A stretch of DNA of 24,000 bases, taken from the NCBI RefSeq assembly GCF_002005305.1, contig NZ_CP014782.1, positions 216,706 to 240,705 on the forward strand, in the 5' to 3' direction. Below are positions 1 to 24,000 of this stretch, piece by piece (the stretch's first letter is position 1; the number at the start of each line of letters is the position of its first letter). The stretch comes from Shewanella psychrophila. GTDB taxonomy: Bacteria > Pseudomonadota > Gammaproteobacteria > Enterobacterales > Shewanellaceae. Below the pieces are notes generated by a model. The model saw only the letters and a list, made by a program, of their open reading frames with translations. It was not told the origin of the DNA and did not search any database. A program made the position numbers and the translations under genes.

Positions 1-390
1 TCCCATGACTATGACGAGCTTATTGGTCAAGCGGCTAAAAGGCACAAGTTAGATCCGGCACTGATCCGTGCCGTCATTCATGCAGAATCTGCCTTCAATG
101 TGTTTGCACTTTCCCGCACGGGAGCCATGGGTTTGATGCAGTTGATGCCGGAAACCGCCAAAGAGCTGGGCGTAAGCAATGCCTTTCGACCGGATCAGAA
201 CATCGATGGCGGTGCAAAATATCTGGCTCAGATGCTAAAGCGCTTCGATGGTGATATAGAGCTTGCCTGCGCCGCCTACAATGCGGGCCCCGCCACTGTG
301 ACTAACTATAATGGCATTCCCCCTTACCCCGAGACTCAAGCCTATGTAAAACGAGTGAAAATCCTTCTACAACGTTATCGTAAATCCTAG
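1..390 (+). CDS. Lytic transglycosylase, SLT domain (5'-truncated by window edge)
   Basis: Frame 1 is open from base 1. Translation reads ...[42 protein letters not shown]...AAYNAGP..., which matches the family-1 lytic transglycosylase motifs (catalytic E in AES, GLMQ, AYNAG). The ORF-track start at 100 is only the first internal Met. Confidence 0.85.
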
Positions 391-1820
391 GCCCTAGACC
401 CTAGGAGCTGATTAACCTCGCGATCCTTATCTGTTTTTAAATGGTGCCAAACCATAGGCGCCACAATTAAAAACATCACTATATTAGAGATAGGCATTGC
501 AAGCCACACGCCAGTGACCCCGAATAGAGGCGGTAAAAAGTAGAGGAATGGAAGCTGGATCAGCATATTACCTATGGATATTCCTAATGCCTTCTTTCCC
601 TGATTCACGGCCATGAAGAACATGATCGCTAACACCAGGTAGCCATCGAGAAACATGGCAAATAGGTGTAGCCGAATTCCTGTGGTCGCTTCTTCTATCA
701 GGGCTGTGTCTTCACTGTTAAACATGCCGATAATGTTACTTGGAAATAGATTCAGGATAAGTAACCAGACAATCCCGGCTGTGATGGTGACTTTAGTCGC
801 CAGCACTAGCACCTTCTTAATGTTTTCAGTCTGTTTAGCACCGAAGAAGTAACTCACCGGCGGCTGCATCCCTTCCCCTAATCCCTCGGCGATAAAGTAA
901 TAGAGCACCATCAGGTAGCCGACAATGGCAAAAGCGCCGACTGTAACTGGTGAGCCATACTCCATAAATAGACGATTATGTAGCGCGAACACGAAACTTG
1001 TATAGAGGTACATAACGAAGCTAGAAGCACCCAAGAGTAGTATTTGCTTTGCTAGTCTAGAGTCGAATCTCATTGCTGATAATTTTAGTGTTAAGTTACC
1101 CACTTTCAATCTTGTGGTCGATGATAAAAAATAGGCTAGTCCACACAACGAGACTGTTACCTGTGCTGCTACCGTTGCCACGCCTGCGCCATGCAGAGCC
1201 ATATCCATACGTACGATAAAGAGGTAATCGAGTAGGATATTAATACAGGCACCCATAATCATAAGTCCGGTTGCGATATTGGGACTTTCGTCGTTACGGA
1301 TCAGAATGGGCATTGCGGAAGCCAGAATGGTAAAGACTAAGGTCCAGATAAAAGGGCCTATGTACTGTTGCCCCAGTAGTAAGGTGTTGTCGATACCGCC
1401 TTGGATTTGCAATAAATGAGTTCCACTTATCGATAATAAGATTGAACCTAGTATCCCAAAAACTAAGATAAGGAAGATCGCTGTCGTTAAGGTGCGGTTG
1501 GTTTTGTTAGAGTGAGTGAGAGCGTCTGATTTGACCGAAGAAGAGACTTGTTCTTCACCTCGGCTTCTGGAGATAAGGCTACCCGACCCCATGCCTATCA
1601 TGAGGCCAATGCCCGCAAAAACATAGATGATAGGCCAAGCCATATTAATACCAGCCAGTCCCTCGTGGCCTACGTATTGGCCGATAAATATACCATCAAT
1701 TATTTGATAGAAGCTGTTGACCAGCATGGCTGCAACTGACGGAATCGCATAACGCCAGAAGGTGCGGTTAATGCTTTTATTTGATGAATCGGGTATTGAT
1801 ATCTGGTCGTTGGCTTGCAT
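387..1820 (-). CDS. MATE family multidrug/toxin efflux transporter
   Basis: 477-aa polytopic membrane protein. The N-terminus [31 protein letters not shown] is typical of MatE repeats, and the length is consistent with about 12 TM segments. Divergent from a LysR regulator. Confidence 0.85.
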
Positions 1821-1979
1821 AGATCACTTCTGAATTTTAAATATGGAATCTGGATATCCCATTAGGTTATCCTTAATTTTCGGATTGATTAAATCAGTTC
1901 GTATCCGGAAAGCGGATAGGTCGCTTATTTAGAGGCAATACTAAAATGAGAGTTAGGATAAGAGTAAAGGTGAGATGAT

Positions 1980-2876
1980 ATGAACTGGACGCTTTATCAG
2001 CTGGAAGCTTTCGTGCTTTCGGTTAATCATGGCTCATTCTCGGCGGCCGCAAGAAAACTGGGTAGGGCACAGTCTAGGATCAGTACGGCTATTGCCAATC
2101 TGGAAGTAGATCTGGGCTTTGAGCTATTCGATCGTAGTGCCAAGTTACCTGTGCTTACTAAACATGGTGAAGATATGTTTATTCAGGCTCAGGCCGTGCT
2201 CGAACAATGCCAGAGGCTCGAATCTCGTGCGATGACGCTTAATACCGGCCAGGAGATCGCGTTAACAGTTGCCATGGATGAAGCCGTTCCGGTTAATGCT
2301 TTTGAGCTGTTATTTGAACAAGTAGCAATACAATTTCCTTTGTTGAAACTGACGATTATCAATGGCTCCAGAGATGATATCGCCTCATGGGTAGATGAAG
2401 GCAAGGCTGATATGGGAATTGTTTTTCATGTGAGGGAGTTACCCGGTTCATTAGAATTTATGTCTATAGGCCAATTCAGGCAGTCACTGATAGTGTCACC
2501 TAAACACGCGTTAGCAAAAATTCCGTCTCCCAAAATAGCCGATCTCAATCAGTATCGTCAGCTGGTTATCCGTGATCGTGTAGGTGACAGTCAGGCCAAG
2601 GCACTGTCACCAAATCATTGGTATATAGATAGTTATTATTATATGACGGCACTGGTGATACGTGGTGTAGGTTGGGCACTCGTGCCTGAGCACGTGGTCA
2701 ATGCCGAGTGGTATTCTGGCGATGTTGTCGAGCTATCGACAGAATATATTCCCGATCCTCTTTTGGTCGAAATGGGGGTCGTTAATCGCCGTGATAAAGC
2801 CTATGGTCCTGTAATGGAGTGGATTTTTATCGAAATAGAGTCCATGTTTAAGTCTAATAAGCTTCAAAATTATTGA
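1980..2876 (+). CDS. LysR family transcriptional regulator
   Basis: 298 aa. N-terminal wHTH LEAFVLSVNHGSFSAAARKLGRAQSRISTAIANLE followed by a LysR substrate-binding-like C-terminus. GGTGAG SD lies upstream. Divergent from the MATE gene, a classic regulator/efflux pairing. Confidence 0.9.
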   Translation: MNWTLYQLEAFVLSVNHGSFSAAARKLGRAQSRISTAIANLEVDLGFELFDRSAKLPVLTKHGEDMFIQAQAVLEQCQRLESRAMTLNTGQEIALTVAMDEAVPVNAFELLFEQVAIQFPLLKLTIINGSRDDIASWVDEGKADMGIVFHVRELPGSLEFMSIGQFRQSLIVSPKHALAKIPSPKIADLNQYRQLVIRDRVGDSQAKALSPNHWYIDSYYYMTALVIRGVGWALVPEHVVNAEWYSGDVVELSTEYIPDPLLVEMGVVNRRDKAYGPVMEWIFIEIESMFKSNKLQNY

Positions 2877-2921
2877 TTTGTGCTAACTTAAGTTTAAGTG
2901 CAGTGAGAAGGGGAGGATTGC

Positions 2922-3299
2922 ATGTTAACTAGTTTAAAGCAAAAACTCGTCGAATTAGAGCTCTACCTGCTTAAGTCTGATGTCCGATCATCACCCGCTG
3001 AGTTAGATCTGCTCATTCATAACGACTTTCACGAGTTTGGTGCGTCCGGTGCCAGTTTTGGTAAGCGAGAAGTACTCGAATGTTTACCTAAAGAGAAGTG
3101 TCCTGAGTTTTGTGCCACCAGTTTCGAGCTTAGAATGTTATCAAAAGATCTTGCTCAGTTGCTGTATCGAGCCACGATGAAGAAACAGGATGAATTTAAC
3201 ACGCGTTATTCACTGAGAAGCTCGCTGTGGAAACACAATGAAGAGTTAGGTGAGTGGCAGATGATTTTTCATCAGGGAACAACTTGTGAGCGATTTTAA
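2922..3299 (+). CDS. DUF4440 / NTF2-like fold small protein
   Basis: 125 aa. GGGGAGG SD lies 5 nt upstream of the ATG. The pattern ...LLIHNDFHEFGASGASFGKREVL...W(K)H..GEWQMIFHQGT resembles SnoaL/DUF4440 proteins. Assigned by eye only. Confidence 0.55.
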   Translation: MLTSLKQKLVELELYLLKSDVRSSPAELDLLIHNDFHEFGASGASFGKREVLECLPKEKCPEFCATSFELRMLSKDLAQLLYRATMKKQDEFNTRYSLRSSLWKHNEELGEWQMIFHQGTTCERF

Positions 3300-3321
3300 T
3301 AGTCATTGATTAGTAGATAAA

Positions 3322-3343
3322 AAAGCCGCAATGAAGCGGCTTT
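3322..3343. terminator. Bidirectional rho-independent terminator hairpin between convergent genes
   Basis: aaagccgc-aatgaa-gcggcttt forms a perfect 8-bp stem. It is flanked by an A-run on one side and a T-run (ctgttttt) on the other. It sits between the stop of 2922..3299(+) and the stop of rlmJ(-). Confidence 0.65.
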
Positions 3344-3381
3344 ACTGTTTTTATTATGCAGGCTAATAAAATGTTCGTGGC

Positions 3382-4224
3382 TTATTCGCCGACTTCCCAT
3401 TTCACTGAGACTTTGCCGCCGCCTTGATTAAGCAATGGAGAAAGATAATCAAGCATCTCTGAAGCTGTCTCATCTAACTGCCAAGGTGGGTTGATGACCC
3501 AAAGACCAGCTGCGGTCATACCAAACTCATCACTGTCAGACTTTATCGCCTGCTCAATTCTAAGCTGACGCTTGATGCCGCTGTCGGTGAGCAGCTTAAG
3601 CATCTCTTCAGTCTGGGCACGTTTTACCACTGGATACCAGAGGATATAGATGCCGGTAGAGAAGCGTTTATGGGCTTTGATTATTGTCTTGGCAACATCC
3701 TGATAATCGGTTTTCATCTCATAACTAGGGTCTATCAGCACAACGCCGCGACGCTCAAGAGGTGGTACTGCTCCAAGTAAGCCTTTTAAGCCATCGCCTT
3801 TAATGACCCGTACTTGCTTGTCACTACCGAGTTGCTCGTCAAGCAAAGCATGGTCGGCGCCGTGTAGTTCATGAAGTACCATGCGATCTTTTTCGCGCAT
3901 ATTCATGTCGACGAACGCTGGAGAACCTGGGTAATAGGTTAGCTCAGATTCACCTTGGTTGAAGTGCTTAACGTCTTCAATATATTGTTGCAGTGATTCT
4001 GGGAGGTCGTTCTTATCCCAGAGTTTTGCCACACCATCGAGGTATTCCCCAGTTTTTTGTGCAAACTCATCGGTGAGAGCGTAACCACCGGCACCGGCAT
4101 GGGTATCTATATAGGCCAGTGGCTTATTTTTCTTATGCAGTGATTTCAGCACTTGTAGCAAGATCGAGTGCTTTAACACATCGGCATAATTTCCGGCATG
4201 GTAGCCGTGGCGATAACTAAGCAT
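3382..4224 (-). CDS. rlmJ: 23S rRNA (adenine2030-N6)-methyltransferase RlmJ
   Basis: 280 aa. The N-terminus MLSYRHGYHAGNYADVLKH and the length are diagnostic of RlmJ/YhiR. DPSYE and NPPW-type motifs are present (VLIDPSYE, VINPPW). Confidence 0.85.
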   Translation of the reverse strand: MLSYRHGYHAGNYADVLKHSILLQVLKSLHKKNKPLAYIDTHAGAGGYALTDEFAQKTGEYLDGVAKLWDKNDLPESLQQYIEDVKHFNQGESELTYYPGSPAFVDMNMREKDRMVLHELHGADHALLDEQLGSDKQVRVIKGDGLKGLLGAVPPLERRGVVLIDPSYEMKTDYQDVAKTIIKAHKRFSTGIYILWYPVVKRAQTEEMLKLLTDSGIKRQLRIEQAIKSDSDEFGMTAAGLWVINPPWQLDETASEMLDYLSPLLNQGGGKVSVKWEVGE

Positions 4225-4368
4225 GAAAATTCCAAGAAAATTGAATGTATCAGTGTAAATTCCTGCGCTATATTAACACAATTATTTCCATGAGAGTCTG
4301 GATATTGGGTTGTAGGAATGTAGAGCTTACAGTGATATTTGTATATCAACTGATAGGCATAAATCGAT

Positions 4369-4412
4369 ATATCAAAAACTTATATTATTATAATAATATA
4401 AGTTTTTGATAT
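4369..4412. repeat. Perfect 44-bp AT-rich palindrome (22+22, no spacer)
   Basis: atatcaaaaacttatattatta|taataatataagtttttgatat is an exact reverse complement. An outer inverted pair flanks it: aatcgata (4362-4369) and tatcgatt (4431-4438). Confidence 0.9.
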
Positions 4413-4644
4413 TTTTACGCTAGTTATTATTATCGATTAACTAATTCCTATCAATTTAATAGTCCGTCATATAAATTTAATATTACTCAGATCGGATGTT
4501 TAACTCGTTTTAAATTTTTTAAAAAACAAATAACTAAAATTAGTCGTTGTGTTTAATCGGTTTTATCGCAGGTGATTGTCAATCACTTATGTATTATAAA
4601 AACAAGAGGGTAACAAATGTTAACCTTGTTTAATCTTTGTCCGG

Positions 4645-4673
4645 TTGACAAATATTTTATTAAAGAGTAAAAA
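4645..4673 (+). promoter_or_regulatory. Near-consensus sigma70 promoter candidate (TTGACA-N17-TAAAAT)
   Basis: TTGACA at 4645-4650, a 17-nt spacer, and TAAAAT at 4668-4673, oriented toward rsmJ (start 4919). The background is AT-rich, so a chance match is possible. Confidence 0.35.
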
Positions 4674-4918
4674 TTTAAATATCTAGTTTATTTGTTAATC
4701 TTATTGTTTTTAATAGCAAGTAGAGTAATAAATTGAACTTGTTAGAATCAAGCTTTGTATAAAAGAGTGGGTTAACCTGAAGCTATTAACAGTCGCCAAT
4801 CCAATGTGGGCCTAGCGGGACACAATAGCGGAAAGACTTTACTTGGCCGAAAGCTCTTGTATTCACTGAGCTGAGCTTTTGGCATAATGTAGAGATAATC
4901 GTCCAAATTCGAGTTAAC

Positions 4919-5695
4919 GTGACTAAAGATAAACAAGAAAAATCGGTTCCAGGCATTTTTTTCAATGCTCAATATCCTTCACTGGAGGCTATCTGTCAGC
5001 GTTGGGGACTGGTTTTTGACAAAGAAGCCGATTTTGAACTGGTTTTTGAAAATAATACGTTGATCCTTAACAAGCGTGATGAGCCAAAACTTAAAGGTAT
5101 TTGTGTGGACTTCGTCTCTGGTGCCGTGGCTCATCGTCGAAAATTCGGTGGTGGACGTGGTCAATCCATTGCTAAGGCGGTTGGGCTCAAACAAGGCGTA
5201 AATCCTTCAGTGGTCGATGGTACTGCGGGTCTTGGTCGAGATGCTTTCGTGTTGGCTAGCTTGGGCTGCACCGTGATTATGGTTGAGCGTCATCCTGTGG
5301 TTGCCGCCTTGCTAGAAGATGGTCTAAGACGTGCCTACGAAGATGTGGATATCGGTGAATGGATGCGTGAGCGAATGAGTCTGGTCCCCGGTTCTAGCCT
5401 TGAATCTGTTATAGAGCTAGGTAAAGAGGTCGATGTTGTTTATCTGGATCCCATGTACCCCCACAGAGAGAAGTCGGCTCTGGTTAAGAAGGAAATGCGG
5501 GTCTTTCAATCTCTGGTGGGAGCCGACATGGATGCCGATGGCTTACTTGAACCCGCCATGACACTCGCGACGAAACGAGTGGTAGTCAAGAGGCCTGACT
5601 ATGCTGAAGACCTAGATGGCGTGAAGCCGTCGATGGTGATAGCAACGAAGAAAAACCGCTTCGATGTCTATGTAAAGGCTGCGATGACGAGCTAG
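4919..5695 (+). CDS. rsmJ: 16S rRNA (guanine1516-N2)-methyltransferase RsmJ
   Basis: 258 aa. [19 protein letters not shown]... and [39 protein letters not shown] match RsmJ/YhiQ. The start is GTG at 4919 with no in-frame ATG nearby, so the start is somewhat uncertain. Confidence 0.85.
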
Positions 5696-6024
5696 CTATA
5701 TTGAAGTTATTGGTGAGCGTAGGGGCTAGCAGGTCGGGTCAGATCAAGAGACCTCAATTAAATACACTGAAGACCTAGATGGCGTGAAGCCGTCGATGGT
5801 GATAGCAACGAAGAAAAACCGCTTCGATGTCTATGTAAAGGCTGCGATGACGAGCTAGCTATATTGAAGTTATTGGTGAGCGTAGGGGGCTAGCAGGTCG
5901 GGTCAGGTCAAGAGACCTCAATTAAATACACTGAAGACTTAGATGGCGTGAAGCCGTCGATGGTGATAGCAACGAAGAAAAATCGCTTCGATGTCTATGC
6001 AAAGGCTGCGATGACGAGCTAGCT
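5604..6024. repeat. Tandem direct repeat, period 163/164 bp, about 2.6 copies, duplicating the rsmJ 3' end
   Basis: Copies start at 5604, 5767 and 5931, each beginning ctgaagacc/tt.agatggcgtgaagccgtcgatggtgatagc.... Each copy holds the last ~30 codons of rsmJ plus its stop, and the two full copies add ~71 bp of downstream sequence. Copies differ by a few substitutions and a 1-nt indel. The third copy ends at ...gacgagctagct (6024). Confidence 0.95.
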
Positions 6025-6133
6025 TGTTATGGTTTACGGCCTGATTACGACTAATTTGAACAAGAGGTTTATGCTTTTCTATTTAAGCGTAAATACTGAG
6101 ACATTCTATCTAGTAACTCGAAAGGAAACTCAA

Positions 6134-6517
6134 ATGTCAGAAGTAACAGGTAAAATCCGCACTACGTTAAGAGTTGAGGGATTGGTGATATTGCTAGCCT
6201 CATTACTGATCTACCACAAGTTTTCTTTTAGTTGGTCAGAATTCGCATGGTTTTTTCTGGCTCCAGATCTTGCACTATTAGCCTATATTCATAGTGCTAA
6301 ACTCGGTTCCCTTGCCTATAACCTATCCCATTCGTTTATTGGCCCCTTAGTCACCTTGTTATTTGGCGTACTGGGGGATTCACAAGTTGCAATTCAAATT
6401 TCATTAATCTGGTGTGGACATATAGGCTTCGATAGAGCCTTGGGTTATGGCCTGAAGTATTCAAAAGGCTTCTCCTACACTCACTTAGGTCAAATTGGTA
6501 AGAGTCAAAAGACATAG
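6134..6517 (+). CDS. DUF4260-like small membrane protein
   Basis: The ATG at 6134 is preceded by AAGGAAA SD. The 127-aa product MSEVTGKIRTTLRVEGLVILLASLL...HIGFDRALGYGLKY has about 4 hydrophobic segments. The track ORF start at 6029 lies partly in repeat-derived sequence and lacks an SD. Confidence 0.6.
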   Translation: MSEVTGKIRTTLRVEGLVILLASLLIYHKFSFSWSEFAWFFLAPDLALLAYIHSAKLGSLAYNLSHSFIGPLVTLLFGVLGDSQVAIQISLIWCGHIGFDRALGYGLKYSKGFSYTHLGQIGKSQKT

Positions 6518-6550
6518 TAAATATGGGGAGCTGCTAGGTGGCAACTTGTT

Positions 6551-6580
6551 GCTTATAAGTCTTAAATGAGACTTATAAGC
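6551..6580 (+). terminator. Hairpin downstream of the DUF4260 gene (possible terminator)
   Basis: gcttataagtct-taaatg-agacttataagc forms a perfect 12-bp stem. The stem is AT-rich and only a weak T tract follows. Confidence 0.4.
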
Positions 6581-7070
6581 ACTGTATTAGATGTTTTATC
6601 TGGTCCGTTAGCCTAGGCTATGTTCATAACCGAGATCATATTTTTAATCGGCAATCTTATTATTGCGCTCAATAATATTTAGTTCCCACTAGTACTTATA
6701 TACTACTTAACTAACTCAGCTCTATTTGTTTTTTAATATGTGGGATTGAGTGTTCTACTCTAAGAACTATTATTGCTGGTAATGTTTTATATGGGTTGGA
6801 TAACATTGGTGCAGCCGCACCAATATTGACCGCGTATAGAGTAAGGTTACTTGTCATTGTGAATATAATTGATCATGAATAAAAATTTAACATTCATTAA
6901 TTAACTAATCACCATTTTAAATATATAATCATTATTATGTTTTACTCCTTGTATTAATTCGTGGCGTTCGTAAGTAGTTAAAGCGATGTTGTTATATACC
7001 ACTGCAATGAGTTTGACACTGGGGTTATACCCAGAAAGCGTAGTGTTGAATAACTTGGAAGGATAGGTCC

Positions 7071-7805
7071 ATGAACATTGATAAACTCTACTCGCTAGTT
7101 GAATCTCTTTCACACTGTCATACCCCTGAAGAAATTGAGAAAGTCTGCTTAAAGTTTTGCCAATTATGCGAGCTGGAATTTTTTCTGTTTGCTGTCTGTA
7201 ATGCAACGTCTCTTAGTGCGCCTAAAATCTTTACTCTCACCAACTACCCCAGTGAGTGGTTAGACGTTTATTATAAAAATAACTTTCAAAAAAGTGATGC
7301 CGTTGTGAGGTATTGCTTTGGTAATTCGGTACCCATCACCTGGAATAAGTTGATGAAAATTGATGAGTACAGTGAGCCTAATGCTGTTAAAGTAATGAAT
7401 GAGGCGCATTCAAAAGGTCTGATCGATGGCTTATCTGTTCCAATTAAGGCTCCAACCGGTGAAATTGCCATTTTAAGCTTAACGACTAAAATAGAACCTG
7501 ATGTTCAGCAACGTCTCGCCAATGTGCTCCCCTTTGTACAGTATTTTGGTTATTCGTTATTAGAAACCCACCTGAAAATGAATTTAGGAAAATCACCATC
7601 GGCTTCACTCACCCCCAGAGAAAAAGAAAGCTTATTTTGGGCATGTGAGGGTAAGACTGCCTGGGAGATGTCACAAATAATGAGTGTGGCCGAACGTACA
7701 GCAATATTTCATTTGAGCAGTGCCACTAAAAAATTGGGTGCGGCCAATCGGCAACATGCGGTTGCCAAAGCTGTGATGTATGGACTCATAAAACCACAGC
7801 CCTAA
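7071..7805 (+). CDS. luxR: LuxR-family AHL-responsive transcriptional regulator (autoinducer-binding domain + HTH)
   Basis: 244 aa. The N-terminal domain shows spacing of the conserved AHL-pocket residues (W..YY......SDAVV...PITW...GLSVPI). The C-terminal GerE/LuxR HTH reads LTPREKESLFWACEGKTAWEMSQIMSVAERTAIFHLSSATKKLGAANRQHAV. GGAAGGA SD is present. Confidence 0.9.
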   Translation: MNIDKLYSLVESLSHCHTPEEIEKVCLKFCQLCELEFFLFAVCNATSLSAPKIFTLTNYPSEWLDVYYKNNFQKSDAVVRYCFGNSVPITWNKLMKIDEYSEPNAVKVMNEAHSKGLIDGLSVPIKAPTGEIAILSLTTKIEPDVQQRLANVLPFVQYFGYSLLETHLKMNLGKSPSASLTPREKESLFWACEGKTAWEMSQIMSVAERTAIFHLSSATKKLGAANRQHAVAKAVMYGLIKPQP

Positions 7806-7839
7806 TGATTGGCTGATGCCAGCAGAACCTTTAAAAACA

Positions 7840-7865
7840 AACATAGAGCCATCGGCCCTATGTTT
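7840..7865. terminator. Imperfect hairpin between convergent luxR and the RibD-like gene
   Basis: aacatagagcc-atc-ggccctatgtt forms an 11-bp stem with one mismatch, located between the two stops (7805 and 7905). Confidence 0.4.
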
Positions 7866-7904
7866 AAGAAGGTTTACTCATTATCTCGCTACCATAATAA
7901 GGGG

Positions 7905-8876
7905 TTAATGAGACTGCATCGGAGTATGGGCGTCCTGACTTTTCTCTGGCATTAAGATTAAGCGACTACAAGCGCCTATATCAGTATTTGAATTTAGCTG
8001 CCAACCCTCAGTGGGGAGCGAAGCCAATTCTGTGAGCTTACTTACTGGTTTGTCATGAATCGGTAAGTGACAAATCACTTCGTCTGTTAATTTATTTTCC
8101 ATTAATGCTGACTGCATCTTGTCCTCTGTGAGGACCAATACACTACAGCGGTGCTCGCTAGCAAAATACTTAAGCAAAGTGCGCATACCTTCTATGGATG
8201 TGGCTTCATAAAATTCTTGGTATTCATTTGCATAATTTCTATCTGATAACTGCTCAATAAAGCCTTTTTGAGACGGCGAATACACCACGGCGCGGGATTG
8301 TTTCGCAATTTCATCTATATAGGCAACAAACCCAAATTCGCCTCGAAAATCTTCCAGACGCAATGACTTATCTTGGTTATCGGCTATGGATACGCTGGAT
8401 ACCCAGGGGCGATGACTCGATAGCACCATGTTAAGCCCTGAGCCAATTCTGCGTGTTGCATGTAAAAAGTCGACACTCTCGATCTCACCTTGCCATCGCC
8501 CTAGTGGCGATGCTCGAAAGCTCTGCATATCAAAGTCCATGACTGGCACTATGATTTTTTGGCAAGATGATTCGACGAGACTGCTGGCAAGCTCTTCACA
8601 GTCGAACAGTGATTCTAATGGCCATAGAGTCACAATTAATGTGTGCACCACATGGGCATAGCGATTTATGGACGCGGTCAAACTCAGATAGTTTGTGCCG
8701 GCAATGATAGCCTCGGAATGAATATGCAGGCTATTTTCATCGAGCAAGACCCAACCGATACCGGCTCTTTTAGATACCTTTTCAGCCGAAGTGATGGCTA
8801 AACTCATCGACACTTCGAGGGCTGCTCGTTGTTTTTGTTGTGTGTCTAGTTCCAAAATTTGATACATCCTGATCAT
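7905..8876 (-). CDS. RibD-like (deaminase + reductase fold) protein with degenerate catalytic motifs; function unknown
   Basis: 323 aa. By-eye alignment to RibD gives: IGWVLL vs VGCVIV; IVTLWPL...DC vs YVTLEPC..PPC; HRPWVSSVSIADNQD vs RPyVtlKlA.SLDG; VLVLTEDKMQSALMENKLTDEVICHLPI vs vwvEaGg.L..all.agLvDEl.vyiaP. The zinc-ligand PC..C and EGG motifs are not conserved. That the ORF is real is more certain than its function. Confidence 0.45.
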   Translation of the reverse strand: MIRMYQILELDTQQKQRAALEVSMSLAITSAEKVSKRAGIGWVLLDENSLHIHSEAIIAGTNYLSLTASINRYAHVVHTLIVTLWPLESLFDCEELASSLVESSCQKIIVPVMDFDMQSFRASPLGRWQGEIESVDFLHATRRIGSGLNMVLSSHRPWVSSVSIADNQDKSLRLEDFRGEFGFVAYIDEIAKQSRAVVYSPSQKGFIEQLSDRNYANEYQEFYEATSIEGMRTLLKYFASEHRCSVLVLTEDKMQSALMENKLTDEVICHLPIHDKPVSKLTELASLPTEGWQLNSNTDIGACSRLILMPEKSQDAHTPMQSH

Positions 8877-8951
8877 GTAGGTAAGGGAACATTATGTGTT
8901 TCTTCGGGTGAACATTTTCCAAAGTAAACGGCACTATTGTTCCGTTAATAT

Positions 8952-8969
8952 AACCAAGTTTTCTTGGTT
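8952..8969. promoter_or_regulatory. 18-bp palindrome aaccaag-tttt-cttggtt in the divergent promoter region
   Basis: Perfect 7-bp arms separated by tttt, about 80 bp upstream of the RibD-like gene start. No known regulator can be assigned. Confidence 0.3.
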
Positions 8970-8973
8970 CGAA

Positions 8974-8994
8974 TACTGTAAATAGTGTCAGGTA
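8974..8994. promoter_or_regulatory. lux-box-like site 1 (CTGT-N8-TCAG)
   Basis: taCTGTaaatagtgTCAGgta. It shares CTGTnAnnAGTGnCAG with site 2, which lies 95 bp away. It lies in the intergenic region between the RibD-like gene and luxI. Confidence 0.4.
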
Positions 8995-9068
8995 CTCAAA
9001 CGGGATATTTTGGCAATGCGTGCATCAAAAATCTAAGGGGGGACTATTTAGTGAGCGGTTATAAATCT

Positions 9069-9088
9069 AGCTGTTATAAGTGACAGTA
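9069..9088. promoter_or_regulatory. lux-box-like site 2 (perfect CTGT-N8-ACAG core)
   Basis: agCTGTtataagtgACAGta is 20 bp long. Its dyad core is identical to that of the V. fischeri lux box (ACCTGTAGGATCGTACAGGT). It is centred about 147 bp upstream of the luxI ATG. Confidence 0.5.
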
Positions 9089-9225
9089 TAGGGAAAGAAG
9101 CTATTTTTATCACATCTAAAACAAGGGTATAGGTTTGTTTTTTTTAGATTGTAATTTCTGACAGATACGCTGAAGAAACAAAATAAATATATTGGATCTC
9201 GTAATCAACTTCCGGCGAGATAACT

Positions 9226-9813
9226 ATGAATAACACAGTATTTACTCAACATAATCTGCAAACTTCTGCTTCAGAACTTATTCTCGATGGCATCATGAGA
9301 TTACGTTACGAAACGTTCATCAAACGACTGGACTGGGATATTGCTTCTACAGATGGTCGCGAACAAGATTGCTTCGATGACAACGAAGCGCATTACATCG
9401 CCGTTCTTGAGGATGATAAAGATGTTATTGGCTGTTGGCGAGCCAGGAGTACCTTGCAAGATTATATGCTCAAGTCGGTGTTTCCCGAACTGTTACAGGG
9501 GGAGTCGGCACCTGTGCAAGATGATATCTGGGAGATCAGCCGTTTTGCCGTGAAAAAAGGCTCAGCTGAAACCCAGAAAGGATATTTTGGCGATGTCACC
9601 ATAGATCTTGTTAAGTCGTTTTATGATTTTGCGAAACAAAATGGAATAAAAAGCTATGTTACGGTAACCACAGTTGCCTGCGAAAGATTATTGCGTCAGT
9701 TAGGGGTGAATTTAAGGCGCATGGGCGATGGCAAGGTTAAGCAGATTGGTGTCGAGCGAACCGTAGCCCTGTGGATCCAAGTGGATGAAGATTTAAATAT
9801 CATTTCCCATTAA
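9226..9813 (+). CDS. luxI: LuxI-family acyl-homoserine-lactone synthase
   Basis: 195 aa. LRYETFIKRLDWDI....GREQDCFDD..AHYIAV......VIGCWRA..T...YML..VFPELL.G...P....IWEISRFAV is the canonical autoinducer-synthase N-terminal signature (R, F, W, D, D, R, E, SRF). Confidence 0.9.
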   Translation: MNNTVFTQHNLQTSASELILDGIMRLRYETFIKRLDWDIASTDGREQDCFDDNEAHYIAVLEDDKDVIGCWRARSTLQDYMLKSVFPELLQGESAPVQDDIWEISRFAVKKGSAETQKGYFGDVTIDLVKSFYDFAKQNGIKSYVTVTTVACERLLRQLGVNLRRMGDGKVKQIGVERTVALWIQVDEDLNIISH

Positions 9814-9825
9814 CATGTCAGGTTC

Positions 9826-9843
9826 AGTGTAAACGTTTGCACT
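9826..9843. terminator. Weak hairpin in the 38-bp gap between convergent luxI and the PPTase gene
   Basis: agtgtaaacgtttgcact is a near-palindrome (one G-U position) with no clear U tract. Confidence 0.25.
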
Positions 9844-9851
9844 TTCAACGG

Positions 9852-10682
9852 CTAAGATAGGTGAAAGGTTGCGACAGCTAATCGCTCAGCTACTCCAGGT
9901 CTAAGGTGAGAAATCAAATCATAGCTGACCCTCAAGAGTTTATTTGCATCTGCCTGCAAGCGTTTATGATTGGGGGTGAACAATAGCTGTCGATTGTCTA
10001 CGTCTATGGCAACTAAACGTGCAAGGGTAAAACTCAGGTTATCTCCAGGTTCGCTGAGGGCCTTGAATAAACTTTCTTTGGCCGAAAACACCAGTGTAAT
10101 GGCCAGCTCAAAACTGAGTTCGCTCTCCTCGACGCAGACTCGTTCTTGGTTCGACAAAATATACCGTGCTATTCCCTCGGCTTGTTTTTCATTGACTGTA
10201 AACTCAATATCCACGCCCACGCGACATGGATGAGGGGATGCTAGTGTCATGGCTAAGGCAAATTCACCACTGTGACTTATTGAGCCATAAAGCCCATCTT
10301 CCCATGAAGGTTTGCCACAGGGCGAGGTGCCGATCTTGATAGGCTGGAGCTGTGCCGGTTCCATTTCAGCAATATTCAGGATATTTTCCTGAGCCAGGCT
10401 GCTAACCGCGACAGCGGCGCAAAGTCGCCCAGCAAGAAAGTCTTGTTGACGCTTCTTACCCCAGGTCTTATAAAAATCTGTGTTTGGAAACCATAGTGCC
10501 ATGTCATTGGAGGAAAAGTTTTCGCGGTTAAAATGACCTAAAGTGATCACACAAGGGGACGATTCTATTTGCTGACCAAGATGACTCACCTGGATGAAAT
10601 CATCTTTAAAACAGCTGCAGAGTCTAGGGGACACTCGTGTCGTCTCATGGCTAACATGTTTATTTATCACTAAATTAGTCAA
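9852..10682 (-). CDS. 4'-phosphopantetheinyl transferase, EntD/Sfp type
   Basis: ...KKRQQDFLAGRLCAAVAV...GKPSWEDGLYGSISHSGEFALAMT...VGVDIE...FSAKESLFKAL aligns by eye to E. coli EntD. I prefer the TTG start at 10682 because it has AAAGGAG 8 nt upstream and does not overlap the preceding gene. The track start at 10754 would overlap the TE gene by 53 nt. Confidence 0.8.
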   Translation of the reverse strand: MTNLVINKHVSHETTRVSPRLCSCFKDDFIQVSHLGQQIESSPCVITLGHFNRENFSSNDMALWFPNTDFYKTWGKKRQQDFLAGRLCAAVAVSSLAQENILNIAEMEPAQLQPIKIGTSPCGKPSWEDGLYGSISHSGEFALAMTLASPHPCRVGVDIEFTVNEKQAEGIARYILSNQERVCVEESELSFELAITLVFSAKESLFKALSEPGDNLSFTLARLVAIDVDNRQLLFTPNHKRLQADANKLLRVSYDLISHLRPGVAERLAVATFHLS

Positions 10683-10701
10683 GTTGTGATCTCCTTTAGG
10701 T

Positions 10702-11472
10702 TTATGCGTTTGCCTCGATGGCTCGCTCATGTGCATGCTGGATCTGCTCGGCAACCCAAGCGCTGTGACTGCGAATAAAGAAATGACCCGCTTTAATTGT
10801 CTTTAATGGGGTGCTTGGCGGTAAGTGTTGTCGCCAAGCTTGCAATGATGTCTCTTCAATAAAGGTGTCTTCTGTCGCGCCTAATACCAGAGCCGGATGA
10901 GGATAGTATTGCTGACAGGCATTATGGGTCTCACACAGGGCCAAATCTGCGCGGATCACAGGTAAAATCCACTGTTTGAGTATCGACATTGACACCTTCA
11001 TTCCGGCGAAACTTTCGAAACGATTGAGATAATTGATCATCTCTCTATCATCCATCAGTGCATTGGGCTTAAATGGATACAGCTCCGAAGGCGCACGCTG
11101 CGCCCCTATAGCCAATAGCTCTGGGGGACAGGCCTCTTTTGCCAGTTGCTTGGCGATATACCATGCAAACCAAGCCCCCATACTGTGACCATATAGCATT
11201 ATCCTGTGCTGTTTTATGGCGGGTAAAATAGCTTGGCTCATGGCATTCGCAGCGGTCTTAAAGTCAGTATAAAAGGCTTCATGTCGGCGGCTATCCCGGC
11301 CAGGGAATTCCAGTGGCACCAAGTGGTAAGCATCACCAAAGAGTCCACTCAATCCGGCAAAGCTGGCACTATTTCCTCCGGCAAATGGAAAACATATTAT
11401 ATTCACTTTATCTGGCTTTATGACCTGTCCTAACCAGTCACTCGCCATAGCGTCGTCATGAGCTGTACACAT
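10702..11472 (-). CDS. Type II (editing) thioesterase, alpha/beta hydrolase
   Basis: ICFPFAGGNSASFAGL and the nucleophile elbow LYGHSMGAWFA are typical of GrsT/RifR-like TEII. I prefer the ATG at 11472 (MCTAHDD...) because of a GGAG 6 nt upstream. The alternative GTG start is at 11484. Confidence 0.85.
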   Translation of the reverse strand: MCTAHDDAMASDWLGQVIKPDKVNIICFPFAGGNSASFAGLSGLFGDAYHLVPLEFPGRDSRRHEAFYTDFKTAANAMSQAILPAIKQHRIMLYGHSMGAWFAWYIAKQLAKEACPPELLAIGAQRAPSELYPFKPNALMDDREMINYLNRFESFAGMKVSMSILKQWILPVIRADLALCETHNACQQYYPHPALVLGATEDTFIEETSLQAWRQHLPPSTPLKTIKAGHFFIRSHSAWVAEQIQHAHERAIEANA

Positions 11473-11487
11473 ATTCATCTCCACTGG

Positions 11488-12603
11488 TTAGCTGTGATTC
11501 AGGGATGTATCTGCAGATCCATAGTATTTCGCTCCTACTTTACGAACCTGGCGTTTAAGTAAGCGCTGGGTGAGTCCACGTAGCCAGTTTATCCGTGAGC
11601 CAGCTATCAGATCCGAGAAAATCCAGATCACTGTCAGCGGTAGATGATTCGGCGCCCCATGAATATCATCGACTTGTAAAATTTGATTGTGTGGAACGTT
11701 CGAACGAACCGCTTGCATATCATCAAGGGGAATAATCTCATCGCGGCTACTGGCAAGATAATGGATATTGGCGGAGATTCTTTCCAGAGATTCAGCCGAG
11801 AGGCCCCAATCGGAGATATGGGATTTAACCTCTGTGTTATCGCAGTCGAATATATGGGCTAAGGTATTGTAGGTAATATCCGGGATTGCTAATTTATTGC
11901 TACCATCACCAAAAAAGTCTGCAATAGGAGCGCCTACCGTGGTAATGGTATGAATATTACTGTTTTCGAGCGAGGCGTTCATGGCTAAATGGCCACCAAA
12001 GCTAAAGCCTATGACGTGCACATCTTGGGTATTAGCACGCCCCTGTAAACGTTTCAGTATACGACGAAATAACTGACTGTCGTGGGCATCGTATGGCAAG
12101 GTATTTTCTCCCACGCCGGGTAATTCCGTCAGCACCACACAATAACCAAGTTTTTTTGCCATGACTAACAAGCGGTGCCATTGCTCCTTGATTGATACTA
12201 TGCCGCCAAGTACCACAACCACAGGTTTGTTCTTGTCCAGACCTGCGGTATAGCAGCCAAAATCAGGGTCAGAAAAGCGCCAGTATTCAACATCGGGTAG
12301 TGTGTTCGCCAGCCATTGGCGGTATAACTGTTGGCATTTATTGAGCGCTTTTTTACGAGCAGGGTCACCTACATAGGGGAAGCGCGCCAAGTTATACAAT
12401 TGAATAGAGTCTTGAATATCTCCCGAAGATTCGGCCCGTTCGGCTAAGGATGACAGCACATAAGCCCAACTTCTCGGATCGCCGTGAATATCATTTTCTA
12501 TGTTGTGTAAGGCAAAATCTAATACGCTTTCATCTAATTTCTGCGCCCGACTATGAAGGCGCGCAAACGCCTTCAGCTCAGCGACATCATGTTGCTTTAT
12601 CAT
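11488..12603 (-). CDS. Alpha/beta-hydrolase fold protein (candidate Agg5/AbyA5/ChlD4-type tetronate acetate-eliminating enzyme)
   Basis: 371 aa. GxSxG elbow HVIGFSFGGHLA, with an N-terminal helical region reminiscent of FrsA/DUF1100 hydrolases. The start overlaps the upstream stop (ATGA). The specific role is inferred from cluster context. Confidence 0.7.
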   Translation of the reverse strand: MIKQHDVAELKAFARLHSRAQKLDESVLDFALHNIENDIHGDPRSWAYVLSSLAERAESSGDIQDSIQLYNLARFPYVGDPARKKALNKCQQLYRQWLANTLPDVEYWRFSDPDFGCYTAGLDKNKPVVVVLGGIVSIKEQWHRLLVMAKKLGYCVVLTELPGVGENTLPYDAHDSQLFRRILKRLQGRANTQDVHVIGFSFGGHLAMNASLENSNIHTITTVGAPIADFFGDGSNKLAIPDITYNTLAHIFDCDNTEVKSHISDWGLSAESLERISANIHYLASSRDEIIPLDDMQAVRSNVPHNQILQVDDIHGAPNHLPLTVIWIFSDLIAGSRINWLRGLTQRLLKRQVRKVGAKYYGSADTSLNHS

Positions 12604-13817
12604 GATATTTTCCCCATGGCTAATGAGCGTTGACGCTTGTATGAGATCTGATTGAGGATGCGATTCTGTATAAATGGCATGCGATTTAAAATGAAATAAA
12701 AGGCTTTACGCATACTCAGCATGAGTTTCGAGTCGCTACAGAGCATTTTTTCCTGGCGTTGTTGCATTTGAGTCACAAAATCGACTTGTGGTTGGCGCTC
12801 GCTTTGATAGCTTCTTAAAAATTGAGTATCGACGGCTTTATCTGATTGCACCTGTTGAGCCAGCATAGGTGCCAAAGTCATGGCGTCCTGAATGGCAATA
12901 TTTACGCCTTGACCCAGTAATGGGGTAAGTGTGTGCGCCGCATCGCCAATCATGATCAGGCCATCTTTACCCCACAGAGGCGCATGAGTGGTAAAGATGT
13001 CTAGTACATGGAGATCTTTCCAGCTGGTTATGTGCTTGCGAACATGTTGACCGAGTTCTGCGTTCACCTCATCAATCAGATTATAGAAACCATCTAGGCC
13101 TTCTTTCTTGAGAGCCGCGAATCCACCCTTGGGAATGTTCACTCCTGTACGGTATAGATCTGGGTAGGATGGCAGCAAGATGATGTGTTGAGCGCCATTG
13201 AGCAAGATATAGTATTTATGTTTATCCCAACCTTCAGGAATAGGCATCTTGCACCAAAGTACATCGCGCTCTTGTGGTGTTTTTGTGTAAGGAATGGCCG
13301 CTTTTTCACGGACTCTGGAATAACGACCGTCGGCGGCGATGATGGCTTTGGCATGGATGGACTTTTTCTCACCGGCTTCGCGATAAGTCACACCTATTAC
13401 GGTATCGTCTTTTTCGATGACACCGTCGAAGGCTGCGCCTCTGATCAATTTGGCATTTGGATATTGTGCCAGCTTCTCGGCAAGGGCATTGAGGAAGACC
13501 GGCTGAGGCACATCGATCATGAATTTATGCTGATAGGGCATTTTAGTGTAATTCATGTTGAGTCGTTTGGAGTCCCTCTCCCAAACCTCCAGTTCTTTAA
13601 ATATCATATAACCATGTTCATTTATCGCATCTGCGATACCCAATTCGTGAAAGATGCCAACGGTATCAGGCTGAATGGACTCACCGCGAAATGAACGCTC
13701 ATAACTTTTGTTGGCCTCCAGCACTGTGACATCGACGCCACTCTTTGCCAATTTAAGCGCTAAAACCAGGCCAGCTGGGCCACCGCCTACTATGCATATT
13801 TGACTAGTCTGTTCCAT
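12600..13817 (-). CDS. Class A FAD-dependent monooxygenase (UbiH/PHBH-like)
   Basis: 405 aa. GxGxxG ICIVGGGPAGLVLALKLAKSG, DG motif AADGRYSRVR, and GD motif MIGDAAHTLTPLLGQGVNIAIQDA. AGGAG SD is present. Confidence 0.9.
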   Translation of the reverse strand: MEQTSQICIVGGGPAGLVLALKLAKSGVDVTVLEANKSYERSFRGESIQPDTVGIFHELGIADAINEHGYMIFKELEVWERDSKRLNMNYTKMPYQHKFMIDVPQPVFLNALAEKLAQYPNAKLIRGAAFDGVIEKDDTVIGVTYREAGEKKSIHAKAIIAADGRYSRVREKAAIPYTKTPQERDVLWCKMPIPEGWDKHKYYILLNGAQHIILLPSYPDLYRTGVNIPKGGFAALKKEGLDGFYNLIDEVNAELGQHVRKHITSWKDLHVLDIFTTHAPLWGKDGLIMIGDAAHTLTPLLGQGVNIAIQDAMTLAPMLAQQVQSDKAVDTQFLRSYQSERQPQVDFVTQMQQRQEKMLCSDSKLMLSMRKAFYFILNRMPFIQNRILNQISYKRQRSLAMGKIS

Positions 13818-13827
13818 AATCTTACTC

Positions 13828-14595
13828 CTAAGTGTCTGCTTTTATGGACTCTAGGCCCAGTTTTAACTCTTCTAGTAAATCGGCTGCTTCGGCACCATCG
13901 ATGACGCGATGGTCGAAGGCCAAAGTGAGGGGTAACATATCGCGGATCACCACCTCGCCCTTTACTACCAGAGCCTTGGCTTGGATCTGTCCAAGCCCTA
14001 AGGTGATCGATGCGCCAACCTGAGGAATCAAAAGGCTGACAGGCTTCTGTCCCAGTGAGGTGATGGCAAATGAGCCCTGTAACTTATGTTTTAGCGTCGG
14101 CTTACTCATTAACTTGCCAAACAACCAACGTCCAAGTGGCACAGGTAACGACTGAAGCTTCTTCAGTCGGGGAAACTCTGGCCATAACGCGAGTGGTGTC
14201 TGTTTAAGAAACCTCACTTCCGACTGAATTTGCGCCAGAGATTTTGTTTCTGCATGTGCAATCAAGCCTGAACCGACACAGCGAACGCCATCAATCTCTT
14301 TATCCAGTGCAAACTTGCCGTGAACGGCTGGAAAACGATGTAACTTGGGGCGCCAACGTCCGGTTACGACTCCATTGGCGTCAGGGTGATTTGCCAGTGC
14401 CCGCCCCGTGGCATACATGACCATAGCGACGATTCCTGGCACTTCGGCTTGTTCTTGGCCTTTGGCTGTGGCTCTGAGTGTATTCATTGCTGTGGCATCG
14501 ATATCCGTGGATAAGAACACGGGACTGTATTGTGTCGACTGCTCTAAAAAATAGAGGGTATGACGACGAGAAAGAGGAAATGCGGTGTTATTCAT
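13828..14595 (-). CDS. 2-oxoacid dehydrogenase E2-like acyltransferase catalytic domain, standalone (candidate Agg4/AbyA4/ChlD3-type)
   Basis: 255 aa with no lipoyl or E3-binding domains. Catalytic motif LAFDHRVIDGAEAA (DHRxxDG). The start overlaps the ACP stop (ATGA). Confidence 0.8.
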   Translation of the reverse strand: MNNTAFPLSRRHTLYFLEQSTQYSPVFLSTDIDATAMNTLRATAKGQEQAEVPGIVAMVMYATGRALANHPDANGVVTGRWRPKLHRFPAVHGKFALDKEIDGVRCVGSGLIAHAETKSLAQIQSEVRFLKQTPLALWPEFPRLKKLQSLPVPLGRWLFGKLMSKPTLKHKLQGSFAITSLGQKPVSLLIPQVGASITLGLGQIQAKALVVKGEVVIRDMLPLTLAFDHRVIDGAEAADLLEELKLGLESIKADT

Positions 14596-14825
14596 AACGC
14601 TTCCTCTAAGGTGGCGAGCCGATGGATATCGCCTAAGGTGTTCGCTTTCAGGAAGGCAGGAATAGGAACTGGGTGTCCTGTCAGCATTTCGAGTTCAGAG
14701 AGTAAGCGGACAGCATGAAGTGAGTCCCAACCTTCGAGATCGACTAGCTGCATCGACATAGCCGACTCGGTTAGCTTAATGTCCATAAAATCTTCAACTA
14801 GTGCGATAAATTCATGTTTATGCAT
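14592..14825 (-). CDS. Acyl carrier protein (candidate glyceryl carrier)
   Basis: Start at MHKHEFIALVEDF... (ATG at 14825, overlapping the fkbH-like stop by 8 nt). Ppant-site motif LEGWDSLHAVRLL. The longer track ORF (to 14894) would overlap the upstream gene by 77 nt. Confidence 0.8.
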   Translation of the reverse strand: MHKHEFIALVEDFMDIKLTESAMSMQLVDLEGWDSLHAVRLLSELEMLTGHPVPIPAFLKANTLGDIHRLATLEEAL

Positions 14826-16722
14826 TGCAGCTTTCCTCATTAATCGTGGTGAGATGCCCTGGCAGTGGCGCAATTTCAGACAGGGTGTGAACAAACAATT
14901 GGCTTTTGGGAGTGCCAGTTGCTAGTGCCGATTGCGGCTGATGTGTCAGCGCTGTTGTGGTGAATCCCATAGATGGGTAGAAGGTGGCCATACGTTGGTT
15001 TTTATGGCTTAGTATGAATTCAGCCGTGACACTTGTTTTACCTGACGCCACAGCTTGGGCGAGCAATAAACTGATGGCTGCTTGTTCGATACCGCGAGAA
15101 AAAACTCGGCAGCTGAGCAGCATATTATCGATATGAGAAGTGTCCAAGGTCATGGATATCAGTACCGCACCAATCAAGCCATAATCACCAAATCTGTCAT
15201 GACTTCTCAGTACCCAAATCGATTTATTTTCATTTTCCAGATAGTCAATTACCGCTGCTTCGCTCAGACGCTGTGTGGTCATATTAAATTGATTGGTGCG
15301 TTGGCTGAGGTTGGCAATACGTGGCACATCTTCGGCTTTTGCATTAGTCAGACTCAGTTCAATATTCAGACTTTCAAGGAAAGAGGTCAGATCTTGACTA
15401 GAGGCCTTAAGCGCCTGTCGGTGAGTTTCCTGACGATACTTATGGGGGCGGTCCTTATCTTCGGCACTGACGGACATCATCAGAAAATCATTCATATTGG
15501 CCAACATAGCGGCAAAATATGCAGGTTCTCCGGTGACTTGCAGAGATGCCAGCGAAGGGTGTGCCGATTGCACTTCTTCACATTCAAAACTACTGTCGTC
15601 GACGAAAACAAAGCTGTCGATACCAATATTGAGGGACTCGGCAATGTCGGCTACCGCCTGACTTTTTGGCGACCAGTTGGCCTGTATATGAAGAAAGTCA
15701 CTGGCTTTTAGCACCATGTCTTGTCGTTTTTCAAATACGTTATCGACGTTTTCTCTGTCATTTTTACTGCTGATGTTGAGTAACACGCCTTGTGACGCAA
15801 ATTGCTTGATGACCCGCTGCAACAGCAGGTGTGCTTCACCGGCTGGGTTGCCATCCAGGCCAATGCCATCCACTCCATCGTCGCCTAATATCCCGCTCCA
15901 TAAGGTATTGTCCAGATCCAGAATCAGGGCTTTCTTACTGTGTCCCAGAGTCGACGCCGCCAAAGCCGAGACCTCACGGATCAATATGTCCATCAAGCCA
16001 TCTGAATAGGGCAGTTTTGCATAGAATGCCAATCGCTCGTCGCGCCAGCGAGACGTGCCAGTCATCAAACATTGCATGTCCAGCACCAACACGCGCTGAC
16101 TCAGTTCTGTCATTGCCAGCATATCCAGATTGAACTGCAGCCAGAGTCGGCTTAATTGATTTCTTTCCCGTGATCCCAGCATTTGACGCTGTAGCGATAA
16201 TGGCAGCGGAATGGTATTGAATATTGCCATTCCTCGAGTGTGTTCGAGTAGTTGCCTGACACCCTGTTGGCAGAGCGTCAGTACTTGTTCACACGCCTCT
16301 TGTATATCGGCTAAGCTCCAGGGGGTAGGCAATCTCTCTAAGATGATGTGTTCATCGAGCAGGCATAAGGAGTAGTCTGCCTCGGCCTTGATAAAGTCGC
16401 TATTTACATCGAGCACATCGGGTGCAAACTGATTGTAATCAGAAAGGTATAGCGATGGCATAAGTCCTTTTTCCAGGCTGCCAGCCGTCAGCAGTTCGCC
16501 GACCATAGCGGTACTGAAGGAGCCTGTTACCGCAAAATTGACTGGTTTAAAGCCTTGAGTATTCAGCCAGTCTTGAGAGATTTTGCGACACTTTCGTCCT
16601 GCACTGACCCTAGCTGTCGGATCCGTTGTGCGCCTCAAAGTTTGCATAAGCTGGTGGCGGTCACAGATGTTAACGCCAGCTAAATTAACTGCAAATTCAT
16701 TATTTTCGTTAGCAGATATCAT
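14818..16722 (-). CDS. FkbH-like HAD-IIIC phosphatase / glyceryl-S-ACP synthase
   Basis: 634 aa. HAD motif I in the FkbH context reads KALILDLDNTLWSGILGDDGVDGIGL, followed by LLNISSKN and FVDDS motifs and a C-terminal GNAT-like region. The length matches FkbH homologues of tetronate pathways. The start overlaps the upstream stop (ATGA). Confidence 0.85.
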   Translation of the reverse strand: MISANENNEFAVNLAGVNICDRHQLMQTLRRTTDPTARVSAGRKCRKISQDWLNTQGFKPVNFAVTGSFSTAMVGELLTAGSLEKGLMPSLYLSDYNQFAPDVLDVNSDFIKAEADYSLCLLDEHIILERLPTPWSLADIQEACEQVLTLCQQGVRQLLEHTRGMAIFNTIPLPLSLQRQMLGSRERNQLSRLWLQFNLDMLAMTELSQRVLVLDMQCLMTGTSRWRDERLAFYAKLPYSDGLMDILIREVSALAASTLGHSKKALILDLDNTLWSGILGDDGVDGIGLDGNPAGEAHLLLQRVIKQFASQGVLLNISSKNDRENVDNVFEKRQDMVLKASDFLHIQANWSPKSQAVADIAESLNIGIDSFVFVDDSSFECEEVQSAHPSLASLQVTGEPAYFAAMLANMNDFLMMSVSAEDKDRPHKYRQETHRQALKASSQDLTSFLESLNIELSLTNAKAEDVPRIANLSQRTNQFNMTTQRLSEAAVIDYLENENKSIWVLRSHDRFGDYGLIGAVLISMTLDTSHIDNMLLSCRVFSRGIEQAAISLLLAQAVASGKTSVTAEFILSHKNQRMATFYPSMGFTTTALTHQPQSALATGTPKSQLFVHTLSEIAPLPGHLTTINEESCNA

Positions 16723-17723
16723 ATGGCCTCCTGCTCAAGCACCAAGCCAGACTTCAACCATTTAGAGGACTCTATCGCTATCAAGAGGGCGGTTTGATTA
16801 TCTTCAATTCGATCTTGTAAGTGACTGAGCTGAACGAAGGGAAGTGCGTTACCATTATTACCTGTTTCGTGGACACAGCTAATAACCTGATCATCCTTCA
16901 AGCCTAAGTGTCGGATGATGTTATGTGTCATCCTTCCAGATAGCTGAGGGGGCAAATACCAATCTACTTCACCCGCAGTCTGCGTCGACAAGCTATCTAG
17001 AATCTCTGCGGCTAAACCGGGGACATGCTTTTCGATGGCCTTGTAATCTTCCATCAGCATGGTGTCATCACTGTCACGTAGGCCGCGCCAATTGACTATC
17101 TGTCCCGGTGGCAGATCTAAGCCGGTGTAATGACATTCGAACTGAGTTAGCTTCCAGCGCAATCCCGTTGCTTGGGTAGACATAATCATCGCCCCGGCGC
17201 CATCACCAAACAGCGCAAAGTTAATCTGTTCGTTGGCTTCACTTTGGCTGTAGTCTTTGAGAGGGTCGATAAACTTGGTACAGACATCGGCACCTATGAT
17301 GAGTCCGCGTCGATACTCACCACTTAACAATAAGGCTCGGGCCATAGACACGGCTTGCATCGCCCCGGTACAACCGGACTGCAGCTGGAAGGTCGCAATA
17401 TTGGCAGCGCCAAGCTTTTCCGCCACGAGATTGACCGTTGCAGGCATCAATTGATCCGGTGTTGCCGTGGCCATCACAATAAAATCCAGATCTTCACAGC
17501 CTATCTGCTCTATCTCCATGGCTTTTTGTGCCGCTTGTGTCGCTATGTCTGCTAGTGAGTTTTTTATTTCGCCAGTTTTCAAATCTGTAGTGAAGTAACG
17601 GCTACGATTTCCCAGGAATAAACTGACCCAATCGGCATTTAGCCCAAAACGTTCGGCAAGCAATGAATTATCTACCGGATCATTGGGCAGATAGTGTTGG
17701 CATTGATTAATATAAATAGTCAT
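16719..17723 (-). CDS. FabH-like KAS III family enzyme (candidate tetronate ring-forming condensing enzyme)
   Basis: 334 aa with a thiolase fold. The active-site Cys context is FQLQSGCTGAMQAVSMA, and a C-terminal ETGNNGNALPF aligns to the FabH GNTSAAS region. By my eye alignment, the region matching the FabH HQAN His motif reads PPQLSG. Confidence 0.85.
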   Translation of the reverse strand: MTIYINQCQHYLPNDPVDNSLLAERFGLNADWVSLFLGNRSRYFTTDLKTGEIKNSLADIATQAAQKAMEIEQIGCEDLDFIVMATATPDQLMPATVNLVAEKLGAANIATFQLQSGCTGAMQAVSMARALLLSGEYRRGLIIGADVCTKFIDPLKDYSQSEANEQINFALFGDGAGAMIMSTQATGLRWKLTQFECHYTGLDLPPGQIVNWRGLRDSDDTMLMEDYKAIEKHVPGLAAEILDSLSTQTAGEVDWYLPPQLSGRMTHNIIRHLGLKDDQVISCVHETGNNGNALPFVQLSHLQDRIEDNQTALLIAIESSKWLKSGLVLEQEAI

Positions 17724-17732
17724 GGAAATTTC

Positions 17733-20666
17733 CTATTTTAGGGGCAAGGTTGTTCGGTCCAGAATGGCCATTAAGTCGCCGACGGTTTGCACATCGAACA
17801 GTTCAGATAGTTCCGGCATGGCGTCTTCTCCTACCCGCTCACGTAGCTTATCGACCAGCTCAATTAAATTGACTGAATCTAGGCCCAGATCGGCGCTTAA
17901 ACGTTTGTCTGGGAGGATGAGCTCGGCTGGATGACCCGTCACGGAGGCGAGGACATCGATCACAAGACCGCTGATCTGTATGGCGGGTTTTTCTTTCAGC
18001 GGCTCTATGATTTTTTTCGAGCTAGTTATGGCTTGTTTGGAGTGAGTCGCTGGCTGGTGGGTACTCATTGACGTTTTGCGGAAGCGAGCCAGAGATTGGC
18101 GAGAAAAGTCAGTTAAATCGAAGGCAAAAGGCACTAGATCAGAATCCGATTCACTGGTGTTCAGGGCTGACCAGTTGATTGGCATACCTCGGCGGAACAG
18201 GGCCCTTAGGGTTTCGCAAAAGGTATTAATATCCTGGGGGTCTTCGATAGAGGAAGAGTAGAATTCACCAGTATTAGGGCCATTTTTGATCGCGAGCATA
18301 GATAGCACGGGAGCCGACCCCATCTCTATGCCTATGACTCCCTGTCCGCTGGGGATATCACCGAGTAAAGTATCGAAAGCAGGTTTGAACTTCACTGTAT
18401 TGACTAAGTGCCGAGACCAGTAATTTGCCTCTATGGCTTGTTGAACTTGCTTATTACCTGTGACTGTCGAGTACCAATTTAGCTGTGGAGCGTGATACTC
18501 GATCTTGCTGGCCGCAGCTTCTATATCTGACTTTGCCGCTGCCATTTGAGGGCTGTGGAAAGCATGGGTCACAGTGAGAGGCTTGATACGAACCTGCTTT
18601 TTTACGCCCCACATTCTTGCTGCTTCTATGGCTGCGCTGTCACCGGCAACGACAAATTGTGCATCGCTGTTCCAGACCGCAAGGGACAGGCCTGGAACAT
18701 CTTGCTGTAGTTCTGCCAAGGTTTCTCGTGAAGCTAATACCGCAGCCATTGCACCATTACCATTCACATCATCGATGGCGTCACCTCGGGCAATGACCAG
18801 AGATATAGCTTGCTCCATGGTCATCACACCCGCAATGCTTGCCGCTGCAAACTCGCCAATACTATGGCCTATTACAGCATCTGGCTTAAAACCAATTTCC
18901 ATCCACCATTGTGCCAGTGACCATTCGACGGCAAAGAGGACTGGTTGAGCAAAGCGAGCCTTGGTCAGCAAGCATGATGCTTGACTATCATTATCAATAA
19001 TTGGCATCAAAGAGCTGCCTGTTAGCTGTCGATAAACGGCATCGCATTGATCGAAGTAGCGACGGAGTCGAGGAAACGTCTTATATAGCCCTTTCATCAT
19101 TCCTGGGTACTGACAACCTTGGCCCGTAAACATAAATACCAGAGGAGCCTCATTGGCATCAAATGGTGCACGGTAAGTGGGTTTTCCCAATAGACGAGCA
19201 GATTCTTCAACTTCTTTACTGTTACGGCCAAAGCATAGGTCTCGTACCTGGCCTTGGCTTCTTAGCTGTTGATGCCCACTTGCCAATTGCTTTATGTCGG
19301 CGCCTTGAGAAAGGCTTCGAATTGCGGCATTTTTTTGCCTTTGAAAACCAGCTTCATCTTTGGCTGCGATAGGAATAAAGGCGGGTTCGGGAGCTGTGTT
19401 TACAACGGCGGATTTTGGTGAAGTAAATACCAGATGGGCATTGGTCCCGCCTAAGCCGAAGGAGCTGATGGCGAAGTGTTTCTTATGCTCGGCTCCCCAA
19501 GTTTCCCCATCACTGGAAAGTGCCAGATTTCCCTTGGCCACGAGTGGATTGGCTGTATCGGAAAATGGGTTAGCTGGGATCTTTCTGTGTTTGAGCATCA
19601 AGGCAACCTTGATAATGGAGGCCATTGCGGCGGCTGCTTCACAATGCCCAATTAGGGACTTTACCGAATCTATGCCGCAGGGGACTTTACGCTCTCCACG
19701 AAACACGCGATTAAGCGCATTAATTTCAATACGATCGCCTAAGGAGGTACCCGTGCCATGACATTCAATAAAATCTATGTCTGCAGGTTCCAGTGCTGCT
19801 TTGGAATAGCATTCTCGTAGCAGACTTTCTTGGGATGGTCCGTTAGGAGCGGTTAATCCATTACTCTGACCATCATGATTGATGTGTCCGGCGATGAAGT
19901 GACAATATTGGTTTCTGGCTAAGTGTTCGGGCTCAAGCACCACAGCCCCTATCCCTTCGGCGCGAATGATGCCATCGGCGTGATCTGAAAATGCATTACA
20001 GCGTCCACTGGGGGATAAGAGTCCGGCTTTTTGATAGAAGCGCTGCAATACTGGGGTAAGGATCGCATTGACCCCGGCGACAATGGCCAGATCACACTCA
20101 TCAGAACTTATCGCATTCCTCGCGTGCACCAGAGCCACTGCCGAGGAGGAGCATGCGGTCGCTATGGTCATACTCGGGCCTTTAAAGTCATATAAGTATG
20201 AGATACGGTTTGACAGTAAAGCGTGGCCTGTGCCCGTCACATGACCCGGCAACAAGGCATTGGTATCTTGAAACTGAAGTGTGGTCCAGTCATTAGCCAT
20301 GGCTCCGACAAACACCCCAACTTTTTGACCTCGAAGTGTCTTGGGGTTATAGCCAGCGTCTTCCAAGGCTTGCCAGACAATTTGCAGTAGCCAACGTTGC
20401 TGTGGATCCATTAAGGATGCTTCACGTCGATTGATTCCAAAGTGCTGATAGTCGAAGGCTTCAAGCTGCGAGACATAACCGCCTGGGACGGTCTGAAAAT
20501 AGGCCGTGTCTTGGGCATTATCAAACCACTCATCTGCCAGCCAACGTCCAGCAGGCAGAGGACATACGGCATTTTTTGCGGCACATATTTGCGCCCAATA
20601 TCCTTGCTTGTCATCTGCACCTGGAAATCGGCAAGCGACACCGGAAATAACGAGAGATTTCATCAT
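17733..20666 (-). CDS. Type I polyketide synthase, single module KS-AT-ACP
   Basis: 977 aa.
- KS: TACSSS (Cys172), ECHGTGT, IGHCEAAAA, GGTNAH.
- AT: GHSIGEFAAA and VTHAFHS (HAFH, malonyl-type).
- ACP: DLGLDSVNLIEL near the C-terminus.
No KR, DH, ER, TE or loading domain is present. Confidence 0.95.
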   Translation of the reverse strand: MMKSLVISGVACRFPGADDKQGYWAQICAAKNAVCPLPAGRWLADEWFDNAQDTAYFQTVPGGYVSQLEAFDYQHFGINRREASLMDPQQRWLLQIVWQALEDAGYNPKTLRGQKVGVFVGAMANDWTTLQFQDTNALLPGHVTGTGHALLSNRISYLYDFKGPSMTIATACSSSAVALVHARNAISSDECDLAIVAGVNAILTPVLQRFYQKAGLLSPSGRCNAFSDHADGIIRAEGIGAVVLEPEHLARNQYCHFIAGHINHDGQSNGLTAPNGPSQESLLRECYSKAALEPADIDFIECHGTGTSLGDRIEINALNRVFRGERKVPCGIDSVKSLIGHCEAAAAMASIIKVALMLKHRKIPANPFSDTANPLVAKGNLALSSDGETWGAEHKKHFAISSFGLGGTNAHLVFTSPKSAVVNTAPEPAFIPIAAKDEAGFQRQKNAAIRSLSQGADIKQLASGHQQLRSQGQVRDLCFGRNSKEVEESARLLGKPTYRAPFDANEAPLVFMFTGQGCQYPGMMKGLYKTFPRLRRYFDQCDAVYRQLTGSSLMPIIDNDSQASCLLTKARFAQPVLFAVEWSLAQWWMEIGFKPDAVIGHSIGEFAAASIAGVMTMEQAISLVIARGDAIDDVNGNGAMAAVLASRETLAELQQDVPGLSLAVWNSDAQFVVAGDSAAIEAARMWGVKKQVRIKPLTVTHAFHSPQMAAAKSDIEAAASKIEYHAPQLNWYSTVTGNKQVQQAIEANYWSRHLVNTVKFKPAFDTLLGDIPSGQGVIGIEMGSAPVLSMLAIKNGPNTGEFYSSSIEDPQDINTFCETLRALFRRGMPINWSALNTSESDSDLVPFAFDLTDFSRQSLARFRKTSMSTHQPATHSKQAITSSKKIIEPLKEKPAIQISGLVIDVLASVTGHPAELILPDKRLSADLGLDSVNLIELVDKLRERVGEDAMPELSELFDVQTVGDLMAILDRTTLPLK

Positions 20667-20753
20667 GTTCTCTTTTCCTTTATGGTTAAATATTTCAAAT
20701 TCATCGTCTTCTTGCCCATCGACTACCAGTCATTGCGCAGGGTAGGTGATAGG

Positions 20754-21008
20754 TCAGGCAAGTTGCGCGTTTTGCTCTTCGATCAGGAAGGCCGACATTT
20801 TTTCAATGGTGGGATAGTTCCATGTCAGCGTCGGCTCCACATCGATACCGATCAGGTCCTCAATATCTGCACATAGGCTCATTGCCGAGACTGAGTTAAT
20901 ACCGTATTCAGATAATGCGGTGGTCAGTTTGATGTCTTCCACAGGTTTACTGAGATACTCGGCAACCTTCTCTTGGATAAAAGTCATTAATTCGGTTTGT
21001 GTATTCAT
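20754..21008 (-). CDS. Standalone acyl/peptidyl carrier protein
   Basis: 84 aa. LSEYGINSVSAMSLCADIE is a carrier-protein Ser motif ((D/N)S). AGGAG SD lies 6 nt upstream. Confidence 0.85.
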   Translation of the reverse strand: MNTQTELMTFIQEKVAEYLSKPVEDIKLTTALSEYGINSVSAMSLCADIEDLIGIDVEPTLTWNYPTIEKMSAFLIEEQNAQLA

Positions 21009-21030
21009 GGTGTACTCCTGGTTGATTCAG

Positions 21031-22686
21031 TTAGTTATTGTCTGAATGGTTAGCTTTAGGTTGAAACATGAGTGAGGCCAAGGGATCGCCATCTGTGTCT
21101 TGTAGGTAATGGCTAATGGTGTCTGCAGCGCTCAGATAGTAGGTATTGGCTGACGGGTCACACATGGGCCGTGTCAGGCGCCAAAGCGTGATAAAGCCCA
21201 AGGCATGATGAATATCCTGACTATCGGTTGCGGTGATATTTCGTAGCACTGAAATGGCTGCAATCAGCTTGCAATAACGTGTTGCCGCGCCATAAATGTC
21301 CTGCTGAAGCGAGTCGAAGCACTGGGTTTTCAACGCTTCTAAGTCTGTCAGCAGGGATACCCATTCGGCTTGTTGGGCAAATAAGGCCCGGCAGCGTGCC
21401 GTTAATGTGGGCAAGAGAGAAAGTAGTGGATCTGATTTACTGCAGGACAGGCGCAGGGCAGACAGCCAGGACGTGTTGCTGGTATTTAAGGCCGTTAATA
21501 TTGAACTGGCATCGGATTGTGATTTCTCTGCCAGTAATCTTGGCAGCATATGCACTAAGCTAGTCTGGCAGACTAAGCTTCCGGCGTGGCCGAAACTCAC
21601 CACTGGAAAGTCTCTGACCAGCTTCTCGAACATGCCGAAATCATCGTTCATAAGGTAGTAACGAGCGCCTATTAGGCTGCCCATAGACTTGATTGCCTGC
21701 TTCATCAATGGGGGTAAGAAATATTTACTGGCTGAGCTATAACCGTTAGCGAATTGCGGAAATGCCTGTAAAGCGTGTCGCAGTAAGCTTGCCATTTCAC
21801 CAGCAAGCCAAACATCTGCGGTGGCTTCGGCAAGTTCTTTACGGTAAACCGGTATGGCAAATAAATTGTCACCATACAGGACGCGGTTTTGTGCGAAACG
21901 TGTGAGTATTTCCAGACCATTTCGGGCCGAGAATTGGCTGATAGCCGGTAGTAAGGTGCGGGTGATCTGGAATGCTTTCAAGGCATATTCGCCAGCGCGT
22001 CCCTGTTCACCAATCAGGCAAGAGTCGGCGATGAAGACACGATCGAAATAGATCCCCGAGATATGACAATTACGTACGCCTAAGGTGTCGAAGCGCCTCT
22101 CTATGCTCACTCCTTTCTGGTTTAATTCTGTCTGAGTCAGTAGAAATAAGCTGTGGCGACATGCTGGATTGTCATTGCCTGTATCGGCAAATAGCACCAA
22201 GCCATGGGCGCGGGCGAGGTTGTTGACGACCTCTTTACAGCCAGAAAGGAGATAGCCGCCCTCAACCTTAGAGGCCTTAAATGTCATGGCTGTTAAGTCA
22301 TTACCCGCCTGCAGTTCGTGATAGGCAATCGCAATGCGTCGGTCGTCACTCAGTAGAGCGGCAAGGGTTCGCTTCTGTTCATCGTTGCCGGCAACGGCCA
22401 GGTTGGTTGCCGCCATAAATGCGGTAAGGCAATAGCCCAGTCCCAGCGCCAGATCCTGACGGCACATCTCTCCCATTGCACTGGTCAGTGTCTCTAAGGT
22501 CACGCTCTCGTTATCCAGCAACCAGGTGGCGAGTAAATTACCCAGACCTGCCTGATGTATCACAGATTCCGCTGCCGTGTTGATTTCACCCGTGCGATCG
22601 AAGCTCAAAATTGCACTGGCTTTGAAGGCTGGGTGATGGTGATTAGCTTGGGCCAGCGCCGAGGATACATTGATAAAATCAGACAT
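21031..22686 (-). CDS. Acyl-CoA dehydrogenase-fold protein with long C-terminal extension
   Basis: 551 aa. ACAD middle and C-terminal domain pattern: YLLSGCKEVVNNLARAHGLVLFA...LFLL...GVSIERRFDTLGVRNCHISGIYFDRVFI...LIGEQGRAGEYALKAFQITRT.... No Glu at the position aligning to the MCAD YEGT motif (reads SFGHAGS). The start overlaps the upstream stop by 8 nt and has an AAGGAG SD. Confidence 0.75.
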   Translation of the reverse strand: MSDFINVSSALAQANHHHPAFKASAILSFDRTGEINTAAESVIHQAGLGNLLATWLLDNESVTLETLTSAMGEMCRQDLALGLGYCLTAFMAATNLAVAGNDEQKRTLAALLSDDRRIAIAYHELQAGNDLTAMTFKASKVEGGYLLSGCKEVVNNLARAHGLVLFADTGNDNPACRHSLFLLTQTELNQKGVSIERRFDTLGVRNCHISGIYFDRVFIADSCLIGEQGRAGEYALKAFQITRTLLPAISQFSARNGLEILTRFAQNRVLYGDNLFAIPVYRKELAEATADVWLAGEMASLLRHALQAFPQFANGYSSASKYFLPPLMKQAIKSMGSLIGARYYLMNDDFGMFEKLVRDFPVVSFGHAGSLVCQTSLVHMLPRLLAEKSQSDASSILTALNTSNTSWLSALRLSCSKSDPLLSLLPTLTARCRALFAQQAEWVSLLTDLEALKTQCFDSLQQDIYGAATRYCKLIAAISVLRNITATDSQDIHHALGFITLWRLTRPMCDPSANTYYLSAADTISHYLQDTDGDPLASLMFQPKANHSDNN

Positions 22687-24000
22687 AGCTTATCTCCTTG
22701 GTGGGCTTTTCAGCTCTTGTAGCCTTTGAATCCTCTCTAGTCTGGGCAAGTTTGGCGTCGACTTCGCCACGAATTGATAAATTGAGCGGAGAAAAAAGGT
22801 TGTTGTCATCGAGTTGCTGGCGTACCAGTTTTAGGCAATGCATGTCCTTTAGCGCGTCTTGATTGCCGAGCAGCAGATCTATGCACTCCTCTACCCAACT
22901 AAATGAGCGGAAGGATCGAGATAAGCGGTTACGGTTGTAAAGGAAGGTGAGCAAGGTCATGGCGGCGAGTTGTAAGTTGCAGTAACGTTTCGCCAAGGAA
23001 AACCGTTGCGCCGATGGGTGACCTAGTTCAACGGGTAAAGCCTGTACCAAGCCATCTAGTTCGGTAAGTCTGGCTTGAATTTGGACCAATTTTTCGGTGA
23101 GAACCGGACACTCACCTGTCATAGATTCGGCTCTCTTTAACCCGGCAGCCAGCCAGTCACCACGCATAGTGAACAGGGAGAGTGAATCTCGGTCGAATGT
23201 CGGCAGTTCTGTATCGATACAGAACAAGGCATCTAACATCTGAGGCGAAATAGCGTTTACTGATTTCTCTCTATGGCGTGCAAGTGTCGGTAATTGAAGG
23301 GCGATAGCCTGTAGGTTAACGGCGGTATTACCATCGAAGAGAGAAATCAAACGAATATCGCGCAACATCTTGCCGAAGATATCGGTTTGCTCACCAAGTT
23401 GGACGTAGGAGCGAACACCGAGCACATCCGAGAGCGATTCCATCATGGTTTCACATAGAACAGGAACAGAAGCTTTGGCGACGGCAGAGAGTAAACTCAT
23501 CTGCTGAGGAAAACACTGTATGGCTCGACTGATCACTTGGGTCGCTATGTCAGCGATGTACATCTGCGTGGCACTGGTCGCTAACACCTGACGAATATTG
23601 GCTATGTCGATCAAAGCTTGATTACCCGAGCGACGTTGCTGAGCAAATTCCACTGCGAGTCGTAGGCCTGTATCAGCAGCGCCGCAAGAGAGGGCGGCAC
23701 ATAGAGTGCGGGAAAGTTGGAAGCCTTTAAGTGTGATATCCAGGCCATGACCTTCTTTGCCAATCAGGGCATCATGATTAACCTCGAGGTTTTGAAATTG
23801 AATCCCACTTATATCGGCGCCCTTTATACCATGGGTCACCGCTTTCGGCACCTGACTAAAGCTTTGTGGCGGATGATCTTTCTTACGCACTAAAAATAAT
23901 GAAAAATCACGAGATTGGCCCTGATGATCGGTACGGGCAAAGACACTGAGAGCCTGTCCCCGAGTGGCGTTGTTTATCAGGTATTTTTCACCGTTAAGGC
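22679..24000 (-). CDS. Acyl-CoA dehydrogenase-fold protein (5' end beyond window)
   Basis: The frame stays open past the track's GTG at 23890 all the way to base 24000. Upstream translation reads ...LNGEKYLINNATRGQALSVFARTDHQGQSRDFSLFLVRKK..., the typical ACAD beta-domain. Downstream reads GIKGADISGIQFQNLEVNHDALIGKEGHGLDITLKGFQLSRT.... The YEGT-equivalent reads LFDGNT. Confidence 0.8.
   Translation of the reverse strand, partial: LNGEKYLINNATRGQALSVFARTDHQGQSRDFSLFLVRKKDHPPQSFSQVPKAVTHGIKGADISGIQFQNLEVNHDALIGKEGHGLDITLKGFQLSRTLCAALSCGAADTGLRLAVEFAQQRRSGNQALIDIANIRQVLATSATQMYIADIATQVISRAIQCFPQQMSLLSAVAKASVPVLCETMMESLSDVLGVRSYVQLGEQTDIFGKMLRDIRLISLFDGNTAVNLQAIALQLPTLARHREKSVNAISPQMLDALFCIDTELPTFDRDSLSLFTMRGDWLAAGLKRAESMTGECPVLTEKLVQIQARLTELDGLVQALPVELGHPSAQRFSLAKRYCNLQLAAMTLLTFLYNRNRLSRSFRSFSWVEECIDLLLGNQDALKDMHCLKLVRQQLDDNNLFSPLNLSIRGEVDAKLAQTREDSKATRAEKPTKEISYV

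Follow-up and report, generated by a model that had tools for sequence, protein, structure and literature searches.

What does a gene do that stands alone on the opposite strand between luxR and luxI, and does the cassette that it completes govern the biosynthetic operon lying beside it? The question is raised by a 24,000-nucleotide stretch of the Shewanella psychrophila genome (hereafter the window), where the gene in question, here called X, occupies this middle position next to a tetronate-type operon (Table 1). We favour, as reasonably probable, a reading in which a Las-type cassette, luxR > < X luxI >, would control the tetronate operon, with X as a modulator of the circuit.

The quorum-sensing locus and its neighbouring operon

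An earlier, sequence-only reading had proposed a genuine R-X-I quorum-sensing locus placed tail-to-tail against a biosynthetic operon, and both the Pfam domains and the ORF layout agree with it, the positions of luxR, X and luxI being those found here. The luxR product matches Autoind_bind (E 4.7e-28) and GerE (E 1.6e-12), has QscR (5.6e-26) and LasR (1.2e-22) as its nearest solved relatives (phmmer against the PDB) and is 40-72% identical to the luxR products of 11 related loci. At the DPVV motif, it alone among the compared loci has Asp-Ala, the others having Asp-Pro; this alanine at a normally conserved proline counts against our main reading. LuxI matches Autoind_synth (E 2.2e-29), with LasI as its nearest solved relative (PDB, E 8.3e-34) and an identity of 50-66% to the luxI products of related loci. 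The locus is confirmed as a real LasR/LasI-type quorum-sensing unit.

The luxI and PPTase stops are separated by precisely the distance claimed before, and the description of the gap as holding only a weak hairpin is correct, because its hairpin shows no excess stability over shuffled sequence (z +0.43 and -0.19) and a terminator scan calls no terminator-like site in it. Since no terminator was found, antisense read-through between luxI and the operon would be possible.

Table 1. Features of the locus (window coordinates unless L015 is given)
Feature	Position	Strand	Size	Remarks
luxR	7071-7805	+	244 aa	LuxR-type AHL receptor/transcription factor
Hairpin	7838-7866		13-bp stem	In the 99-bp spacer of convergent luxR and X; terminator scan
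X	7905-8876	-	323 aa (NCBI call: 316 aa)	Sole minus-strand ORF between luxR and luxI
X-proximal lux-box-like site, TACTGTAAATAGTGTCAGGT	8974-8993			About 107 bp upstream of the X ORF start
Central predicted lux box, AGCTGTTATAAGTGACAGTA	9069-9088			Perfect CTGT-N8-ACAG; 147 bp upstream of luxI ATG
luxI-proximal lux-box-like site, GATTGTAATTTCTGACAGAT	9147-9166			69 bp upstream of luxI ATG
luxI	9226-9813	+	195 aa	LuxI-type acyl-homoserine-lactone (AHL) synthase
luxI/PPTase gap	9814-9851		Exactly 38 bp	Convergent stops; no convincing terminator
PPTase	9852-10754	-		EntD-type 4'-phosphopantetheinyl transferase; last tetronate-operon gene
Tetronate-type biosynthetic operon	10702-24000 in window, on to about 26204 outside	-		TE, alpha/beta-hydrolase (Agg5-type), FAD mono-oxygenase, E2-like acyltransferase (Agg4-type), ACP, FkbH glyceryl-ACP synthase, FabH-like KSIII, KS-AT-ACP PKS, ACP, two ACAD-fold proteins
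First operon gene	Outside window			Acyl-AMP ligase
Lux-box-like sites of the operon promoter	L015 4626-4645 and 4686-4705			

Beyond the window the operon was read on L015 (100% identical to window positions 11031-24000), so that in window-equivalent coordinates the whole of it runs from 9852 to about 26204 (about 16.4 kb). All five tetronate 'glycerate-utilisation' gene types, a hallmark set (PMC7489565), are present, the FkbH protein is named 'D-glyceryl-ACP synthase' at NCBI, and the assignment of the cluster to the tetronates holds at the domain level. The PPTase has Pfam 4PPT_N and ACPS matches and an NCBIfam EntD match (6.3e-29) under the cut-off of that model; its start is ambiguous, the position 10682 given earlier being one option, and its orthologue in the closest tetronate cluster, L021, has 257 aa.

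The middle gene and its family

X has no Pfam match (none at E below 0.01) and no NCBIfam match. Its family is rare (about 60 cluster representatives, all named "hypothetical" and none annotated) and ranges over marine Gammaproteobacteria (Shewanella, Ferrimonas, Thalassotalea, Cellvibrionaceae). The AF2 model of X (pLDDT 91.3) gave full-length Foldseek matches to RibD/RibG that cover both domains (E about 1e-13, TM 0.53-0.64), and hhalign aligned the family with E. coli RibD at a probability of 88.7% (E 2.6e-6, 275 columns), the Pfam RibD_C threshold being reached by none of the 56 family members. The lack of a Pfam or NCBIfam match, together with the RibD fold, ruled out RsaL, RsaM and MupX as identities of X; a DNA-binding domain was detected by neither Pfam nor Foldseek.

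Across the 56 members, the columns of RibD H50, E52, C75, C84 and K152 are variable or hydrophobic, and so are those of the EAG stretch (E. coli RibD residues 299-301), the Gly-containing counterpart of the EGG-type NADPH motif in other RibDs. Judged from alignment and model, X represents an undescribed family of RibD fold without the RibD catalytic residues.

These losses bear on the possibility that X is an active enzyme, performing new chemistry on a RibD/DHFR-like scaffold that alters the signal or its precursors (e.g. reduction of 3-oxo-AHL or 3-oxoacyl-ACP, or processing of the nucleoside by-product MTA) and thereby tuning which AHL the cell makes or senses, instead of a non-catalytic modulator. 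The fold of its C-terminal domain, that of DHFR and the RibD reductase, is characteristic of NADPH enzymes, and common lux boxes would co-regulate X with luxI. Seven polar positions (S35, R37, N214, D265, E266, H270 and R305) are 75-98% conserved, an observation that counts against a non-catalytic X. On the other hand, the zinc ligands, the catalytic Glu, the Lys152 equivalent and the NADPH Gly motif are gone family-wide, and the alignment deletes the RibD segment with the 'DDP' motif. Only P157 and W158 are invariant, and the near-invariant residues (W42, G60, P86, W292, and D265 and E266, which align to the VDEL motif of RibD) look largely structural; moreover, X, at 16-41% identity between loci, evolves far more rapidly than R (40-72%) or I (50-66%). 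We consider an active enzyme unlikely, and return to X as a modulator below.

The gene order is strict: X is divergent from luxI, with luxR close by, in each of the 11 independent loci whose flanks suffice to show it (the window, L001, L002, L003, L004, L006, L008, L010, L017, L018 and L019), and on three truncated contigs (L009, L012 and L013) luxR adjoins X. Among the loci with flanks, from at least four genera, none has X away from luxI/luxR, and all other neighbours vary; in subfamily B, X comes first in an operon with MacAB-type efflux genes. The spacer between luxR and X is missing in all seven related subfamily-A loci, where the 3' ends of the two genes overlap by exactly 21 bp. The strong hairpin that the window has in this spacer carries its T-run on the minus strand, is terminator-like for X and folds with z of -2.6 (plus strand) and -3.1 (minus strand) against shuffles.

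Predicted lux boxes and a probable link to the operon

An exact CTGT-N8-ACAG occurs once in the window (9071-9086), which by itself is not significant (0.22 expected; at least one in 20 of 100 shuffles); the significance of the predicted boxes comes from their clustering, their conservation across loci and a matrix scan. Three of the 13 one-mismatch sites of the 24 kb fall within the 349-bp X-luxI spacer, and sites of this type cluster in all X-luxI spacers. The three-site layout recurs in L001, with a perfect equivalent of the central site 148 bp upstream of luxI, and the luxI-proximal site lies within the best-conserved block of the L001 spacer alignment (TGTAATnTCTGACAG, there 71 bp upstream of luxI). 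Counterparts of the X-proximal site occur upstream of X both in L001, at a distance of 127 bp, and in L003, L004, L006 and L008, at about 70 bp, and subfamily B has a near-perfect site about 70 bp upstream of X.

For the scan (31 kb) the matrix was trained on other genomes only, this genome being left out. The central site is its best match (19.6 bits), and the X-proximal and luxI-proximal sites, with one mismatch each, score 13.6 and 13.8 bits. Seven matches reach at least 13.6 bits, the next falling to 8.7 bits, and five of the seven are predicted sites; the two unexplained ones lie across the DUF4260 start codon (6132-6151, 19.5 bits) and within rlmJ (3463-3482, 13.9 bits). At 16.9 bits or more there are four matches against 0.05 expected. 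Held-out loci L017-L019 have 2-4 matches each (19-23 bits), all in the luxI-X region bar one in L019, which lies directly downstream of luxI.

The sequence-only reading recommended a search for the same motif in the operon promoter beyond position 24000, and this search succeeded. One 200-bp spacer, 2.2 kb beyond the window, contains two lux-box-like sites, ACCTGTCAGAAATAACAA and ACCTGTCACATATGATAG. Two start codons diverge from this spacer, and each has one of the sites about 70 bp upstream; the sites score 17.5 and 16.9 bits (third and fourth in the 31 kb with the other-genome matrix). The promoter has no exact CTGT-N8-ACAG, both sites carrying one mismatch. From these positions we infer LuxR binding at the predicted boxes and AHL induction of the operon and of X.

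Elsewhere, the cassette adjoins NRPS, PKS-NRPS, lanthipeptide and LanB-like clusters, and the closest tetronate cluster, L021 (FkbH 68% identical), has at its 3' side an MMPL transporter gene and no luxI; a 16.6-bit site stands there 68 bp upstream of this exporter gene, which we count in favour of control of neighbouring genes by such cassettes. An independent distribution of cassette and cluster, named beforehand as a reason to give up the regulatory link, is thus found at least in part. It argues against co-inheritance, not against regulation in this genome; the link may be recent or weak, because the two are not co-inherited. The suggestion that carrier proteins of the cluster feed LuxI found no support: LuxI orthologues of 50-66% identity stand beside RiPP clusters with no ACP gene in the flanks read.

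That cassette and operon adjoin incidentally (e.g. as two islands side by side), the promoter sites being due to chance and the cluster AHL-independent, seems improbable to us. The portability of the cassette, the tetronate cluster without luxI, the mismatch in both promoter sites and the strong matrix matches at two unexpected places would all fit such a view, but two sites of this strength in one 200-bp spacer compare with 0.05 expected per 31 kb, and their distance from the start codons is that of X-proximal boxes elsewhere. Furthermore, a biosynthetic cluster abuts the cassette in 10 of the 11 loci, and in L003 a 19.9-bit site lies upstream of the lanthipeptide precursor genes. The cassette is a portable quorum-sensing module, and it probably drives the cluster beside it. 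Very unlikely, finally, is X as the first cargo gene of the regulon, serving density-dependent physiology unrelated to circuit or clusters with no feedback on LuxR or LuxI: it has its own predicted lux box, and the efflux operon of subfamily B could be output and not control, but in the loci with flanks X always accompanies luxI and luxR while other neighbours change, and the fixed 21-bp overlap ties it physically to the circuit.

X is, on genomic grounds, probably a LuxR-controlled modulator of the circuit. Starting from the gene identities, the fold of X, its loss of catalytic residues, the strict synteny and the lux-box positions observed in silico, the proposed mechanism would run as follows. 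A self-contained Las-type AHL cassette would have been placed next to a tetronate polyketide operon, and LuxR with the AHL made by LuxI would bind 20-bp palindromic boxes with a CTGT-N8-ACAG core. The three boxes of the bidirectional X-luxI spacer would provide luxI autoinduction and co-induction of X, and the two in the divergent operon promoter would turn on tetronate production at high cell density. X, a cytoplasmic two-domain protein presumably of RibD (deaminase + reductase) descent, would most likely be a modulator built into the circuit, probably with a braking or homeostatic role, acting neither by DNA binding nor by RibD chemistry but by binding a protein or small molecule (LuxR, LuxI, AHL or a nucleotide-like ligand). 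We infer modulation in either direction; the preferred direction is suggested solely by the position that X has in common with rsaL and rsaM.

Comparison with known systems

The arrangement is that of lasR-rsaL-lasI in Pseudomonas aeruginosa: order and strands (R > < X I >) are the same, X takes the place of rsaL, the closest solved relatives of R and I are LasR/QscR and LasI, and putative lux/las boxes lie within the bidirectional X-I spacer. Most X-family relatives also have the convergent overlap of the middle gene with luxR, as described for luxR/rsaL in the same topology (Gelencser et al. 2012, PMC3386692), whereas in this genome 99 bp, including a terminator hairpin, separate the two genes. 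Unlike RsaL, a small helix-turn-helix repressor of ~80 aa, X has 323 aa in a two-domain RibD fold and no RsaL-like HTH; therefore, any negative feedback must work differently.

RsaM types (R-M-I, Burkholderia and Pseudomonas fuscovaginae) likewise sit between R and I, modulate the circuit, occur essentially only in luxI/luxR loci and have no DNA-binding motif (PMC3386692, PMC10710839). X shares the position, the near-confinement to such loci, the lack of a DNA-binding motif and, as proposed here, the modulating role; however, it has no sequence match to RsaM, is about twice the size, has a RibD-like fold and has another taxonomic range (marine Gammaproteobacteria). With RibD/RibG itself, X shares the full-length two-domain fold, remote profile homology and common motifs ((T/S)xEP, RPWVT vs RPYVTLK, LVDE), but it is only 11-15% identical, has about 45 residues deleted in the reductase domain, lacks the His/Cys/Cys zinc ligands, catalytic Glu, Lys152 and EGG-type NADPH motif, and stands among quorum-sensing and not rib genes.

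The operon resembles acyl-tetronate clusters of the agglomerin/RK-682 type (FkbH-like synthase, ACP, FabH-like ketosynthase, Agg4-like acyltransferase, Agg5-like hydrolase) and differs from them in its deep-sea Shewanella host, the AHL cassette at its flank, and a single KS-AT-ACP module combined with an acyl-AMP ligase and two ACAD-fold proteins. For the locus as a whole, a parallel is offered by mupR-mupX-mupI of Pseudomonas fluorescens NCIMB 10586, which controls the adjacent mupirocin polyketide cluster and whose MupX is an AHL-degrading amidase (PMC3386692). In both, an R-X-I cassette with an enzyme-derived X is attached to a neighbouring polyketide cluster; unlike MupX, the X described here has no amidase signature and its ancestral active sites are degenerate.

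Family and predicted fold of the X protein

The protein encoded by X, the gene lying between luxR and luxI, matched no family in Pfam or NCBIfam (E up to 0.01-0.1), and a word-indexed search of 5.8 billion proteins returned only the protein itself and one relative with 41% identity. Since the word-indexed search was nearly empty, an exhaustive profile search was required to reveal the family; over 1.84 billion representatives it yielded 60 members (~305-330 aa), of which 54 scored E below 1e-10. All named members (from Shewanella, Ferrimonas, Thalassotalea, Cellvibrionaceae and gammaproteobacterial MAGs) are labelled 'hypothetical protein' and fall in clusters of 1-3 sequences. Identity to the window protein is 16-41% for X as compared to 40-72% for LuxR and 50-66% for LuxI, indicating that X is evolving faster. 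An incomplete literature search found neither a characterization of the putatively new X family nor any account of quorum sensing for S. psychrophila, the species from which the window derives (its X and FkbH proteins are 100% identical to the NCBI entries of that species).

A PDB sequence search with a two-sequence X profile gave nothing meaningful (the top match being an SDR, E 0.45), and an AlphaFold model from only two X sequences was discarded (pLDDT 46.5). The model computed from a 56-sequence alignment reached pLDDT 91.3 and pTM 0.88. The best 20 Foldseek matches of this model in the PDB were all full-length (E 9e-14 to 4e-8, TM 0.53-0.64) and mostly RibD/RibG, the bifunctional deaminase-reductase of riboflavin synthesis, for which E ranged from 9e-14 to 2e-11 with probability 1.00. 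Five of these 20, equal to the others in length and scores, were deposited as Klebsiella 3-dehydroquinate dehydratase I; single-domain DHFR/Rib7 structures followed after the best 20. The hhalign comparison of X with E. coli RibD gave a probability of 88.7% over 275 columns across both domains. Overall, the model of X has the RibD-type two-domain fold, combining a CDA-like and a DHFR-like domain.

In RibD, His50, Cys75 and Cys84 are zinc ligands and Glu52 is the catalytic base. The corresponding deaminase columns (H50, E52, C75 and C84 of the E. coli enzyme) are variable or Leu in the 56 aligned X members, without a conserved His, Cys or Glu at any zinc-ligand or catalytic column. In the reductase domain, the Lys152 column is Val/Ile across the family, the columns at E299-A300-G301 (EAG being the E. 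coli counterpart of the EGG-type NADPH motif in other RibDs) are Asp-rich and then variable with no conserved Gly, and the segment of the 'DDP' motif is deleted. Pfam RibD_C, the only family recurring across the 56 members, matched four of them, all below threshold (best E 0.0046). X is therefore RibD-derived and, lacking the RibD catalytic residues, unable to perform RibD chemistry; on the latter grounds a functional RibD paralogue was rejected. The sequence-only reading had assigned the locus to the R-X-I class exemplified by rsaL, rsaM and mupX. The opposite-strand gene between luxR and luxI is indeed there, but X has no homology to RsaL, RsaM or an amidase, and was rejected as a hidden form of any of these.

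Conserved gene order and variable neighbours of the cassette

A locus search with a narrow X alignment recovered one genome locus and four metagenome loci. DNA flanks were available around X-family members spanning 16-41% identity to X, and in every locus with enough flank (11 in all: the window, L001, L002, L003, L004, L006, L008, L010, L017, L018 and L019) luxI is divergent from X and luxR is near. Among the truncated contigs, luxR is visible in L009, L012 and L013, and L011 is too short to judge. Subfamily A has the layout R > < X I > (the window, L001, L002, L009, L010, L017, L018 and L019, with only X and luxR visible in L009), while subfamily B is arranged as < I X > macA macB R > (L004, L006 and L008) or, in L003, as < I X > R >. 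A lone opposite-strand gene separates the co-oriented luxR and luxI in the window, L001, L002, L017 and L018; L010 and L019 are also R-X-I, but with a chitin-synthase-like GT2 gene inserted between luxI and X. In L004 (Ferrimonas kyonanensis) a Hachiman-type defence pair, HamA plus helicase, occupies 15540-16924 directly downstream of the cassette luxR and is probably unrelated to it.

In all seven other subfamily-A loci, the convergent 3' ends of X and luxR share exactly 21 bp. This overlap has been lost from the window, where a terminator hairpin takes its place, a strong structure with a 13-bp stem (7838-7866; z -2.6 and -3.1) in the 99-bp luxR/X gap. The conserved C-terminal 'RLN' of X was rejected as a functional tail, because the 21-bp overlap with the luxR end on the opposite strand accounts for it.

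ORF finding and Pfam reproduced the luxR/X/luxI/PPTase layout proposed earlier, together with the 38-bp gap behind luxI (see table). By their domains, luxR and luxI are predicted to encode a LuxR-type AHL receptor, with both the N-terminal autoinducer-binding domain and the C-terminal GerE/LuxR helix-turn-helix, and a LuxI-type AHL synthase; luxI genes are apparently rare in the genus Shewanella. Among solved structures the receptor is closest to QscR/LasR and the synthase to LasI (1ro5, E 8.3e-34), which makes this a Las-type system. A by-eye reading of an alignment of 12 cassette LuxRs located the ligand-pocket hallmarks W, Y, D, W and G (presumably among W57, Y61, D70, P71, W85 and G113 in TraR numbering). 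Residues 76-77 of the window LuxR (7296-7301) are Asp-Ala versus the Asp-Pro of 'DPVV' in 11/11 related cassette LuxRs, a substitution that may alter its ligand specificity or stability. Upstream of luxR, ~550 bp at 6518-7070 are AT-rich (~36% GC) and hold no convincing ORF, Rfam match or lux box; this stretch may mark an island junction or else form one long regulatory region. A further GC dip is seen at 4001-5000, and Rfam and tRNA scans of the whole window gave no matches.

Features of the window and of the operon promoter beyond it (matrix sites are matches to the 20-bp lux-box matrix; w.e., window-equivalent)
Feature	Position	Strand	Evidence or location
Matrix site	3463		13.9 bits; within rlmJ
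Matrix site AAATGTCAGAAGTAACAGGT	6132-6151		19.5 bits, second in 31 kb; overlaps DUF4260 start codon
luxR	7071-7805	+	Pfam Autoind_bind E 4.7e-28 (PF03472, 98 bits, cut-off 23); GerE E 1.6e-12 (PF00196, 47.3 bits, cut-off 23.5)
X, 323-aa ORF	7905-8876	-	between luxR and luxI
Matrix site	8974-8993		13.6 bits; X-luxI spacer
Matrix site	9069-9088		19.6 bits; X-luxI spacer
Matrix site	9147-9166		13.8 bits; X-luxI spacer
luxI	9226-9813	+	Pfam Autoind_synth E 2.2e-29 (PF00765, 102.7 bits, cut-off 24)
PPTase gene	9852-10754	-	Pfam 4PPT_N + ACPS; stop 38 bp past luxI stop
Tetronate operon genes	10702 onward	-	Pfam/NCBIfam domains
Matrix site	26266 (w.e.; L015 4686-4705)		17.5 bits; tetronate promoter spacer
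Matrix site	26326 (w.e.; L015 4626-4645)		16.9 bits; tetronate promoter spacer

The cassette adjoins a different biosynthetic cluster in almost all loci: a tetronate PKS in the window, an AMP-ligase/PCP/PhyH/penicillin-amidase set in L001, an NRPS with a PPTase likewise tail-to-tail with luxI in L002, class III/IV lanthipeptide genes in L003, L006 and L008, LanB-like/M50/nitroreductase genes in L010 and L019, a PKS-NRPS whose end is tail-to-tail with luxI in L017, and an NRPS in L018, where a PPTase lies directly upstream of X. The lanthipeptide cluster of Shewanella sp. KX20019 (L003, 14548-15160), also found at the ends of two metagenome relatives (L006 and L008), comprises a RamC_N/Pkinase/LANC_like synthetase, an ABC exporter and four 32-35-aa precursor genes. 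In L003 a 19.9-bit lux box is located ~70-90 bp upstream of the first of these precursors. The small AMP-ligase/PCP/PhyH operon of L001 is headed by an AraC-type regulator gene and includes, ~6 kb from the cassette (44-2539), an 831-aa protein of the penicillin-amidase family, to which AHL acylases belong. PPTases recur at the cassette: EntD-type and convergent with luxI in the window (9852-10754), Sfp-type and convergent in L002 (7757-8641), and Sfp-type in L018 (6135-6908), where the gene directly precedes X and the two apparently form a PPTase-X operon; this recurrence may be chance or a functional link.

Lux boxes and the tetronate operon

A lux box, the operator bound by LuxR-family proteins, is a ~20-bp dyad-symmetric site with a CTG-N10-CAG core, centred near -42.5 of the regulated promoter. 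The exact motif CTGT-N8-ACAG occurs once in the window (9071-9086), which is not significant alone; allowing one mismatch gives 13 sites in the 24 kb, three of which fall inside the 349-bp X-luxI spacer. L001 shows an identical three-site layout, with the luxI-side pair spaced 77-78 bp as in the window. Lux-box-like sites are present in all X-luxI spacers of the family. A small rsaL-like ORF in the spacer was considered as a candidate; the spacers differ in length (349 vs 605 bp) and, apart from their lux-box blocks, mostly cannot be aligned. In subfamily B the X start codon is preceded at ~70 bp by a perfect or near-perfect site, and in L010 and L019 luxI and X each retain their own site despite the gene inserted between them.

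A 20-bp matrix was derived from 14 sites in other loci only and used to scan a 30,970-bp extended S. psychrophila region, giving seven matches of at least 13.6 bits (next best 8.7 bits). Four of them reach at least 16.9 bits, versus 0.05 expected per 31 kb from simulated sequences. The held-out loci L017-L019 gave 2-4 matches each at 19-23 bits, all in the luxI-X region save one in L019 directly downstream of luxI. Such a downstream box (21-23 bits) is also seen in L010 (2452-2471), and in L019 (region 3211-3511) the box precedes by ~78 bp a called gene of 70 aa without a Pfam match. Five of the seven are the predicted sites, and the strong ones at 6132 and 3463 are not among these; the former is ~920 bp upstream of luxR, spans the probable DUF4260 ATG at 6134 and has no minus-strand ORF to account for it, and could be either a repressive operator or chance.

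The promoter of the tetronate operon was reached through L015, a public contig 100% identical over 12,970 bp that extends 6,970 bp past position 24000. The first gene of the operon encodes an acyl-AMP ligase (start ~26204, window-equivalent), separated by a 200-bp spacer from a divergent ferredoxin-reductase-like gene. The motif search that the sequence-only reading had proposed for this region found two lux-box-like sites, one ~70 bp ahead of each divergent start codon. By sequence definition, the candidate sites in the target promoters qualify as putative lux boxes. The ferredoxin-reductase-like gene (L015 3604-4566; FAD_binding_6/NAD_binding_1/Fer2), with its own lux-box-like site ~70 bp upstream, and the MFP + FUSC-type efflux pair beyond it (914-3561) may be further members of the cluster or regulon.

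Tetronate clusters are defined by five glycerate-utilisation genes, of FkbH-like, ACP, FabH-like, Agg4-like acyltransferase and Agg5-like hydrolase types (PMC7489565). All five types are present at the domain level (FkbH, PP-binding, ACP_syn_III, 2-oxoacid_dh and Abhydrolase), so that the earlier tetronate assignment of the operon holds at that level, the Agg4 and Agg5 types being assigned from domains alone. The operon encodes a thioesterase, an alpha/beta-hydrolase, an FAD mono-oxygenase, a 2-oxoacid-dehydrogenase-type acyltransferase, an ACP, an FkbH glyceryl-ACP synthase (TIGR01686, 316.7 bits, cut-off 146.65), a FabH-like KSIII, a KS-AT-ACP module and two ACAD-fold proteins. The GTG-listed 403-aa ORF at 22679-23890 belongs, as its 3' part, to a 588-aa ACAD-fold gene running past the window end, and an 84-aa ACP gene (20754-21008; L015 9963-10217) between the ACAD and PKS genes is missing from the ORF list, which was filtered at 100 aa or more.

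At the other end of the operon, the 38-bp gap showed no more folding than shuffled sequence and the terminator scan called nothing in it; a terminator was hence rejected, in agreement with the weak hairpin described before, and antisense read-through between luxI and the PPTase gene may occur. The proposal that LuxI draws on the carrier proteins of the cluster found no support and was rejected, as orthologous LuxIs adjoin RiPP clusters with no ACP gene in the flanks read.

The closest tetronate cluster, in L020/L021 (FkbH 68% identical, ~68% DNA identity), continues from its PPTase gene to an MMPL transporter gene, and the 1.7 kb available past the PPTase lacks luxI, X and luxR alike. The cassette and the tetronate cluster are therefore separable units, and the independent distribution that had been named as an argument against their link is at least partly observed. 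A 16.6-bit lux-box-like site at L021 7220-7239, 68 bp upstream of the MMPL transporter start codon, hints that this cluster too is under quorum-sensing control, by a luxR encoded elsewhere. A coincidental link between cassette and cluster, a question independent of the role of X, would agree with this separability; given the two sites in the operon promoter we consider it unlikely, and the sequence evidence still favours quorum-sensing control of the tetronate operon in S. psychrophila.

A proposed role for X and its relation to known R-X-I circuits

The explanation we prefer, and regard as somewhat better than an even bet, is a portable Las-type AHL cassette in which AHL-bound LuxR would activate luxI, X and the adjacent tetronate operon via lux boxes, with X as a LuxR-controlled, non-catalytic RibD-fold protein modulating the circuit through protein or ligand binding. 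The modulator role is inferred from the strict synteny of X, its own lux box and its overlap with luxR. That X is instead a new enzyme acting on the signal would suit the NADPH-enzyme type of its C-terminal domain fold and the lux boxes it shares with luxI, and appears rather unlikely in view of the missing RibD residues. Mere cargo, with which the lux box of X would be compatible, is the least probable of these readings in the face of the strict synteny.

Taking the modulator reading further, we tentatively suggest, at somewhat less than even probability, that X is a RibD-derived pseudoenzyme founding a new class of quorum-sensing components, induced by LuxR-AHL from its own lux box and setting the threshold or gain of the circuit by binding LuxR, LuxI or a small ligand (candidates being AHL, a nucleotide or a flavin/pterin-like compound), and that marine Gammaproteobacteria have repeatedly plugged the cassette before antibiotic-type clusters (tetronate, NRPS, PKS-NRPS and lanthipeptides). 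If true, this would be a clear example of a metabolic enzyme fold recruited into signalling as a pseudoenzyme. With such cassettes beside silent-looking clusters in marine bacteria, the cognate AHL or removal of X might activate the clusters, possibly including that of the uncharacterised Shewanella acyl-tetronate.

Three kinds of X are known in R-X-I circuits, RsaL, RsaM and MupX, and a fourth, structurally unrelated X strictly tied to luxI/luxR would, if confirmed, widen the known ways of tuning an AHL circuit. Saccharophagus degradans is a member of the Cellvibrionaceae. Gelencser et al. (2012) described five R-X-I 'X' genes of unknown function (PMC3386692), and the one from S. degradans may belong to the X family. 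The X/luxR overlap of subfamily A recalls the luxR/rsaL overlap of R-L-I circuits (PMC3386692); X would thus hold the structural place of rsaL, but, unlike it, must work via protein or ligand binding.

Follow-up and report, generated by a model that had tools for sequence, protein, structure and literature searches.

Does a tetronate-type cassette in the chromosome of Shewanella psychrophila belong to a complete biosynthetic pathway, and what would that pathway make? An earlier note on a 24,000-nt stretch of this chromosome (hereafter, the window) had placed six minus-strand genes at 11488-17723 and read them as a tetronate ring-forming cassette. The open reading frames lie exactly where it had put them, tightly packed and with all catalytic motifs intact: a FabH-like ketosynthase III (KAS III), an FkbH protein, an acyl carrier protein (ACP), an E2-type acyltransferase, a class-A flavin monooxygenase and an AbyA5-type lyase. 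This core is part of a larger operon that also comprises a FAAL gene (beyond the window), two ACADs, a further ACP, a KS-AT-ACP module, a type II thioesterase and a phosphopantetheinyl transferase (PPTase), and it is adjoined by a LuxI/LuxR pair and a DUF4260 membrane protein (Table 1). We put a probability of about 0.75 on the following reading: the chromosome of this deep-sea-type Shewanella carries a biosynthetic gene cluster, complete and intact and probably under quorum-sensing control, whose product is a small lipophilic metabolite that derives from a tetronate and is related to agglomerin but oxidised. The predicted product class is a small lipid-like lactone of the tetronate class, serving as an antibiotic or a signal.

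Table 1. Features of the cluster region, in window positions.
Feature	Position	Strand	Evidence or remark
DUF4260 small membrane protein, 127 aa from ATG at 6134	6134..6517	+	DUF4260 4e-37
LuxR-family autoinducer-binding regulator	7071..7805	+	Autoind_bind 4.7e-28 + GerE
323-aa protein between luxR and luxI	7905..8876	-	cluster membership uncertain
LuxI-family acyl-homoserine-lactone synthase	9226..9813	+	Autoind_synth 2.2e-29; TraI-type models
Sfp/EntD-type PPTase, 276 aa as called	9852..10682	-	4PPT_N + ACPS; EntD model 6e-29
Type II thioesterase, 256 aa	10702..11472	-	Thioesterase PF00975 1.8e-21
AbyA5/Agg5-type alpha/beta-fold acetate-eliminating lyase, 371 aa	11488..12603	-	FrsA-like/Abhydrolase_1 about 1e-11
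Class A FAD-dependent monooxygenase, 405 aa	12600..13817	-	FAD_binding_3 1.8e-47
Standalone E2-type acyltransferase (Agg4/NvlG-like), 255 aa	13828..14595	-	2-oxoacid_dh 5.7e-23
ACP2, putative carrier of glyceryl unit, 77 aa	14592..14825	-	PP-binding 1.4e-4; GWDSL serine conserved
FkbH-like glyceryl-S-ACP synthase, 634 aa	14818..16722	-	TIGR01686 316.7 bits (cutoff 146.65); HAD-IIIC 76 bits
FabH-like KAS III, FkbH-linked (tetronate-forming) clade	16719..17723	-	ACP_syn_III 1e-14
Type I PKS, single KS-AT-ACP module, 977 aa	17733..20666	-	ketoacyl-synt 2.5e-75; Acyl_transf_1 1.7e-51; PP-binding
ACP1, 84 aa	20754..21008	-	PP-binding 9e-14
ACAD2, acyl-CoA/ACP dehydrogenase-like, 551 aa	21031..22686	-	Acyl-CoA_dh_M + Acyl-CoA_dh_1; 8 nt overlap with ACAD1
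ACAD1, acyl-CoA/ACP dehydrogenase-like, 588 aa	22679..24000 (5' part beyond window end)	-	ACAD fold confirmed

The surroundings are gammaproteobacterial, as the note had sensed: the adjoining RsmJ is 94% identical to that of Shewanella violacea, and the named organisms in the best 120 matches are Shewanella. Within the core, neighboring genes overlap by 4 to 8 nt at four junctions (KAS III/FkbH, FkbH/ACP, ACP/E2 and monooxygenase/lyase), with gaps of 9 to 10 nt elsewhere, and a GGAG/AGGA-type ribosome-binding site precedes each gene at these junctions. The region past the window end is covered by locus L001, which is 100% identical to window positions 9333-24000 and shows the full ACAD1 gene and, upstream of it, a FAAL gene of 582 aa. 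Counted over the window and L001, none of the 13 operon genes is truncated, and all 13 keep their catalytic motifs and ribosome-binding sites; identical sequence came from many independent runs. Both observations argue against the view that the cluster was acquired horizontally and is now silent or in decay, making no product. We consider that reading very improbable even though IS elements interrupt the Acidiferrobacter copy and a search with eight of the window's proteins, among them RlmJ, RsmJ and four from the cluster, found no relative at >=90% identity.

Searches with ACP_syn_III, the FkbH model TIGR01686, PP-binding, 2-oxoacid_dh and Abhydrolase_1 all matched, in line with the functions first assigned. 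Judged by its sequence, the KAS III is not a housekeeping FabH. It scores 131 bits against the FabH model, whose cutoff is 292, and falls under the NCBIfam FabH cutoffs; it retains Cys118, has Pro in place of the FabH catalytic His, and reads PPQLSG where FabH has the motif PHQAN. The enzyme reaches 275 bits to PDB 5BY7 as against <=120 bits to real FabHs, and 5BY7, the biological role of which is unstated in its PDB entry, groups with Streptomyces cassette enzymes. Phylogenetically, the KAS III sits in an FkbH-linked clade parted from FabH by a long branch. The FkbH protein likewise has the catalytic residues predicted for it, with all HAD motifs and the SCRV cysteine present (DLDNT, SKND, DDS and LSCRVF are kept in homologues). 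For ACP2, the longest open reading frame extends to 14894; six public contigs have the gene called from the ATG that gives 77 aa.

The co-occurrence of FkbH, a discrete ACP and ACAD-family genes could also recall the FkbGHIJK pathways, in which case FkbH and ACP2 would supply a hydroxymalonyl- or methoxymalonyl-ACP extender and the ACADs would play the FkbI role; one Kitasatospora homologue even carries the NCBI annotation 'methoxymalonyl-ACP biosynthesis protein FkbH'. We find this hardly credible, given that neither an FkbK-type 3-hydroxyacyl-CoA dehydrogenase nor an FkbG-type O-methyltransferase is present in the window or L001, that the acyltransferase (AT) domain carries a malonyl-type HAFH motif, and that the ACADs, at 550-590 aa, are grouped with FAAL and ACP1, not with FkbH. 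It would moreover leave the KAS III, the E2-like protein and the AbyA5-like lyase unexplained.

These last two proteins complete the tetronate cassette. In the E2-type protein, a domain search found no lipoyl or subunit-binding domains, and DHRVIDG and SLG are conserved among homologues. It matches genuine E2 structures at 1e-9 only, and shares 35-47% identity with its E2-like counterparts in other KAS III-FkbH-ACP cassettes, including an nvl-type locus. NvlG has been published as an Agg4 homologue (PMC9324945). The putative orthology of the KAS III and the E2-like protein to characterised enzymes rests on synteny, on 5BY7 and on the published statement on NvlG. The hydrolase is of the AbyA5/Agg5 type: over residues 5-333, it aligns with the AbyA5 structures (5NO5/4YWF) at E 1.3e-65 and 225 bits, with its Ser (FSFGG), Asp (RDEIIP) and His (DDIHGAP) matching the candidate residues of AbyA5. 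The family is very small, with 76 representatives at E<=1e-30 among 1.84 billion.

The acyl chain is predicted to come from a dedicated set of FAAL, two ACADs, ACP and a single PKS module, not from primary metabolism. ACP1, whose position between the ACADs and the PKS is conserved in related loci, is the presumed acceptor of the FAAL-activated fatty acid. ACAD2 is always paired with ACAD1 in related loci; ACAD1 has an invariant FDGNT where classical ACADs carry their catalytic Glu, and ACAD2 has G-H and no acidic residue at the aligned position, which leaves the number of desaturations uncertain. The PKS module contains no reductive domains and shows the motifs IATACSSS, HGTGT, KSLIGH, GHSIG, HAFH and LGLDSV. 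Because this PKS already has its own FAAL/ACP starter system, it is extremely unlikely that FkbH provides a glycerate starter for a linear polyketide of the oocydin or bryostatin type, lacking a tetronate ring. FkbH domains do act as glycerate loaders in some PKS pathways; here, however, FkbH is a discrete protein whose gene shows translational coupling with those of a FabH-like enzyme and of a free ACP, and an AbyA5-type lyase would have no role.

The cassette also holds an embedded monooxygenase, which the earlier note named among the genes but gave no part in its mechanism; the motifs GGGPAG, ADGRYS and GDAAH are kept in homologues. Its AF2 model (pLDDT 95) has as best fold match a Bacillus niacini flavin monooxygenase with bound 2,6-dihydroxypyridine (TM 0.88). 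The matched enzyme is a hydroxylase of this ligand, a cyclic enol-type substrate. In 11 loci (L007, L008, L015 and L017-L024), ranging over Gamma- and Alphaproteobacteria and cyanobacteria, the monooxygenase gene is flanked by the E2 and lyase genes. In L016, which is nvl-like, it comes after the E2 gene, and the 22 kb examined there show no lyase gene. The monooxygenase is thus a conserved part of this cassette subtype, which makes an oxidised or rearranged end product probable.

The earlier note had expected an agglomerin-like 3-acyl-5-methylidene tetronate. All five cassette functions behind that expectation are present and intact, and canonical Streptomyces cassettes (L010/L011) work without such a monooxygenase; the enzyme might then be dispensable or merely decorate the acyl chain by epoxidation or hydroxylation, given that the ACADs would create alkenes open to epoxidase-like attack and that the monooxygenase has a weak squalene-epoxidase Pfam match (7e-8). 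Still, a plain tetronate strikes us as unlikely: the monooxygenase gene is inside the cassette and shares 4 nt with the lyase gene, the structure closest to the enzyme has a ring enol and not an alkene as substrate, and the nvl pathway has a proposed oxidative ring rearrangement (PMC9324945). The likeliest product is instead a 3-(unsaturated acyl)-5-methylidene tetronate that is afterwards oxidised by the monooxygenase, and may therefore not be a plain agglomerin analogue.

With gene functions assigned by homology, and step order and substrates inferred, the route to this oxidised tetronate might run as follows. FAAL would adenylate a fatty acid and load it onto ACP1, the ACAD1/ACAD2 pair would desaturate the acyl-ACP, and the KS-AT-ACP module would add one C2 unit to give a 3-oxo-(enoyl)acyl-ACP. 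FkbH would transfer a C3 glyceryl unit from 1,3-bisphosphoglycerate to ACP2. The FabH-like enzyme, its Cys kept and its decarboxylation His lost, would join the two thioesters through C-C and C-O bonds into a 3-acyl-5-hydroxymethyl tetronate; the E2-like enzyme would acetylate the 5-hydroxymethyl group and the lyase eliminate acetate, leaving the 5-methylidene. Finally, the monooxygenase may oxygenate the electron-rich enolic ring or the adjacent alkene, which may trigger a rearrangement, so that the end product would be an oxidised relative of agglomerin and not agglomerin itself. The type II thioesterase would edit the carriers, the PPTase prime the three carrier domains, and DUF4260 act as an accessory membrane protein.

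At least 12 independent loci, drawn from five phyla or classes, share the gene order, which is far beyond chance, and SGCTGA, LDLDNTLW, GWDSL, DHRVIDG and GFSFGG are kept in homologues across 13 loci. Enterovibrio keeps the whole order at 45-78% amino-acid identity (57-78% without the PPTase), Serratia marcescens, a Rouxiella badensis-like strain, Acinetobacter, Acidiferrobacter, GCA_000518745 and three Logan contigs at 32-54%, and Microcystis at 29-49%. In Enterovibrio, Serratia marcescens, Rouxiella, Acinetobacter, Acidiferrobacter and Microcystis, the monooxygenase gene is always between the E2 and lyase genes; the architecture is partial or rearranged in Methylosinus, Nostoc (the nostovalerolactone cluster) and Streptomyces. 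The locus had been thought probably undescribed, and a literature search indeed found no paper on this cluster family; it is not unique, however, as the occurrences in Serratia, Rouxiella, Acinetobacter, Enterovibrio and others attest. The Shewanella cluster is an uncharacterised member of a conserved, unstudied family across Gammaproteobacteria.

Several accessory genes travel with this family. The thioesterase gene follows the lyase gene in related loci, and the DUF4260 gene, whose protein has invariant polar residues, comes directly after the thioesterase gene in L015, L017 and L019-L024; DUF4260 is thus part of the travelling set. As to regulation, luxI is convergent with the operon, LuxR-type homologues with 37-58% identity stand beside the cluster in Serratia, L020, L021 and Methylosinus, and L022 has an Autoind_bind+GerE gene at the equivalent place. 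In three loci with a LuxR-type gene, a lux-box-like CCTGTC-N6-GACAGG precedes the FAAL start by 146-202 nt; Shewanella and Enterovibrio have related CCTGTC sites at -140/-141 and -80/-81, the Shewanella site being imperfect. The LuxR-type regulator, which here has a LuxI of its own, probably acts via the lux-box-like site that precedes the FAAL gene by about 140 nt. For the 323-aa protein, the gene of which has a hairpin terminator at its 3' side (7866-7838), we found no Pfam/NCBIfam match even at E<=10 and no homologue in related loci.

Among known systems, abyssomicin (AbyA1-A5, Verrucosispora) offers the structures 4YWF and 5NO5, with which the Shewanella lyase aligns over 329 residues at moderate identity only (225 bits). 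In its actinomycete host, that cassette serves a spirotetronate pathway built on a large modular PKS. RK-682 (RkC-RkF, Streptomyces) resembles the predicted acyl supply: RkC acts in the extension of a fatty acyl starter, a non-reducing PKS module performing one extension to a 3-oxoacyl-ACP, which a FabH-like enzyme fuses with glyceryl-ACP. RK-682 keeps its 5-hydroxymethyl group, and so has no known Agg4/Agg5-type pair; unlike the Shewanella cluster, it also has neither ACADs nor an embedded monooxygenase. The roles of RkD/E/F are cited in PMC9324945.

Agglomerin (Agg1-5, 'Pantoea agglomerans' PB-6042, HF565364) shares a gammaproteobacterial host, the FabH-like enzyme, FkbH, ACP, E2-like acetyltransferase and alpha/beta-fold eliminating enzyme, and the small acyl-tetronate with exocyclic methylene expected for Shewanella. 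Its cluster has seven genes; the Shewanella cluster is larger, with its own FAAL, two ACADs, ACP and PKS module, and adds the embedded flavin monooxygenase, DUF4260, thioesterase, PPTase and LuxI/LuxR. The acyl chain of agglomerin comes from primary metabolism. No Dickeya or Pantoea protein is among the 120 best FkbH relatives, so the Shewanella cluster is not a close orthologue of the agglomerin cluster, homologues of which occur in 178 Dickeya and 2 Musicola genomes (PMC11350110).

The nvl cluster of Nostoc punctiforme has the FabH-like, FkbH, ACP, Agg4-like and FAD monooxygenase genes in matching order (NvlD, NvlE, NvlF, NvlG and NvlH), priming by FAAL and ACAD, an Agg5-like eliminating enzyme (NvlN) and a proposed oxidative rearrangement of the ring (PMC9324945); protein by protein, the nvl-like locus L016 is 31-47% identical to Shewanella. 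Four PKS extension modules, a fused FAAL-ACAD-ACP protein and an extra BVMO (NvlQ) are found in nvl only, whereas Shewanella has one PKS module, two discrete ACADs and overlapping monooxygenase and lyase genes. The nvl product is a rearranged bicyclic delta-valerolactone rather than a simple tetronate.

Minus-strand reading frames run unbroken from position 9852 to the right end of the window, and the six cassette genes named in the earlier note all lie among them, at the positions and with the domain content originally described, as judged by ORF calls and Pfam and NCBIfam matches. The active-site motifs quoted for these genes are all present as well, and are kept in relatives. Gene junctions are either overlaps of 4 to 8 nt or gaps of 9 to 10 nt, with a ribosome-binding site at each; the gene of ACP2, the carrier protein beside FkbH, overlaps FkbH by 8 nt and the E2-like gene by 4 nt. 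The operon start lies outside the window, since a public Logan contig (L001, from SRR14867515), which is 100% identical to window positions 9333-24000, shows the upstream genes. Nucleotides 1-22 of this contig are Illumina adapter sequence, and several contigs from the series of runs to which it belongs stop close to operon boundaries. These contigs may be RNA-seq assemblies, in which case the operon is transcribed. To the left of the operon lie a convergent luxI, an orphan gene, luxR, and the gene of a DUF4260 membrane protein, followed by the housekeeping genes rsmJ, rlmJ, and others.

Features of the Shewanella psychrophila operon, in order of transcription, and of its left flank (window positions)
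Feature	Position	Strand	Domain match or remark
FAAL (fatty acyl-AMP ligase), 582 aa	beyond window end		first operon gene; read in L001
ACAD1 (acyl-CoA/ACP dehydrogenase-like), 588 aa	22679-24000	minus	cut by window end; full length in L001
ACAD2, 551 aa	21031-22686	minus	after ACAD1
ACP1, 84 aa			after the two ACADs
PKS module KS-AT-ACP			after ACP1; reductive domains absent
KAS III-like	16719-17723	minus	ACP_syn_III
FkbH	14818-16722	minus	NCBIfam TIGR01686, 316.7 bits (cutoff 146.65); no Pfam match
ACP2	14592-14825	minus	PP-binding
E2 catalytic domain	13828-14595	minus	2-oxoacid_dh
FAD monooxygenase	12600-13817	minus	FAD_binding_3
alpha/beta hydrolase (lyase)	11488-12603	minus	FrsA-like/Abhydrolase_1
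type II thioesterase, then EntD/Sfp-type PPTase			operon end, after the six-gene cassette
luxI	9226-9813		
323-aa ORF	7905-8876	minus	between luxR and luxI
hairpin terminator	7866-7838		strong, 13-bp stem; after the 323-aa ORF
luxR	7071-7805		
DUF4260 small membrane protein	6134-6517		
tandem repeat	5604-6024		164-bp unit, 2.6 copies, 98% identical

FkbH shows the features of a HAD-IIIC glyceryl-S-ACP synthase, with DLDNT, SKND, DDS, and LSCRVF kept across 14 sequences; the catalytic residues, whose loss had been named as an argument against a tetronate cassette, are in place, namely every HAD motif and the cysteine of SCRV. The adjoining ACP2 is a discrete carrier with its phosphopantetheine serine in a kept GWDSL motif. 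In the KAS III-like enzyme, the active-site Cys is kept and the FabH motif PHQAN is replaced by PPQLSG, and therefore the FabH catalytic His is lost (His to Pro). With the Cys-His-Asn triad broken and scores under both curated FabH thresholds (145.6 versus 249 and 131.1 versus 292.1 bits), a housekeeping FabH is ruled out. The enzyme matches PDB entry 5BY7 with 275 bits, as against at most 120 bits for genuine FabHs, and its signature PPQLSG, GNNGN, and ESSKW is common to all FkbH-adjacent KAS IIIs examined. A neighbor-joining tree, built from sequences other than the experimentally characterized Agg1, RkD, and ChlM, sets the whole FkbH-linked KAS III clade off from FabH by a long branch and groups 5BY7 with the enzymes of canonical Streptomyces cassettes at 64-65% identity. 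The enzyme thus stands apart from housekeeping FabH by score, by loss of the His, and by clade, as the tetronate assignment had demanded.

The earlier note had also tied the E2-like protein and the hydrolase to the Agg4 and Agg5 families. For the hydrolase, which we refer to as the lyase, this relation holds: the protein and the AbyA5 of known structure can be aligned over 329 residues (E 1.3e-65, 225 bits), and candidates for its Ser/Asp/His triad align with those of AbyA5. Only 76 proteins at E≤1e-30 came out of an exhaustive search through 1.84 billion representatives, which marks the lyase family as small and dedicated. For the E2-like protein (255 aa; PF00198, 5.7e-23; DHRVIDG kept; lipoyl domain absent), the relation extends only to E2-like genes of other cassettes, an nvl-type (nostovalerolactone) locus among them, at 35-47% identity; its resemblance to genuine E2 subunits is weak (1e-9). 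Its link to Agg4/QmnD3 is an indirect one, by way of 39% identity to the NvlG-like protein of an nvl-like Nostoc locus; NvlG itself has been published as an Agg4 homologue (PMC9324945). Judged by sequence, then, nothing of the kind held in advance to speak against the assignment was seen in the KAS III, FkbH, E2-like, or lyase proteins, and the locus is assigned the FkbH, ACP, KAS III, E2-like, and lyase functions of the glycerate-utilization cassettes of the Agg1-5, AbyA1-5, and ChlM plus ChlD1-4 type. We also considered that FkbH might serve methoxymalonyl- or hydroxymalonyl-ACP supply (FkbGHIJK), and rejected this, as a domain search found neither an FkbK-type 3-hydroxyacyl-CoA dehydrogenase nor an FkbG-type O-methyltransferase among the ORFs of the window and of L001. 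An FkbH-derived glycerate starter unit was likewise rejected.

The sixth cassette gene encodes a class-A flavoprotein monooxygenase with GGGPAG, ADGRYS, and GDAAH intact. Its AlphaFold model, built on 38 homologues (pLDDT 95), best matches the Bacillus niacini monooxygenase with 2,6-dihydroxypyridine (TM 0.88), followed by PqsL, UbiI/UbiH, and squalene epoxidase, with MtmOIV lower. Because the closest structure was crystallized with 2,6-dihydroxypyridine, the model is consistent with an oxygenase acting on an electron-rich enolic ring carbon, for instance that of an acyl-tetronate, a substrate that we infer. NvlH, a homologue of this enzyme, is one of two candidates for the oxidative rearrangement in the nvl pathway (PMC9324945). 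The gene recurs across the cluster family and is absent from two canonical Streptomyces cassettes (L010 and L011), which sets apart a cassette subtype in which the monooxygenase is integral and inherited together with the other genes.

Upstream of the cassette, the PKS module has an AT with GHSIG and HAFH and a KS with Cys/His/His. At the position aligned with the catalytic Glu of classical ACADs, ACAD1 carries an invariant Asp (FDGNT) and ACAD2 a Gly-His (F/L-GHA), a difference that holds in all family members. Given its Gly-His, ACAD2 may be a non-catalytic partner, and the sequences suggest a catalytic/non-catalytic heteromer. In the best-supported reading of the pathway, FAAL would load a fatty acid, the ACAD pair would desaturate it, and one round of malonate extension on the PKS module would give a 3-oxoacyl-ACP, which the FabH-like enzyme would fuse with FkbH-derived glyceryl-ACP. 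Acetylation and elimination of the Agg4/Agg5 type would then give a 5-methylidene tetronate, to be followed by flavin-dependent oxygenation. Gene functions are assigned here by homology, and we infer the step order, the length of the chain, and the scaffold of the end product.

This gene set is not confined to Shewanella. The order FAAL, ACAD, ACAD, ACP, PKS, KAS III, FkbH, ACP, E2-like, monooxygenase, lyase, thioesterase, DUF4260 is shared by Serratia marcescens (CP063229), a Rouxiella badensis-type contig, assembly GCA_000518745, the Logan contigs L017 and L020, and an Acinetobacter sp. (L024) whose PKS is a 625-aa KS-ACP without AT domain. Acidiferrobacter thiooxydans (CP080624) has a version broken by several IS elements, in which the FAAL/ACAD/PKS loader part is absent, and a 7.6-kb Logan fragment (L019) holds only FkbH to DUF4260. 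The family clusters are often followed by genes for a LuxR-type regulator and a PPTase. Microcystis wesenbergii has the same gene set without DUF4260, in Streptomyces daqingensis and S. ovatisporus the set is rearranged, and the Nostoc locus shows the nvl arrangement. The six-gene cassette, monooxygenase included, also lies in the same order on plasmid pOB3b3 of Methylosinus trichosporium OB3b (record positions 101536-107737), with a LuxR-like regulator before it and very large type I PKS genes after it.

Named relatives at 90% identity or above were not found for the window proteins tested. The closest copy of the cluster, in Enterovibrio paralichthyis, has 45-78% amino-acid identity (57-78% without the PPTase) and different flanks, which argues for horizontal mobility. 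After the Enterovibrio cluster, in place of DUF4260/LuxR, come an MMPL/RND-type transporter and a LolA-like protein (16802-20051 of that locus), plausibly an exporter for a lipophilic product. The gammaproteobacterial context proposed for the Shewanella locus is confirmed by the flanking RsmJ, which is 94% identical to that of Shewanella violacea and whose named proteins among the best 120 matches are all from Shewanella. Exactly between these housekeeping genes and the DUF4260 gene lies the 164-bp tandem repeat, the first copy of which extends over the final ∼92 nt of rsmJ; from this position, it may mark an island junction.

Sequence upstream of FAAL bears on regulation. In three family loci (L015, L020, and L021), all of which carry a LuxR-type gene, FAAL is preceded by an 18-bp palindrome with perfect arms, CCTGTC-N6-GACAGG, at distances of 146, 146, and 202 nt from its start. 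Enterovibrio has CCTGTCGTATATATCAGG at -141 and Shewanella the imperfect CCTGTCACATATGATAGCAGG at -140 to the FAAL start (L001 183-203, outside the window), and both have a second box, CCTGTCAGAA, at about -80. The presence of CCTGTC boxes across family members supports LuxR-type control of the operon through these predicted sites. The Shewanella locus has a complete pair, with the cognate LuxI present; the other family clusters seen are accompanied only by a LuxR-type gene. The ORF between luxR and luxI has no Pfam or NCBIfam match even at E≤10; a 316-aa paralogue of at least 90% identity lies elsewhere on the 6.35-Mb contig that carries the window's proteins. DUF4260 is a faithful companion of the cluster in its proteobacterial branch, its gene directly following the thioesterase gene in L015, L017, and L019 to L024. 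Its invariant polar residues (PD, YN.TH, H...DR, G.GLK, and THL) suggest an enzyme or immunity protein rather than a passive membrane protein.

To our knowledge, the tetronates studied so far are almost all actinomycete products. Our search of the available literature, DUF4260 included, found no account of a tetronate pathway in Vibrionaceae, of any S. psychrophila polyketide cluster, or of the FAAL/ACAD/DUF4260 architecture. We regard the cluster as an orphan, widely distributed, compact tetronate-type cluster, albeit one that is conceptually expected and that standard genome-mining software would probably detect. The locus reveals a compact family across Gammaproteobacteria, FAAL-primed, with a single PKS module, a monooxygenase, and a LuxR-type link, whose hosts include the clinically and agriculturally relevant Serratia, Acinetobacter, and Rouxiella, with cousins in cyanobacteria and actinomycetes. 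A bolder idea, which we consider possible but rather unlikely, is that monooxygenase, lyase, and DUF4260 turn the acyl-tetronate into a new rearranged, oxygenated lactone that serves as a LuxR-controlled signal or antibiotic in Shewanella, Enterovibrio, Serratia, Rouxiella, and Acinetobacter; if so, this would be a widespread, unrecognized class of gammaproteobacterial small molecules. Being small (about 17 kb, one operon), the cluster is an easy target for heterologous expression, and could yield a new bioactive lactone and reveal what DUF4260 and the flavoenzyme embedded in the cassette do.

As for known systems, there may be a link to tundrenone, a quorum-sensing-regulated gammaproteobacterial metabolite, for which a figure legend mentions HAD and ACP genes. 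The agglomerin cluster is compact, has no PKS or FAAL of its own, and draws its acyl chain from primary metabolism, whereas the Shewanella cluster has FAAL, two ACADs, an ACP, and KS-AT-ACP upstream; the best 120 relatives of the Shewanella FkbH include none from Dickeya or Pantoea. Known from Dickeya and Musicola, the agglomerin cluster comprises seven genes (PMC11350110). Of the agglomerin-like 3-acyl-5-methylidene tetronate proposed earlier, the 5-methylidene tetronate is retained in the best-supported pathway, while the cluster's own chain supply and the oxygenation predicted to follow depart from it. The chain supply itself reads as RK-682-like. With nostovalerolactone, the cluster shares the order FabH-like, FkbH, ACP, Agg4-like, FAD monooxygenase and the FAAL/ACAD priming; however, PKS extension in nvl involves four modules (NvlJ-M), and there is a second BVMO, NvlQ, where the Shewanella window plus L001 encode a single KS-AT-ACP module and a single monooxygenase. 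In its workings, the cluster thus resembles the agglomerin, RK-682, and nostovalerolactone pathways, but it is a strict member of none.

Follow-up and report, generated by a model that had tools for sequence, protein, structure and literature searches.

In Shewanella psychrophila, a type I PKS and the free carrier protein encoded beside it (ACP1) are probably the priming and single-extension part of a 13-gene operon of the acyl-tetronate type. Both lie in the 24,000-nucleotide stretch of DNA analysed here (the window), and their most likely function is to turn a fatty acid into a 3-oxoacyl chain, which would then be closed by the neighbouring gene products into a tetronate-type lactone. This work establishes which domains and catalytic residues are present, how the genes are ordered, and what their homologies and conservation are, while all the steps of the route are what we infer. 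The parts of this system are already known, but no product has been described for their conserved, quorum-sensing-linked combination. The PKS gene and its domains are arranged as follows:

17733..20666, minus strand: PKS, type I KS-AT-ACP, 977 aa (Pfam, NCBIfam, motif positions)
19422-20660 (approximate), minus strand: KS domain of the PKS (Pfam)
18282-19139 (approximate), minus strand: AT domain of the PKS (Pfam)
17757-17978 (approximate), minus strand: ACP domain of the PKS (Pfam)

A preliminary description of this DNA had read the 977-aa frame as KS-AT-ACP and nothing else, and Pfam and NCBIfam, which give the same picture, both agree. The Pfam matches are ketoacyl-synt (2.5e-75, aa 3-248), Ketoacyl-synt_C (2.9e-38), Acyl_transf_1 (1.7e-51, aa 510-772), and PP-binding (1.5e-08, aa 902-967), with no domain beyond KS, AT, and ACP at E <= 0.01; these values, like that of the 84-aa carrier, are far beyond chance. 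The catalytic residues are intact across the three domains, and the motifs stand exactly where they had been placed: TACSSS (170-175, Cys172), HGTGT (303-307, His303), and GHCE (340-343, His341) in the KS; GHSIGE (600-605, Ser602), Arg627, and HAFH (701-704) in the AT, in keeping with the malonyl type proposed for it; and LGLDS (927-931, Ser931) in the ACP. Six orthologues (38-100% identity) show no change at these residues, except for the AT of one of them, which reads GHGTGE. The AT is not universal either, the Acinetobacter orthologue being KS-ACP only; malonyl loading is evidently possible in trans. The absence of reductive, loading or TE domains, also claimed beforehand, is confirmed: between the point where the post-AT linker ends (VPFAF, 845-849) and the first helix of the ACP (around aa 897) there are only about 45 residues, rich in Ser/Thr/Lys, a stretch too short to hide a KR, DH, ER, MT or TE. 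Since KR, DH, and ER are all absent, the chain is expected to stay unreduced.

The genes proposed for the loading of the PKS are found immediately upstream:

20754..21008, minus strand: ACP1, free 84-aa carrier protein, proposed FAAL loading ACP (Pfam PP-binding 9e-14)
21031..22686, minus strand: ACAD2, second long ACAD-fold protein, 551 aa (Pfam)
22679..24000, minus strand, cut by the window end: ACAD1, long acyl-CoA-dehydrogenase (ACAD) fold (frame open to the edge)

An acyl ligase had been suspected beyond position 24000 and, in fact, contig L001, identical to the window, encodes a 582-aa fatty acyl-AMP ligase (FAAL) just past this position, upstream of both ACAD genes. This protein matches solved FAAL structures (7R7E-G at 1e-141; also 3KXW and FadD32) and NF004509 (2e-135, its 452 bits being under the model cut-off of 775 bits). 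ACP1, correctly described as a separate carrier preceding the PKS, bears its attachment serine (Ser39) within YGINS, and its closest solved structures are 4HKG (1.8e-11), 2N98, and the N-terminal ACP of Pks13. The Pks13 domain and 4HKG, which we take to be the carrier protein of the A1S_0112-A1S_0119 (acinetin 505) pathway, both partner FAAL-type enzymes, and the assignment of ACP1 to the FAAL-partner class of carrier proteins is supported at the sequence level. The protein is kept in the same position at 7 loci, with the motifs YG(I/V/L)(D/N)S and EPT.xWDYPTI. It is proposed to be first of all the loading ACP for FAAL, which refines the earlier idea that the starter chain is tailored on it; nvl and A1S_0113 offer precedents that make such tailoring of the ACP1-bound chain by ACAD1 and ACAD2 plausible.

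The ACAD genes overlap by 8 nt. The full ACAD1 has 588 aa and would extend to position 24445 (the complete gene lies on L001 at 6222-7988), and its AF2 model (pLDDT 91) has a VLCAD-like long-ACAD fold. ACAD2 matches Acyl-CoA_dh_M (7.5e-11) and Acyl-CoA_dh_1 (8e-08) in Pfam. At the position of the catalytic Glu, ACAD1 has Asp371, invariant in 47 homologues, and ACAD2 has a His (FGHAGS), the residue seen in 3/3 orthologues compared; because the canonical residue is replaced in both proteins, their chemistry is uncertain. The pair is probably a VLCAD-like heterodimer, with ACAD1 as the catalytic subunit by means of Asp371.

Downstream of the PKS, the operon continues with the following genes:

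16719..17723, minus strand: FabH-like tetronate-type condensing enzyme, 334 aa (PDB 5BY7 match)
14818..16722, minus strand: FkbH-like glyceryl-S-ACP synthase, 634 aa (TIGR01686 FkbH domain)
14592..14825, minus strand: ACP2, discrete carrier, 77 aa, proposed glyceryl carrier (Pfam PP-binding 1.4e-4)
13828..14595, minus strand: E2-type (2-oxoacid dehydrogenase catalytic domain) acyltransferase (PF00198 5.7e-23)
12600..13817, minus strand: group-A FAD monooxygenase, 405 aa (Pfam FAD_binding_3 1.8e-47)
11488..12603, minus strand: AbyA5/Agg5-type alpha/beta-hydrolase fold, proposed acetate eliminator (PDB AbyA5 matches)
10702..11472, minus strand: type II thioesterase (TEII), 256 aa (PF00975 1.8e-21; GHSMG motif)
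9852..10682, minus strand: Sfp/EntD-type phosphopantetheinyl transferase (PPTase), 276 aa (4PPT_N, ACPS)

From ACAD1 to the PPTase the packing is tight, with overlaps of 4-8 nt or gaps of 9-87 nt, and the FabH-like gene begins 9 nt past the PKS stop codon. Among solved structures its product is closest to 5BY7 (7e-81), with which it shares the LPPQLS motif, true FabH enzymes matching at about 1e-33; Cys118 and the Asn are kept and Pro258 takes the place of FabH His244, a Cys/Pro/Asn clade signature present in 120/120 closest relatives. The FkbH-like protein scores 316.7 against TIGR01686 (1.6e-94; cut-off 146.65) and has the DLDNT phosphatase motif, and ACP2, called also on L001 as 77 aa, has GWDS. 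The E2-type acyltransferase (DHRVIDG motif) occupies the Agg4/AbyA4 position, and the hydrolase matches the AbyA5 entries 5NO5 (1.3e-65) and 4YWF (6.4e-65). Taken by their sequences, the FabH-like enzyme, FkbH, ACP2, the acyltransferase, and the AbyA5 homologue make up a complete tetronate cassette. Between the Agg4-like and Agg5-like genes, here as in every related locus, sits the FAD monooxygenase, whose closest solved relative is 8UIU (1.2e-45), followed more weakly by MtmOIV, PyrE3, and ChlE3. The PPTase matches 4PPT_N (3.1e-12), ACPS (1.3e-11), and the EntD model (6.3e-29).

In the route proposed, FAAL would adenylate a free fatty acid and load it on ACP1, where ACAD1 and ACAD2 may oxidise the chain. 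From ACP1 the acyl group would pass to the KS of the PKS; with malonate placed by the AT on the PKS's own ACP, a single decarboxylative condensation would give a 3-oxoacyl-S-ACP. FkbH is predicted to convert 1,3-bisphosphoglycerate into glyceryl-S-ACP2, and the FabH-like enzyme would fuse both thioesters, through C-C and C-O bonds, with the release of a 3-acyl-5-hydroxymethyl-tetronate. This compound would be acetylated by the E2-type acyltransferase and converted into the 5-methylene form by acetate elimination through the AbyA5-like enzyme, and the FAD monooxygenase would subsequently modify the product; TEII and the PPTase presumably service the three carrier domains. Genomic context backs the PKS module in the function suggested for it in the preliminary description, that of putative 3-oxoacyl source for a tetronate FabH-like enzyme, and all the points of that description that could be checked in silico are supported.

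Several known systems resemble this one. In the RK-682 pathway, RkC is reportedly a KS-AT-ACP protein, and the fatty acid is said to be loaded by a ligase-ACP protein, RkA. In Streptomyces sp. 88-682, RkC is the carrier of the 3-oxoacyl thioester, which the FabH-like RkD joins to the glyceryl-ACP made by the FkbH-like RkE on the discrete ACP RkF (PMC4979870, PMC3625739); the chain stands on RkC as a beta-ketothioester (PMC4979870), in agreement with the RK-682 logic invoked at the outset. The window shares with this pathway a dedicated PKS carrier (RkC being likened by description), the FabH-like and FkbH-like enzymes, and the discrete ACP. However, its ligase and ACP are separate proteins with two long ACAD-fold proteins between them, it adds Agg4/Agg5-type genes, a flavin monooxygenase, TEII, and PPTase, and its host is a gammaproteobacterium. 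Agglomerin biosynthesis is not known to have a dedicated PKS, FAAL or ACAD, its 3-oxoacyl partner coming from primary metabolism, and no conserved flavin monooxygenase separates its Agg4-like and Agg5-like genes. This acyl-tetronate pathway of the Gram-negative Pantoea agglomerans (Agg1-5) consists of a FabH-like enzyme, FkbH, an ACP, Agg4 (acetylation) and Agg5 (elimination), the last two together creating the 5-methylene group (PMC4979870, PMC7489565). The same five gene types occur in the same order in the window. The same gene order is found in abyA1-abyA5 of abyssomicin, with sizes of 341, 622, 78, 251, and 355 aa vs 334, 634, 77, 255, and 371 aa in the window (PMC3625739), and the window hydrolase has its closest structural match in solved AbyA5 (1.3e-65), although the abyssomicin chain is built by a seven-module PKS and goes on to a spirotetronate via a Diels-Alder reaction.

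Another example is the nvl cluster of Nostoc punctiforme, in which the tetronate-like pathway to nostovalerolactone, a cell-density-dependent mediator, is supplied by a FAAL-ACAD loading unit (PMC9324945). It resembles the window in the FAAL with adjacent ACAD, the RkD/E/F homologues NvlD/E/F, the Agg4-like NvlG followed by the FAD monooxygenase NvlH, and the Agg5-like NvlN; but its FAAL and ACAD are fused in one protein, where the window has two free-standing ACADs, and its chain is extended by four PKS modules that include reductive domains, against the single non-reducing module of the window; nvl also has a second BVMO. The architecture of a cyanobacterial MAG (L028), on the other hand, is exactly that of the window. 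Finally, A1S_0112-A1S_0119 (acinetin 505) of Acinetobacter baumannii, activated by AbaI-dependent quorum sensing, has genes for AMP-ligase, ACAD, and free-standing ACP at its start and one for a PPTase at its end (PMC5376624), but has one ACAD and, downstream, an NRPS making a lipopeptide in place of KS-AT-ACP and the tetronate cassette.

Given the conserved FAD monooxygenase and the oxidative-rearrangement precedent of nostovalerolactone, the end product may be something other than a simple tetronate. It is conceivable, if unlikely, that the same front end serves another ring, the FAD monooxygenase driving a Baeyer-Villiger-type rearrangement to a rearranged lactone instead of an agglomerin-like 3-acyl-5-methylene-tetronate. 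The constant place of this gene in related loci points in that direction, as does nvl, where the same gene run (NvlD, E, F, and G followed by the MtmOIV-like NvlH) belongs to a pathway yielding a delta-valerolactone (PMC9324945). The window enzyme also matches the MtmOIV structures 3FMW and 4K5R, but weakly and at a level generic for group-A flavoproteins (about 1e-11 to 1e-13), and the second BVMO of nvl (NvlQ) is absent here. It is improbable that the KS-AT-ACP protein iterates, instead of extending once, and that a tri- or tetraketide leaves it in the form of a pyrone or of a longer poly-beta-keto tetronate: no sequence feature limits the number of cycles and reductive domains are absent, but translational coupling ties the FabH-like off-loading enzyme to the PKS, the proteobacterial loci have no product-template or cyclase domain, and RK-682, the closest described logic, presents a beta-ketothioester on RkC (PMC4979870).

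More improbable still is a FabH-like enzyme supplied with 3-oxoacyl thioesters by primary fatty acid synthesis, with FAAL, the ACADs, ACP1, and the PKS making a separate lipid. The agglomerin pathway, which is not known to use a dedicated PKS, speaks for this idea; however, in at least eight loci from distant taxa FAAL, two ACADs, ACP, KS(-AT)-ACP, and the tetronate cassette run co-linearly and are inherited together, and overlaps and short gaps join front-end and cassette genes. Least credible of all is the synthesis of hydroxymalonyl-ACP (an FkbH/FkbI-type extender) for the PKS by FkbH, ACP2, and the ACAD-fold proteins, with no tetronate formed. FkbI, of the methoxymalonyl-ACP pathway, does have an ACAD fold without the usual catalytic base, but neither an FkbK-type 3-hydroxyacyl-CoA dehydrogenase nor an O-methyltransferase is present within the window or L001, the AT has the malonyl-type HAFH, and the FabH-like, E2-acyltransferase, and AbyA5-like genes are diagnostic for tetronate processing. 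Moreover, the ACADs (551-588 aa) adjoin FAAL and ACP1, not ACP2, and such proteins accompany FAAL and ACP even in clusters without FkbH, a grouping that exists in L029. The methoxymalonyl-ACP pathway is summarised in PMC7489565.

The acyl-tetronate-type operon is flanked by a quorum-sensing locus (7071..9813) and, further away, by one more gene:

7071-7805, plus strand: LuxR (Autoind_bind 4.7e-28 plus GerE)
7905-8876, minus strand: 323-aa ORF between LuxR and LuxI, no function given
9226-9813, plus strand: LuxI (Autoind_synth 2.2e-29)
6029..6517, plus strand: DUF4260 protein (PF14079 4.1e-37)

Enterovibrio paralichthyis, Serratia marcescens, and Acinetobacter sp. carry the gene set in full, as do two metagenome loci of gammaproteobacteria, two JGI contigs, and one cyanobacterial MAG. 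A LuxR-type regulator is usually next door: LuxR homologues adjoin the cluster in L007, L024, L025, and L027, and the tetronate version of Acinetobacter sp. has a LuxR gene upstream. In related loci (L024, L025, and the two JGI contigs), DUF4260 is a member of the cluster, its gene either separating those for TEII and PPTase or standing at the end of the cluster.

The assignment of the polyketide synthase (PKS) and the free carrier protein ACP1 to the starter-extension module of an acyl-tetronate pathway is well supported, and it is not a surprising one. Both are encoded in an operon with all its genes on the minus strand and tightly packed, with overlaps of 4-8 nt or gaps of 9-87 nt. Beyond the window the genes could be followed on L001, a Logan contig identical to the window across 16,268 bases in reverse orientation (window position 24000 corresponds to L001 position 6667), which adds 6.6 kb past position 24000. 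The genes are as follows, from the loading end downstream.

L001 4463-6211: fatty acyl-AMP ligase (FAAL), an adenylating enzyme of 582 aa; nearest solved structures all FAALs
Crossing the window end: ACAD1, long acyl-CoA-dehydrogenase-fold protein, 588 aa; gene truncated by the window edge
Between ACAD1 and ACP1: ACAD2, second protein of this fold, 551 aa
20754-21008, minus: ACP1, free carrier protein, 84 aa; PP-binding 9e-14, attachment Ser39 in YGINS
17733-20666, minus: PKS, 977 aa; located motifs are, in KS, TACSSS 170-175 (Cys172), HGTGT 303-307 (His303) and His341; in AT, GHSIGE 600-605 (Ser602), Arg627 and HAFH 701-704; in ACP, LGLDS 927-931 (attachment Ser931)
Starting 9 nt past the PKS stop: FabH-like enzyme, 334 aa; 5BY7 7e-81
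After the FabH-like gene: FkbH-like glyceryl-S-ACP synthase; TIGR01686 1.6e-94, 316.7 bits (cut-off 146.65)
After the FkbH gene: ACP2, discrete carrier protein, 77 aa; GWDS motif
After ACP2: E2-type acyltransferase (Agg4-type); PF00198 5.7e-23, DHRVIDG motif
Between the E2-type acyltransferase and AbyA5-like genes: group-A FAD monooxygenase
After the monooxygenase: AbyA5/Agg5-type hydrolase; two AbyA5 structures as best matches, 1.3e-65
End of the downstream genes listed: type II thioesterase, then EntD/Sfp-type PPTase

The preliminary description had read the PKS (identical to WP_077750795.1/AQS35440.1) as holding KS, AT and one ACP only, preceded by a separate 84-aa carrier, and this picture has been confirmed, motif positions included. 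In Pfam, the protein matches ketoacyl-synt (2.5e-75), Ketoacyl-synt_C (2.9e-38), Acyl_transf_1 (1.7e-51) and PP-binding (1.5e-08, aa 902-967); the additional NCBIfam matches are limited to generic models for PKS, FabF and FabD. KR, DH, ER, MT and TE domains were absent when the whole protein was compared with Pfam and NCBIfam, in agreement with the lack of reductive and TE domains claimed before. The post-AT linker ends with VPFAF (845-849), and from there to the first ACP helix (around aa 897) only about 45 low-complexity, unassigned residues remain, so that there is no space for a reductive, methyltransferase or thioesterase domain. An AF2 model of the whole PKS, built on a 6-sequence alignment, leaves residues 837-895 unstructured and linker-like, with a mean pLDDT of 65 that makes it too poor to serve as evidence. 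The malonyl-type motifs attributed earlier to the AT are likewise present, with the GHSxG serine and the carboxylate-binding arginine in place beside HAFH, and malonyl specificity is predicted from motifs.

Comparison of orthologues has shown which parts of the PKS vary. The KS triad Cys172/His303/His341 is unchanged in six orthologues, the most distant of them at 38% identity, and the PKS catalytic residues as a whole are invariant among them, with the sole exception of the AT of one, the P0108 orthologue (L024 10001-12877), which has GHGTGE where GHSxGE is expected. Moreover, the Acinetobacter orthologue (L027 13683-15560) is a KS-ACP protein without AT. The loss in Acinetobacter and the GHGTGE variant point to KS and ACP as the parts that cannot be dispensed with, and indicate that malonate can be loaded in trans. 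When the PKS was used as query against representative sequences, the best 150 matches were without exception giant multimodular PKSs. Their summed scores drown out the small orthologues, and the search is uninformative on family size.

The gene downstream of the PKS appears to encode the enzyme that uses its product. Compared with PDB, the FabH-like enzyme scores 275 bits with 5BY7, which may be AbyA1, to judge by its length (a literature search found nothing on 5BY7), vs. at most 120 bits with genuine FabH enzymes. Alignment to an E. coli FabH sequence, in which length and triad positions agree, indicates that Cys112 and Asn274 are retained and that His244 is replaced by Pro (LPPQLS for VPHQAN). 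The same Cys/Pro/Asn signature occurs in 5BY7 and in all of the 120 best database relatives. Many of these are from Streptomyces; others belong to Enterovibrio, Serratia, Rouxiella, Acidiferrobacter, Teredinibacter, and cyanobacteria. On these sequence grounds the enzyme is assigned to the tetronate clade and not to true FabH, and the signature could be of use in annotation to tell the two apart. In FabH, His244 promotes malonyl decarboxylation, and its loss would fit an enzyme that couples two preformed thioesters. The genes from FkbH to the AbyA5-like hydrolase, leaving aside the monooxygenase and together with the FabH-like gene, represent the full set of tetronate glycerate-utilisation cassette types (RkD/E/F, Agg1-5, AbyA1-5); a five-gene "glycerate-utilisation operon" is typical of tetronate pathways (PMC7489565).

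At the loading end, the preliminary description had anticipated a ligase past position 24000, and the FAAL-type enzyme of L001 is found there. Its nearest solved structures are 7R7E-G (1e-141), 3KXW, FadD32, FadD23, and FadD28; the matches to FAAL models in NCBIfam are the best full-length ones, yet they fall under the curated cut-offs (452 vs. 775 bits). Two long ACAD-fold genes separate the FAAL gene from that of ACP1. ACP1 is best read as the loading ACP of the FAAL, since its structural relatives and the motifs of its orthologues point in this direction, and the KS would receive the chain from it in trans. The nearest solved structures of ACP1 are 4HKG, presumably the stand-alone carrier protein in the A1S_0112-0119 pathway of Acinetobacter, 2N98, and then the N-terminal ACP of Pks13, which gets its chain from the FAAL FadD32. 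Its orthologues have in common the motifs YG(I/V/L)(D/N)S and EPT.xWDYPTI and are clearly unlike the PKS ACP and ACP2. By sequence comparison, a FAAL and an adjoining carrier of the cognate type are present, as in FadD32/Pks13, olefin synthase, and A1S_0112/0114 loading. The FAAL-ACAD-ACP front end also occurs beside other chemistry, for example Rieske oxygenases in a Nostoc locus (L029) and an NRPS in A. baumannii (PMC5376624).

The intervening pair of proteins has ACAD-type middle and C-terminal domains in Pfam. A 403-aa ORF at 22679-23890 was discarded as a gene, being an artefact of the window edge with a frame open to the window end. The AF2 model of ACAD1 (pLDDT 91) has a core TM-score of 0.87-0.89 to ACAD structures and aligns over its full length with the long, dimeric type (VLCAD/ACAD9/3OWA/2Z1Q). 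In the alignment to solved ACADs, both proteins lack the Glu that is the catalytic residue in the YEGT loop (MCAD Glu376): ACAD1 has Asp371 (LFDGNT), invariant in 47 homologues (37-45% identity), and ACAD2 has His (FGHAGS), and both substitutions are kept in three orthologue pairs. In IVD and LCAD, an alternative position for the catalytic Glu is found on helix G. Given this residue pattern and the long-form model of ACAD1, the two proteins would form a heterodimer with one catalytic subunit. Precedents for an ACAD acting on a carrier-bound starter are A1S_0113 (PMC5376624) and, in the nostovalerolactone (nvl) pathway of Nostoc punctiforme, the loading unit made of a FAAL and an ACAD (PMC9324945); in addition, a preprint describes an ACAD serving terminal-alkene formation in PKS systems (bioRxiv 10.1101/736256). 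Divergent from the FAAL gene and past the window, L001 encodes at 3300-4262 (minus strand) a PaaE/phthalate-dioxygenase-reductase-type flavin and [2Fe-2S] reductase, with 62% identity in Enterovibrio and missing from the other related loci; it is a possible redox partner of the ACADs or of the monooxygenase.

In the route proposed, the FAAL would put a fatty acid on ACP1, where the ACAD pair may oxidise the chain; the KS would take this chain and the AT bring malonate for a single condensation, giving an unreduced 3-oxoacyl-S-ACP. FkbH would supply glyceryl-ACP2, the FabH-like enzyme would close the ring and free the product, and the E2-type acyltransferase and AbyA5-like enzyme would generate a 5-methylene group, leaving to the monooxygenase a final oxidation. 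We infer every chemical step of this route; what the analysis shows is the domain make-up, the residues, the homologies, and the synteny. That the 3-oxoacyl-S-ACP is used by the FabH-like enzyme is suggested by the 9-nt spacing of the two genes and their conserved synteny.

Other explanations differ in how much of this route they would change. The monooxygenase could drive a rearrangement of the ring, leading to a nostovalerolactone-like end product; this has a minor but appreciable probability and deserves serious consideration, as it is known from nvl that such a cassette may lead to a different lactone (PMC9324945). The role of the PKS is left unaltered. Iteration of the PKS module instead of a single condensation is unlikely, and it is very unlikely that the FabH-like enzyme draws its partner from fatty acid synthesis in the agglomerin manner and not from the PKS. 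The least probable of the readings takes FkbH and the ACADs for a hydroxymalonyl-ACP pathway. Such a pathway of the FkbG-K type would have FkbK and an O-methyltransferase beside FkbH, an ACP and FkbI; no FkbK-type 3-hydroxyacyl-CoA dehydrogenase or O-methyltransferase was found among the ORFs of the window and of L001, and the AT is malonyl-type, and for these reasons the reading has been rejected.

With the acyl-tetronate route as the preferred reading, the cluster combines four known themes. Priming and extension are of the RK-682 type, and the module would work like RkC, the carrier of that pathway (PMC4979870). Acetylation and elimination are of the agglomerin/abyssomicin type: Agg4 acetylates and Agg5 then eliminates to give the exocyclic methylene (PMC4979870), and the genes here match abyA1-abyA5 in order and size (PMC3625739), except for the monooxygenase inserted in this cluster. 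The FAAL-ACAD front end is that of nvl and A1S_0112-0119, and the flavin monooxygenase stands at the position of NvlH, the FAD monooxygenase of nvl. As far as could be found in the literature, the proteobacterial family of gene sets and its product are undescribed, and tetronates were not found tied to Shewanella, to a proteobacterial FAAL, or to LuxR-regulated clusters of this type.

Related gene sets have been found in the following loci.

L007: Enterovibrio paralichthyis; 45-78% identical, depending on the gene
L026: Serratia marcescens; PKS of 893 aa
L027: Acinetobacter sp.; PKS of 625 aa, KS-ACP only
L024 and L025: gammaproteobacterial metagenome loci
Two JGI contigs: same gene set
L028: Xenococcaceae cyanobacterial MAG; two ACADs, ACP and a 1005-aa KS-AT-ACP

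A scan of the genome collection gave one true orthologue (Enterovibrio), the remaining 16 loci being unrelated PUFA-type synthases. Mobile elements lie beside some copies, namely, separating luxI from the FAAL gene in L024 (3005-4366), a reverse transcriptase of the group-II-intron type, and an IS66 transposase and serine recombinase adjoining the cluster on the P0013 JGI contig, which hints at horizontal spread. Efflux genes also flank several copies: a membrane-fusion protein and FUSC/AaeB-type pump past the window (L001 610-3257), ABC transporters in L029 (1-6182) from Nostoc, and an RND pump on the P0028 JGI contig. Export or self-resistance is a possible role for them.

Of the six loci for which DNA was available, five have a LuxR-type regulator beside the cluster, and LuxI is found next to the cluster only in the window and L024.

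Window 7071-7805: LuxR-type regulator
Window 7905-8876, minus: 323-aa ORF, between luxI and luxR
Window 9226-9813: LuxI
L007 1997-2728: LuxR-type regulator
L024, within 836-2747: LuxR-type regulator, with an RsaM-like DUF4902 gene between LuxR and LuxI
L025 12852-13625: LuxR-type regulator
L027 6293-7063: LuxR-type regulator

This adjacency of LuxR-type regulators and LuxI suggests that the cluster is under AHL control. The regulators of the related loci have 28-40% identity to that of the window and keep the W-Y-D-P/A-W-G ligand-binding residues, and because of this conservation the sensing of a tetronate instead of AHL by LuxR was set aside as less likely. The lux-box pattern CTG-N10-CAG gave 10 matches on L001 vs. 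7.0 expected, which is not significant, and none within the FAAL promoter. Two lux-box-like palindromes, CTGTAAATAGTGTCAG (8976-8991) and CTGTTATAAGTGACAG (9071-9086), occupy the stretch that separates the 323-aa ORF from luxI, the second overlapping a -35-like hexamer of a candidate luxI promoter. Past the window, the 200 bp that part the FAAL gene from the divergent reductase gene hold two copies of ACCTGTCA (L001 4320-4392, about 26275-26347 if the window numbering is continued), one of them inside ACCTGTCACATATGATAGCAGG, an imperfect palindrome with spacing unlike a lux box and a possible regulator site.

A broader reading, which is doubtful and is to be taken as a single joint one, rests on the spread of the gene set over Gammaproteobacteria and cyanobacteria with a LuxR-type regulator nearly always adjoining. 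According to it, the gene set would produce small diffusible acyl-lactones downstream of AHL quorum sensing, as a second, density-linked mediator and proteobacterial counterpart of nostovalerolactones, and the Asp-type long ACAD pair would add an unusual unsaturation to the ACP-bound starter. If the proposed acyl-tetronate route is correct, Shewanella psychrophila would make a lipid-derived tetronate, or a lactone akin to it, that is controlled by quorum sensing, and relatives in Enterovibrio, Serratia, Acinetobacter, and cyanobacteria would do likewise. Phosphatase inhibitors and antibiotics belong to this class of compounds, as do cell-density mediators in Nostoc. The cluster is compact (13 genes, one extension module) and thus suits heterologous expression; it could serve as a system for chain transfer from a FAAL-loaded ACP to a trans KS and for the action of Asp/His-type long ACAD pairs on ACP-bound chains.

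Finally, the flanking region has some further features. The 323-aa ORF matches nothing in Pfam, NCBIfam, or PDB, and the related loci lack a counterpart of it. The DUF4260 gene (6029-6517) is found within the cluster in four related loci, between the type II thioesterase and PPTase genes or at the end; here it is split from the operon by the block of LuxI, 323-aa ORF, and LuxR, as if this block had been inserted. The GC content falls to 0.34-0.36 at 4001-5000 and 6001-7000, vs. about 0.48 in the operon, these stretches being mostly intergenic, around the RsmJ and DUF4260 genes.
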